The notes under the pieces are model-generated. The model searched no databases. It had not been told where the DNA came from and worked only from the letters and a program-made list of their open reading frames with translations. Below, one piece after another: positions 1-43,086 of a stretch of 43,086 nt of DNA (the first letter of the stretch is position 1; every line of letters starts with the position of its first letter). A program made the translations under genes and the position numbers. The stretch spans positions 1 to 43,086 of the IMG/VR virus record IMGVR_UViG_3300046710_000040; one strand, written 5' to 3'. The stretch comes from a virus (lineage: Duplodnaviria; Caudoviricetes).

Positions 1-127
1 GGCTTCTTCAATCGGTTACACGGCCATGCAGGAAATGAAGTTTCAGAAGCCTATCCCTTCAGCCGTAGCAATCGCCCTGACGTTTATCATGCCACGACCC
101 AAGTCACACTATGGTACAGACAAGAAC
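1..127. repeat. Terminal direct repeat (copy 1), circular assembly overlap
   Basis: GGCTTCTTCAATCGG...CAAGAAC is identical to 42960-43086. The 127-bp length matches a common assembler k-mer. Confidence 0.95.
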
Positions 128-331
128 AGCGCGACACTGAAGGAGTCAGCGCGTCAGCAACAGCATATTTCAAAGCCGGACCTCGACAAATTGATTCGTT
201 GCGTCAAAGACGCCCTGACTTCTATCGTTTGGAATGATGACAGCCAAGTAACGGAAGTCACAGCTTCAAAGATTTACGAGTCAGCCAGCAGAGGCACAGG
301 CGTCCATATTCAGATTTCCGAAAGGAGTTGA
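1..331 (+). CDS. rusA: RusA-family Holliday junction resolvase, 3' part (gene starts at 42838 across the circular junction)
   Basis: Motifs KPDLDKLIRCVKDALT and WNDDSQV. The frame is continuous with MSLELRFFVPGVPVPKGS at 42838. Confidence 0.9.
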   Translation, partial: ASSIGYTAMQEMKFQKPIPSAVAIALTFIMPRPKSHYGTDKNSATLKESARQQQHISKPDLDKLIRCVKDALTSIVWNDDSQVTEVTASKIYESASRGTGVHIQISERS

Positions 332-334
332 CTT

Positions 335-517
335 ATGAGAAGAGGGGAACTGATACCAGATACAGAAACAGCAGTTTTAATCATCCAATCAGATAGGCCG
401 ATGATCCACGAAAAAACAGTATTGAGTGCGGCGCAGTTGAAGACCTGGCCTGTTGGAAGAATCATTGAAAAAATCAGGGAGAAGAAACTTTTTCGAGCAT
501 TACCGAATTACGCTTAA
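335..517 (+). CDS. Hypothetical protein
   Basis: ORF with AAGGAG RBS directly after rusA, followed by a terminator. Confidence 0.6.
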   Translation: MRRGELIPDTETAVLIIQSDRPMIHEKTVLSAAQLKTWPVGRIIEKIREKKLFRALPNYA

Positions 518-529
518 CAGCAGTTACCG

Positions 530-566
530 AGGCCGGCGCCGATTAAGGACGCCGGCCTTTTTATTT
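530..566 (+). terminator. Rho-independent terminator ending the rightward arm
   Basis: AGGCCGGCG-loop-CGCCGGCCT stem followed by TTTTATTT. Confidence 0.85.
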
Positions 567-686
567 AGAATTCTCCACGAAGGTGGATAACCGCACCAAG
601 CAGAAAGTCAACACCGATCATCCCACCGCCACCACTCCGGACAGTCTGGCCAGTTGCTTGCCACCCAGTGCAATTTTACCGCTATG

Positions 687-720
687 TGAAAAGGCCCCTA
701 GGCAGTAACCTAGAGGCCTT
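687..720 (-). terminator. Rho-independent terminator ending the leftward (late) arm
   Basis: Minus strand reads AAGGCCTCTAGG-TTACTG-CCTAGGGGCC-TTTTC, downstream of the lysis genes. Confidence 0.7.
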
Positions 721-767
721 CATCACTTCGCCCGCCGAGGGTAGCAAAGGGCTTTCCAAGGAAGTGA

Positions 768-941
768 TTATACCTTAGCGGTCATAGGCTTCAATGAGGC
801 CTGTAACGCAGTGAGCTGAGATGTCCTCTCCTCTGGTGTCATTGAGCTAAACGCTGCTACCATCTGATTTGTCAAAGTAACAACCGTCGGCTCCAGTGAC
901 GCTGCCAATTGTATGATTGCAATTATCTCTGCTGCGGTCAT
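768..941 (-). CDS. Small hypothetical protein (57 aa) at the end of the lysis module
   Basis: MTAAEIIAIIQLAASLEPT...KPMTAKV*. ATGA overlap with the lipoprotein gene; below the ORF-track cutoff. Confidence 0.65.
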   Translation of the reverse strand: MTAAEIIAIIQLAASLEPTVVTLTNQMVAAFSSMTPEERTSQLTALQASLKPMTAKV

Positions 942-1354
942 GGTGCAACTCCTTTGCCAATTGGCTGCTTACCTATCACCAACATCATGTTGTCGAGAAA
1001 CACTTTGTCTCCGAGAAAAGCCTGAAGTGCCTGCACATATGCAGTAACACTGGCCGGGTCTTGTTCAGCTTTAACTGCTGCCTTCAAAGCTTCACATGCA
1101 ACATTAAAGCTAGCAAGCGCCTGATTGTACGCTGTCACAGCGCTGTTGTAGTCTATCTTACTTAGCTTATCAGCAGCGTATAGGGAGTCAAGAACTCCTG
1201 GGGTTGCTTGCAACAAAGCTCCAATTGCATACAGGCTCTGCGTTGCCGCATCTTGTGCAGACACAACTGCCGGTGGTGTTGCAGGTGTACCAGACAGTGC
1301 AGCACATCCGTTAAGGGTTAGCGCCAGTAGAACTAGGAAAAGTATTCGCTTCAT
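938..1354 (-). CDS. Lipoprotein, possibly spanin-like
   Basis: MKRILFLVLLALTLNG-C lipobox; lies in the lysis cluster. Confidence 0.65.
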   Translation of the reverse strand: MKRILFLVLLALTLNGCAALSGTPATPPAVVSAQDAATQSLYAIGALLQATPGVLDSLYAADKLSKIDYNSAVTAYNQALASFNVACEALKAAVKAEQDPASVTAYVQALQAFLGDKVFLDNMMLVIGKQPIGKGVAP

Positions 1355-1535
1355 TCTGTGTATCCTCCTTTTTAGTTACTTCACTTGCAGTGATAACAGT
1401 TGCTACTGGGTGCGGGGCCAGCACTCCAGCCATCACCCCCAGCGCTCCAGTTGCGATTTCATACTTCCCAAGGTACAACCCACACAGCCCCATTGCCACC
1501 ACACCAACAGTGAACACCAACTTCCCATAGTCCAT
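1311..1535 (-). CDS. Small two-TM membrane protein, putative holin
   Basis: Two hydrophobic segments and a hydrophilic tail; near the endolysin. Confidence 0.55.
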   Translation of the reverse strand: MDYGKLVFTVGVVAMGLCGLYLGKYEIATGALGVMAGVLAPHPVATVITASEVTKKEDTQNEANTFPSSTGANP

Positions 1536-1536
1536 C

Positions 1537-1911
1537 TCACTCTCCTTTCAGGGTATATTGCAGATCAGCATCTGTGCGGTGACTTCCACCGAAGGTGCGA
1601 ACTGCTAAGAACATTAGCTTAACAAGAACTGGGTCTTCGTTAATACAAGCGAGTGCCTCTTCCAGTACAGTATCAGCCTGTTCCCTACTTACATCTTTGC
1701 ATGAGTAGAGGAAGTCATGCACAGTTGCTGGTCTGTGGGCAGTGTAGTTGAGCTCTTTTAGGCTCACAAAGTCAGTGATAAAGTTCGCGGGAACAGTAAC
1801 CATACCGAGAATATCACTCTGGTACACAAGTGGCTCCAATAGCAGCCACCGTTCAGTGTTTGGACACTCCGGTAACAACTGTACTTTTAATGCTGACTTA
1901 AATTCTGCCAT
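1537..1911 (-). CDS. DUF1353-family protein
   Basis: WLLLEPLVY...VPANFITDFVS...ATVHDFLY...READ-like...FLAVRTFG pattern. Start moved to MAEFKS (AGGGG RBS). Confidence 0.75.
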   Translation of the reverse strand: MAEFKSALKVQLLPECPNTERWLLLEPLVYQSDILGMVTVPANFITDFVSLKELNYTAHRPATVHDFLYSCKDVSREQADTVLEEALACINEDPVLVKLMFLAVRTFGGSHRTDADLQYTLKGE

Positions 1912-1999
1912 ATTTACACCCCTTACAACTTTCACTCTTTCCACAGTGGCCGTAGATCGCCAGCACTGGACAGTCATGTCGCGTCATATCTCACTCCTT

Positions 2000-2425
2000 T
2001 TACTCAATTGTTATTTTTCCAGCTTTCCATTCTCTCTGTACTGTTCTCCAGTCGGCAGACTCAACATGAGGGCGGTCAGTAATACTCTTAAAGAACATCC
2101 CAGCAACCAAGCCCATTTCGGTAGCAAGGTTCGCCATTTGCAACCATCCAGTATAGCTGTCGCTCCAATCAATATCCTGAGTGCCAGGCTTAAGGCTAGC
2201 AAGATCGGCAGCAAGACCGAAATTATGAGCGGATGAACCAGCAGGGGCTTTTGTCACAATGTTGCCTGGAGTCGTGCGCCCTTGATTGTAAAGTGTCGAC
2301 TGTTCTGCCATTGTACGCCTGCCAGCGGTTACAATCCATGTGCGGTCAGTAATACCTTCAATTGCTGTAATCAATTGCTCTATCTTGGCTTTAAATTCAG
2401 GATCAAGTGTGTCTATCTTGTTCAT
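2000..2425 (-). CDS. Endolysin, peptidase M15 (L-Ala-D-Glu peptidase-like)
   Basis: RTMAEQSTLYNQGRT, SAHNFGLAADL and DRPHVE zinc-binding motifs. Confidence 0.9.
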   Translation of the reverse strand: MNKIDTLDPEFKAKIEQLITAIEGITDRTWIVTAGRRTMAEQSTLYNQGRTTPGNIVTKAPAGSSAHNFGLAADLASLKPGTQDIDWSDSYTGWLQMANLATEMGLVAGMFFKSITDRPHVESADWRTVQREWKAGKITIE

Positions 2426-2483
2426 CTATGCCCCCATGCCCTGCCGCTGATGGTCGTTTAAGTTCCCGCAAGCTGTTAGGAAT

Positions 2484-4211
2484 TTATTGTAATTGGATGC
2501 TATTCACCGTTGTAATCGCAGACCCGCCTGTCGTTTGCGTTGAAGTAATGGAACCACCGGAGACTGTAAAAGATTGAGCTGTGCCTGTTTTTAGGCTTAT
2601 AAAAGAAGATCCTGTACTAGCGTATGAAAATAGTAGAAGTGATCCGAAATTATTGGCATCTGCATTAAACGTAACGGTTACTAGATATACGCCGTAAGTC
2701 GTTACGGTAAATATAACGGTGGGTACGCCATTGTTAGTTAGAGCCCCACCCGAACCAGATGAAATAGCTGGAGTGTCTGTGGATAGATTGGATACATTTA
2801 CAGTGTTACCTGTAATTATGTTTGTCAGTAATTGGCAACCACTACAATTTGAGTGGATTAGCACCCCGTAAGCTTGTGGACTGGGTAAAAACCTTTCTGC
2901 GGTAGTTGAAATTAAATTGTTTGATATGCTCAAGTTAACCGTGGTGTCAGCAATCAGGCCGGAGTTCCCATTATCTGTAATGGTGTTGTTTCCTACCAAT
3001 ATATTCGTACAGCCTTGCATCCATAACCCGACAAGTCCGTTAGCAAATATATTATTATTACTTACACTACCATTACGACTATTAAATAGTGATACCCCAT
3101 TTGCAGCTAAAACTCTGCCTCCTGACACCCAATTACCACTAAGCAAAAACTTTGTCTGGTTTACAAGTATTACCCCATCCGCTCCATTACTATCAATATC
3201 GTTGTCACTTAGTACCGTGTAAGTCCCAGAAGTGTGATACCCCGCATCCATCACTGCTTTAATCCCATAGTTTGTATTATTATAGATTATACATTTATCA
3301 ACCCATACAGAAGGGAAATTACTAAATATTGCCCCATAACCATTTCCAGTCACCACGCAACGCGTCACTTGCGCCCACGTTCCAATTCCATCAGTAAATG
3401 ATTCAATAAGCAAGCCGTGTGCACCTGCCCCCTGAAAGAGACTATCATCAACATACACTAGCACGGACGTCTGGATGTTCAACCCCCGCAAACCGCCATA
3501 GGTTACTATTTTTTTAGCTTTAAATAGCGAGGTAGACTGAACGCCGATGCAATCCGCGCCTGTTGACAATGCTGAATCTACCGTTATGCCTGTTATTTCT
3601 ACATTGGTTAACGAGTGCACCACCGCAGAAGTAGATGGAGCAATCAACATTACTGTGCCAGTAACACCTGTGGTAGCCTTGATAGTAGTATTGTCACCGA
3701 TTAACTGCCTACCGCTTAAATTACATACTACATTAGTGACTAGATACGTTCCACCGGTGGCGAACTTTACCTTAGAGAAAGATGTTATAGCTCTGTTAAT
3801 GGCTGTAGTAGTAGCAGCTGCATTCGTACCATTACTGTAAGCTCCGAACCATTCCGGCCTGGATTCATCTACAGACCCAGGTGCGAATATGACTGTTCCA
3901 GTTCCGGTAAATACCGTTTGAACACCAGATTCAAACGGCCCATTGACGCGGAATAGTTGTGTCGTACTGAGAGAGCCGCCCTTCTCTATTTTTAGCGTTC
4001 TATCAGCAGGCCAGCCACCAAGTGTAGACATATTAGAAAATATCTGTGGGGATGTGACTACAACGGTCTTACCTGCGGCATCCGCTCTTACTGCAGCAGA
4101 GGATAGACTTGTTGCTGTGGTGTATGATCCGTTCGGTGATACCACTAGAATAGCGGCATTAGATTGAGTGGCAAACAGTAGTGCAATAATAGTTAAAAAT
4201 ATGCTTTTCAT
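2484..4211 (-). CDS. Tailspike / right-handed beta-helix (pectin-lyase-like) protein with signal-peptide-like N-terminus
   Basis: RPEWFGA...AINRAI tailspike motif and many I/VxxNxIxxN beta-helix rungs. Start MKSIFLT (GGAGA RBS). Confidence 0.8.
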   Translation of the reverse strand: MKSIFLTIIALLFATQSNAAILVVSPNGSYTTATSLSSAAVRADAAGKTVVVTSPQIFSNMSTLGGWPADRTLKIEKGGSLSTTQLFRVNGPFESGVQTVFTGTGTVIFAPGSVDESRPEWFGAYSNGTNAAATTTAINRAITSFSKVKFATGGTYLVTNVVCNLSGRQLIGDNTTIKATTGVTGTVMLIAPSTSAVVHSLTNVEITGITVDSALSTGADCIGVQSTSLFKAKKIVTYGGLRGLNIQTSVLVYVDDSLFQGAGAHGLLIESFTDGIGTWAQVTRCVVTGNGYGAIFSNFPSVWVDKCIIYNNTNYGIKAVMDAGYHTSGTYTVLSDNDIDSNGADGVILVNQTKFLLSGNWVSGGRVLAANGVSLFNSRNGSVSNNNIFANGLVGLWMQGCTNILVGNNTITDNGNSGLIADTTVNLSISNNLISTTAERFLPSPQAYGVLIHSNCSGCQLLTNIITGNTVNVSNLSTDTPAISSGSGGALTNNGVPTVIFTVTTYGVYLVTVTFNADANNFGSLLLFSYASTGSSFISLKTGTAQSFTVSGGSITSTQTTGGSAITTVNSIQLQ

Positions 4212-4221
4212 AAAATCTCCT

Positions 4222-5034
4222 TTAATTTTGAGACCGAGTGCATACCGCAAAAAAACCAATGTCGGACGTTGATCCCGTATTAGTCCACGTGTACCCGTAA
4301 ATGGCGTTATGATTAGCTAGTGAACCCACCTGCGCTCCTACAGATGACACCACGGTTACACTACCCCCTCCTGCTAGGTAGATGGTAACTGCGCCTGTAT
4401 CATACCTATTAACCATAATCATCCCAGAGAATCCCGCAAAGTCTACAGTCCCACCAGCACCTATGTACTGCCTAGAAGGGACAGTATAGATGTTAACTAA
4501 AGGACTACTAGTAGACTTGGTTACTAACTGGACTGCTGTATCCGCACTGCCGGTTGTGTTCTGGTTGAGGGGATTTGCAACAGATATTGCCCCCGCCGTG
4601 TTAGTTATCGTTGTGCCGTCCGGTTTTACCCCTCCTAATACTGAACTTGTTGCAGTTGGAAGTGAGTAAGTCCCTGCCGGAGTTATGCAGCTTTCGGCGT
4701 TTCCTGATGCATCCACCCCCTGAGCTACGGTTACGCCTGTGCAATTTGTCCCGTTGGCCGCAAGTGCGGTTGCTGTTCCTGCGTTGCCGCTGATCGTGGT
4801 AATGGTTACGTTTGAGGAAAGAGCCTGCCCGTTGACGGTGCGGGTATCAGGCACACGGCCAATGCCTGTGTAATTGGCAAACGTAGCCGCCGGGACATAC
4901 CCTGTGCTGATATCGGTGAGGTCTGTAACGGAAGTGGTGACAAGATCCGGCTTGCCGGTCTGCGGGTTGTTTTTGTAGGTGAATGAGTAAGCAAGCGCCG
5001 GAATAAGCAAACATAATAGAAACAGTTTTTTCAT
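4222..5034 (-). CDS. Tail fibre-like protein with signal-peptide-like N-terminus
   Basis: VPDTRTVNGQALSSNVTIT and YSLPTATSSVLGGVK fibre motifs. Start MKKLFLL overlaps the upstream stop. Confidence 0.7.
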   Translation of the reverse strand: MKKLFLLCLLIPALAYSFTYKNNPQTGKPDLVTTSVTDLTDISTGYVPAATFANYTGIGRVPDTRTVNGQALSSNVTITTISGNAGTATALAANGTNCTGVTVAQGVDASGNAESCITPAGTYSLPTATSSVLGGVKPDGTTITNTAGAISVANPLNQNTTGSADTAVQLVTKSTSSPLVNIYTVPSRQYIGAGGTVDFAGFSGMIMVNRYDTGAVTIYLAGGGSVTVVSSVGAQVGSLANHNAIYGYTWTNTGSTSDIGFFAVCTRSQN

Positions 5035-5582
5035 CAAATCCCCCGATACCATACTAAACCAATCAAGCCCAGTTTTACGCACTCTCCGCCAACCGAAAGA
5101 GGGTCAAGCACAAGGGTTGTACCTACGGGCGGCGTAAGTGTCACTGTGTTGGCTGTTGAGTCTGTTTTGCATACCGTCACAATCCCCGTCGCTGGCATAG
5201 TGAACGTCTGGTTGCCTGCGGTAGCGTCAACGGGGTTCATCGTTCCATCATCGCCGGACATGATAATATTGTCGCGGTCGAACTTAGTTACGCCTGCACT
5301 GTCCTTGATAACTACACGGTAAATGCCTGAGCCGTAAACCTGCGCGGTGCCATTTGCGTCCAGCGTGTAAGGGTTAGCTGCTTGCGTGCCCATGTTGCGG
5401 TCAAGGTACACGGCTTTTGCCGTAGTAGTCCCTGGTGAATAAAAATACACTTTGCCAGCGGCAAGAGACGTTGTAGACGTTCTTACCTGCGACAATAGAA
5501 AGTCAAACTGTGTGGCGGCTTCCGTTGGGCCGCTGGTGAACAAAAGACCAGCGCAAATAATTGCAAAAAATAACCGTTTCAT
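5034..5582 (-). CDS. Tailspike head-binding/adaptor-like protein with signal-peptide-like N-terminus
   Basis: LAAGKVYFYSPGTTTAKAVYLD...NPYTLDANG...YRVVIKDSAGV resembles podovirus spike N-terminal attachment domains. Confidence 0.65.
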   Translation of the reverse strand: MKRLFFAIICAGLLFTSGPTEAATQFDFLLSQVRTSTTSLAAGKVYFYSPGTTTAKAVYLDRNMGTQAANPYTLDANGTAQVYGSGIYRVVIKDSAGVTKFDRDNIIMSGDDGTMNPVDATAGNQTFTMPATGIVTVCKTDSTANTVTLTPPVGTTLVLDPLSVGGECVKLGLIGLVWYRGI

Positions 5583-5590
5583 GGTTCCTC

Positions 5591-5899
5591 CTATTTCTTT
5601 TTATACACTGTTTCTTCAAGACCTGTTACGCGCCGATCAAGCGCGGTATCAGTTGAATTCATTTCCGTCTTGATGTTGTCAATGCGCTCTTCTATCTTCG
5701 CCATTGAGGTATTGAGTTTAGGAGCTTGCCAGATAACAGAATAAGCCATCATCCCAGATGCGATCGACACAATAGCAAAAACTGACTTTATCCACGTCAG
5801 CATACTGTTGTCTTTTTCCACCATGCCGCTATGGTCTGGGCATTTCTCGCAATCGTCCGCCCTTCTCCCTACTCCCTGCCGTTCAGTACGTTCTGCCAT
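5591..5899 (-). CDS. Single-TM coiled-coil membrane protein
   Basis: Hydrophobic segment followed by a heptad-like C-terminus. Confidence 0.55.
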   Translation of the reverse strand: MAERTERQGVGRRADDCEKCPDHSGMVEKDNSMLTWIKSVFAIVSIASGMMAYSVIWQAPKLNTSMAKIEERIDNIKTEMNSTDTALDRRVTGLEETVYKKK

Positions 5900-5912
5900 A
5901 ACATGCCCCTTT

Positions 5913-6017
5913 CTAAGCGTAGTATGTACGCTCTGGAAGTGTTTTAGGTTTAGGGGGTGCCGCTTTCGGCTTTGGGGTCTGTTTGATTGGTTTCTTAGTG
6001 GGTTTCTTGGTTGCCAT
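5913..6017 (-). CDS. Tiny K/P-rich basic peptide (34 aa)
   Basis: MATKKPTKKPIKQTPKPKAAPPKPKTLPERTYYA* with AAGGGG RBS. Confidence 0.45.
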   Translation of the reverse strand: MATKKPTKKPIKQTPKPKAAPPKPKTLPERTYYA

Positions 6018-6312
6018 TGGTTCCCCTTTTCAATACTACATGTTGTGGTTGTATTTATAAACTACCACTATATATTGTGTCTATCTTTTATAACTTCTAC
6101 ATGTTGTGTTTTGATTGTCAAAAACACTATATTTTGTGTCAATATGTTTTAGCACCCGTGAAAGCTCATTCTGTGCGGGTCGGGCCAAATAAAAGCGTTT
6201 ATTTCAAAAAGTCGTGTTATACATGAATTGCAGTGATTCAAGCCTTTAACTGCCCCAAACCTTGAAACTATCTCGTTTCAAACTTCCTCTAGTTTCTGTT
6301 GCGCAAAACCAA

Positions 6313-6459
6313 TTACTTACCCTTCTTGACTTTCGCCGCAAGCAATTTACGATCTGCGGCAATATCACGTTTCATCATAGGCGGGGTCATCTTTGCATCC
6401 GCAGATTTGTCGGCTTTAATTATTTTGGGAACGGAAACGGCTTTCATTGGCTTTTTCAT
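6313..6459 (-). CDS. Small basic protein (48 aa)
   Basis: MKKPMKAVSVPK...KVKKGK with AAGGAG RBS. Confidence 0.5.
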   Translation of the reverse strand: MKKPMKAVSVPKIIKADKSADAKMTPPMMKRDIAADRKLLAAKVKKGK

Positions 6460-6499
6460 AGTAGCTCCTTTGGGTTTTGTGCTGAGTGGGATATTGCCG

Positions 6500-9085
6500 C
6501 TATTTACTGGCATTGGATTGTCCTTGACCGGCTATTGCGCCTGACCCTGCTGTAATGTAGTTGCTGAGATATGCAGATATGCGCCGCTCTACTTCTTTTG
6601 GGGCTTGCTGTTTTGCCGCCATCATCAAAGTCTGCGCTAATTCTGGGTCGTAAAGAGCTTTTGCAACAAGCGCCGTCACTTCTTTTGAGTTAATATCTTT
6701 TAGCGCAGACAACCCTACTTTAGCAAGTTTTGCGGCACTGCTTACGCCTGGCACTTTGTCTATTATGAATCCAAGAGCATTTTGGATGCCGATGTTTTCA
6801 GCAGTGCCAGATGAACCCGACAACGGAGTTGACGCGCTGCGGCCTTGAATCTCCACGGCTTTCTGAATATTTTGCAAAGCGGCAAGCTGTTGTGGTGAAT
6901 CCCTGTAAAGCACTTTCATCGCCGGTTCATATTTTGCGAGTGCCTTTTGAATACTTGCGGAGCTGATCGCATTATCTCCGGCTATGGTTTTCTTGGTCAT
7001 TTCAATCGCATTAACGATAAAGTCCTTAAAACCGTTTTTAAGACCATCCAGCGCGGCGGGGTTATCCTTCACCTGGTCAACAAGTTTAGCCATGATAGCG
7101 CCGGTATTCTTTGCGCTCATACCCTCTGCGCCACCCATTGCGGCGGCTATGGCGTTCTGTGGGTCAGCGTTTAGCATCTTGGCGGCTACGGTCTTATTAA
7201 AGGCGGCTTCTGCGGTCTTTGCTGCGTCAAGGGCTTGATGTGCGGAGTTGACGGTGGAGAATTGGTCACGTAGACCGTATTTGTCCAAAACTGCGCCGTT
7301 TTTTTGTATCCATGACGCTAGGGCTTTTGGGTTAAGTTCTCCAGTCTGCGGGTTGCCTGCCTTGGACATAAGATCATCGGCGAAATGCCCCTCCATAGCG
7401 GTTGCGGCTTTCTTCTGCCCAACAGCGTTTATAAAGCTATCTGCACCGTCTGGGGTTGCCATCTTTTTAGCTATAAGAGCGTCCGGCACGTTTCGGCCTG
7501 TGGCTTGGTTGCCACGCCTTAAAACTTCCTCTGTCGTACCTGTCCGGTATTTATTGGCGTAATCACTGAATGCTTTACGCGCTGTTACATAATCGTTATT
7601 TGTCCCCATACTGGCTTCTATATCAGCGTCAATGCCGTTTTTGATATGTTGTAATTTGGCGGCAAGTTCCCTATTGGGATTCATACCCGTTGAAGCGTCC
7701 TGTATTTGTCGGCCTATATCTTTTCTGAGAGAGTGCAAGTCCTGAAAACCAACTTCCGCTTTTGTCGGGTCAATACTGTTTCGTATCGGGTTTCCTTGTG
7801 CATCAAGTATCTGCACCGCGCCTTTTTCCGGCTTTGCTCCTTGAAATGCTTCTTTAACTCTCGATATGGCACGGGAAGGATAAACATCCTCATCCCCCGG
7901 CCTGAATTTGCTTTCTACGTCTTTTATTGCGGCGGCTGTATTACTTGTCTGTTGTGCTGGGTTGCCTAAGTTGTCGTATTGGTCGTCAATGGCTTTTTTA
8001 GCCGGTATTCTTTCAGATTCAAGAGCATCCACCACGTTGCGCCCTGCGCTCTGGCTATCAACCGGTTTCAATCCCTGTGCCGTTCTCTGCGCGGCGATAT
8101 CGGCGGCACTCGTACCCGCTTCTAGTCCCGACTTCTTCGCGGCAATGGCTGATAAAGTATCTTCTACGCTGCCCTGTGTCGGAAATGCCGTGTCAAGTGT
8201 TCCAGAAAGTGCCTGCCGGTTGGCGGCGTTCTTCTGAGCTACAAGGTCGGCGGCGGTACCCGGTTGCGATTCCATGCCGCGCTGCAGTTTAATCAGGCCG
8301 GGATCGTTGCGAGCTTCTCCAAGTGAAGCGCGGAAACCGGGGACGTTTTGCGCCACTTCATCAGCTGCGGCGGCGTTGGATTCGTAAAGCGGTGAGGTTC
8401 CGGTGTTTTCGTTGAGTATCTGCCCAGCCGCGTCTTTTACGCCGGATTCGGTAAGTGCGGGAGTGTTGCGGTAAAGTGCGGCGCGGCCTGAGCGGTAGGC
8501 GTTAACCACTTTAGGGAGTGCGGCCTCGATAACCTTACCGGCCACCCGCCCCCCCATTTCCATAGTTGCACCTGTGCCTAAGTCTCCGGCTGTGGTTGCA
8601 AGTAATTGCCGTGGTGTTTGCATAGGGGCGTTACCGCTCCATGCGTCTACCGCGTCCATTGCGTTCTTTGCTCCGGCGTAACCTAATGCGCCACCAGCGA
8701 TTGCAGCCGGTATTGTGCCGGTTCCTAGCGTTTCGGGAGTTGCCGCCGTTCCAGCTATTAACGCTCCACCGCCTGCTCCCAAACCTTCCACAACTGGCCG
8801 AACGTATGGCATAGCAGCCTTCACGTAAGGCTTTACGGCTTCTCGTATCTTTGTGCCGGTTGTCCCTTCCTTGGCGATAAACTCCTTTTCCATGTCGGAA
8901 ACATTGCGCCCTGACTTGTCGCCACGGTATTCGGATGACTCGGCGCCCACCATCTGCAAAAACTTACCCTGCTCTGCGGTAGGTAGATTTTGGTATTCTG
9001 GTACGTATTGGCGCAGAAATGACGCTTTCTCTGCGGGGGGCAGTCTTTTGAATCCATCACCTTGAATGATTGAAGTAACGTCCAT
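6500..9085 (-). CDS. Large DNA ejection / internal virion protein
   Basis: 861 aa, Ala/Gly-rich, with GGALIAG-type hydrophobic patch. Third of three ejection-type genes as in P22-like phages. Confidence 0.65.
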   Translation of the reverse strand: MDVTSIIQGDGFKRLPPAEKASFLRQYVPEYQNLPTAEQGKFLQMVGAESSEYRGDKSGRNVSDMEKEFIAKEGTTGTKIREAVKPYVKAAMPYVRPVVEGLGAGGGALIAGTAATPETLGTGTIPAAIAGGALGYAGAKNAMDAVDAWSGNAPMQTPRQLLATTAGDLGTGATMEMGGRVAGKVIEAALPKVVNAYRSGRAALYRNTPALTESGVKDAAGQILNENTGTSPLYESNAAAADEVAQNVPGFRASLGEARNDPGLIKLQRGMESQPGTAADLVAQKNAANRQALSGTLDTAFPTQGSVEDTLSAIAAKKSGLEAGTSAADIAAQRTAQGLKPVDSQSAGRNVVDALESERIPAKKAIDDQYDNLGNPAQQTSNTAAAIKDVESKFRPGDEDVYPSRAISRVKEAFQGAKPEKGAVQILDAQGNPIRNSIDPTKAEVGFQDLHSLRKDIGRQIQDASTGMNPNRELAAKLQHIKNGIDADIEASMGTNNDYVTARKAFSDYANKYRTGTTEEVLRRGNQATGRNVPDALIAKKMATPDGADSFINAVGQKKAATAMEGHFADDLMSKAGNPQTGELNPKALASWIQKNGAVLDKYGLRDQFSTVNSAHQALDAAKTAEAAFNKTVAAKMLNADPQNAIAAAMGGAEGMSAKNTGAIMAKLVDQVKDNPAALDGLKNGFKDFIVNAIEMTKKTIAGDNAISSASIQKALAKYEPAMKVLYRDSPQQLAALQNIQKAVEIQGRSASTPLSGSSGTAENIGIQNALGFIIDKVPGVSSAAKLAKVGLSALKDINSKEVTALVAKALYDPELAQTLMMAAKQQAPKEVERRISAYLSNYITAGSGAIAGQGQSNASK

Positions 9086-9086
9086 A

Positions 9087-10862
9087 TTATAACCCCAGTG
9101 ATTTAGCTAGGTCGGCGGCGGTTTTAATGCCGTTTGATGGTTGTGTCTTGCCTGACATTCTGGCTCTTATATCGTCGTTGACCTGTGATACTGAAGTTTT
9201 AGAAGTATTCGAAAGCATCCTGATAAATGGTGTCAACTTAAGTATGGTTGCAGCATCCATATCGCCGTTCAATGTTTTACGCCATTCGTTAGCCGTTGAA
9301 ACATCAACCCCTGAAGATCCTATGTTCCCGGTTTCTACTTTACCAAGTTCGCCACGTACTGCGATTAAGGCAAGGTCAAGTTTTTTCATGTCAGCAACGG
9401 CTTCCGGACTGCCTATTTTGTTGATTGCTCCGCTTCTGAGGTTATTGAGCATAGGCCGCAAGTTCTGCCCGTATTTTGTTGCCACTTCTTCAAGTATGGG
9501 AAGTGTGTTGTCTATTCTGTTTGTGAACGTAGTCAGAGTGGTGAGTCGTTCGGTGTTCTTTCTGAGTGCGGCTGAGTTCGCTTTTTTATCCGCAATAGTA
9601 GCGGCTGCCGGTGCTGCTTCTGGGTCGAGGTTGATTCCTTCGGCCTTTGGTACTATTGCACCCCTGTATGGTACTTGCTTCCCGTCGACATATACAAAAG
9701 GTTCCCCGCCGTGTGAGTCCTTGTAAACCGGTTTCCCGCCTGTAGTCACACCCTGCATCGTTTCTCTTGCTACCATCTGAGAACCGGCAACGTGAACCGA
9801 TGGAACTTGAGACGCAACAGCATAAGCTGGCCCAATAGGTTTATCAAAAGCCTGGGTAGCCGGATTATACTGGAAGTCCTGTGCTGTTTTACCATCCGCT
9901 GATTTTACAGTGTGCGTCTGGTGTGCTAATTCCGCCGTATTGGATTGTTTAAACTCCATAGTTCCTTTTGTGGGGTCTAGTATATTATGGCCTAGTAGTT
10001 GCCCTGTTTGAGGGTCATATACACGCTGCACTGGCGAGCCATTGCTTATTGTGAAGTCATCGAGTTTAGCATCCTTCAACATTTGATTGTTTGGGTTTGC
10101 GGCTTGTGCTGCGGCGAGGTAACGTGCGGCTAACTGTCTGCCTGCATCCCCTTTCAACATTAACGGACCGATGGTTCCTATCAGGTCTTTGCCTGCTGTT
10201 AAATCCATTTGACCTTTAACATAAGCGGTTAAATCTCCACCCCCTGATTCAAGTTCCGCTTTATGTTTTGCCATTATGCTATCGAGATTGATTGCTTTCG
10301 TTATCTGGTCGTAATCGCCGGTTTTAATAGCGTGTTGAGTGAGTATTTCCATTTTCTGCTGTGCTTCTGTTTTGGTATTGGTTTGTACTCTCCCCTCATT
10401 GTAAGCCTGTACCGTTGGGCTTGCTGATTCTTGTGGTAAATTAAAACCGCTTGCGTCCGGTGCCGTGGTTGGAGCTTCGGCAAGTCCGGCCTGTTGCATA
10501 TCTCCTTCAAGCCCTGTAGTCGGTGCCGTGGTTGGAGCGGCATGAGGCGTTAAGTACTGAGCGCCAGGGGCAACGCCTACACCCAACATCTGCGCCGCGG
10601 TGCCAGAGTTTGCTTTTGCAGGAGTTATGGTTGTTGTTGTCTGTGGTTGTACTCCCGCTAGTTGCGATCTAAGATCGGCTGTGTCGGCCTGCCTGCGCTG
10701 TGCATCTTCTAACTGGATATTTCCCATAGCAAGAGATTGTCTAGCGGTCTGTGCGTTTAAGTCATCAAGCGCAGACTGCCGGTTTCTATTCTGAACATTC
10801 ACAAGCGTGTTATTCAAATTATTTACTGAATCGTTGTAACCGCCCCAAGGATCTACAGCCAT
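9087..10862 (-). CDS. DNA ejection / internal virion protein
   Basis: Position and Q/A/T-rich helical composition; internal APTTAP duplication. Confidence 0.6.
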   Translation of the reverse strand: MAVDPWGGYNDSVNNLNNTLVNVQNRNRQSALDDLNAQTARQSLAMGNIQLEDAQRRQADTADLRSQLAGVQPQTTTTITPAKANSGTAAQMLGVGVAPGAQYLTPHAAPTTAPTTGLEGDMQQAGLAEAPTTAPDASGFNLPQESASPTVQAYNEGRVQTNTKTEAQQKMEILTQHAIKTGDYDQITKAINLDSIMAKHKAELESGGGDLTAYVKGQMDLTAGKDLIGTIGPLMLKGDAGRQLAARYLAAAQAANPNNQMLKDAKLDDFTISNGSPVQRVYDPQTGQLLGHNILDPTKGTMEFKQSNTAELAHQTHTVKSADGKTAQDFQYNPATQAFDKPIGPAYAVASQVPSVHVAGSQMVARETMQGVTTGGKPVYKDSHGGEPFVYVDGKQVPYRGAIVPKAEGINLDPEAAPAAATIADKKANSAALRKNTERLTTLTTFTNRIDNTLPILEEVATKYGQNLRPMLNNLRSGAINKIGSPEAVADMKKLDLALIAVRGELGKVETGNIGSSGVDVSTANEWRKTLNGDMDAATILKLTPFIRMLSNTSKTSVSQVNDDIRARMSGKTQPSNGIKTAADLAKSLGL

Positions 10863-11587
10863 TACAGACCTCCAAAAGAGCTACCGGCAAGCGTTGAATT
10901 AGCTGCACTCATGCCAGTATCTAAACTGTTGTTTAACCCGTTGCTAGACATGCCTGCTCCGTTGCCACTGAGCGCGCCATAAGCGTTAATTCCGGTGCTG
11001 ACTGTGTTGTTTACCAGCCCGCCATAACCTGAATACAAAGCAGCTCTTCCTGCTCCTGCGGCGGTATTTGAAGCAGAGTTAGCGGCGTTGGCATTACTAA
11101 GGTTGTTGCTCATTTGGTTTCCTGCATTCCCTGCCGATGCACTTGCCCCCGTACCAATTTTGACCTGATCTAGCAATCTGTTGTATTGGTTGTTGTAGTC
11201 GCTTGCGGCGACTCCACTTGAGAGTTCAGCCAACCGTTGGGATGCGTTACCTGATCCGAGCAATCCCCTCGCGGCTAATTGTCTATTTAGGCTTTTAGTA
11301 CCCTGCTGCAATTCATACTGAGCGGCGGGGCTTTCCGACATGTTATAGCCGCCATTTACCATCTTGTCCAAGTTGGCGTTAGCGGCCACCCCTGTATCGT
11401 AGAAAGGTTTGTTTCTGGCTACATCTTGATTATATATGTCTTTCTGTTGAGCCAGTGTTGCGTTTGTACCTTGCAGGTTTGTGTTTGCCGCGTCAGTAGT
11501 GGCACTTGCGGCTTTATTGGCACCATACGCTCCTACCCCAGCAGTGACCGCTGCTGTACCGACTATCGCTGTGGCTACCCATGCCAT
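10862..11587 (-). CDS. DNA transfer (pilot) protein, P22 gp7-like
   Basis: Hydrophobic N-terminus; SPAAQYELQQG...AARGLLGSG motif; G/A/N-rich tail. Confidence 0.7.
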   Translation of the reverse strand: MAWVATAIVGTAAVTAGVGAYGANKAASATTDAANTNLQGTNATLAQQKDIYNQDVARNKPFYDTGVAANANLDKMVNGGYNMSESPAAQYELQQGTKSLNRQLAARGLLGSGNASQRLAELSSGVAASDYNNQYNRLLDQVKIGTGASASAGNAGNQMSNNLSNANAANSASNTAAGAGRAALYSGYGGLVNNTVSTGINAYGALSGNGAGMSSNGLNNSLDTGMSAANSTLAGSSFGGL

Positions 11588-11590
11588 ATA

Positions 11591-12100
11591 TTACTCCTTT
11601 AGCCCGATGTTGATTGTGGGCGTTCCGCCAATGCTTAAGAATTCTTCGTATGTTGCTGCAACTACTTCTTTTTCAATGTCATCAAGATTGTTTTCGTTTT
11701 TGGTGGAGACATTCCCGTTATTTTCGGTAAGGTGAACCGTACACCACCGCATATCTTCCAGTATTTGCAGCACTCTTTTAGTTCCCGCTTTTGTGGTTAT
11801 TACGCATGGGGCAGTTATAATTTCATCACCACTTGATTCGGATACGACGCGCGCTTTTCCAGATAGCACAAATGCAAAATGGTCGTATTTGTGTATCATA
11901 GTTGTCATAACTGAACCGGCAGACATGAATATTTCCCTACAATACATGCCCGGAACAAATCGATGGATAAGAGGGAAAATATCATTAACCTGTCCTACCC
12001 TGCGTTCGCCTCCCACATCAATCAAAGCCTGTTCAAATCCGGCAATGCTTTCCCTAAAATTGTTGGAGTCTAGTTTTGATATAGCTTTATCAGTATCCAT
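11591..12100 (-). CDS. Cupin-fold phage protein
   Basis: HRFVPGMYCREIFM...IHKYDHFAFVLSG...GTKRV...WCTVH. Confidence 0.65.
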   Translation of the reverse strand: MDTDKAISKLDSNNFRESIAGFEQALIDVGGERRVGQVNDIFPLIHRFVPGMYCREIFMSAGSVMTTMIHKYDHFAFVLSGKARVVSESSGDEIITAPCVITTKAGTKRVLQILEDMRWCTVHLTENNGNVSTKNENNLDDIEKEVVAATYEEFLSIGGTPTINIGLKE

Positions 12101-12101
12101 T

Positions 12102-12446
12102 TCACACCATCTCAAAAGTCGCGCCATAAATAGCCGCCCTGACTTTGCTTGCTGCATCGGCAATCATCACTGTAATTCCGCCTATTTCCACAATGGCCGA
12201 AGATGCACGTTGTTGTTCAGCGCCCATTGTTCCAGCGGGGTCAAGCGTGACTTTAAACACCTGGTTAGCGTCAGTTACGGCACCGGTGTAAAAAGTGACC
12301 GTTCGTGCTACTGAATCAGTGTTATTTAGTTCAATCCACTTGATTACGGTTTTTTTTGTTGCGGTAAATTGCGGCGTACCCGGCGCTGATGATGGTAGCA
12401 ACGTCCCGGCCATTATCGTAATTGGTGTCAAAAGCGGGTTAGCCAT
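12102..12446 (-). CDS. Putative virion structural protein
   Basis: Beta-rich 114-aa ORF tightly coupled within the tail operon. Confidence 0.55.
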   Translation of the reverse strand: MANPLLTPITIMAGTLLPSSAPGTPQFTATKKTVIKWIELNNTDSVARTVTFYTGAVTDANQVFKVTLDPAGTMGAEQQRASSAIVEIGGITVMIADAASKVRAAIYGATFEMV

Positions 12447-12850
12447 TACATGCCCCCCATGATATAAAGCCCTTCGTATGACGGGCGTGTTGTGTTCTGG
12501 TGCGGTGTTGCTATCATTACGTTTTCTGCCATTGACTGAAAGCCTGCGGCTGATCCGTCCTGCCAGTATTTAGCCTGTGCGTCTGATACGTGCTTAACGT
12601 GGTCAGTATCTTCAATTACTTTGTCGGTATTGGTAACATCGGCACCGAATACGTTCTGCAACATGATATGTGTTCTAAACTCAAGGTCAGATAGCTTTGA
12701 TCCGGTCTTGTCGATGATGTCCCATGTGATGCCGGGGATGCCGGACAAAATAAGCCATATCCGCGTAAACCATTTTTCCAGTTCAAACGGGTCGATGTTG
12801 CCGCCCCTGTTTTGCGGTGGACGCGGTAATTTAGTGAATGGCCCTTGCAT
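12446..12850 (-). CDS. Putative tail-associated protein
   Basis: Coupled directly downstream of the gp10-like gene. Confidence 0.5.
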   Translation of the reverse strand: MQGPFTKLPRPPQNRGGNIDPFELEKWFTRIWLILSGIPGITWDIIDKTGSKLSDLEFRTHIMLQNVFGADVTNTDKVIEDTDHVKHVSDAQAKYWQDGSAAGFQSMAENVMIATPHQNTTRPSYEGLYIMGGM

Positions 12851-14946
12851 TATGAGGATAGCCCCCTTAGTTCGGTATCGACTCCAACCAGAACCAAATC
12901 TGCGTCATCAGTCAGCCTGAATTCGTATTGACGGCTGCGGTACATGCCAAAGCGGTTCATTTTAGCAAGGAAGTCGCGCTGTCCTACCGGCTGCAATGGT
13001 ACGGTAATCCAGTTCGACCATTCCTCATTACCTTCATCCCTAAATCTAAGAATTAGAGTGCCGATGTTTGATGCGCCTGCTTTGCACTTGACATAAAACT
13101 GGTCGCACACTTTGCGGTTATAGGTGCCGTGATTCAGCCATCCAGTGCGCCGATATGACACCATCTCATTGCCATCGTCGTTGAACGTAGCGCGGTCAAG
13201 TTCGTATATTTTTCCGTCCACCCGTGACATGATGAGGTGTTTGTTCCATGCTTTTACAAAACAAGTGTGTTGACCTAAAAAATGCTCATGTTCTCCAGAT
13301 GATGCGTTCCAGTAGCCCCACCTGACCCACACGTCATTTTTATAATCATACGCCCATGATTGCTTTGCAGTGGGGAAGGTCAATAACCACATGGCCAAAC
13401 CGCCAACACCTATTAAATCTCCTACAGCGTCGGATATGGTTTCCATCTCTGCCAGAATTCGCCCAATAGCATCAGAACATGCAACCGGCGCACGCCCTTG
13501 AAATTTGACTGCAACTCGGTTTCCACCAATGACGCAAAGCATAAATACTGTGTTGTCGGCAACAACAACCGAATATGGCGCTTCGATACCGCCCTCAGTA
13601 AAAGCCCCCGCAATAGGACTATAAGGTGTTACTCCGTCGTTCTGCCATATCTCTATGCCGTTGGTACCGCAGGCGTAAAGTTCCTGCCAAGCGGCAAATA
13701 TTGCAAGCAGTTTATCACCTTTAGCATCGCAGGTCAGTGGATTGTCGGTACTGCCCCAATAAGCATTGTCCATTATCCCCGTAATAGGGTTTGTGTCGGT
13801 AAAATCAAACCTGTTGGTGTCGGGTTCATTTGCTAAAAAGTTGCCCTTGATATAAGCAACGTGAGTAGCAGCTGGTACGTTCGAACTGGTCAGTTCCACC
13901 GAAGCGTCAGACCACCCAAGTTCAAGCCCTCCGTATGCGTTCCAGCCAATATTCATCGTATCTGCGCCAATGGTTTCAGATGGTGAAACGTTGGTCACGG
14001 TTTTAAAATAATATGTTGAAGTTACGGCAACCGCTCCATTCGGCAATGTTACTGTTTCGGTTTGTACAAGATCATTTGCATCGGTACCGGTTATGGTCGC
14101 GCTAAGACCTGAATGATCGGTGGCGGTTAGTCCGGTAATAGTGACTAGCCGTTCGTGGCCGTCTGTTGGCGCGGTTGATGTAAGTGTCCATGTCGCTCCG
14201 GTAACAGCTGCAGCAAATCCTGACGCGTTAGCAGTGCCGCTCCCAATAGTTGCGGAAGGTGTAATGCTGGTTACTGTTTTAAAGTAGCTTGTCGTGCGGG
14301 TGGTGCCTTGTGATGCGGGTAAAGCTATGCTTTCCGTCTGTACAGCATCGTATATGTCGGTGCCGGTGACTGTAGCGGTTAATGTTGAGTAATCAATGGT
14401 TGTAGGGTTTGTTATGGTAACGATAACCCCATCTTCGGCAGTGGGGCCGTGTGAAGTTGATAGTGACCACGATGCGTCATGAACAAGTGTTGCAAATCCT
14501 GTGTAGTTAGCGGTGATAACCTTTTGCCCCTGATATACGGGAAACGTTGTATTCCCGCCGTTAATTGAATAAACGAGCTTTCCAGTAGCCATGTAAAGCC
14601 ACGGCGTGCCGTCTGTAGCTTGACCATCGGCAAACACAACAGGTACACCAGCGTTTAAAGATGCGCCTGTTATATCAGTTGCTGTGCCGTCTGCGGCAAG
14701 TTCAAACGCCTTACCATTGGAAACAGCAATGACTTTGCCTGACGCCTCCCATGAGAAAAGACCATCACCCTGTACGCCTGTGGCGAGATCCGAAAACTGT
14801 TTAAGGCCTGGGCGGCGGCGCGTGACAAAGCCGACACCGGGAACTTTTTCTAAGTACGTATCAAACATCGAGTCCGCCGACAGTGAATTGGCGATAGTAT
14901 CAGTATTATAAAATGGAACTTCATTTAGAGGTAAAGGCGTTGACAT
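12850..14946 (-). CDS. Tail hub / packaged-DNA stabilisation protein, P22 gp10-like, with internal duplicated domain
   Basis: RRPGLKQF N-terminus; LLTFPTAKQSWAYD; C-terminal RFGMYRSRQYEFRLTD. Confidence 0.8.
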   Translation of the reverse strand: MSTPLPLNEVPFYNTDTIANSLSADSMFDTYLEKVPGVGFVTRRRPGLKQFSDLATGVQGDGLFSWEASGKVIAVSNGKAFELAADGTATDITGASLNAGVPVVFADGQATDGTPWLYMATGKLVYSINGGNTTFPVYQGQKVITANYTGFATLVHDASWSLSTSHGPTAEDGVIVTITNPTTIDYSTLTATVTGTDIYDAVQTESIALPASQGTTRTTSYFKTVTSITPSATIGSGTANASGFAAAVTGATWTLTSTAPTDGHERLVTITGLTATDHSGLSATITGTDANDLVQTETVTLPNGAVAVTSTYYFKTVTNVSPSETIGADTMNIGWNAYGGLELGWSDASVELTSSNVPAATHVAYIKGNFLANEPDTNRFDFTDTNPITGIMDNAYWGSTDNPLTCDAKGDKLLAIFAAWQELYACGTNGIEIWQNDGVTPYSPIAGAFTEGGIEAPYSVVVADNTVFMLCVIGGNRVAVKFQGRAPVACSDAIGRILAEMETISDAVGDLIGVGGLAMWLLTFPTAKQSWAYDYKNDVWVRWGYWNASSGEHEHFLGQHTCFVKAWNKHLIMSRVDGKIYELDRATFNDDGNEMVSYRRTGWLNHGTYNRKVCDQFYVKCKAGASNIGTLILRFRDEGNEEWSNWITVPLQPVGQRDFLAKMNRFGMYRSRQYEFRLTDDADLVLVGVDTELRGLSS

Positions 14947-15665
14947 TACCGCTCCACTTCAAAATAAGATACTGACGGCTCTCTGTCGTAATCGTCTATC
15001 ACTTTCCGCATGTCGTTGTATCGCTGTTCAAGTCGCGCAAGTTCTCCCGCTGGCATGGCGTATTCCGGCGCAATTTCAACGGCAAGCCCAAATTTAATAA
15101 GGCGCAACCATTCTTGCGGTACGTCCGGCGTATCGGTATCATTAAGAAGATCCGCAATACCTCTATCACATGTAAAAAAGATTGTATCAGCGGTAGCCGG
15201 TACAGGCCAGACGGTTATCTCGCCTTGGTACAATTGCGGGTTGTAATAAAATTGAACACACGGCGCTTGATTGGTCTTGTTGGTGAGTTTGATGTACTCG
15301 TCCCGGCTCATTGGTGTTAGTGGACGGTCAAATCCGGATGAGTTACGATATGCGGCGGCTTGAATGCGTGTAGGCCGGTCAACCTGAGTGGCGGTGCCTT
15401 GATATACACATACATCAGGTGAGGGAGTGCCATCAGCGGCGGGGCCGAGCAGGTATGTTGCCTGCCCTGGCACAAGTGTCAATAGGGCAAATTTTTTCAA
15501 CCACAAAAAGCCATCAACCTGCCATGATTTAAGCATGAAGTTGATAGCTTCGGCGGCGTCCTGCATCTGGTCGGCTGAAGGCTGGCTATTGGAGTTGTAA
15601 GCGCCCACCAACCTGAGAGATGCTTTAATAAGGGTGTCGCGTACAGGGTAAAAAGTTGTCGGCAT
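14946..15665 (-). CDS. Head-tail adaptor, P22 gp4-like
   Basis: LIKASLRLVGA...DAAEAINFMLKSW...PQEWLRLIKFGLAVEIAPEY. Confidence 0.75.
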   Translation of the reverse strand: MPTTFYPVRDTLIKASLRLVGAYNSNSQPSADQMQDAAEAINFMLKSWQVDGFLWLKKFALLTLVPGQATYLLGPAADGTPSPDVCVYQGTATQVDRPTRIQAAAYRNSSGFDRPLTPMSRDEYIKLTNKTNQAPCVQFYYNPQLYQGEITVWPVPATADTIFFTCDRGIADLLNDTDTPDVPQEWLRLIKFGLAVEIAPEYAMPAGELARLEQRYNDMRKVIDDYDREPSVSYFEVER

Positions 15666-15673
15666 TTAGCGCC

Positions 15674-15931
15674 TCACGGTATCAGTAAATAAGCATCAGG
15701 TGTGGTGCTGGTATCTACAAAGGTTTCTACCGCTTCTGGGCGATAATATGACTTAGGTTTGCAGTCTGGTACTCCTTTTAGAAAGTCTTGCTGGTTGCGA
15801 ATTTCAAGGCACTGTGGGTGTACATATAATCCAGTCCATTCCTTGACCAAATCATCGCCTTTTGCTTTAAAACCACATCTATCGCAAATTACGTTGATTG
15901 AACCGAGCTTGAGGTAATCTTTATTCCCCAT
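15674..15931 (-). CDS. Conserved phage protein with Cys/His ligands
   Basis: ICDRCGFK...EWTGLYVHPQC. Confidence 0.6.
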   Translation of the reverse strand: MGNKDYLKLGSINVICDRCGFKAKGDDLVKEWTGLYVHPQCLEIRNQQDFLKGVPDCKPKSYYRPEAVETFVDTSTTPDAYLLIP

Positions 15932-16347
15932 TACTCGTGATACCCTTTGATGATGATTGTTCCGTAGTCCCCAGCGGCAATGCCGGATGTAGACAACAGA
16001 AGTTTGCCTGTCTTTCCTGTGCCAGCGTTATTCAGGAGCGGTGCGCCCATTTCAAAGAAGTCAATCTCTCCGTCATACTCGCTCAAAGCACAAGCAAGAA
16101 CGTCAGTATCGGCATCCCATAACAGAGCGGCTTTGAATCCAGCCAGGTTATAGTTGATGGACTTGATCTTGAGATTAGTGGGCAGACCGGTCAAGCCTAC
16201 GGATGCCTGAACTCCTGATATAGCTGCCAGAGGGTCAATGATAGGGGTAGCGGTAACATCACCGGCACTGTCACCGGTGATGTCAATCCGCGCTACAAAG
16301 TTTCGTGTTCCATTAATAGGGAACGTAGTCAGCAAAGTGGCGGCCAT
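15931..16347 (-). CDS. Putative virion structural protein
   Basis: Operon position; NNAGTGKTGKLLLST motif. Confidence 0.55.
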   Translation of the reverse strand: MAATLLTTFPINGTRNFVARIDITGDSAGDVTATPIIDPLAAISGVQASVGLTGLPTNLKIKSINYNLAGFKAALLWDADTDVLACALSEYDGEIDFFEMGAPLLNNAGTGKTGKLLLSTSGIAAGDYGTIIIKGYHE

Positions 16348-16356
16348 AAATACCCC

Positions 16357-16461
16357 TTACACTTCGGGTTCTTCGGCGGCGGGTGCCTCCGGAGTTACTT
16401 CGGGTTCTTCGGCGGCGGGTGCCTCTTCCACAAATGGGACGAACTCATATCTATCTGGCAT
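16357..16461 (-). CDS. Tiny acidic peptide (34 aa) with a tandem repeat
   Basis: MPDRYEFVPFVEEAPAAEEPEVTPEAPAAEEPEV*. A 29-bp unit is repeated at 16361-16389 and 16397-16425; AAGGAG RBS. Confidence 0.55.
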   Translation of the reverse strand: MPDRYEFVPFVEEAPAAEEPEVTPEAPAAEEPEV

Positions 16462-16462
16462 G

Positions 16463-17440
16463 TTATGCTCCTTGTACGGCGATGCCGGTAGTTGCGCCAG
16501 TAGGTACAGAACCCTGGACGAATACGCCGGTCGTGCTCGATAGTTTGGTGTTGTTGATCGATACGCAGTTGTTGATCAGCACCTGACCTACTGTGAGTGA
16601 AGCACCGAACTGTACACACTGAGCAGGCACGGCGGTTGCCAGTTTGTTGTTGATGAACTTGCAATCGTCAAAGATCATCATGCGCTCAACGTCCGTTGCG
16701 TTGGCGCCGTAAACGTGCGCGCCGGTTGTTCCACCTGCTGATTTCCAGAAGTAGCAACCTTTGAAAGTTACATCTCGGGAAACAAGGCCAGTTCCGGCGA
16801 GTCCCTTTGTCACTCTTACGGATGCGCGGATAATGTCGCCAACTTGAAGGTTGGCAAGCGAACCGAAAGTACAATTCAATATCTGGGTGCTGTCACCGTT
16901 GGAAACAAACTCAGAAACGGTAGTCCCGTTGAGCAAGGTTTCCTTGTAGAACTCGCAGCCATTGTAAAGGGTGTATTCTCCACCCTCAACTACGGTATAA
17001 AGTCCCTGTGTAACGGTATCGGCGTTCATAAACTTGATGTTTGTAAAGCTGTTGCGAACACCGGTGTTAATCATCGTGCCGATGTTGGTTGCAACTCCAG
17101 TGATACCAAGATACACCTTCGCATTCTGGCCGTAAAAACGACCGTTCGTTCCGTCGATCCCGATGATGTGTACCCGGTTGATAGAAACAGTCAACATACT
17201 TGTCAGTACGTGAACTGCGCTACCCATGAGGCAAATCACATCGTCGTTGTCGGTTGTGCATTGCGTGAGAGCGTAGGCAACGGTTTTGTAGGGACGGTCA
17301 ACACTGCGGCCACGTCCAGCGCCGTCAATGCCTGTGCCATAGTTGACAAAGAAATACTTGCCTGGAGAGGCGGGAACTGCGCCGCCCAATACTGGGACAC
17401 CGAAACTGGAAATACCTTTGGGGAAATTTGTTAATGGCAT
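16463..17440 (-). CDS. Beta-helix (pectin-lyase-like) virion protein, possible head fibre/decoration
   Basis: MPLTNFPKGISSFGVPV...YFFVNYGTG...RPYKTVAYAL; located after the capsid gene. Confidence 0.6.
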   Translation of the reverse strand: MPLTNFPKGISSFGVPVLGGAVPASPGKYFFVNYGTGIDGAGRGRSVDRPYKTVAYALTQCTTDNDDVICLMGSAVHVLTSMLTVSINRVHIIGIDGTNGRFYGQNAKVYLGITGVATNIGTMINTGVRNSFTNIKFMNADTVTQGLYTVVEGGEYTLYNGCEFYKETLLNGTTVSEFVSNGDSTQILNCTFGSLANLQVGDIIRASVRVTKGLAGTGLVSRDVTFKGCYFWKSAGGTTGAHVYGANATDVERMMIFDDCKFINNKLATAVPAQCVQFGASLTVGQVLINNCVSINNTKLSSTTGVFVQGSVPTGATTGIAVQGA

Positions 17441-17506
17441 GATTTGTTACTCCTTGCACTTGAAATTACCAAGCACCCCGAAAGGCACAAGGGTTGATAA
17501 AACGCG

Positions 17507-17538
17507 AAAAGGGGCAACTCCGTGATGGAATTGCCCCC
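17507..17538 (-). terminator. Terminator after the major capsid gene
   Basis: Minus strand GGGGCAATTCC-loop-GGAGTTGCCCC-TTTT. Confidence 0.7.
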
Positions 17539-17648
17539 TGATTACGGTTAGGCGATATTTAGTTGTCATGGCTACGTAGTTGCAAATAAGATGGCTTGAT
17601 TATGCCCTGTTTTTTCCTTAAAGTCAATGACTCTTTAAGTTGTCACTC

Positions 17649-18575
17649 TCAATTTCCTTGGCTACCATACCATGCTCTTGGGTCACCCACGGTAAAGGAT
17701 CTACGAAATCTACATTTGAATTTCGCGTTCCCAGTTTCGAACGAGTTATCATCGCTGACTTTGCTGGCGATACGGTCAAAGCATACCAGACCTTTTTCGG
17801 GCATTACGTCTGTGCGAACAAACCATGCCTTTGCGCTGGAAAGGTAAGGGTTGATTACCACGCCGCCGGGAAAGCTCCCCATATTTTTCAGAGCATTGAT
17901 AGCGTTGTTTGCGCTGTCGTTCTGGTTTGTGGATTTCAGAATACGGTTGATTTCGAACTCCTGTTCCGGTGGGGCAATGATTGACTTAGCCATCAGCTGG
18001 ATGATCGTTCCTGCATCATCTTTGAGACGCTTAATATCAATGTTGGCCTGTTCGAGTGCCAGTTCCGAAATGTCGCAAGCTACAGACGGCATATTGGAGT
18101 AGGTTGCACCCCTTACGGTCGGGTGAGAAGCGGAAAGAAATGCTACGCCATCGCCGCCCAATGCTGTAAAAGCGTTGTTGTAGAAGTTACCCGCAAGTGT
18201 TTCTTCCGTTTTACCAGCAGCGCGGGCGAGATAACGGCCAGCTTCTTTCGACAGGATAGCAAGGCCATCCGCTTTATACTGGTTATCCTCGATCACTTCT
18301 TCGGTGTACTGGAGACCGAGCGCCCATGTTTTGTTGTACACACGGGTTACATAACCCTGCTGGATAGCATCGTACTGGATGCCGTCGCCTTCGTCCTTTT
18401 GCTTCATGAGGCCAAGGCCACCAGCAGAAACCATTTCTTCATACAGTTTTTCCGATTTCACAACATCAAACATCTGAGGCGTGAATTTCTGAAACTCGTT
18501 GTAGTCAATGCCGAACCAACTAAAAACGCCCGGCAACATCGCTTTACTAAAATTTCCCGTTCCGACGATAGCCAT
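17649..18575 (-). CDS. Major capsid protein (Mu gpT-like family)
   Basis: 308 aa; GGDGVAFLSASHP, SELALEQA, NPYLSSAKAWFV, DPRAWYGSQG. Confidence 0.85.
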   Translation of the reverse strand: MAIVGTGNFSKAMLPGVFSWFGIDYNEFQKFTPQMFDVVKSEKLYEEMVSAGGLGLMKQKDEGDGIQYDAIQQGYVTRVYNKTWALGLQYTEEVIEDNQYKADGLAILSKEAGRYLARAAGKTEETLAGNFYNNAFTALGGDGVAFLSASHPTVRGATYSNMPSVACDISELALEQANIDIKRLKDDAGTIIQLMAKSIIAPPEQEFEINRILKSTNQNDSANNAINALKNMGSFPGGVVINPYLSSAKAWFVRTDVMPEKGLVCFDRIASKVSDDNSFETGNAKFKCRFRRSFTVGDPRAWYGSQGN

Positions 18576-18578
18576 TAG

Positions 18579-19154
18579 TTAGCTCCCCTGTACGCCGAGA
18601 GTTCCAAGACTCCCGAAGTAATGTGAATTGATTTTGCACAGCACGCGGTTATAAAGCGCGGCTGGTGTAGTGTCCGGCTGATATTTGATTACTGTCAGCG
18701 GGAAGGTACTGGTTGTTGCTTTGGATGAAGCGTCAAGCTGCATTGCTGAAGTACCGAGTGTGGTGCTGCCCGATCCAACAACCGGCTTGAATCGCATACC
18801 CATATCCGTCAGTGCAAGTGCGGCGTTTGCCTGAACTTCATAGATGGTGTTTGGATCAACGTTGACTTTGCAGTAACGTACCTGGTTTGCAGTGCGGTAA
18901 GTCTGCTCCAGTTTTGTGCCGTCAACGTCGAACGATACAACAGCACCAGCAAGCCCTACGTCAGTAGCTGCGGCCTGTTTAACGAAAGGGACGCCATAAG
19001 CGTCTGCGGTGCCAGTGAACAGCACGAGATCCCCGATGAAAGTGGCAGTACCTTCGCCAGCGGCGAAAGCGCACGTCATTTCTTTCAGGTTGTTCTCAGC
19101 ACCGGTAATACTACCAACGGGAACAAACCCGTTGATTCGGCTGATATTTGCCAT
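18579..19154 (-). CDS. Putative capsid decoration/cement protein
   Basis: MANISRINGFVPV...VDPNTIYEVQA; immediately upstream of the capsid gene. Confidence 0.6.
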   Translation of the reverse strand: MANISRINGFVPVGSITGAENNLKEMTCAFAAGEGTATFIGDLVLFTGTADAYGVPFVKQAAATDVGLAGAVVSFDVDGTKLEQTYRTANQVRYCKVNVDPNTIYEVQANAALALTDMGMRFKPVVGSGSTTLGTSAMQLDASSKATTSTFPLTVIKYQPDTTPAALYNRVLCKINSHYFGSLGTLGVQGS

Positions 19155-19166
19155 AATATAACTCCT

Positions 19167-19652
19167 TTAAATGTTTTGAATGTCTGATTTTAAACCAAAA
19201 GTTTTTCCACCGCTGTCCCGTTCGTACAGTTCAGCGTTCAAAGGAAGTCCATTGTTGCTTGGAGTCCTTAATGCGCGTTCTGCTTCCGCCAACTCTTGGC
19301 GGCGTTCGTCCTGAATTTCCTTGTGCCACTCCGGTCTGATTTGTAGACCGTAATAGATGAATCCTCCCCCTGCGGGGATTGTGAACTTCGTGCCACTCTG
19401 CGTAGCGTCTTCACTTGTGGTCAGATTAGCGATAGATGAGTCAGCAATGATATGCTCCCATCCTTCGCTAATCATCTGTTCAATGTTGCCGGGTTTGTTG
19501 ATTGCCAGATAAGGCACATAACCGGGCTTGATGAACTCTTGCGGGATTGATAGTTTACCAGCGCGATTACTGCGCGGACGCTGAGGTACGCCGGTAGCTT
19601 TTTGTTCCCGTGCTTCTCTTGTTCTGTTATCCACTCTTGGATTCTGGCTCAT
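19167..19652 (-). CDS. Conserved head-module protein
   Basis: Operon position between scaffold and capsid genes. Confidence 0.5.
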   Translation of the reverse strand: MSQNPRVDNRTREAREQKATGVPQRPRSNRAGKLSIPQEFIKPGYVPYLAINKPGNIEQMISEGWEHIIADSSIANLTTSEDATQSGTKFTIPAGGGFIYYGLQIRPEWHKEIQDERRQELAEAERALRTPSNNGLPLNAELYERDSGGKTFGLKSDIQNI

Positions 19653-19655
19653 TTG

Positions 19656-20483
19656 TTATCTCCCGAACCGGCCACTCTGGGCCAGTGACTCTATGTATTG
19701 TTTTTTAGTGGTAATCGGTTTGCCGTTATGGGTCTGGGCGCAAAGCGCGTTCATGGTGTTGCGTTCAAAGTCTGAAAGTTCCTTTTCCTGCTTCTCCCAT
19801 AAGGCGGCGGCTCCGGTGTTGTTATTCTTAACTCCTTCCGGCCCAGCGGGTGACTGCTTGCGCTCTGCCGGTTCTGTCGCCTTGAACTTGTCGGGATAGT
19901 CTTTCTTGATCTTGGTTTCGACGTATTCAAGCACTTCGGCGGTTGTTGCATCTGGATTACGCTTAACGAACTTCTCTCTGTATTCCAGTGCGTCCGTTCT
20001 CATCGTCTTGTTTGTGTCAAACCATGTATTGCGTTCACAGAATGCGTCGATCTCTGCTTGATCTGTTGCCGGTACGGTTGCAACCTGCGCGGCTTTCTGC
20101 TTTGCTTCTCTAACTTCGTGGGCTGCGGCCTCTATTGCATCTGGATCATATGCCGCTTTTGCTTCTGCAAGCTTTGCCTCTGCCGCCCTCACACCCTCTG
20201 CAAACTTGTCAGCGGCTATCTGCTGAATTGTTGCAGCGATGCCGTCCTGCGAGCGTTTGAGGTTTTTGATCTCCTTGCGGTAGTCCTCGTTGAACTTGGC
20301 AGTGCGCTTGATGTACTCAGCCGCGTCAACGTGCTTCGTTGGGTCTTTCATCTCCTCTTTGCTGCGGTAGCCGATTGCCTTGGCTATTTCTTCAACTGAT
20401 GGCGGTGCCGCTTCGTGATGTTCTACGCCTTCGCCAGCTCCTTCGTTTTCGCCGCTCTCTGCGGTGCCTTCGTTCTCTGCCAT
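19656..20483 (-). CDS. Putative scaffolding protein
   Basis: Acidic N-terminus, coiled coil, FCERNTWF motif. Start MAENEG (AAGGAG RBS). Confidence 0.65.
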   Translation of the reverse strand: MAENEGTAESGENEGAGEGVEHHEAAPPSVEEIAKAIGYRSKEEMKDPTKHVDAAEYIKRTAKFNEDYRKEIKNLKRSQDGIAATIQQIAADKFAEGVRAAEAKLAEAKAAYDPDAIEAAAHEVREAKQKAAQVATVPATDQAEIDAFCERNTWFDTNKTMRTDALEYREKFVKRNPDATTAEVLEYVETKIKKDYPDKFKATEPAERKQSPAGPEGVKNNNTGAAALWEKQEKELSDFERNTMNALCAQTHNGKPITTKKQYIESLAQSGRFGR

Positions 20484-20631
20484 TGGTCGCTCCTTTGAGC
20501 TTGGGATAATAAAAAAGGGCCGCACTCGTTAGAGATACGGCCCTCGTTTTAGGATGAGGCTGTTATTTGTTGCGTGACAATTTTTGTCACTATGCGCTAG
20601 ACTTTCACAAAACGCATATAATTGTCAAGAT

Positions 20632-20895
20632 TTATTCAACGCCCATCAATTTAAGCTTCAATTTTTCCATCATCCATAAAACAGTTCCGTCGTCAGCGAT
20701 AGACGATGCAAAATAATATTCTCCGTCCGGTTGCCGCCCCATTATCACTACGCCGTCAAGGTTTCCCATTGCGCCTTCCAGAACTCTGTCAGCAGGTATG
20801 TCCAGCTTGGTGACGTTGTTTAGCGGGATAACCACAGCTTTCCTGATCGGCGCAACCGGACTGCCTCCGGTGATATCGGTGATTTTCATCTTCAT
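20632..20895 (-). CDS. Conserved hypothetical phage protein
   Basis: TKLDIPADRVLEGA...VVIMG...YFASS...VLWMMEKLK. Confidence 0.55.
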   Translation of the reverse strand: MKMKITDITGGSPVAPIRKAVVIPLNNVTKLDIPADRVLEGAMGNLDGVVIMGRQPDGEYYFASSIADDGTVLWMMEKLKLKLMGVE

Positions 20896-21068
20896 ATCGG
20901 CCTTGTAACCGTATCAACCAGTTTCATTGGCCTGCCATTTGCATAGTGGATTTGTTTTGACCCATGAAAGCCAGGCTGTGCCACAATCAACAACTTAGCG
21001 GCGAACGACTGCAGTTCCTGATCTGTCCATGACTTCATCAGCTGGCGGATCTGGTCGGCGGCGGTCAT
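20892..21068 (-). CDS. Small hypothetical protein (58 aa)
   Basis: MTAADQIRQLMKSW...VTRPI*. Fills the gap exactly, with an ATGA overlap. Confidence 0.55.
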   Translation of the reverse strand: MTAADQIRQLMKSWTDQELQSFAAKLLIVAQPGFHGSKQIHYANGRPMKLVDTVTRPI

Positions 21069-21069
21069 A

Positions 21070-21402
21070 TCAAAGCCCCGGTGATACTTTGTCGGCTGAC
21101 TGTGGGATGATGGCCTTCACTTCCAGGTCGTCAATCACGCGGTAATCCTTGCCGGTAGCGTTATCCTTCACAAAGTCGCCGGCAAACTGAGCAAATAGGA
21201 TAAAATCACCAATAAGCGGCTGCCCTTCGGGATGGTTACTAAAAGCATACGGCCCCTTGGCTACGATACGGCCACGGCATCGGCTCTGTTCTTCGCGGTC
21301 AATAAGTCCCATTGGCTTAGTGATAACGCTTGAACCTTCGGCAAACTTGTCTATCGGGTCGAGCTCTACTATGAGGCGGTACAAAAGCGGTGTCATTTCC
21401 AT
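21070..21402 (-). CDS. GroES/Cpn10-like co-chaperonin
   Basis: PLLYRLIV...GRIVAKGPYAF...IGDFILFAQFAG...YRVIDDLEVKAII matches the Cpn10 pattern. Confidence 0.75.
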   Translation of the reverse strand: MEMTPLLYRLIVELDPIDKFAEGSSVITKPMGLIDREEQSRCRGRIVAKGPYAFSNHPEGQPLIGDFILFAQFAGDFVKDNATGKDYRVIDDLEVKAIIPQSADKVSPGL

Positions 21403-21529
21403 TTTCCCCTCCTTGAGTTTGGTTTCTGGTTACATCATTGGAAAATTGCGCCCAGAACAGCCGGAAACTGTCTTTTCCCCCGCTAAGGGTAGGGCGTAAA
21501 GTTGTGGTAATTTACTATATTTTAGCTAT

Positions 21530-21802
21530 TTAGTCAATGCATTGGTCTTCGTTCTGCATCAGCAAGAGCGGCAGCTGTAGTATCTGGTCGAGCCCCGCTA
21601 TTGTTCCCGATACTAACGCCCATTGCATCGCCGCTGTCTCCGGTGACAATCCCATCGGCCCCCGTGCTAGTTGCTGCTCCAACGACTCCTGCTGCATCTT
21701 GTGGTGCGCCATTATCAGCTTGGTTGTCTTCTGGTTGAGCCACTGTTTTAGCATCACTTGACTTACCTGTGGAATCTCCGTCATTCCCTGTTCCTGTTCC
21801 AT
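21530..21802 (-). CDS. Hypothetical protein overlapping the portal C-terminus
   Basis: AAGGAGG RBS; lies in an alternative frame within the portal gene 3' end. Confidence 0.5.
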   Translation of the reverse strand: MEQEQGMTEIPQVSQVMLKQWLNQKTTKLIMAHHKMQQESLEQQLARGPMGLSPETAAMQWALVSGTIAGLDQILQLPLLLMQNEDQCID

Positions 21803-23828
21803 TCTCGCCTCCTTGGGCTTCCATCTTTTGTGATATAACCGCTAATTCATGTTCGCGGTCTGCGTTGAGTTGGTCAAGTTCTGATTGATATACGCCCATC
21901 TGTGTTCCGACTTCAGCGGCTTCTGCCTGTGCAAGTGCAAGTATGGACGTTGCCTTGATGTGCGCTATTTCAGCCTGTAGCTTTTCTATTGTGTAAAGCG
22001 CGACTGTTTCCTTCTGTTCCATCTCCATGTGCTTTAAAGCTAGTTCTCTGTCCTTCTGCTCACCCTGATGCGCCATTTGGGTTATCTTGGCCTGTACTTC
22101 GATCATCTTTGGGTCAGGAGGCGGCGGCACTGGTTGACCTGTCTGCGGGTCAATCTGTGGCGGTGGGAATATGTCGTCAATGTCCTTCTGACTGCAACCA
22201 ATGCCCTTAAGGTAAATACGGCCAACAGCGGGAGGCATACCAGCGGCTTGTGCCATAGCATTCAACCGTGCCAGCCTGAGAGCTTCGCTGGATGCTTTCG
22301 GATCCATTACAGGCTCAATGTCGCAGTTTTCAATGTCAAAGTCTTTGCTGACAAGGATCTGGCTGCTTTCCGTTATCTGTGATTGGTCTATACCCATCGC
22401 CTGCAAATCTTCGGCGGTGATGTCAACAATCTTGATATATTCTTTGTCGGTCAGATACTGAGCATTGAGCTTGTACAACTTGATAAACTCCTGCTCAAAT
22501 GAACGATACTGCCGCCAGAGGATTGAAGTATAAATCTTCAATGCCTGATCGAGTAGAGCAAGCGTGGTTGTCGCTGGTACGTTTGCCCCGCCTGTCTCGC
22601 CCTGCATACCTTCGGAGATGGAAGCAAGTTTGTGGCCTTTTTCGTCCAGCAGTCCAAGAAGTTTGAACAGAGTATCAGACGGCCCTGCAAAGTCGGGGAA
22701 GTAGATGTTTGCTCTCAGGTCTTGGCCGTTGGATTCAACAGGGGTAAGCCTGCCTACCTTAGCGACAATACCGCCTGCGGGGAGTTTTGCCCCCTTGCCG
22801 ATGAAACCGGGGCGTAAGTTAGCGATTGTGCCAGAGTCAATAAGTTGGTTTTGTAGCGTGTTGATTTCTTGGTTGATTGCTCCGAGTAACTGAGCAAAGC
22901 CCATTTTGTGAAACGACCCATCAGGCTGGAGCAGGAATGAAAACTCGGTGTAGTATTCAACCGGAGTGATTCGTAGCACCTTGCTGCCCTCAGTTACAAG
23001 CCCGTCCTCGTCGTAGCAGACACATATACGGGCAACTGCGCCCGATTCCTTGTGTACCGTGATAAGGTAAGGCTCTTTGTAACCGTCTGCGTCCAGGTCA
23101 TACCAGCAGTACTGCTCCACGAAGTCCTGTAACGGGCAATCTTCTTCGGGTGAGAGTTTCGCTTCAATATCTGCCCACTGATTCGCCCTGATCTTTTCGA
23201 TGATGTAGTTTTTGTTGCGCTTGAATTCTCTGCCGATGCGGTCAGCGAGTGAGAGTGTTTTTGTGTCGTTGTGTACTACGGTTTCGAGCGGGGAAAGCGA
23301 GCATGACACATTGCGGTTATTCTCTGCGTCACGGTAGGTAAACTTGTAATACATGCCGATAATGGGCATTGAGGTCAAAAGCTGGTCTGTGTCTGGTATC
23401 CATTCGGGTTGCTGCTTGGTGAGCTGATATGACATGCACTGACTGACGCGCTTGCCTCTTGACTCTTTTGTGCCTGTGGGGTCATCACCCACAACCTCTG
23501 TTTTCACAATATCCTTGCCTCTGACAACTTCAGCCATTGCCCTGGCAGAAAAGTTCATTGCAGCTTCTGCAATAAGTGGGTCTTTGGTTTTAGCAGATAA
23601 AGCGCCAATAGGCCCGTTGCCTTTTTCAAGCGTCTGCTTGGCAATGTCCATGCCGATCATTACTTGTTCTTTCCACTCGCTGCGGCTTTCGTCGTCTATC
23701 TCATGCCATTTGAGTACATCGGAGCCAATGGCGTTGAGCGTGGCCTCGTCGAAATCCTCGCATATGTTGGCGCGTTGGATATTATTGGTAAGCCATGAAA
23801 TGTCGCGCTCTTTGAGTTGTGGTATCAT
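21534..23828 (-). CDS. Portal protein, P22-like
   Basis: 764 aa after terL; YDLDADGYKEPY, INTLQNQLIDSGTIANL, long C-terminal coiled coil. Confidence 0.85.
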   Translation of the reverse strand: MIPQLKERDISWLTNNIQRANICEDFDEATLNAIGSDVLKWHEIDDESRSEWKEQVMIGMDIAKQTLEKGNGPIGALSAKTKDPLIAEAAMNFSARAMAEVVRGKDIVKTEVVGDDPTGTKESRGKRVSQCMSYQLTKQQPEWIPDTDQLLTSMPIIGMYYKFTYRDAENNRNVSCSLSPLETVVHNDTKTLSLADRIGREFKRNKNYIIEKIRANQWADIEAKLSPEEDCPLQDFVEQYCWYDLDADGYKEPYLITVHKESGAVARICVCYDEDGLVTEGSKVLRITPVEYYTEFSFLLQPDGSFHKMGFAQLLGAINQEINTLQNQLIDSGTIANLRPGFIGKGAKLPAGGIVAKVGRLTPVESNGQDLRANIYFPDFAGPSDTLFKLLGLLDEKGHKLASISEGMQGETGGANVPATTTLALLDQALKIYTSILWRQYRSFEQEFIKLYKLNAQYLTDKEYIKIVDITAEDLQAMGIDQSQITESSQILVSKDFDIENCDIEPVMDPKASSEALRLARLNAMAQAAGMPPAVGRIYLKGIGCSQKDIDDIFPPPQIDPQTGQPVPPPPDPKMIEVQAKITQMAHQGEQKDRELALKHMEMEQKETVALYTIEKLQAEIAHIKATSILALAQAEAAEVGTQMGVYQSELDQLNADREHELAVISQKMEAQGGENGTGTGNDGDSTGKSSDAKTVAQPEDNQADNGAPQDAAGVVGAATSTGADGIVTGDSGDAMGVSIGNNSGARPDTTAAALADAERRPMH

Positions 23829-23831
23829 TCG

Positions 23832-25184
23832 TTATCTCCCATATCCGCCATAACCTGTCTCTTGCATCGGTTCTTCGTATTTTTCTTCAATGCCCGGTTC
23901 GCTATACCCTACCGCAAAAGTTCTAAAAGCGTCTGAACCGTGCGAACACCAATTATGGAGTGGACGGTTGCCTAATTTCTTTTTTTCTTCATCGTATTCA
24001 GCACAGTAGCCTTCTAACGCAGAGATACCTTTAGCACATTTCAATTCGTCAAACAAGCATCTCGCTAAAATATTTCTAACTGCGGGTATATGAACTTGCA
24101 CAACCGTATCTACGTTTTTGACGCGGGAAACTACAGTAATTGGCCTGATACCTAGATTTTCCGCTACTTCTTTGCGGCTCAACGCTATCTCTGAATTGGT
24201 CATTTCCCGCTGATTAGCATCGTGCGGCATTATATGCTCTGCGTACACATACGGTTTTTCTTTGATAACTTTAGCATAATGTTCAAGTCCAAATCCGGTA
24301 TTTTCGTAATAGTCCAGCACTCGGAATTCTCGGCCAACTGGCTGAATAAACCAAATCGTCATTGAATCATCTACACCTAAATCCCAAAACGTATAAACCT
24401 CCGACATATTGTCATAAGGCACGCGGCAAATGCGCCCTTCTTGTCGGGCTTGCGCCATCTGTTTTGCATAGTAAGCACCTGGCACACACCCTTCAAACGA
24501 ACATTCGTATTCTTGGCTGTAAAGAGCAAGCCCCTCATTATCGCCATAAATAGAAATCAAACCGGCCTTGATGTTGTCGAGCTGCGACTGTGTAAATACT
24601 CCAGTTTGGTCGGCTCTAAGCAGAGAGGCAAACCAATCGGGATGAGCTTTCGCATGGTCGTACATCGTTTTTCCGTGGTTGTTTCCACGCGGCGTATAGG
24701 GGAATATCGCCCATCCGCCATTTTCTTCAAGTATCGGCTCAATGAATCCCCACGCCCTAGCATCAGCGAGCGACCATTCGGAAAATACAACCCCACGCGG
24801 CGGCGAACCAACAAGGCCGTCAAAATTATCCGAGCCGACAACATGCCATATGCCGCCACCAACTACTTCTATTTTCATTTCTTGTTGGTTGGTTTTAGTG
24901 CGTATTTCAGGTGGGAATGCTTCGTCTATTCGTTTCTTTCCTGTGTGCGGGTTTACTGCATCCCATAGGGCGCGACGGCCATGTGAGTATTCTGGAAGCA
25001 TGTGCCAATAGTTACCGGGATGTTGAACCATATCAACCGCAGTCCAGTGCAAGGCAACTTCGTCTTTACCAGCGCGGCGATGCCATACCTCAACAAGCCG
25101 CTTGCCTCCATTTTCAAGATACGACCATGACGGCATTTGATAACCGCGGGGTATCCAGTTGTTAGGAAGCGTTATTTCAGCCAT
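23832..25184 (-). CDS. terL: Terminase large subunit
   Basis: VWHRRAGKD Walker A, VVFSEW Walker B, TPRGNNH, WDLGVDD nuclease motif, SHGSDAFR. Confidence 0.95.
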   Translation of the reverse strand: MAEITLPNNWIPRGYQMPSWSYLENGGKRLVEVWHRRAGKDEVALHWTAVDMVQHPGNYWHMLPEYSHGRRALWDAVNPHTGKKRIDEAFPPEIRTKTNQQEMKIEVVGGGIWHVVGSDNFDGLVGSPPRGVVFSEWSLADARAWGFIEPILEENGGWAIFPYTPRGNNHGKTMYDHAKAHPDWFASLLRADQTGVFTQSQLDNIKAGLISIYGDNEGLALYSQEYECSFEGCVPGAYYAKQMAQARQEGRICRVPYDNMSEVYTFWDLGVDDSMTIWFIQPVGREFRVLDYYENTGFGLEHYAKVIKEKPYVYAEHIMPHDANQREMTNSEIALSRKEVAENLGIRPITVVSRVKNVDTVVQVHIPAVRNILARCLFDELKCAKGISALEGYCAEYDEEKKKLGNRPLHNWCSHGSDAFRTFAVGYSEPGIEEKYEEPMQETGYGGYGR

Positions 25185-25224
25185 ATTAAACCTGCTTGGA
25201 TATAATCTCGTTTATTTTGGCACT

Positions 25225-25770
25225 TTATTTAGTGTTACTGAAATTAACAACACGAATCGTCAGAGGTGAATCAGAATCTCCGGATAATTCCATCTTGTCA
25301 CCGTACTTCTTTGGGGCAAGTTTTGAGGCTAGCCATTTACGAGCGTCGATTTGCAATCTAGATCGTTCCACCATATCACCTGTGACTGTTTCCACTTTGC
25401 CTTCTCCACGGTCGGTAGTCTTTACGCCTATCCTACATTCATCGGCTATAGAACGAATTTGAGCTGCCATGAAGTCGGCTTGTAGTTCTTTCGCGCGCGA
25501 GTATTTCTGACATAATGTCTCATCATCAGCAATCCATCTGGCTATTGTACGAGAGCATGGCAAATTTGGATGCACTGAACATATATCCCACAATGATTTA
25601 TCAGTGTTTGCTATTTCTTCGCATATTTCGTCCATTATGCTCAAGCGTTCTTGTTCTATGGTTTCTTTGGGGGATTGTTTAAGGGTGAGTTTTGCAGGCG
25701 CATCCTTTGCAGGTTTTGCCCTTTTGCGTGTGGTGGGTTTTGCGGATGGTTTTGTCGGCACTTTTGCCAT
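25225..25770 (-). CDS. terS: Terminase small subunit (Sf6 gp1-like)
   Basis: RSRLQIDARKWLASKLAPKKYGDK; directly upstream of terL. Confidence 0.85.
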   Translation of the reverse strand: MAKVPTKPSAKPTTRKRAKPAKDAPAKLTLKQSPKETIEQERLSIMDEICEEIANTDKSLWDICSVHPNLPCSRTIARWIADDETLCQKYSRAKELQADFMAAQIRSIADECRIGVKTTDRGEGKVETVTGDMVERSRLQIDARKWLASKLAPKKYGDKMELSGDSDSPLTIRVVNFSNTK

Positions 25771-25813
25771 AATACTTCCCTCGTCGGTGGAGAGTCACTT
25801 GTCTGTTTGCGCT

Positions 25814-25841
25814 ATTATCGCCTATCTCTGTAATTTGTCAA
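25814..25841 (-). promoter_or_regulatory. Sigma70-like promoter upstream of terS
   Basis: Minus strand TTGACA-16 nt-GATAAT. Confidence 0.55.
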
Positions 25842-25846
25842 CTAAA

Positions 25847-25894
25847 TTATAACTGCCGGTACAGCCGACAAGCGGCTGACCTCCTGTGTTAAAC
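25847..25894 (+). other. attC-like site A1 (48 bp, leftmost site of array A)
   Basis: TTATAAC-TGCCG-GTACAGCCG-ACAAG-CGGCTGAC-CTCCTGT-GTTAAAC; one extra base in the left arm. Confidence 0.75.
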
Positions 25895-26006
25895 TACTCT
25901 GCCAAGGCATCGGCAATTGAAATGAGACAACCATCACAGAGTTTTTCAGTGTCGTGTTTTGTCTGACAGCCGGAAACTTCGGCCCTCTTCACTTGGGTGT
26001 GGAAAG

Positions 26007-27335
26007 TCATTTAATCTTACCTGAGTTAACGAACTCAATCAGTGTGGAAATGTCTACACCGTAACTCACAGTTTCAGTGTCATCGGTAGCACCAGTTGTC
26101 CGGGCAAAAGTACAATTATCAAATGCCCTTGCCTTGAAAGGTTTCTTCTTATGATACAGCTGATGAGTGCCTTTGGTGAACAGTAACTTAAAGCGTAGCA
26201 CTTCAAACGAATAGCCTTCGCCAGAGTCATAAACTCTACGGATGACGCTGTTTAAGCCCTCGGTAAAGGCGTTGGTAAACTTGTAATCCCAGTACGTGAA
26301 TATCTCATTCGACCAATTGGAAAAGGCTGTGAAGATGTCCTTGAAATACTTACGAACATATTCAGGAATGGAGTTATTCCAGGCATCGTACAGGTATATG
26401 GCCTCTTCCTTGGTTTCTGCCAGCCAGATATCGAGAAACCGTTCCTTGGCATCGTACACATGTTCCATTTCAGGCCACAACCTGAACCAGCTTTGCAACG
26501 TGGCTTCCTTGAATGGGTCAAGGTCTATGTTGCGGCTCATTAGCGTAAATCTGTCACTGAAGAGCATTGCACGTTGTCTGCCTGTGGTGTCCCTGCGTAA
26601 TTGCTTCCGGTACGCCTCAATGGAGTTCTGTACCATTCTGACGATATGGAACCGATCTATTACAATGATAGCCTTGGGAAAGACGAGACGAGCCGCATCA
26701 CGGTATGTAGGCCACATGTCCATGCAGATGACTTCAACGGCAGAAGCATCAAGCGTATGGAAGTATTTGATGACGGTTGGCTTGTCTCTATCCCGTAGAA
26801 ATCCGATGAGCTTGCCGCCCTCAATATTGGTGACAACACAGCGGTACTTATCACGTTTCTTTTTGCCAAGGCAGATCTCGTCAATACCAAGCACCCTGGG
26901 TGTGACCATCGGCATTGCCTTCTCTTCCCTGTGGGACATATCGAGGAAGATGTTACGAACAGTGTTGATGTTGCAGCCGACGCTATGGGCCACAACATCA
27001 AATTTATGGACAATGCTTTGGTTGGCAATCCAATCGACCAGCCGGGTTGTCATATCCCGCCTTTCGTCAATGCCAATCATACGTTCAAAGAATATGGCTT
27101 CGCATTCCGAGCACTTAAAACGTCGGTGCTTAACGCAAATCTTTACGCATTTGCCTGTGTTTATGTGGTCAAAGTACCAATGGTCTCTTGCATCATGCCT
27201 CTTGAACGTAGCACTGAAACTGCCACATTTGACACAGCGCATCGGTAAGTGTTGGTACTCAGCTTTTACGGCAATATGTTCATCAAGTTCAGCTGAACTG
27301 GTTACTGTAAAGTTTGGCAGGTTGATCTCGATCAT
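26007..27335 (-). CDS. ISL3-family transposase
   Basis: N-terminal zinc finger CVKC...CSEC; LGIDE, CMDMW, DRFHIV, TNAFTEGLNSVIR. Confidence 0.95.
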   Translation of the reverse strand: MIEINLPNFTVTSSAELDEHIAVKAEYQHLPMRCVKCGSFSATFKRHDARDHWYFDHINTGKCVKICVKHRRFKCSECEAIFFERMIGIDERRDMTTRLVDWIANQSIVHKFDVVAHSVGCNINTVRNIFLDMSHREEKAMPMVTPRVLGIDEICLGKKKRDKYRCVVTNIEGGKLIGFLRDRDKPTVIKYFHTLDASAVEVICMDMWPTYRDAARLVFPKAIIVIDRFHIVRMVQNSIEAYRKQLRRDTTGRQRAMLFSDRFTLMSRNIDLDPFKEATLQSWFRLWPEMEHVYDAKERFLDIWLAETKEEAIYLYDAWNNSIPEYVRKYFKDIFTAFSNWSNEIFTYWDYKFTNAFTEGLNSVIRRVYDSGEGYSFEVLRFKLLFTKGTHQLYHKKKPFKARAFDNCTFARTTGATDDTETVSYGVDISTLIEFVNSGKIK

Positions 27336-27351
27336 GGAGTCTCCGTCATCA

Positions 27352-28080
27352 TTAATAGCCGATTGCTATGGCTTCGCAGAGAATGCCACAATCACTGGCA
27401 ATAGGCAATTCATGCCGACCAGCGGTAGGATCAAGTTCGTCAAGGTAGACGCCCTTTATACACGAAGCACCGATAACTCTCTCCAGTCTGGCCCTTGCCG
27501 CAAACTCCTCCGGAAAGTCAATGCGGTTTTTGTTGAAGTAGCCCATTCCGCCACGGACACACATGATGCAGTTGTTGTTGTGATAGCCAAGTTCATACAT
27601 TACGGGGCGCTTTATGCCGCTTGCAGCCAATACCTCATGAGCCTGCACTTTGCTCATTTTCTTCTCAACCAGTGGGAACAGATGTTGCTGATTTGGACAA
27701 CTAAGGCAAATGCCCTCACAGCGAGACTTTTCGCCGTAATCCATTCCCCACACATAACGGAGCTGAACATCAATAGGCTGCTCATATTCCCATTGTTTAC
27801 GAACATCCCGCTTGAGGTATTTGGTGCAAGGAGAAAAGCCTCTACCAGTGATGTAACCCTTACCACCAGCAGACAAACAAGCAGTTTCAACGTTTTTCAA
27901 TGGGGATTGAAGTACCTCAATCTCTTTGCCAAACCATTGTTCACAGTCCTTTACAAACCTCATTGTGTCGGGATGCTGATCTTCAATATGTGTGTAGATA
28001 ATGCGGTCAATCTCGTTGATAGCCAACTTTGTTGCTACGGCACTGGAAACACCAGCTGAGAACCACGATACAGTTAGCAT
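27352..28080 (-). CDS. PAPS-reductase / adenine-nucleotide alpha-hydrolase family protein (IS passenger)
   Basis: SWFSAGVSS PP-loop-like motif, PCTKYLK, YELGYHNNNCIMCVRGG. Start moved to MLTVSW (GGAGG RBS). Confidence 0.8.
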   Translation of the reverse strand: MLTVSWFSAGVSSAVATKLAINEIDRIIYTHIEDQHPDTMRFVKDCEQWFGKEIEVLQSPLKNVETACLSAGGKGYITGRGFSPCTKYLKRDVRKQWEYEQPIDVQLRYVWGMDYGEKSRCEGICLSCPNQQHLFPLVEKKMSKVQAHEVLAASGIKRPVMYELGYHNNNCIMCVRGGMGYFNKNRIDFPEEFAARARLERVIGASCIKGVYLDELDPTAGRHELPIASDCGILCEAIAIGY

Positions 28081-28470
28081 ATAGAACCTCCATTCATAGG
28101 AGTACAATACCATGGAATGCGTATCAATTCAACACCCAAATAACAACTGTCCATTATTAACCGACTATGGCCCTTCCACACTCAAATACATAGGGCCGAA
28201 ACTTCCTTGAGTGTTGTCCGTAACTTCTCGTTTTCCTGGACTTTGGCCTTGTAGCTATTGCCACGGTCTTTCACCTGCACCTTGAGACAACTCACATCGA
28301 GACGGAGTTTTTCAATCTCTGCGACTGAGCGGCGCAAGACTTCCTTTTGCTCTATTTTGAGTTGACGGTTCAGACCCACGCAGTCAGCCTCAATGTCTCG
28401 CCAATCGTCCAACCAGCCTTTCAAATTAGTTACTATGTCGGTAATTTCGCTCATTGATTTTCCTTTCGTA

Positions 28471-28530
28471 GTTTAACCAGCGTTCCGACCCGACCAAGAA
28501 GCCGGACGGGTCAAACGCCAGCCGTTAAGC
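28471..28530 (+). other. attC-like site A2
   Basis: GTTTAAC-CAGC-GTTCCGACCCG...CGGGTCAAAC-GCCAGCC-GTTAAGC. Confidence 0.85.
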
Positions 28531-28932
28531 GTATCTCTGTTTCCATCCACAAACCGGATCAGGAAGAATCCAGAAATGCCGCATGTTGGCCACGTTGACA
28601 ATCTGACTGTCTTCAGGAAGCACTTCGACGGCATAACTTTCCCCACGGCCGATTTGACGCTTCACGGACATGAGTTCGTCCCAGGTAAGATTTTCTTCCC
28701 ACTTGCCGAACTGATCCATTGACGTTCGATTGACCGACACCCTGAAGATCCCACCCCCTTCGTCAAACACCTGGACCAGAAACCGAGAAGACAACCATGC
28801 TTCAATCATGGAATCTACGCGGCCAGTTTCAGGCCATTTGTCCCGCGGAACCTGGAACAGAACAGAAGAACGTTTCGCATTTTGCTTTTCCAGTTCCCGC
28901 CGCTGATGATTTAACACGCTTTTTCTTTTCAC
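28525..28932 (-). CDS. Conserved hypothetical phage protein (cassette 2)
   Basis: LTWDELMSVKRQIG...AVEVLP...IVNVANMRHFW; TAA stop inside the R' box of A2. Confidence 0.75.
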   Translation of the reverse strand: MKRKSVLNHQRRELEKQNAKRSSVLFQVPRDKWPETGRVDSMIEAWLSSRFLVQVFDEGGGIFRVSVNRTSMDQFGKWEENLTWDELMSVKRQIGRGESYAVEVLPEDSQIVNVANMRHFWILPDPVCGWKQRYA

Positions 28933-29495
28933 TGGCTTCTCTCTTTTTTAAGCAATCTCACAACAGCGTCGAGAACGTCAGCCACATAATGAGCAGGTAC
29001 ATTGCTACCTTTGGCCCGAGCTTCGTTGAGAACGGCAAAACCGTCAAAAAGCACTTCCGGCATTTGCGACACGAAAGAAACGGTCCTGGTAGAAGTGTTT
29101 TTCTGATGTTCACGGAGCCGAACCGTTTCTTCCTGGTCCCGTACCCATTTCATCTGAATGTGAAGGTCCGCTTCATCCTGTTCAAGCCCCATACTGTCCA
29201 CAATCCTGAACTGGACTTGATGCCAGAGTGAACAATCACAACAGCCATGCCCGAGCTTCATCCCTTCCAGCTGAACCCATTCACCACTTCCCACCTTTGC
29301 CGCTTCAGCCCCTTCCGATGTTTCGAAAGTAGCACCGCCAAGCTTCAACGCTTCATTGCATTCAGTACAACAACAGATACCATCCCCGCCATGTCTATTC
29401 ATCGTTCCCCCCTTACAAGCACATTGATTTATCGCTTTTGAGCAAACACCACATAAATTTCCAGCTTCAACGTTCTCCTCTTGCACCACCCGCAC
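28929..29495 (-). CDS. Cys-rich hypothetical protein (cassette 2; start uncertain)
   Basis: GCCDCSLWH motif; overlaps the start of the next gene. Confidence 0.5.
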   Translation of the reverse strand: MRVVQEENVEAGNLCGVCSKAINQCACKGGTMNRHGGDGICCCTECNEALKLGGATFETSEGAEAAKVGSGEWVQLEGMKLGHGCCDCSLWHQVQFRIVDSMGLEQDEADLHIQMKWVRDQEETVRLREHQKNTSTRTVSFVSQMPEVLFDGFAVLNEARAKGSNVPAHYVADVLDAVVRLLKKERSQ

Positions 29496-29602
29496 ATTTG
29501 CACATATACACCGTTCCCGGATGCAGCAGCTTTGACGGCTTCACGCTCGATAAACTGCCTGTTTGCCTGTTCCTCAATCTGGTTCCAGTTTAATGACGAC
29601 AT
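29429..29602 (-). CDS. Small hypothetical protein (cassette 2)
   Basis: AAGGAG RBS before MSSLNW. Confidence 0.4.
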   Translation of the reverse strand: MSSLNWNQIEEQANRQFIEREAVKAAASGNGVYVQMCGWCKRRTLKLEIYVVFAQKR

Positions 29603-29624
29603 CTGGCTTACTCCTTGCATTTCT

Positions 29625-29683
29625 GCTTTTACATCGGGTTATCCAGTTATCGCTGCCGATCGGCTGTATAATCATTGTTAAAC
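29625..29683 (+). other. Degenerate attC-like site A3
   Basis: R'' position reads GCTTTTAC (AAC lost); imperfect stem TTATCCAG...CTGTATAA; intact R' GTTAAAC. Confidence 0.5.
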
Positions 29684-29687
29684 ATCT

Positions 29688-30545
29688 CTATGCCGTGTAC
29701 TGGCTGAATCTGCTTTTTGTCCAGATACGGGGCTGATTTCCCCATCTCGACAGTCTGTTATTTTGTCTGTTCTTCACGAACGGCTGAACGTGTGTATTGA
29801 TGTTGAGCCGGTGCAGATAGTCCAGCCGGTAAAGATCCTGCTTTGGTGTCGTTTCGTGGCCTGTCAGAACGTAGAAACCTATCCTTGACCGTTTCACCGG
29901 AAACCCTGCATCCCTCAAGAGCCGGATTCCCCGCTTGACAGATGGCATCAGATCCATGCTATCCCATGCAAAACGCAGATACGGCGGGGCGAGTTGTGCC
30001 AACAGTTCCGCTTTCTCTTCGTTCAACAGCCGGATATCAAGCCCCTGATTGAAGTCTACCCGCAGTTTGCGGATGATCATTTCCTGTAATTTTGCTTTCC
30101 ACAGGGGCGAACCTAGAAAATTGTTATCCAGCAGGGTTACATCTTTGTGCCTCACAAACTCATCCAGTGGCGACCACTCAGAAACCCCGCCCTCTTTTGC
30201 CGGTACGATGCAGAATGAGCAATCACGGAAGCATCCCCGCGAAGTGAAACCCATGCTGTAGTCAATCCCGTACAGTGTGTAATCAGGGCAGATATGCTCA
30301 ATCTCAGGCGGCAAAACAACCGAGTAATCACCTGTACCGCACCCGCCAATAACTCCACCCAATGCCCGTTGAATCTTCCTTGCTTGCGGCATGTTCTTAG
30401 AGAAAACAACGGAGATAAAGACCTTATCCGCAGGAGCGCAGGAGTTAAGCACGACCTCTGCCCCTTGCGCTTTCCAGTGCGCTGACATTTTCATCAGAGC
30501 TAGATTCGGAGTGTTTCCGTCTATGTCAATCAGGTTGATTTTCAC
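29688..30545 (-). CDS. Radical SAM protein (cassette 3)
   Basis: SRGCFRDCSFC CxxxCxxC motif; PNLALMKMSA, LLDNNFL, DFNQGLDIRLL. GTG start after GAGGGG RBS. Confidence 0.85.
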   Translation of the reverse strand: MKINLIDIDGNTPNLALMKMSAHWKAQGAEVVLNSCAPADKVFISVVFSKNMPQARKIQRALGGVIGGCGTGDYSVVLPPEIEHICPDYTLYGIDYSMGFTSRGCFRDCSFCIVPAKEGGVSEWSPLDEFVRHKDVTLLDNNFLGSPLWKAKLQEMIIRKLRVDFNQGLDIRLLNEEKAELLAQLAPPYLRFAWDSMDLMPSVKRGIRLLRDAGFPVKRSRIGFYVLTGHETTPKQDLYRLDYLHRLNINTHVQPFVKNRQNNRLSRWGNQPRIWTKSRFSQYTA

Positions 30546-30559
30546 GATTCCCCTCCGAT

Positions 30560-30613
30560 GTATAACCATCGCATCCAGCGGATTAATCCCCGCTGATGCT
30601 CAAGCCGTTATAT
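30560..30613 (+). other. attC-like site A4
   Basis: GTATAAC-CATC-GCATCCAGCGG...CCGCTGATGC-TCAAGCC-GTTATAT; extra C in the left arm. Confidence 0.9.
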
Positions 30614-31198
30614 GCTTGCCCGTAATTGCTGCACCCATTCTGTCCGACTGTTGGTGCGCTCGACTTCTTTCGCATTCCCTTCTGTGTGGTACTTTATGTC
30701 TCGGGCAGCACTCGATACCGCTTCCACGTAGTACACCTTTGCCGGCTTAGCTTGTGCTTCGGTCAGCGATCTCTCTGAGTAGTCAACGCTGTTCTTGCTC
30801 ACGTCGATTTGTTGGAGCATGAAATCCTTCAACCCTTGGTGGTCTTTCGTTGGAGGAGTCCATGCGCGAACTTGCGCGGCCATCTCTTCAAGACGGCTGT
30901 TCTCGGCCAGAGCCTTTTCAAGATATTTCCGGCTTCGCTCAATATCCTCGGCCTTTGCTGCTTCCCCAAAAGTCGTTCTTTCTTCGATGCTCATTGCTTT
31001 GAGTTTTACCAGTTCTTCACGCGCCGAAATAAGCCGTTTTGCGTTGTAATCTGACGGTTCAAATTTATCAGGAATCGGCGCGTCGTTTGGACTGTCGCGC
31101 ATTTCAATAAGTGCCCCAAAAGCACGAGCGCACCCCATGATAAATTCCGGGAAAGTTTCGCCTGACTCCATCAATTTAGCTGTATATCCTGTTGGCAT
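30608..31198 (-). CDS. Conserved hypothetical phage protein (cassette 4)
   Basis: MPTGYTA...CARAFGALIEMRD; TAA stop inside R'. Confidence 0.75.
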   Translation of the reverse strand: MPTGYTAKLMESGETFPEFIMGCARAFGALIEMRDSPNDAPIPDKFEPSDYNAKRLISAREELVKLKAMSIEERTTFGEAAKAEDIERSRKYLEKALAENSRLEEMAAQVRAWTPPTKDHQGLKDFMLQQIDVSKNSVDYSERSLTEAQAKPAKVYYVEAVSSAARDIKYHTEGNAKEVERTNSRTEWVQQLRASI

Positions 31199-31225
31199 GC
31201 TGATCTCCTTTTATTGCACCAACGC

Positions 31226-31285
31226 ATATAACTAGACGCTGGTGCTGTCTGCGCTGCGCTTGCAGCACAGCTCAAGCCGTTATCT
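31226..31285 (+). other. attC-like site A5
   Basis: ATATAAC-TAGAC-GCTGGTGCTG...CAGCACAGC-TCAAGCC-GTTATCT. Confidence 0.9.
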
Positions 31286-31522
31286 CCAACGCTTAATAGC
31301 CTGGATATCCTCTAAAATAGACCGGCACGTTTGGCATGTAACGCGCCCCTGACGCTCTTCCCCGCTGTGGTATCCGTCGTCGCCCTCAAGCTGTATGCCA
31401 CAAACTGTCCGAATACACGGGCCAGCAGATGTTATTGCGTGCCACTCATCCGAATCGACTAGATGCCCCTCGAAATGTTTATCGTCTGGGTTGGTTGCCT
31501 CAATTCGCACTATTTTTGCCAT
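31280..31522 (-). CDS. Small putative Zn-binding protein (cassette 5)
   Basis: WH...TVCG...VTCQTC; TAA stop inside R'. Confidence 0.65.
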   Translation of the reverse strand: MAKIVRIEATNPDDKHFEGHLVDSDEWHAITSAGPCIRTVCGIQLEGDDGYHSGEERQGRVTCQTCRSILEDIQAIKRWR

Positions 31523-31536
31523 AAATTACCCCCTGG

Positions 31537-31605
31537 AGATAACCAGGACGCCGGACACCGACCGCCAAACACCCGGCGGACGGGTCAGCGCCATGGCCGT
31601 TATAA
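31537..31605 (+). other. attC-like site A6
   Basis: AGATAAC-CAGGA-CGCCGGACACCG...CGGGTCAGCG-CCATGGCC-GTTATAA. Confidence 0.85.
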
Positions 31606-31607
31606 TG

Positions 31608-31790
31608 CTAGTCGATTACCGGCAATCCAGCAATAAACCTGTCGTAGTCCCATGAATAATAGGCATCCTGTTCCGACATAGGCACCCCCTCAATTAAAGG
31701 GCATGTTTGACCTCTCAGCCAATGCCGAAACGGCTCACGTTGCTCTATCGGCAGATCCTTGATTCTAGGCCAACTTTGTTTTTTAGGCAT
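31608..31790 (-). CDS. Small hypothetical protein (cassette 6)
   Basis: MPKKQSWP...FRHWLRGQTCP...AYYSWDYDRF; GGAGG RBS. Confidence 0.65.
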   Translation of the reverse strand: MPKKQSWPRIKDLPIEQREPFRHWLRGQTCPLIEGVPMSEQDAYYSWDYDRFIAGLPVID

Positions 31791-31816
31791 AATATTTCCT
31801 CCGTGGCACCGCCGCA

Positions 31817-31878
31817 CTATAACCAGCGGCAGGTGCATGTTTCGCTGCGCTCAAATGCACAGCCTTATGACGTTATAA
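31817..31878 (+). other. attC-like site A7
   Basis: CTATAAC-CAGCG-GCAGGTGCAT...ATGCACAGC-CTTATGAC-GTTATAA. Confidence 0.85.
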
Positions 31879-31918
31879 TGCTAGTAGTTGCTGCTGTGCT
31901 TGATCGTTAAATTACTCT
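31872..31918 (+). repeat. 47-bp direct repeat copy 1 (R' box plus attC half-site)
   Basis: GTTATAATGCTAGTAGTTGCTGCTGTGCTTGATCGTTAAATTACTCT is identical to 36152-36198. Confidence 0.95.
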
Positions 31919-32181
31919 GGCCGCTTCATCCCTTTAACGTTGCCGAGTTTTCCATTCGCAGTCTGAAGATTGTACCTTGCAGATTCGCAATTCTGGTTTG
32001 CTCGTTCCATCAAATGAGCGTGAGCTTGATCCCATGTGTCGTGATAAGTTTCGTGCTGTGACGTTTTCGCGCTTCTTCGTCCGTTGATCCACAATGAAGA
32101 ATCTGATTCGCGCTCAACTTCTACCGGAGTTATTTTTGTTACGACTCCCCATGAAGTTCGTTCCGTTCTGAATTTAATCAT
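31912..32181 (-). CDS. Hypothetical protein (cassette 7)
   Basis: AAGGGG RBS; fills the space between the half-site and A8. Confidence 0.7.
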   Translation of the reverse strand: MIKFRTERTSWGVVTKITPVEVERESDSSLWINGRRSAKTSQHETYHDTWDQAHAHLMERANQNCESARYNLQTANGKLGNVKGMKRPE

Positions 32182-32205
32182 CTGTTGCCCCTTTCTAAAT
32201 TCGTA

Positions 32206-32255
32206 AGTTAACCAAACACATCAGCGGTCAAGCCGCTGTGTTCAAGCCGTTATAG
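32206..32255 (+). other. attC-like site A8 (50 bp)
   Basis: AGTTAAC-CAAAC-ACATCAGCGG-TCAAG-CCGCTGTGT-TCAAGCC-GTTATAG. Confidence 0.85.
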
Positions 32256-32302
32256 TGATAATTCTTTAAATATCCTTGCCGCTTCATCTTTACCAAAATG
32301 GT

Positions 32303-32989
32303 TTATTGAATATTTTTTCTAGACCTTGCACCTGCGACACCTATGCATTTAGATATTGATGGTCTGCTTTTGATTAATGAATGCCCGAGATCGTCTATAT
32401 CCCAACCACAATTAATTCTTTGGTGCAAAGTCCCAACGGATATCCCTAATTTTTCGGATAACTGAGATAGTGACTCATATCCTACACCGTCATAAGATAT
32501 TTTCTTATTTGTGCTTTTATTTCTTTGTTGCTGTTTTTGTGTAGCCCATCGGCAGTTTTCCGGTTCATAATTGCCGTCATTATTTTTTCTATCTATGCTG
32601 TGCCTTGAAGATGGTTTCTTGCCCATATCGGATAAAAACACTCTAAAATCTTCCCATTCCTTACAAACTGTTATCCCTCTCCCTCCATAGCGGTTGTATT
32701 TTTTAGATTTTTTATTATAGCATCTAGTAAACATTCCCGCCCACGATCTGTATTCGGTGGTATTACAAGCAGAATGCTTAGTGCTTGATTCGGAGACTCG
32801 TTCTTTTTGTAAACAACCGCAGCTCTTAGTGGATCTGCTTTGTAAGTGATCGATCCTAATTATTTTAGTTTTGCCACATACGCATTTACATAAAAACCTG
32901 CGCAATCCATTCTTGTAATTAGAGGATTGTTCGATTATTTCAAGCCTACCAAAAAACATTCCACATTTGATTTCTATACTTTTATGCAT
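32303..32989 (-). CDS. HNH homing-endonuclease-like protein
   Basis: CKCVCG...KSCGC, YGGRGITVCKEW, SIDRKNNDGNYEPENCRWAT; AT-rich. Confidence 0.85.
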   Translation of the reverse strand: MHKSIEIKCGMFFGRLEIIEQSSNYKNGLRRFLCKCVCGKTKIIRIDHLQSRSTKSCGCLQKERVSESSTKHSACNTTEYRSWAGMFTRCYNKKSKKYNRYGGRGITVCKEWEDFRVFLSDMGKKPSSRHSIDRKNNDGNYEPENCRWATQKQQQRNKSTNKKISYDGVGYESLSQLSEKLGISVGTLHQRINCGWDIDDLGHSLIKSRPSISKCIGVAGARSRKNIQ

Positions 32990-32999
32990 AGCATACCCT

Positions 33000-33302
33000 T
33001 TATAACCAAAATTTATCACCTTTTTCATATAACCATAATTCATTGAATTTAGCAATAAGTTTTTCTGGGTCAAGTTCCCACCATTTCCAAAACTCTCTAC
33101 CGCTTGCGTGACGTTGGGCATGGTGCCAGACACACAGCGGTATCATACGACTATCGCAACATTTTCCGCCCATAGTGCCGTGACCTTCAAGTTGTTCATG
33201 GTGTCCTACCGCAGATTGGTCACAAATAACGCAAGGCAAACGACCGACAAAATTCCGGTACTTCCGGCTATAGATTGCTTTTGTTTTTGGCTGAGGTTTC
33301 AT
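33000..33302 (-). CDS. DUF968-like Zn/HNH-type protein
   Basis: KYRNFVGRLPCVIC...HH...IPLCVWHHAQRH. Confidence 0.7.
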   Translation of the reverse strand: MKPQPKTKAIYSRKYRNFVGRLPCVICDQSAVGHHEQLEGHGTMGGKCCDSRMIPLCVWHHAQRHASGREFWKWWELDPEKLIAKFNELWLYEKGDKFWL

Positions 33303-34633
33303 AACTGTTCAAACCGTTGGAACATCCCCATCCATGCTACGGGTATGCTTATGTTCCGTTCGCCGTTTCTCTGCTTCTCAATGATGATTTCCGCTTGTGC
33401 CTGATGTTCTCGGTAAATATGATTGCAGTCATCTTCCGCGCGATCCCGACACTTCGGGCAATAGGCGGCAGGCCGGAAGGGGAAAATGATCACGTCTGCA
33501 TCCTGCTCGATTTCTCCTGAGTCTCTGAGGTCCGACATAAGGGGCCGCTTGTCTGGTCGTGAATCCACAGTGCGGTTCAACTGAGACAGAAGGATTATTG
33601 CGATATCCAGTTCACGCGCTATGATCTTCAGCCCCCTGGATATCTCACCCAAACCCTGCACCCTGTTATCCTTTGCTGGTATCGACATAAGCTGAAGGTA
33701 ATCAATCACGGCAATATCCAGCCCCTTCCGTTTTTGCCGCTTGATCTTCGCTTTCACGTCCCGCAGTGTGACGCCTGGGGTGTCGTCAATAAAAAGGTTC
33801 CATCCGGTTATATCAGCGCATGTGTTTGTGCATTTTATCCATTCAGAATCTTCCAGCCTACCGTTGCGGATATGATGGAGCTTGATATTCCCCCTGTCCG
33901 CAAAGAATCGATCCATGCAATCTTCTTTCGACATTTCAAGAGAAAACAACATCCCATGTTTACCGGACACACAAGCGGCCCTGAGAATGTTTGACGCCAT
34001 TACTGATTTACCCATTGAAGGACGCCCCGCGATAATTACCAATTCCCCTCGGTGAATTCCGTTAGTAACAGAATCAAGGCCATCAATACCCCATGACATG
34101 CCCTGCAAAGCTCCTTTCTGCTGATACCTGCCCTTGAGTCTCTTGACAGCTTCTTTCACCAACTGAGGGGTGGCTACTGGCTCATTATGCTGTTGCTTGA
34201 ACATCCCTGTCAGGTTGCTTTCCATCTTTTCCGCTATTTCTTCGGAAGTAGAACCGCTCTCAATCATAGAGAGAGTCTGTTGCGCTTGAGCCTGGAATCT
34301 CCGCTTTGTAGCCATTTCGAGAACTATTTTGCAGTAATAAGCCACGTTCGCAGAAGTGGGAACATAATCAGCCAGCATCAGCAGGTAAGCGGCCCCGCCT
34401 ACCTCTTCAAGATATCCCTGCTCTTTCAGTAATGCCGACATAGTTACGAAGTCGCAAGGCTCATTGCGGTCATTCAGCACAAGCATAGCCTGAAGTATTT
34501 TTCTGTGTGCCTCTCGGTAAAAATCTTCAATCGTGAGCGTTGACATAATCCGGTCAAGGGAGGTCTGATCAATAAAGACACTGCCGAGTATCGACATTTC
34601 AGAATCTATGTTTTGAGGAGGTAAATTATTCAT
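33299..34633 (-). CDS. dnaB: Replicative DNA helicase
   Basis: PPQNIDSE, AGRPSMGKS Walker A, IDYLQLM, SQLNR, DLRDSGEIEQDAD, KQRNG. Confidence 0.95.
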   Translation of the reverse strand: MNNLPPQNIDSEMSILGSVFIDQTSLDRIMSTLTIEDFYREAHRKILQAMLVLNDRNEPCDFVTMSALLKEQGYLEEVGGAAYLLMLADYVPTSANVAYYCKIVLEMATKRRFQAQAQQTLSMIESGSTSEEIAEKMESNLTGMFKQQHNEPVATPQLVKEAVKRLKGRYQQKGALQGMSWGIDGLDSVTNGIHRGELVIIAGRPSMGKSVMASNILRAACVSGKHGMLFSLEMSKEDCMDRFFADRGNIKLHHIRNGRLEDSEWIKCTNTCADITGWNLFIDDTPGVTLRDVKAKIKRQKRKGLDIAVIDYLQLMSIPAKDNRVQGLGEISRGLKIIARELDIAIILLSQLNRTVDSRPDKRPLMSDLRDSGEIEQDADVIIFPFRPAAYCPKCRDRAEDDCNHIYREHQAQAEIIIEKQRNGERNISIPVAWMGMFQRFEQL

Positions 34634-35369
34634 ATTGAGCAAGTTTCCTTTTCAGTGCGTCGGATGCCTGAAAAACAGGAGGATCGGACTTTATCAAACA
34701 CAATGCTGATTCATCTTCCCACCGCCGCGCCGTAAGCCACCCTTGCGCCATTTTAGGGGTTTTGCCATCGGATATGAGCGTCGGACGCCTTAACGCTTCC
34801 GACTTGGCAGCGGTCACAATCTTTTCGACTTCTGCCATTGTCAGCTTTTCAATATCTAGCCATGCGTCTGCTGCTTCAGCCCGTCCTGATTTGTAAGAGA
34901 ACGCTTCCCAAAACTTCAGGAATGTTTCGAGTCTCTTGCCAGTCAGTTTCCTTTTTTTCTTCGTGATAATTGTGTCAGCTTCATCGGCAGATGAAGAAGG
35001 TATTTCTAAAGGATTAGGATTAGGATTTATAGTAGGTGTTTTCTCCCTGTCGCCTACCTGTCGGCTACCTGTTTTACTGCTGTTTTCTTGCCTTTCTAAG
35101 TTATTGAAAATTAGCCTTATTTCCTGTCGGCTACCTGTTTCCTTCCTGTCGGGCAGATGTTTTCCATCTGTTTTCAACTCCGAGGTAAAACGCCGTACTT
35201 TATCCCTACTCCAAGTCCATATTCTTGAGTAATCGCTAATGGATTTTTCCGCCTCTTCGTCAAGGTCTTTCGCAAAGGAAAAAGCCGCCTCCAAAATTGT
35301 ATAAGGACGTTCTCGTGGTAGAAAAGATGCCAGTCGCTTGTCAAGCGGTATCCAATTCCCGTCTTTCAA
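34626..35369 (-). CDS. Putative replication initiator / replisome organiser
   Basis: Upstream of dnaB; N-terminal HTH-like WTWSRDKVRRF; C-terminal FLKFWEAF...AQGWLTARRWEDE. Confidence 0.7.
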   Translation of the reverse strand: MKDGNWIPLDKRLASFLPRERPYTILEAAFSFAKDLDEEAEKSISDYSRIWTWSRDKVRRFTSELKTDGKHLPDRKETGSRQEIRLIFNNLERQENSSKTGSRQVGDREKTPTINPNPNPLEIPSSSADEADTIITKKKRKLTGKRLETFLKFWEAFSYKSGRAEAADAWLDIEKLTMAEVEKIVTAAKSEALRRPTLISDGKTPKMAQGWLTARRWEDESALCLIKSDPPVFQASDALKRKLAQYE

Positions 35370-35370
35370 G

Positions 35371-35496
35371 TTATGCCCCTGGTATGATCGGCGTACCGCA
35401 TACAGGACAGTAAAGAGCGTTTACAGGAACCATAAACTCAGCGCCAGTTTCAGGATCGATATACACACCAAAATATTTGACTTCACAGCATTGCAT
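35371..35496 (-). CDS. Small Cys-rich peptide
   Basis: MQCCE...YCPVCGTP; start uncertain. Confidence 0.35.
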   Translation of the reverse strand: MQCCEVKYFGVYIDPETGAEFMVPVNALYCPVCGTPIIPGA

Positions 35497-35759
35497 GTTG
35501 GCGCCCGTAGAAAACAAAAACCCCCTTTGAAGGCGGCATCCTTCGCGGGGGGAGTTTGCTGAATCAGACGCTTTCGCGCCATCATCAAAGCAGATAATCA
35601 CGTTATGCCGAACGTGTTCAATATTAAATTGTAAGTTGCGGCGGCAGGTTGCTCCCTTAAACGGTCTGCATGTAAACACTGCCGCCAATGTTGTCATTAT
35701 CGCGTCCGACTGGATTCCGCCCTATGCGGTGCCGGCCCCCTGGTGGTATTTTCGCTACC

Positions 35760-36098
35760 TTATTCCAGCAATTCAGACCTGTCAACTACATTTTCTGCCT
35801 GTTCCGCATGGTACGTCCTCATGATCATATTCCACGCCGCTTCATAACCATGCCGACAACCTGTCTCTTCGTCCACTGAGAGAGGATCAATCTGACAAGC
35901 CACTGTATGCCTTAACGAAGCAGAGAAAAACCGTTGTGAGCCATTATCGAAAGGTTTCAGACAATTAAAACGTTCATATTTTTTGCATCCCGCTTCAGCG
36001 ACCTTAATCAGACCTTTCAGACAAACCAGAGGAAAGCTATGCCAGTCGATTTTACCCTGATCGTATTTTAAACCGCTGTCGTCTTTATTATCTGGCAT
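35760..36098 (-). CDS. DUF5664 (dATP/dGTP diphosphohydrolase N-terminal-like) protein
   Basis: GLKYDQGK...GCKKY...SLRH...DEETGCRHGYEAAWN. Confidence 0.75.
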   Translation of the reverse strand: MPDNKDDSGLKYDQGKIDWHSFPLVCLKGLIKVAEAGCKKYERFNCLKPFDNGSQRFFSASLRHTVACQIDPLSVDEETGCRHGYEAAWNMIMRTYHAEQAENVVDRSELLE

Positions 36099-36100
36099 TC

Positions 36101-36158
36101 TTATAACTCCCGTTGGAACTGACTGCGCTTCGCTTCGCAGTTCAACTCCTTGTTATAA
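36101..36158 (+). other. attC-like site B1 (leftmost site of array B)
   Basis: TTATAAC-TCCC-GTTGGAACTG...CAGTTCAAC-TCCTT-GTTATAA. Confidence 0.85.
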
Positions 36159-36198
36159 TGCTAGTAGTTGCTGCTGTGCTTGATCGTTAAATTACTCT
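36152..36198 (+). repeat. 47-bp direct repeat copy 2
   Basis: Identical to 31872-31918. Confidence 0.95.
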
Positions 36199-36207
36199 CG
36201 GAGGAGT

Positions 36208-36615
36208 TTACTCGTCCCGCCACTTCTTTTCTAACAGCTCGTTTATTTCATCCATCGAGTTATCCATGAGCCAGAAAACATCGACGCCTTTGTAAATGAT
36301 CTCCTCGACCTCAAAATCCTCCTCCTCGTCCTCTGCAACTTGATCGTATGTAGCAAGGAAGATATCATTTTTAATAGGGTAGTTTTCTCCCTGAACTCCG
36401 GTAATGATCCAGTCACCAGGGCAAACCTCTTGCGCACCGCCCTTGCCTTCAAGCGTGATGATTGTGCCGTGGATTATCGCCGGTTGCCCGCATTTCTCAC
36501 AAGCAGGTGGGTCGAGGTCTTGCGGGATGTAAACCCGTTTGACGTTCGAGTGGTCACCATCTTTATTCCACTGAGTTGCTTCGATTGGGATTGGTTTCTT
36601 GACAAATTTTGCCAT
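36208..36615 (-). CDS. PGDYG-like conserved phage protein (cassette 8)
   Basis: KKPIPIEATQW...TLEG...PGDWIITGVQGENYPIKNDIFLATY. Confidence 0.75.
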   Translation of the reverse strand: MAKFVKKPIPIEATQWNKDGDHSNVKRVYIPQDLDPPACEKCGQPAIIHGTIITLEGKGGAQEVCPGDWIITGVQGENYPIKNDIFLATYDQVAEDEEEDFEVEEIIYKGVDVFWLMDNSMDEINELLEKKWRDE

Positions 36616-36619
36616 GTTC

Positions 36620-36874
36620 TTATCTCCTTTGGTTTAGTTTCAGCCATAGCATCATGGCGAAGTTTGCAACGTCAACGAGCGCCTTTTGTGGCACATTGTG
36701 TCCGAGTGTTACTATCTGTGCCGCCTTAGTCAGCAGCTTGCCAGGGATGTCATAATTCTGGAAACCTCCGCAGTCCCAGCCGTGGAAGCCCTGTTTATGT
36801 TTCTGAATCATTCTGGCTTTCATTGCATCTGCGAACCTGTCAACAGCATTGCAGTAGTCGGCTTTTTCTGACAT
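36620..36874 (-). CDS. Conserved hypothetical phage protein (cassette 8)
   Basis: VDRFADAMKARM...GW...VDVANFAMMLW. Confidence 0.7.
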   Translation of the reverse strand: MSEKADYCNAVDRFADAMKARMIQKHKQGFHGWDCGGFQNYDIPGKLLTKAAQIVTLGHNVPQKALVDVANFAMMLWLKLNQRR

Positions 36875-36891
36875 GGCACCCACCTTTCGTA

Positions 36892-36950
36892 ATCTAACAA
36901 CGCCTCGCAGCGGGCGATAAGGCCCGCCGCTGAAGTCGCAGCCGTTATAC
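36892..36950 (+). other. attC-like site B2
   Basis: ATCTAAC-AACGC-CTCGCAGCGG...CCGCTGAAG-TCGCAGCC-GTTATAC. Confidence 0.85.
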
Positions 36951-37250
36951 AGCTATGCAGCCTTTCTGCCGAATTGAATCAATCATCCATTCGTACCCAT
37001 AGAATCCCTTGGTTGCCCTTCTGATCTTTGCAGCCTCTTTCCCGTCAACGGGGCGAACGGACACAGAAGCGCCCCATCCATCGCCGAAATTGTAGTAGTA
37101 GCTCTTTGCACTCAAAATTTCTTGTGCCTTCGCTTCGTTCGCCTTTCCCTTGCCAAAGTCAACGATTTTGGCATATAGGTTGTTCGCTCCTGTCCATTTT
37201 CCGTCCCAAGATCCTGCGTTTGGCATCGAAAGTTCAAAACATACTTTCAT
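36945..37250 (-). CDS. Conserved hypothetical phage protein (cassette 9)
   Basis: FELSMPNAGSWDGKW...FGDGWGASV...GFYGYEWMIDSI; AGGAGG RBS; TAA stop in R'. Confidence 0.75.
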   Translation of the reverse strand: MKVCFELSMPNAGSWDGKWTGANNLYAKIVDFGKGKANEAKAQEILSAKSYYYNFGDGWGASVSVRPVDGKEAAKIRRATKGFYGYEWMIDSIRQKGCIAV

Positions 37251-37268
37251 CACTATCCTCCTTACGCT

Positions 37269-37331
37269 GTATAACCAACGCATAGACGCTGGTTTTGCTA
37301 CGCTTCACAGGTCATGCTTGACCCGTTATCT
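37269..37331 (+). other. attC-like site B3
   Basis: GTATAAC-CAAC-GCATAGACGCTG...CAGGTCATGC-TTGACCC-GTTATCT; two extra bases in the left arm. Confidence 0.9.
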
Positions 37332-37515
37332 ACCACCCGACCAACCGCCATTGTGTGTCGGTCAGACCATCGTGATAGTGTTGTAGCAGATACCCTCTGC
37401 CAAGGTCAGGGCAATCGACTTTGAGTTGCCCGTTTTGCCTGTAAATTTCCACCGGAGTCCATTCACCATCTGTTTCACCGCAGGAGACTTCATATTTTCC
37501 GGGTTTTGTTGGCAT
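37330..37515 (-). CDS. Small hypothetical protein (cassette 10)
   Basis: MPTKPGKYEV...; stop abuts R'. Confidence 0.6.
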   Translation of the reverse strand: MPTKPGKYEVSCGETDGEWTPVEIYRQNGQLKVDCPDLGRGYLLQHYHDGLTDTQWRLVGW

Positions 37516-37607
37516 AAATTACCTAAAGTTCTGCAGGAGTTGAAAGCCGCTATCCATGCGGGTTGACGTGCCATTAACGGTGGAAATTGCGTGATTTCTG
37601 CAGGAGC

Positions 37608-37656
37608 AGATAACCATCTTATTCGACCGGGCAAGCCGGTCAAACGGTCGTTATGC
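37608..37656 (+). other. attC-like site B4 (49 bp)
   Basis: AGATAAC-CATCT-TATTCGACCGG-GCAAG-CCGGTCAAA-CGGTC-GTTATGC. Confidence 0.75.
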
Positions 37657-38124
37657 CTTAATACCAAGAGACTCTTTCAGCCGAGTCACAGCCATATCCA
37701 TGTTTTGCTTGATAACCTGCTGAGTCACCAGTGAAGTGAAGTCAGCTTTGAACTTTGCTACCTCTTTTTGCACAACCTCCGTCACAACAGATGTAAACGA
37801 GTTTCTATCGCTGGAGTAATTGGCCTGCTTGAATGTGCATTGTGCCTGCACAAAGCCTGCAATTCTCTCGCGGATACTCGCCTCTTTGCCGCTCCGACCG
37901 TAAGCATCTGTATCGGTAAACTTGGTATCCATCGTCATAGTTATTGCATCCTTTGTCACCTGAGTAACGACTTCAACCAAGTTCTTCTCAAGCATCTCTG
38001 TCAATGCCGCTTTTGCCTGAGTTCGCATTGAAGTTAAGAGTGCTTGCGATACCTGCTCAATAACCTCGTCGCGGATTGTTGTTTCATCTCCAAGAATATC
38101 AGCGGTGTTAATAGTGATCTGCAT
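37651..38124 (-). CDS. Helical hypothetical protein (cassette 11)
   Basis: AGGAGG RBS before MQITINT; TAA stop in R'. Confidence 0.7.
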   Translation of the reverse strand: MQITINTADILGDETTIRDEVIEQVSQALLTSMRTQAKAALTEMLEKNLVEVVTQVTKDAITMTMDTKFTDTDAYGRSGKEASIRERIAGFVQAQCTFKQANYSSDRNSFTSVVTEVVQKEVAKFKADFTSLVTQQVIKQNMDMAVTRLKESLGIKA

Positions 38125-38156
38125 TTGCATCCTCCTTTGATTTTGGCAACGAACTG

Positions 38157-38217
38157 GCATAACCAGCACGCTGCACTCTGTTGTCGCTTCGCTCCACAGG
38201 TGAGCTTAGCGTTATAT
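38157..38217 (+). other. attC-like site B5
   Basis: GCATAAC-CAGCAC-GCTGCACTCTG...CAGGTGAGC-TTAGC-GTTATAT; two extra bases in the left arm. Confidence 0.9.
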
Positions 38218-38219
38218 TA

Positions 38220-38468
38220 CTAAACTAACTTTGCTAGTGTTTGACTGCAAATAGACCATTCTTCGTCGAGTTCGAGTTCCTTGGCGTACATTCGGTTTTC
38301 GCGAATAGCCTGTATTTTTGTAAGAGCATCGATTGCAATTTCTATCTGCTTGAGTCTTGCATTGTGCTCGTTTTGAGCGTGGCAAATATCGGAGTACAAA
38401 ACATATTTGCCAGTATCATCTTGGCACATTTCGCCTTCGTCTAAATCATGTCTCAGCATTTGTCCCAC
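38220..38468 (-). CDS. Hypothetical protein (cassette 12)
   Basis: Coupled ORF with MCQDDTGKYVLYSD motif. Confidence 0.55.
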   Translation of the reverse strand: MGQMLRHDLDEGEMCQDDTGKYVLYSDICHAQNEHNARLKQIEIAIDALTKIQAIRENRMYAKELELDEEWSICSQTLAKLV

Positions 38469-38692
38469 TCCTTGTTGAATGCGTAAATTGCCAGTCGTGG
38501 AGTATCACCAAATCCGGCAATGCCGACTTGCAAATTTTCACCGTAGAGGACACACCATTGATTGCCATCCTTGGAAAGCGTAGGTTTAAGCATAGCAAAA
38601 AGATTCATCTCTTCTGATTCAATCGCCGCACTTAATCTGCTTTGTCCCACCTTATCAGCCCACATTTGCTCACGTTCTGATGTTGTATCCAT
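38453..38692 (-). CDS. Conserved hypothetical phage protein (cassette 12)
   Basis: KDGNQWCVLYGENLQVGIAGFGDTP. Confidence 0.7.
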   Translation of the reverse strand: MDTTSEREQMWADKVGQSRLSAAIESEEMNLFAMLKPTLSKDGNQWCVLYGENLQVGIAGFGDTPRLAIYAFNKEWDKC

Positions 38693-38717
38693 ATCTCCCC
38701 CTTTTTATTTATCTCAT

Positions 38718-38987
38718 CTACGGTCTCACCGAATCCACGTACTCCATGATCTCTGTGGCAGCGTCATAGACTGTTCCTGGTACAAGATAGGTGTCTTCGT
38801 CAAGTACCCAAGGGCAAACGAGGTCACATAGTTTAGCCAGCCGCCCAAGAGATTCGGCATACTGTTTTTCCAAAGACAGCCATTCTTCCTGAGTTTGAGG
38901 TTGTGATTGCGGCGGTATCGTGTCAAAGGTTTTCCCGCATTTGGTACATTCCTTCACCCCGACCAGTTCATGTTTGCAATTTTCCAC
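38718..38987 (-). CDS. Hypothetical protein (cassette 12)
   Basis: AAGGAG RBS, GTG start, CKH...CTKCG. Confidence 0.55.
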   Translation of the reverse strand: MENCKHELVGVKECTKCGKTFDTIPPQSQPQTQEEWLSLEKQYAESLGRLAKLCDLVCPWVLDEDTYLVPGTVYDAATEIMEYVDSVRP

Positions 38988-39018
38988 GATGTTCTCCTTG
39001 TTGTTGCAGTCCTACGAA

Positions 39019-39074
39019 ATATAACCAAACGCTCGAAGCGGATGCTTCGCACCGTTCAGCTAAAGCCGTTATTT
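39019..39074 (+). other. attC-like site B6 (last site)
   Basis: ATATAAC-CAAAC-GCTCGAAGCGG...CCGTTCAGC-TAAAGCC-GTTATTT; extra C at position 4 of L'' as in canonical attC. Confidence 0.9.
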
Positions 39075-39335
39075 GTTCCGAACCGTGTCTTTAAACAGAA
39101 ACGCCCGCGCCCTGTCTTCCGTCGCTTCACGATCCATCCGGTCCTTCATCTGTTGCCTGACGTTCGCCTGATCCTGGTTGACGGCCTGAGCCGCTTCCAT
39201 GTCGGACTTTCCGACAAAGCCCAGGACCAGGACAAACAGCGCAAACAGTATGCAACAATACACGACTTGCCCCTTCGTCATTCGTTTGCAGTTCATAGCT
39301 TCCCCCCCGTTCAGGTAATGTCGCCGGTTTTGCAC
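39069..39335 (-). CDS. Small membrane protein
   Basis: One TM segment; TAA stop in the R' box of B6; true start probably MNCKR. Confidence 0.6.
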   Translation of the reverse strand: MQNRRHYLNGGEAMNCKRMTKGQVVYCCILFALFVLVLGFVGKSDMEAAQAVNQDQANVRQQMKDRMDREATEDRARAFLFKDTVRNK

Positions 39336-39508
39336 TTCAGCTTTTTCGCAAGAGCTTCACCAATACGCAGATTGATATTGACGCTCTTTCCAGCAAACAA
39401 CTGAGTAATGCGACGTTCAGACGCATACCCGGCAGCTTGTGCAAGATCCATAAGCGACACTTCGGAATTCATAAAACAAGCCTTCAATTTATCTGGATCA
39501 ATTTTCAT
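39311..39508 (-). CDS. Cro-like HTH regulator, first gene of the leftward arm
   Basis: 65 aa; SLMDLAQAAGYASERRITQL...ALAKKLKCKTGDI; AGGAGG RBS. Confidence 0.7.
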   Translation of the reverse strand: MKIDPDKLKACFMNSEVSLMDLAQAAGYASERRITQLFAGKSVNINLRIGEALAKKLKCKTGDIT

Positions 39509-39660
39509 TGTGTTACCTCCTTTCTAAAGATGATTGACTTCTATCAAAACAAAATATTTCTGTCAAGCGAAAAATTACATGAAAAATTTACTTGACAATA
39601 TTTCCGAGTATTGATAAACGTTGACCATCATTTATTTCGATCACGAAAAGGAGAAGCGTT
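39509..39660. promoter_or_regulatory. Divergent early promoter region
   Basis: AT-rich; back-to-back TTGACA hexamers (minus strand 39561-39566, plus strand 39592-39597) at the strand switch. Confidence 0.7.
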
Positions 39661-39999
39661 ATGTCGAAAGAAGTAGCATTTGAACTGGAAGGCGAAGAGG
39701 AATTTTTGATTGACGTTGATTATTACTATTACTTCCGAGCCGCAAGATTAAGCGGCCCCCCCGAAGAATTAGAAAGCGAAATTACCCTTCCCGCTGATAT
39801 TGCTGAAAGAGTGAAGCGGTTCGCCCTTGATGTTATGGTTCCACGGTGGATCAAATCAATAGAAACCCAGGTTCAAAATATGGATTTTGATAATAAGCCC
39901 GCCCAATGGTCCGAAGAAGACCGTGAAGCCGCTGAAGAATCCAGAGCTTCAGACCGTTACGACGATTTACAGTACGAAAAACTATATGGAGGGGAATAA
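39661..39999 (+). CDS. Acidic hypothetical protein
   Basis: AAGGAG RBS; first rightward gene. Confidence 0.65.
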   Translation: MSKEVAFELEGEEEFLIDVDYYYYFRAARLSGPPEELESEITLPADIAERVKRFALDVMVPRWIKSIETQVQNMDFDNKPAQWSEEDREAAEESRASDRYDDLQYEKLYGGE

Positions 40000-40209
40000 A
40001 TGGCATTTTTATCGAAGCGCCGTCTTCCCCTCCTGAATACCGTCATGAGAATCGGAAGGATCACGAACGAAAGAGCCTCACAGGTTTCCGGCATTTCAGT
40101 CCGCACAATATCAGAAGCCCGCCGCAAGGACGGCAAACCTATCAGGTCCGACTTTGCGGGACACATTGAACAGGCAATATATAAAATCGTGAAAGGAGCC
40201 ACGTCATGA
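40000..40209 (+). CDS. Small basic HTH-like protein
   Basis: ITNERASQVSGISVRTISEARR. Confidence 0.55.
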   Translation: MAFLSKRRLPLLNTVMRIGRITNERASQVSGISVRTISEARRKDGKPIRSDFAGHIEQAIYKIVKGATS

Positions 40210-40270
40210 AAAGAACATCCGAACAGATTGAAAAAGAATGGCAAGAAATCATGGCAATATGGGGGGCAAA

Positions 40271-41140
40271 ATGAATCTTTCCCCAGGAATTTACCAGAAT
40301 ATCAGCTTTGAAGATTATAACGCACTTCCGCACATCCGGAACAGTTATTTGAAGAAACTGATCCAGTGTCCTGCCGCCGCGCAGATCAAAGAAGACAAGG
40401 ACACGCCAGCCCTGGCAATCGGCCGCGCTGGTCATTGCTTCATACTTGAAGGGGATAACGCCTTTCATTCGGATTTTTGCGTACTCCCATCAGACGCGCC
40501 GAAGAAACCGACAGACAGACAGATTTTTGCCGCAAAACCTTCGCCTGAAACCGTTCACGCTGTTGCATACTGGAACATGTTTGCCGCGCAATCAAAAGGG
40601 AAACAGATTGTCACACTGGAAGATTACAACACGCTTGCCGGCATGAAGGAATCAATCAAGAATCATCCGTTCGCCAGCCTCTTACTTGCCGATTGCCAGA
40701 GTGAACAGACCGTTATTTTCAATTACACCACGGCCAACGGTACGGTGATACCTTGTAAGGCGCGACCAGACAGCACACCGAGCCCTAAACTACGTTGTCT
40801 GATTGACCTGAAGACCACTGAGGATCCGGGCTATGATGCTTTCATGCGGTCGTGCTACAAATACAATTATTGGCAACAAAGCGCATTTTATTTAGACGCC
40901 TATAATGCCGTCAGAGGCGACCTTCCTGAAGTGGATGCTTTTTGTTTTATAGTTGTCAGCAAGAAACCACCCTATCAGGTCGAATGTTATACTGTTATGG
41001 GTGACAATAACCTGCTTATCAGGGGACGCGCTTCTTATCAGTCAGCGTTAGAGATTGAAGCGGAGTGTAGATTTAACAACCATTGGCCAGCATATTTGAA
41101 CGCGGGCGCTCAAGAATTGATTTCATTCTCTGACAGGTAA
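40271..41140 (+). CDS. RecE/Exo VIII-like PD-(D/E)XK nuclease (DUF3799)
   Basis: PGIYQNISFEDY, GRAGHCFILE, CKARPD, IDLKTT, YWQQSAFY. Confidence 0.85.
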   Translation: MNLSPGIYQNISFEDYNALPHIRNSYLKKLIQCPAAAQIKEDKDTPALAIGRAGHCFILEGDNAFHSDFCVLPSDAPKKPTDRQIFAAKPSPETVHAVAYWNMFAAQSKGKQIVTLEDYNTLAGMKESIKNHPFASLLLADCQSEQTVIFNYTTANGTVIPCKARPDSTPSPKLRCLIDLKTTEDPGYDAFMRSCYKYNYWQQSAFYLDAYNAVRGDLPEVDAFCFIVVSKKPPYQVECYTVMGDNNLLIRGRASYQSALEIEAECRFNNHWPAYLNAGAQELISFSDR

Positions 41141-41214
41141 ATTATATGTTGACTTGACGCACTATGGGGCATATGATACGCATACGTTTATCAAATTCCC
41201 ATAGGAGTGATACC

Positions 41215-41370
41215 ATGCAAAGACGAAGTTTTTCACTGAGCCCCAGGCACGATAAGATTTTGACCACGCTTTCCAACAAGCTTGACGTTTCAATGGTTGA
41301 AACAATCCAGAGAGCCCTTGAAACCCTTGAAGAGAAAGAAGCCCACAGGGATAAGGAGATACGGCCATGA
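41215..41370 (+). CDS. Ribbon-helix-helix (CopG-like) protein with its own promoter
   Basis: MQRRSFSLSPRHDKILTTLSNKLDVSMVETIQRALE; TTGACT-17-TATGAT at 41149-41177. Confidence 0.65.
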   Translation: MQRRSFSLSPRHDKILTTLSNKLDVSMVETIQRALETLEEKEAHRDKEIRP

Positions 41371-41558
41371 TCGGTCAAAGGGCCGGAACAGTTGGTGAAA
41401 TATGGCAAGCTTCAGAAATTGCAAGTGTGCCAACAGTAATGACCTTTGGAAAGCATAAAGGAACAGCGATCAAAGATGTACCAGCTGATTATAAAAGTTG
41501 GCTGTTAAAACAGACAGACATTGACCCGTATCTTATAAAAGCGCTCAAAGGAGAATAA
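41367..41558 (+). CDS. Fragment resembling the C-terminus of ExoX-like 3'-5' exonucleases
   Basis: VPTVMTFGKHKGTAIKDVPADYKSWLLKQ; no DEDDh domain. Confidence 0.6.
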   Translation: MIGQRAGTVGEIWQASEIASVPTVMTFGKHKGTAIKDVPADYKSWLLKQTDIDPYLIKALKGE

Positions 41559-41561
41559 ATC

Positions 41562-42443
41562 ATGAGAGAAAAGCCCGAACGCCCGAAGTATGAAGTCGCA
41601 GTTATCAATGCAAAGCCGATGTTTCTTCAGATCGATCAGGGGGATGAATCCCGCTGGAATAAGGAGCTTGTCTTTGCCCTGCAAATCGTCAGGGGGAATG
41701 ACCTTCTTCAGAAGTGCCTTCCCGAATCTATCATGAATGCCATCGTCAATATCGCCACAATTGACGTGTCCCTGAATCCGGCGCTTGCCCTTGCCTACCT
41801 TGTACCGCGCGACGGAAAATGCGTCCTCGATATAAGCTACCGAGGATTGATAAAAATCGGGACTGATTCAGGCTCCATCCGATCCATTCAGTCGAACGTG
41901 GTCTATTCCTTTGATGAATTTGACTATTCCGAAGGGACAGAGCTTTTCGTGAAGCACAAGCGGAGCATGGCCCCACCTGAAGACTTTTTAAAAGATCCTC
42001 TTGGAAACTTCTGGAAGTACTTTGTCTGTGCCTATTCCGTTGCAACGCTCCATGACGGAAGCAAAGATTACATGATCATGCCGAAATACAAGATTGAGAA
42101 GATCAGAAATACCAGCAAGATCAAAAGCGAGAAGGGACCGTGGGGGCAATGGCCGGAAGAAATGAGTCGAAAGACGGTTATCAAGTATCACTACAAAACC
42201 TTGCCACAATCCGAAAAATTAGGTCAGGCGGTTGCCATTCTGAATGACAATGACGGCATAGACTTTGACCAGCAGAAGAAGGACGCCAAGAAGTCAAACC
42301 TGATGGACCGTTTCACCGCGGACACCGGAGAGCATGGAGAAGTTATTGACGTTGAAACGGAAGAAATCGCCCCTTGTGAGTTCTGCGACAACAGCAAAGG
42401 GGAACATGGTGACGCTTGCCCGAACCACCCTGACAACCGATAG
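41562..42443 (+). CDS. recT: RecT-family single-strand annealing protein
   Basis: AYLVPRDG...ISYRGLIKI...GPWGQWPEEMSRKTVIK. Confidence 0.9.
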   Translation: MREKPERPKYEVAVINAKPMFLQIDQGDESRWNKELVFALQIVRGNDLLQKCLPESIMNAIVNIATIDVSLNPALALAYLVPRDGKCVLDISYRGLIKIGTDSGSIRSIQSNVVYSFDEFDYSEGTELFVKHKRSMAPPEDFLKDPLGNFWKYFVCAYSVATLHDGSKDYMIMPKYKIEKIRNTSKIKSEKGPWGQWPEEMSRKTVIKYHYKTLPQSEKLGQAVAILNDNDGIDFDQQKKDAKKSNLMDRFTADTGEHGEVIDVETEEIAPCEFCDNSKGEHGDACPNHPDNR

Positions 42444-42472
42444 CAACAACCCAATAAAAAGGAGAATGACCA

Positions 42473-42841
42473 ATGGAAAAAGAAACCACAGTTTCAATCA
42501 ATGGCGGTCCAGAAGTCACGATGGACGTTCTACGTGAAGCACTGGACAAAGTCGTTGGCAATGCCGCCGCTGATCAGTTCCCAAACCTGAAGGTGTTTTT
42601 TGCCGAACTTGACCGCCGTGAAGAGGAAATAACAGCCATCCGTGAAGAAATGAACGCCGTTTTCGATTCGTATTGTTCACATACCGGTACAAATAAGGAA
42701 GCACTGAAACTCGGTTACAAGCTCTATGAGGGTATCAATAAGGACAAACACAAGGCTGAAGTCATGCAATTTGAGTATGACAAGCTTGCTTCGTTATTGA
42801 TTCCTGAAACAGATACGTGGAAACAGGAGCCATTACTATGA
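42473..42841 (+). CDS. Coiled-coil protein, possibly DUF2312/GapR-like
   Basis: LKVFFAELDRREEEITAIREEMNAVF. Confidence 0.45.
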   Translation: MEKETTVSINGGPEVTMDVLREALDKVVGNAAADQFPNLKVFFAELDRREEEITAIREEMNAVFDSYCSHTGTNKEALKLGYKLYEGINKDKHKAEVMQFEYDKLASLLIPETDTWKQEPLL

Positions 42842-43086
42842 GCCTTGAACTGAGATTCTTCGTCCCTGGTGTTCCTGTTCCGAAAGGTTCCGCGAAAGCC
42901 TTCGTTGTCAAAGGCCGCGCCGTAGTCTGTCAGGATAACGCCGCCAAGCAAAAGCCGTGGGCTTCTTCAATCGGTTACACGGCCATGCAGGAAATGAAGT
43001 TTCAGAAGCCTATCCCTTCAGCCGTAGCAATCGCCCTGACGTTTATCATGCCACGACCCAAGTCACACTATGGTACAGACAAGAAC
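42838..43086 (+). CDS. rusA: RusA resolvase, 5' part (continues to 331)
   Basis: ATGA overlap; MSLELRFFVPGVPVPKGSAKAF; open through the junction. Confidence 0.85.
   Translation, partial: MSLELRFFVPGVPVPKGSAKAFVVKGRAVVCQDNAAKQKPWASSIGYTAMQEMKFQKPIPSAVAIALTFIMPRPKSHYGTDKN
42960..43086. repeat. Terminal direct repeat (copy 2)
   Basis: Identical to 1-127. Confidence 0.95.

What the first reader, a model, noticed from the sequence alone, without database searches (positions are those of the whole stretch)
25888..39025. Each cassette's two ends are complementary, the footprint of circular-intermediate insertion
Seen: the sequence starting at each R' box is the reverse complement of the sequence ending at the NEXT R'' box. 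Pairs: GTTAAACTAC/GTAGTTTAAC 10/10 (25888/28477); GTTAAACATC/GATGTATAAC 9/10; GTTATATGC/GCATATAAC 9/9; GTTATCTCCA/TGGAGATAAC 10/10; GTTATAATGC/GCACTATAAC 9/10; GTTAAATTAC/GTAAGTTAAC 9/10; GTTAAATTAC/GTAATCTAAC 9/10; GTTATACAGC/GCTGTATAAC 10/10; GTTATCTAC/GCAGATAAC 8/9; GTTATGCC/GGCATAAC 8/8; GTTATATTAC/GAAATATAAC 9/10. The two boxes of the same hairpin usually match only over 4-6 nt. Established: IntI crosses over between G and TT of R', so an integrated cassette's first bases pair with its own R'' only in the excised circle. Inference: these units were mobilised as circles, recently enough for the matches to survive. Terminators or generic palindromes would not produce this pattern.
Basis: partly seen in the sequence, partly recalled or inferred. 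Interest (0 to 1): 0.85.

Follow-up and report, generated by a model that had tools for sequence, protein, structure and literature searches.

The report
Reversed integron cassettes in a phage
A complete phage genome carries eleven integron-type gene cassettes whose two ends are complementary, as in bacterial integrons, but the genes read on the opposite strand from normal cassettes, and the same units occur re-ordered in related DNA, likely moved by an integron integrase that related phages encode.

Summary
All 11 quoted pairs are real: 62/78 matches beyond the core against 30±5 shuffled, 0 of 200,000. This end-complementarity is the known integron hallmark (9-11 nt, Bouvier 2009; a Vibrio control scores 80/90). 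It does not date the insertions.

The setting is what is unusual. The window is a complete 43-kb phage with no tyrosine recombinase. It has two attC arrays (13 intact hairpins) flanking the replication genes. The extrahelical base makes + the attC top strand, yet all cargo genes read on the minus strand. Each hairpin therefore precedes its gene, and the cut site falls at or just after the stop codon.

Independent metagenome contigs break at the + strand G|TT boxes and one shows a re-ordered array. Homologous cassettes keep the upstream hairpin (5 of 7), never the downstream one. Related Geobacterales prophages carry the same hairpins, reversed cassettes and their own IntI. Most homologs of the cargo genes are plain phage genes without hairpins.

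No circle was seen directly. This scan noted reversed phage cassettes before on other genomes. I found no paper describing them.

The parts
25850..25891 (+). Orphan attC-type hairpin at the left end of array 1, overlapping the -35 box of a promoter-like site for the terminase small subunit gene
   Evidence: a contig in run X4 has the same flank and hairpin followed by a different cassette
25888..28523 (+). Cassette 1 (ends 10/10) with its hairpin 28474-28527; gene on the minus strand, interrupted by an IS
   Evidence: IS-free allele starting exactly at 25888 in run X5
25981..28197 (-). ISL3-family element with transposase (26007-27335) and a PAPS-reductase-like passenger gene (27352-28113); 8-nt target duplication at 25973 and 28198
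28524..29676 (+). Unit with non-matching ends (6/10): DUF7694 gene and a 188-aa ORF, followed by a degenerate hairpin (about 29636-29680)
29677..30606 (+). Cassette (9/10): radical SAM gene phrog_9298 on the minus strand; hairpin 30563-30610
   Evidence: 94%-identical cassette among other neighbours in L213
30607..31278 (+). Cassette (9/9): phrog_8905 gene, stop codon inside the R' box; hairpin 31229-31282
31279..31598 (+). Cassette (10/10): phrog_15583 gene; hairpin 31540-31602
   Evidence: moves with this hairpin in runs X2 and X7, and in X7 is joined to the cassette at 36944
31599..31871 (+). Cassette (9/10): small ORF of no known family; hairpin 31820-31875
   Evidence: X2 contig matches 31597-31876 only
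31872..31918 (+). 47-nt segment repeated exactly at 36152-36198: a 34-nt remnant (a cassette tail fused to an attC 3' arm, inferred) plus the next box
   Evidence: 100% over 47 nt; travels with the 31906 cassette in X2
31906..32248 (+). Cassette (9/10): 89-aa ORF; hairpin 32209-32252
32249..36107 (-). Core phage block between the arrays, ends not matching (7/10): HNH genes, DnaB helicase, replication initiator, dGTP diphosphohydrolase
36104..36155 (+). Orphan hairpin at the left end of array 2, immediately upstream of the dGTP diphosphohydrolase start codon
36186..36943 (+). Two-gene cassette (9/10): phrog_419 gene and an 87-aa ORF; hairpin 36895-36947
36944..37324 (+). Cassette (10/10): about 101-aa gene, stop codon in the R' box; hairpin 37272-37328
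   Evidence: 0 of 31 viral homologs examined are cassettes
37325..37649 (+). Cassette (8/9); hairpin 37611-37653; reading frame uncertain
   Evidence: X4 contig matches 37322-37654 with other flanks on both sides
37650..38210 (+). Cassette (8/8): about 154-aa gene, stop codon in the R' box; hairpin 38160-38214
   Evidence: L527 (85% identical protein) has the identical upstream hairpin and another downstream one
38211..39067 (+). Three-ORF cassette (9/10); hairpin 39022-39071, whose R' box holds the stop codon of the next phage gene (39069-39335)

Best explanation
The phage carries two integrase-less arrays of integron-type cassettes with reversed polarity: each gene lies on the attC bottom strand, its hairpin sits upstream of it, and an integron integrase (IntI) supplied in trans likely cuts and re-joins the units at the G|TT box that falls at or just after the gene's stop codon. 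Shown: the boxes, the end matches, the extrahelical base on one arm, gene strand, breakpoints and a re-ordered joint at G|TT, retention of the upstream hairpin, and intI with an attI-like site in related phages and prophages. Inferred from established IntI chemistry: folding of the bottom strand, excision as a circle in which the cassette's own two ends complete the R box, and re-insertion at attC, attI or GWT secondary sites. Inferred reason for the reversal: in those phages intI lies inside a phage operon and is read with it; the array keeps the usual divergent geometry to intI, so only antisense cassettes are transcribed by the phage promoter.
For: Permutation 62/78 or 57/78 against about 30, 0 of 200,000. 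Top strand called + for 12 of 13 sites; the 13th is a mis-extended call over the remnant. The same caller gives the canonical answer on a Vibrio array (16 of 16 sites +; 7 canonical, 0 inverted, 7 uncalled) and agrees with published bottom strands for TJE1_attC2 and P12002L_attC1. Inverted/canonical/uncalled: window 4/0/2, 7 viral records 10/0/1, 13 prophage-type loci 9/1/6. Modelled circle junctions fold more stably than in-array ones in 10 of 11. Of 33 loose ends shown in six non-source runs, 19 lie at a G|TT box and 3 at a TAAC box, chance about 1.5%. Run X7 joins 31595 to 36941 across the box. Upstream hairpin kept in 5 of 7 homologous cassettes, downstream in 0 of 7; ends covary. G001, which shares a cassette, encodes IntI above the TIGR02249 cut-off with catalytic motifs; 18 phage-context IntIs group together.
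Against: No tyrosine recombinase in this complete genome, no attI seen, no circle or RNA data. The extra base is the canonical bottom-strand G in only 5 of 13 sites, and the L'-R' spacer is up to 8 nt. L213 (94% identical gene) and L201 do not keep the upstream hairpin, so hairpins are also swapped by another route. G.T wobbles favour the bottom strand in the window (4 to 0) but not in other phage arrays (7 to 5). The 18-row IntI group has weak support (SH-aLRT 84, quick tree). One prophage unit was called canonical and one chromosomal unit inverted. Metagenome contigs can be chimeric at short repeats, and 28 loose-end rows were not shown.
Confidence: 0.82

Rival explanations
1. The units are shuffled by the phage's own RecT/exonuclease VIII (or host RecA) using the short similarity between hairpins, and the attC look is a relic.
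For: The genome encodes exonuclease VIII and RecT but no IntI. Hairpins are exchanged between genes (L213). The 34-nt remnant looks like a microhomology deletion (inferred).
Against: Breakpoints cluster at one box of the two (19 against 3 of 33). The X7 joint has only 9 shared letters. Homologous recombination does not explain end complementarity with changes on both sides.
Confidence: 0.09
2. The arrays are pieces of a host chromosomal integron captured whole by the phage, as with the Vibrio anguillarum phages of Qi et al. 2023.
For: Window hairpins occur at 95-100% identity in Geobacterales genomes. IntI is common in that order: 104 of 239 genomes above the cut-off.
Against: All 9 hairpin-hit loci that I annotated (L410-L418; L419 and L420 were not annotated) have phage genes around them. 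The chromosomal array in L441 is mostly canonical (4 canonical, 1 inverted). Cargo genes are phage families, and most homologs are cassette-free phage genes. The arrays sit at two separate places in the phage operon.
Confidence: 0.05
3. The hairpins are RNA-level signals (terminators, processing or translation sites) and the end matches are a by-product.
For: They lie between co-transcribed genes, a few tens of bases before start codons.
Against: Terminator-like sites are not enriched (14 against 15.0±3.6). The TAAC and GTTA cores are invariant in 13 of 13. The matches pair across a gene, not within a hairpin. Mobility maps to the boxes.
Confidence: 0.03

Closest known systems
Integron gene cassettes and attC sites (Bouvier et al. 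2009, PMC2727003; passages read)
   Different: Genes lie on the bottom strand, so the hairpin is 5' of its gene and the stop codon meets R' rather than R''. Sites are short (48-69 nt with 7-nt boxes; 5 of 13 under the 57-nt lower bound given there). The extra base is G on the bottom strand in only 5 of 13.
CALINs in phage genomes (Qi et al. 2023, PMC9892861; parts 1-4 of 7 of the text, i.e. all but the reference list, and part 1 of 2 of the supplement)
   Same: attC clusters without intI in phages; short phage attC sites, five of six recombined by IntI1 in E. coli; methyltransferase-type cargo in relatives.
   Different: The 14 phages of their Table S1 have 2-4 sites each; this genome has 13 intact sites in two arrays. 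They do not remark on genes being antisense to attC. My caller finds TJE1 canonical, but the sites it detects in MW202573 and P12002L_attC1 are reversed.
Complete integrons captured by temperate phages (Vibrio phage MK672802, Shewanella M16-3; same paper)
   Same: intI and an array inside a phage genome.
   Different: Those are canonical host integron segments. The IntIs found here sit among phage replication and terminase genes, are co-oriented with the cassette genes, and group apart from the chromosomal Geobacterales IntIs.
Inverted-integrase integrons of Treponema (Cury et al. 2016, PMC4889954; passages read)
   Same: intI and cassette genes end up co-oriented.
   Different: There intI is flipped relative to the attC sites; here intI and attC keep the usual divergent geometry and the genes are flipped relative to attC.
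attG secondary-site insertion (bioRxiv 10.1101/2022.09.11.507474; passages read)
   Same: IntI inserts cassettes at a bare GWT motif, which could seed arrays at TAA-C stop codons of phage genes such as 39068 (inferred).
   Different: Shown for bacterial chromosomes with canonical cassettes; not tested here.

Membership tests
attC site | R'' box ending AAC and R' box starting GTT around an imperfect palindrome | tested here: met
   TAAC and GTTA invariant in 13 of 13 sites; all fold as stems
attC site | R'/R'' pairing within one cassette, 7 to 11 nt | tested here: met
   11 of 13 intervals; permutation 0 of 200,000
attC site | Extrahelical base in L'', normally G on the bottom strand | tested here: inconclusive
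   An unpaired base on the expected arm in 12 of 13 automatic calls, but it is G on the bottom strand in only 5 of 13
attC site | Length 57-142 nt | tested here: inconclusive
   48-69 nt; 5 of 13 below 57. The TJE1 sites, which IntI1 recombines, are of like size
attC site | Recombined by IntI as a folded bottom strand, cut in R' | not testable with these tools
   Indirect only: breakpoints at G|TT
CALIN | Two or more attC sites within 4 kb on one strand | tested here: met
   With my own detector, not the IntegronFinder model
CALIN | No integron integrase nearby | tested here: met
   0 PF00589 matches in the complete record
Canonical gene cassette | Gene on the attC top strand, followed by its own attC | tested here: not met
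   All family-matched cargo genes are on the minus (bottom) strand; the upstream hairpin travels with the gene
Complete integron | intI and attI next to the array | tested here: not met
   Absent from this genome; intI and an attI-like site are present in relatives such as G001, L316, L473
Complete integron | Pc promoter driving the cassettes from the attI end | not tested
   No RNA run listed; the gene direction would make Pc antisense

The most novel reading that the evidence does not exclude
Phages run their own integron system and are cassette factories. A phage-restricted IntI lineage inserts reversed cassettes at TAA-C stop codons, where insertion harms no gene; an ordinary phage gene that ends up between an upstream hairpin and such a stop becomes a new cassette once its ends are tuned to pair. 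This would be a concrete route for cassette genesis and a cassette pool that is silent in bacterial integrons.
Probability: 0.35. Interest if true: 0.9.

Novelty: new variant of a known kind. Interest (0 to 1): 0.68.

Why it matters
Integrons are viewed as bacterial tools, lately as stores of anti-phage genes. Here phages appear to use the same chemistry to reshuffle their own accessory genes (methyltransferases in relatives, nucleotide enzymes, unknowns), with a mirror-image cassette design and their own integrases. How cassettes arise is an open question: a 2016 paper says no reliable model is available (PMC4792948, passage read). Gene families that exist both as cassettes and as plain phage genes, such as phrog_8905, give a direct way to study gain and loss of cassette ends. 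Tools that assign each attC to the gene upstream on the top strand would mis-assign these cassettes.

Tried and rejected
Rfam: no match in the window. A covariance model from the 13 sites came out without base pairs and was not used. The DnaB scan of viral contigs found no relative. Of 80 terminase-small-subunit loci only L020 had a clear array; the closest one, L001, had none. The pattern scan of viral contigs was mostly chance: 8 of 130 sequences examined, the window included, had two or more candidate units. No match of 36890-39100 in 50,697 GenBank phage records. No RNA holder was listed, which says nothing on expression. No contig joint forming a cassette circle was seen; the one 'goes back' joint inside the region (38566 to 38132, X1) is not at a box. 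Wobble polarity was not a usable general test. Most of the 40 Geobacterales IntI regions fetched had no array my strict TAAC/GTTA detector could score, so the chromosomal comparison rests on a few loci. The careful IntI tree did not finish; only the quick tree is used. Literature: 8 searches found no paper on reversed phage cassettes; the library lacks most subscription papers, and the Dryad annotation file of Qi et al. was not seen.
Full report
What the window is. The window is the whole record G000, a 43,086-nt virus genome with direct terminal repeats and 100% estimated completeness. Lysis, tail, head, portal and terminase genes run on the minus strand to 25770; small ORFs fill 25.8-32.3 kb; HNH, DnaB and a replication initiator lie at 32.3-35.7 kb; more small ORFs run to 39.3 kb; exonuclease VIII and RecT are on the + strand beyond. 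No tyrosine recombinase was found. The run holding 99% of the sampled words is a peat metagenome and may be the source. The host is likely a Geobacterales bacterium, because window hairpins occur there at 95-100% identity; only that order was searched, so this is an inference.

The observation. All 11 pairs are as quoted. With all 13, the six positions outside the fixed core match 62 of 78, against 30.1±4.7 in 200,000 shuffled pairings, none reaching the observed value. A stricter choice of boxes gives 57 of 78 with the same outcome. The match stops at about position 10. Modelled as circles, the junctions fold more stably than in the array in 10 of 11 cases, by 2.75 kcal/mol on average.

That pattern is known. 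Bouvier et al. state that R'/R'' self-pairing extends to 9-11 nt in most cassettes. A Vibrio chromosomal array captured by a phage scores 80 of 90 by the same measure, against 56 of 66 for the 11 window cassettes. The match does not show recent insertion: between the window, L200 and L201 (65-70% protein identity) both ends have changed together and still pair. The array also shows decay: an ISL3 element in cassette 1, a degenerate hairpin, and two 34-nt remnants.

Polarity. I assigned top and bottom strands from the arm that carries the unpaired base. Twelve of 13 window sites give + as top; the other call over-extended into a remnant. The method gives + for 16 of 16 Vibrio array sites whose genes are mostly + and agrees with the bottom strands published for TJE1_attC2 and P12002L_attC1. 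All cargo genes with a family match lie on the minus strand, and most units open on that strand with a ribosome-binding site and start codon. An in-frame TAA coincides with the R' box at 6 of 16 boxes and lies within 5-22 nt at 6 more. A strict automatic tally of inverted/canonical/uncalled units gave: window 4/0/2; seven viral records 10/0/1; thirteen prophage-type loci 9/1/6; Vibrio control 0/7/7; TJE1 0/1/0; forty-six IntI loci 7/8/4, where five of the seven inverted units are in one prophage, L473. Wobble pairs favour the bottom strand 4 to 0 in the window but only 7 to 5 in other phage arrays, so that test adds little.

Mobility. Contigs of six other peat metagenome runs from four studies were laid on the region. 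Of 33 loose ends shown, 19 fall within -5 to +7 of a + strand G|TT and 3 near a TAAC box; those 3 are ends of hairpin-only matches. Chance is about 1.5% per end. The same variants recur between runs, so these are about a dozen distinct junctions by hand count, and 28 rows, some of them from the source run, were not shown. Pieces such as 31597-31876 (X2) and 37322-37654 (X4) hold a gene plus the hairpin on its right. One X7 contig carries cassette 31279 with its hairpin joined directly to cassette 36944. An X4 contig has the terminase-side flank and orphan hairpin followed by a different cassette. An X5 contig gives the IS-free allele starting exactly at 25888. Among homologous cassettes in other phages and contigs, the hairpin upstream of the gene is the same or clearly related in 5 of 7 (identical in L527), the downstream one in 0 of 7. 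The exceptions are L201 and L213; L213's upstream hairpin is identical to window 28474-28527, which here precedes another gene. No circle was observed.

The integrase. G001, a phage sharing the phrog_8905 cassette, encodes a protein above the TIGR02249 integron-integrase cut-off, overlapping its phage integrase gene, with the catalytic motifs present. Relatives at 61-79% identity occur in four other viral contigs and three bacterial genome contigs. In a quick tree of 59 IntIs, 18 group together (SH-aLRT 84, weak; two subgroups at 99). Thirteen of them have terminase, portal or tail genes nearby, two are on viral contigs, and three have only phage-type replication, recombination or methylase genes. 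Seven loci from other groups that I checked had no terminase or portal hit among their largest ORFs. Upstream of 11 of 12 phage-type intI genes is AAC, five bases, then TT(A/C), read by eye; in G001, L316 and L473 that AAC is the matching end of the last cassette, as expected of attI.

Origin of the cargo. Most homologs are plain phage genes. For phrog_8905, 4 of 53 loci examined were flagged as cassettes, plus L476 by eye (10 of 63 loci were dropped as partial or duplicate). For the gene at 36945, 0 of 31 (31 of 54 loci examined). For the radical SAM gene, 1 of 6 (the closest of 73). For the gene at 37651, 1 of 2. In a quick tree the six cassette forms of phrog_8905 cluster inside cassette-free genes and need two changes; L478 and L479 sit among them without ends, so loss occurs too. 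One gain from a phage gene fits the tree but is not proven.

Mechanism. Shown: boxes, end pairing, polarity, breakpoints, hairpin linkage, IntI in relatives. From established knowledge: IntI cuts the folded bottom strand in R', excises circles and re-inserts them at attI, attC or GWT sites. Inferred: this phage borrows IntI from its host or a co-resident prophage (104 of 239 genomes of the order have one above the cut-off); the reversal follows from intI being read within a phage operon; and the cut at TAA-C lets cassettes enter between phage genes without damage.

Prior art and verdict. Phage CALINs are published (Qi et al. 2023), with 2-4 sites each in their Table S1 and no remark on gene strand; two of their examples look reversed by my caller. 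Eight literature searches found no description of reversed phage cassettes. This scan's earlier notes report the same design on other genomes; I had reached the reading before looking, and they are not counted as support. The finding as written is real and ordinary for integrons. The system it belongs to is a new variant: a large, demonstrably shuffled array of reversed cassettes in a phage. Interest 0.68.

Noticed in passing
window:25981-28197: ISL3 element carrying a PAPS-reductase-like gene (phrog_424), inserted in a cassette gene with an 8-nt target duplication; an IS-free allele exists in run X5.
   Followed up: partly
window:31872-31918 and 36152-36198: Identical 47-nt segment at both arrays; looks like a cassette tail fused to an attC 3' arm. 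A similar tail starts a full cassette in L415 at 1380.
   Followed up: partly
window:39335-39661: Divergent promoter region with a short Cro-like ORF but no repressor or integrase gene found, although the layout is lambdoid and the genome is complete.
   Followed up: no
window:36950 (loose ends in X3, X4, X5, X6): After hairpin 36895-36947 a variant continues with a ribosome-binding site and ATG on the + strand, which would be a canonical-direction gene next to a reversed cassette.
   Followed up: no
G001:C1:35017-35290 and 1-177: A 180-nt cassette without a long ORF is tandemly repeated next to the attI-like site; the contig ends overlap there.
   Followed up: partly
L410-L418, L298, L316: Reversed cassettes in Geobacterales prophages often carry DNA methyltransferases; the array and intI often sit just before the terminase genes, in several unrelated phage types including Mu-like ones.
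   Followed up: partly
L432, L433, L446-L449, L451-L461, L468: A widespread Geobacterales IntI group with ORFs of about 450-475 aa (long N-terminal extension) and mostly no detectable array.
   Followed up: no
L585:4680-5678 (Virus Rctr41k, KX853513): GenBank phage with an IntI-like gene annotated xerD inside a run of co-oriented small genes; one attC-like hairpin at 8418-8542.
   Followed up: partly
L583:2072-2700 (MW202573) and L586:30008-30056 (P12002L): attC sites in two published phage CALINs appear reversed relative to their genes.
   Followed up: partly

Follow-up and report, generated by a model that had tools for sequence, protein, structure and literature searches.

Textbooks present integrons as bacterial systems with cassettes facing the Pc promoter. 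The stretch of DNA analyzed here (the window; 43,086 nucleotides) is a complete 43-kb phage genome, and raises the question of what an array of attC-like sites does in a phage and why all the genes flanking these sites point the opposite way. The sequences show the polarity of the sites, where the cassettes begin and end, and that related phages exchange them at the R' G. Judged from sequence, the elements are very probably true integron cassettes of a phage-specific, reversed design, likely moved by IntI acting in trans.

Thirteen attC-like sites share one polarity

Thirteen attC-like sites lie between positions 25847 and 39074. Searches with TIGR02249, with Pfam over 67 ORFs, and with a phage-IntI profile found neither an integron integrase nor a remnant of one, and the window thus holds a CALIN (at least two attC sites, no nearby integron integrase). 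Since the phage encodes no IntI, the enzyme is likely supplied in trans. Contrary to the original prediction, the first site starts at 25847 and not at 25894.

In all 13 sites, 48–69 nt in length, an imperfect hairpin with L boxes is flanked by an inverse core (AAC) and a core (GTT) box. An extrahelical base on the L'' arm, whose identity varies, gives strand polarity in 13/13 sites, and an unpaired base occupies position 4 in the left arm of the plus strand in every one; by the canonical rule, the plus strand is therefore the attC top strand, as had been proposed from the extra bases. The shorter spacer, claimed to lie generally on the left, does so in 11/13 sites, the other two reading 6/5. 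The distal T at position 11 is found in just one of the 13, and the right spacer measures 7–8 nt in nine, outside the 5–6 nt usual for attC central spacers (PMC5027507). A right spacer of 7–8 nt occurs in 22/36 phage-clade sites versus 16/66 genome sites. Top-strand composition (G 173, C 219) makes the bottom strand purine-rich.

Our detector scored 10/13 sites at 17 or above, with no other match in the window reaching 17, and 258,500 shuffled bases yielded four matches at this level; the detector controls (aadA1 of R100, phage TJE1, and one chromosomal array) read canonical. The strand assignment was checked with a covariance model trained on 32 canonical attC sites, which matched 11/13 sites on the plus strand at 15–35.8 bits and only three on the minus strand, always lower than the plus match; the sites at 31537 and 31817 were unmatched at E ≤ 10. 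An Rfam search of the window gave no match, and an exact search of viral contigs for a 23-nt repeated stretch returned none.

Organization of the window

The features of the array and its surroundings are as follows.

25814–25841, minus: sigma70-like promoter match (11/12, consensus match only), lying directly against the R'' of attC 0 and preceding the small terminase gene
25847–25894, plus: attC 0, resident, used as insertion point
25888–28523, minus: cassette A, 411 bp without the inserted element, cores agreeing 10/10
28182–28454 plus a 3' remnant ending at 25894, minus: cassette A ORF, split by the ISL3 element
25981–28198, minus: ISL3 element, 33-nt inverted ends, 8-bp target duplication
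26007–27335, minus: ISL3 transposase, in cassette A
27352–28080, minus: PAPS-reductase-like passenger of the ISL3 element
28471–28530, plus: attC 1, whose R' gives the TAA of the DUF7694 gene (28525)
28525–29602, minus: resident-looking block
29646–29683, plus: diverged attI-like site of phage-integron type, crossover G at 29677
After 29646–29683: 57-aa gene, occupying the place of intI in relatives
29677–30606, minus: radical SAM cassette, gene 29688–30545 (phrog_9298), own site attC 2
30560–30613, plus: attC 2, R' giving the TAA at 30608
30607–31278, minus: 196-aa cassette, gene 30608–31198 (phrog_8905), own site attC 3, 5' of the gene
31226–31285, plus: attC 3, R' giving the TAA at 31280
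31279–31598, minus: 80-aa cassette, gene 31280–31522 (phrog_15583), own site attC 4 (31537–31605)
31599–31871, minus: 60-aa cassette, gene 31608–31790, own site attC 5 (31817–31878)
31872–31905, plus: 34-bp relic, cassette start joined to an apparent attC right arm, repeated at 36152–36185
31906–32248, minus: 89-aa cassette, gene 31912–32181, own site attC 6 (32206–32255), core at 31906 agreeing with R'' at 9/11
32303–36098, minus: apparently resident replication block separating the two arrays (HNH endonuclease, DUF968, DnaB, replication initiator, dATP/dGTP diphosphohydrolase), end cores agreeing at just 7/10
35046–35171: repeats in the replication initiator, probable origin
36101–36158, plus: attC 7, probably resident, RBS-like sequence in the spacer, start 3 nt past R''
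36186–36943, minus: two-gene cassette, genes 36620–36874 and 36208–36615, own site attC 8 (36892–36950)
36944–37324, minus: 101-aa cassette, gene 36945–37250, own site attC 9 (37269–37331), cores 10/10
37325–37649, minus: 61-aa cassette, gene 37330–37515, own site attC 10 (37608–37656)
37650–38210, minus: 157-aa cassette, gene 37651–38124, own site attC 11 (38157–38217)
38211–39067, minus: three-gene cassette, genes 38718–38987, 38453–38692, and 38220–38459, own site attC 12 (39019–39074), cores 9/10
39069–39508, minus: resident leftward operon head with 65-aa and 88-aa genes, the 88-aa gene stopping in the R' of attC 12
39509–39660: divergent intergenic region, next to the leftward operon head

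No cassette of its own was found for attC 0, and a left core was sought at attC 0 and attC 7 and found at neither. Cassette cargo does not account for all genes between the sites, those of 28525–29602 and 32303–36098 looking resident. PADLOC returned no match among 14 window cassette proteins, no cassette cargo matched a toxin family, and the atlas matches of the 196-aa protein are unnamed viral clusters. The phage also encodes RecT and an exonuclease-like protein.

Genes lie on the bottom strand, and six stop in R'

Every gene flanking the attC sites is on the minus strand, as stated for the cassette ORFs, and none reads along the top strand. A TAA one base from the R' G ends six genes at exactly the positions claimed (28525, 30608, 31280, 36945, 37651, 39069). 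Most of the remaining stops were expected within a few bases of R', and this holds for four sites (TAG, 5–9 nt from the R' G) and fails for three (40–56 nt). Start codons sit 3–33 nt past R'' at 11/13 sites and 93 nt past it at one, while no start was called beyond the R'' of the site at 25847. The start signals had been placed just inside the R'' end; the RBS instead lies in the cassette just past R'', and within attC only at 36101. Scanning for promoters gave nothing at 39.5 kb, where the leftward transcript had been supposed to start; no Pc was identified, and promoter consensus matches across the window are at chance level.

Cassettes move with their own attC

The polarity is functional: crossovers fall at the R' G, and each cassette moves with its own attC. 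Neighboring cores are complementary at 8/10 positions or more in 8/12 pairs versus 20/132 other pairings (permutation p = 5e-6). In contigs of other runs, breakpoints map −4 to +6 nt from the R' G at 10/13 sites, and a reshuffled joint connects 31595 to 36941. In 2/2 close homologues, found on two related phage contigs, the gene is accompanied by its 5' site: the 196-aa cassette has the same 5' site and a different 3' site in L046/G013, and homology to L137 covers 37649–38215 (157-aa cassette), with an identical 5' site and a different 3' site.

The entire 80-aa cassette stands in other neighborhoods in runs X2 and X7, where the 101-aa cassette also has other left neighbors; the 60-aa cassette lies as a piece (31597–31876) within a 1771-nt X2 contig, and the 61-aa cassette as a piece (37322–37654) in X4, both flanks being different. 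Breaks occur at 36950 in runs X3–X6 (two-gene cassette) and at 39072 in X3 (three-gene cassette). An X4 contig retains attC 0 and its left context and departs at 25891, and an X5 contig carries the IS-free cassette A joint (25972–28198). Because the same site body accompanies another payload in some contigs (at 31227, 32209, 38151, and 38159, the X1 contig departing at 38159 being seen in part), site bodies are not bound to one gene.

Among eight whole or near-whole contigs of terminase relatives, arrays occur only in G002 (3 sites) and G003 (1), and terminase matches are scattered over MAGs of several phyla. Only two of ten contigs with the 196-aa gene have attC arrays (G013 and G014), so cargo genes also exist outside cassettes; no attC site was found at the 135-aa homologues L139 and L140 or the 157-aa homologue L138.

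An alternative is that the hairpins serve the RNA, as terminators or as sites of processing, or offer patches of homology, the genes being exchanged by RecT-type recombination. The phage does encode RecT and an exonuclease-like protein, and hairpins between cistrons may act on the mRNA too; however, the site bodies are dissimilar yet break at one base, the cores agree across each cassette, Rfam offers no match, and terminator-like matches are no more frequent than chance predicts (13 versus 14.6 expected). We regard this explanation as highly improbable.

Related phages encode IntI behind an attI-like motif

Related phages carry an IntI gene of their own, which runs in the direction of the operon and lies behind a conserved attI-like motif. 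All four phage IntIs tested pass TIGR02249, and catalytic residues are retained. Within the pocket for the extrahelical T (residues taken from PMC3053210), H240, which serves the distal T, is kept in 3/24 phage IntIs versus 37/40 genome rows. The nearest named relative of the G013 IntI is from Geobacter. A single origin is not supported, since inverted arrays also occur on other IntI branches of a quick tree built from a query-biased sample.

Called cassettes are 33 inverted and 4 canonical in viral loci versus 4 inverted and 45 canonical in bacterial arrays, counts that come from a home-made gene caller (22/59 viral sites left uncalled), include non-independent sites from single loci and related phages, and exclude 79 metagenome loci of mixed nature (12 inverted, 21 canonical, 18 uncalled). 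For 51/51 attC sites upstream of viral intI, the bottom strand carries intI, just as it does in integrons of bacteria, and the inverted-integrase arrangement (intI on the attC top strand) is seen at 0/51; genes called at these upstream sites are inverted in 32/35 cases. Cassette genes run co-directionally with intI in 34/37 cases called in viral loci versus 15/49 in genomes, and a same-strand gene follows within 30 nt of intI in 17/37 versus 2/36. Arrays downstream of viral intI (L222, L225, Rctr41k) are canonical, hence also co-directional. The attI geometry in phage loci is canonical.

In the window, the attI-like site at 29646–29683 is the top match to this motif at 15.5 bits (shuffle maxima up to 13.7; all training sites but one at 23–45). 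Its core agrees with the R'' of attC 2 at 9/11, and its strand and place are as in relatives. The same profile found no outstanding match in G014, G002, G003, G007, or L137.

The altered distal-T pocket would suit a phage enzyme that recombines the opposite strand, in which case the cassettes would be functionally canonical and only the extra bases mirrored. Natural crossovers at the right-hand R' G, the canonical attI geometry, and the PH101 assay make this scarcely credible: in the portion of Qi et al. considered here, IntI1 recombines PH101 sites best on the bottom strand (PMC9892861), which by our remapping is the coding strand. Polarity, homologue, and breakpoint data, along with PH101, thus bear out the proposed class of mirror-image cassettes, in which the bottom strand both recombines and corresponds to the mRNA.

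Few inverted cassettes in the host integrons surveyed

The original prediction held that such cassettes, if captured by a host integron, would be antisense and silent, and that potentially toxic phage genes could be stored there. Antisense capture is partly supported. Of the 49 sites called across 40 chromosomal integron loci, one is a clear instance: in locus L332 the first position is taken by an inverted cassette of two genes, among them a DNA methyltransferase of phage type, whereas the other three inverted host calls look like artefacts. The captured methyltransferase gene is frameshifted, and a search with the 77-aa protein of L332 returned only itself. Of 17 window proteins, none has a homologue in the 40 loci, a set that may exclude the host's own lineage. 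With no toxin-family cargo either, the storage of toxic genes found no support.

Phages might chiefly use host arrays to keep their own genes, toxic ones perhaps included, in silence for later retrieval. L332 is consistent with this, but such a main role is improbable given that single case, the frameshift, the missing cargo homologues, and the phrog_8905 family, present in 1/401 genomes with no attC called there.

A model for reversed cassettes

Reversed cassettes probably arose because phages placed an intI–attI platform co-directionally in an operon, a cause that the original prediction did not name. The attI geometry would then point the top strand against transcription, and only bottom-strand genes would be read from the upstream phage promoter, making Pc unnecessary. 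New cassettes would enter promoter-distally, at the attI-like site (29677) or a resident attC (25888, 36152), and stops in R' with an RBS just past R'' would keep every unit a plug-in cistron. The window phage probably lost intI and may borrow IntI from its host or a co-infecting phage. With this layout, genes shuffled by an integrase can likely be expressed from the phage's promoter, and host cassettes, once captured, would go unread.

More tentatively, and with somewhat less than even confidence, we propose that phages run their own integron system, with an IntI clade, an attI motif, an altered pocket, and reversed cassettes, whose polarity would serve as a firewall. Host cassettes that lack a promoter, anti-phage defence genes being common among them, would be antisense and silent in the phage operon, phage cassettes would be silent in host arrays, and IntI-less phages like this one would shuffle accessory genes with a borrowed enzyme. 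The firewall idea ties in with host arrays as stores of anti-phage genes, as described in the consulted part of 10.1101/2024.07.02.601686.

Inversion may instead have been selected for more shuffling, if co-orientation with replication puts the coding, bottom strand on the lagging template, where attC folds and recombines at a higher rate. Excision is indeed higher with the bottom strand on the lagging template in the excerpt considered of Loot 2017 (PMC5371416), and such selection is compatible with a co-directional platform. Against it, the probable origin (repeats at 35046–35171) lies between two arrays of one polarity, and canonical viral arrays occur downstream of intI. GC skew is equal on either side of the origin (−0.128, −0.129); its sole change is where transcription switches strand, and the direction of the fork cannot be read from it. 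We consider this selection unlikely.

A second, mirror-image cassette pool in phages that also encode integrases would let mosaic phage genomes arise site-specifically, in addition to homologous and illegitimate recombination. It also shows attC joined to either gene end, which constrains models of cassette formation, a process termed largely unknown in the excerpt of PMC5371416. Cassette-mining tools that assume top-strand genes would pair reversed genes with the wrong attC.

Comparison with known systems

The window shares with integron cassettes (IntI1, VchIntIA; Nivina 2016, PMC5027507; Larouche and Roy 2011, PMC3053210) the R''/L''/L'/R' anatomy, L''-arm extra bases, crossover at the R' G, complementary cores, and a purine-rich bottom strand. 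It differs in that genes occupy the bottom strand, each attC precedes its gene on the 5' side, and the stop falls in R' rather than near R''; compared with IntI1-type sites, the right spacer is longer, the distal T mostly absent, the sites short, and no Pc is identified.

Phage CALINs, attC clusters without integrase as in the window, were described by Qi et al. 2023 (PMC9892861), whose Table S1, as far as covered here, lists at most 4 sites per CALIN versus 13 in the window. In the portions of that text considered, gene strand relative to attC goes unremarked, PH101 is called typical, and neither an IntI clade peculiar to phages nor an attI motif is reported. Our remapping gave model matches at 4/4 sites in PH101 and 5/5 in MW202573; these phages and P12002L attC1 are inverted like the window, including attC1 and attC2 of PH101, whereas phage TJE1 is canonical. 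The inverted P12002L attC1 failed with IntI1, according to the same portions (PMC9892861). Our literature search found no paper describing phage cassette inversion.

In Spirochaetes-type inverted-integrase integrons, as the consulted parts of 10.1101/2022.02.06.479319 and PMC13323075 present them, intI and cassette genes run in the same direction, as here, but intI is flipped relative to attC and the cassettes are canonical. In phage loci, by contrast, intI, attI, and attC keep their canonical arrangement, and it is the gene that is reversed within its cassette.

Some toxin-antitoxin cassettes are single, reverse-oriented, and promoter-bearing, isolated exceptions in canonical arrays. The ORF is on the bottom strand in both cases, but in the window every cassette is reversed, and most leaders (3–33 nt) are too short for a promoter.

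Polarity of the attC sites and gene layout

A detector scoring both polarities placed 13 attC-like sites between 25847 and 39074; at all 13, the plus strand has the extra base in its left arm. Ten score 17 or more, and no further match in the window is that high; a shuffled control of 258,500 bases gave four such matches. Control sites from aadA1 of R100, TJE1, and one chromosomal array were called canonical. A covariance model trained on 32 canonical sites, whose polarity was set by the detector and agreed with the gene strand every time, matched 11 of the 13 sites on the plus strand (three of these also on the minus strand, more weakly); it did not match sites 31537 and 31817. The genes flanking the sites all lie on the minus strand. 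For six of them the stop codon is the TAA complementary to R'; in four more it lies within 9 nt, and in three 40–56 nt off. The gene start lies 3–33 nt past R'' at 11 of the 13 sites. The original prediction, with plus as the attC top strand, cassette ORFs on minus, and six stops complementary to R', is thus borne out, and its description of site polarity, gene strand, and stop and start positions stands.

The window is a complete virus record of 43,086 bases with direct terminal repeats at its ends, and encodes, among others, capsid, portal, terminase, DnaB, RecT, and RusA. It has no TIGR02249 match, and a phage-IntI profile run in six frames found no intI remnant. Four iteron-like repeats within the replication initiator gene (35046–35171) form a probable origin of replication. 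The divergent intergenic region at 39509–39660 carries a TTGACA hexamer on each strand; 17 nt after each comes a weak −10-like hexamer, and nothing nearby matches a repressor or integrase family.

Cassette boundaries and mobility

In 8 of 12 intervals, the left-end core and the R'' that closes the interval on the right agree at 8 or more of 10 bases, against 20 of 132 other core pairings (permutation p = 5e-6). Of the four weak intervals, three contain a core matching at 9 of 11 bases, 6–22 nt beyond the gene stop (29677, 31906, and 36186); these cores were chosen from a 4.5-kb scan and are hence supported by position, not score. With only the replication block lacking a matching core, the tally is 11 cassettes plus two sites that are resident (25847 and 36101), and the window arrays consist of real integron cassettes. 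One cassette is interrupted by a transposable element with an 8-bp duplication, and its empty allele is found in X5, one of the matching metagenome runs:

25981–28198: ISL3 element inserted within a cassette gene; passenger gene PAPS-reductase-like, with a weak SspD match (E = 2.6e-6)

An identical 34-bp relic stands at 31872–31905 and 36152–36185, each time ahead of the core proper of a different cassette; it is apparently the start of a cassette joined to the right arm of an attC. Three cassettes whose genes are unrelated have similar termini at both ends (25888, 31906, and 36186; R'' ends 28471, 32206, and 36892); they look like different ORFs loaded into one shell, and may bear on cassette genesis.

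Because matching cores cannot tell which site moves with the gene, relatives were compared. Locus L137 is homologous to the window's 157-aa cassette over 37649–38215, with an identical 5' site and a different 3' site, as is also seen for the 196-aa cassette in locus L046. Contigs of seven runs, from peat metagenomes of which one is possibly the window's source, break −4 to +6 nt from the G of R' at no fewer than 10 of the 13 sites. Whole cassettes occur with the right-hand site only (31597–31876, 37322–37654, and 31278–31595), and one contig holds a reshuffled joint from 31595 to 36941. Among the pieces listed, none has a gene with the left-hand site only. Among the contigs listed, the break at 32249 was seen only in the possible source run. 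Counting against a site–gene tie, the site body is common to several contigs with other payload at 31227, 32209, 38151, and 38159, one of these contigs being listed in part. Since the 5' site moves with the gene in relatives and breaks fall at the R' G, the reversed polarity is functional.

Phage-encoded IntI and the inverted arrays of relatives

G013, a circular phage contig carrying the 196-aa cassette, has, immediately behind its array, a gene for an IntI that scores above the TIGR02249 cut-off, and profile searches found many further phage IntIs. Among 40 viral intI loci, 24 have sites, of which 33 are inverted, 4 canonical, and 22 uncalled. Forty chromosomal loci, drawn for long flanks from 217 matches in the phylum of a Syntrophaceae MAG, have sites in 28; this search of bacterial arrays for antisense cassettes called 4 inverted against 45 canonical, with 17 uncalled. 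The significance of the difference in polarity (Fisher p = 5e-15) is overstated, since sites are not independent.

In a quick tree, 24 IntI rows, 21 of them viral, 3 from metagenomes, and none from genomes, share one branch (SH-aLRT 100); inverted arrays also occur outside it. The branch retains the catalytic residues, K209, and W219. In the pocket that binds T (PMC3053210), H240 is kept in 3 of 24 rows versus 37 of 40 genome rows. A distal T is found at 8 of 36 branch sites versus 43 of 66 genome sites, and a long right spacer at 22 of 36 versus 16 of 66; in both features, the branch sites resemble those of the window.

Among phages that carry an IntI, inverted cassettes repeatedly hold DNA methyltransferase genes (L144, L193, L198, and G013). 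In G013, a 224-bp non-coding cassette lies beside attI (C1:35024–35247 and 1–123). It appears to be followed by attI where the contig starts and by its own attC where the contig ends, which points to a tandem duplicate or an excised circle in the assembly.

An attI-like motif between the last cassette and intI occurs in 37 of 42 loci, a count that is not blind, the pattern having been picked by eye. A profile of 19 such sites gave its top window score, 15.5 bits, to 29646–29679 on the expected strand (shuffled sequence reached 13.7 at most; training sites 23–45, with one exception), and its core matches the R'' of the next site. We infer a diverged attI whose intI has since been lost.

Orientation of the cassette genes

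Sites upstream of viral intI have the canonical intI geometry in 51 of 51 cases, with genes on the bottom strand in 32 of 35 called. Cassette genes run with intI in 34 of 37 viral cases, and intI is coupled to the next gene in 17 of 37 viral cases versus 2 of 36 in genomes. Viral arrays downstream of intI are canonical, hence again co-directional with it. Such integrons, with intI upstream on the same strand (L358, KX853513.1, 4680–10101; L222; L225), are a second way of keeping intI and cassettes co-directional. If the intI–attI platform was placed co-directionally in a phage operon, only bottom-strand genes could be expressed. This is the simplest account of the inversion, the operon and its promoter being presumed. 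An effect of replication on attC recombination, as described in PMC5371416, may add to it, but GC skew lends this no support.

Exchange between phage and host cassette pools

G013 carries one canonical cassette, at 35% GC versus 54% and antisense to its neighbours, and in three runs site 36950 is closely followed by an RBS and an ATG on the top strand. The chromosomal integron L332, which lies next to trp-like genes, has at its first position an inverted, two-gene, phage-type cassette (L332:8545–9640; G228:C3); its methyltransferase is frameshifted, with a phage cassette gene as best non-self match among the loci compared. This supports the proposed antisense capture of phage-type cassettes by host integrons. 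The further proposal, that toxic phage genes are stored in host arrays, found no backing: the 40 chromosomal intI loci yielded no homologue of the window's cargo. Phrog_8905, the family of the 196-aa gene, occurs in 1 of 401 genomes, where no attC was called.

Comparison with published integrons and phage CALINs

Qi et al. 2023 (PMC9892861) describe phage CALINs, with five phage sites recombined by IntI1, the bottom strand more than the top, and P12002L attC1 failing in the assay. Mapped to genes, the published TJE1 sites are canonical; both tested PH101 sites, five model matches in MW202573, and P12002L attC1 are inverted. Against annotated genes, the published inverted CALINs are:

NC_029094.1, 75919–77987: inverted CALIN
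MW202573.1, 2069–3738: inverted CALIN

The text of PMC9892861 makes no mention of an antisense or opposite gene strand. As the PH101 sites are inverted and were recombined by IntI1, an experiment on inverted sites has been published, though the text does not point this out. In literature outside subscription journals, we found no paper on reversed cassettes in phages or on a clade of phage IntIs. Compared with canonical integron cassettes (attC anatomy in PMC5027507), the window array departs in gene orientation. It behaves as an array of integron cassettes and falls under the definition of a CALIN; the variant is real and functional.
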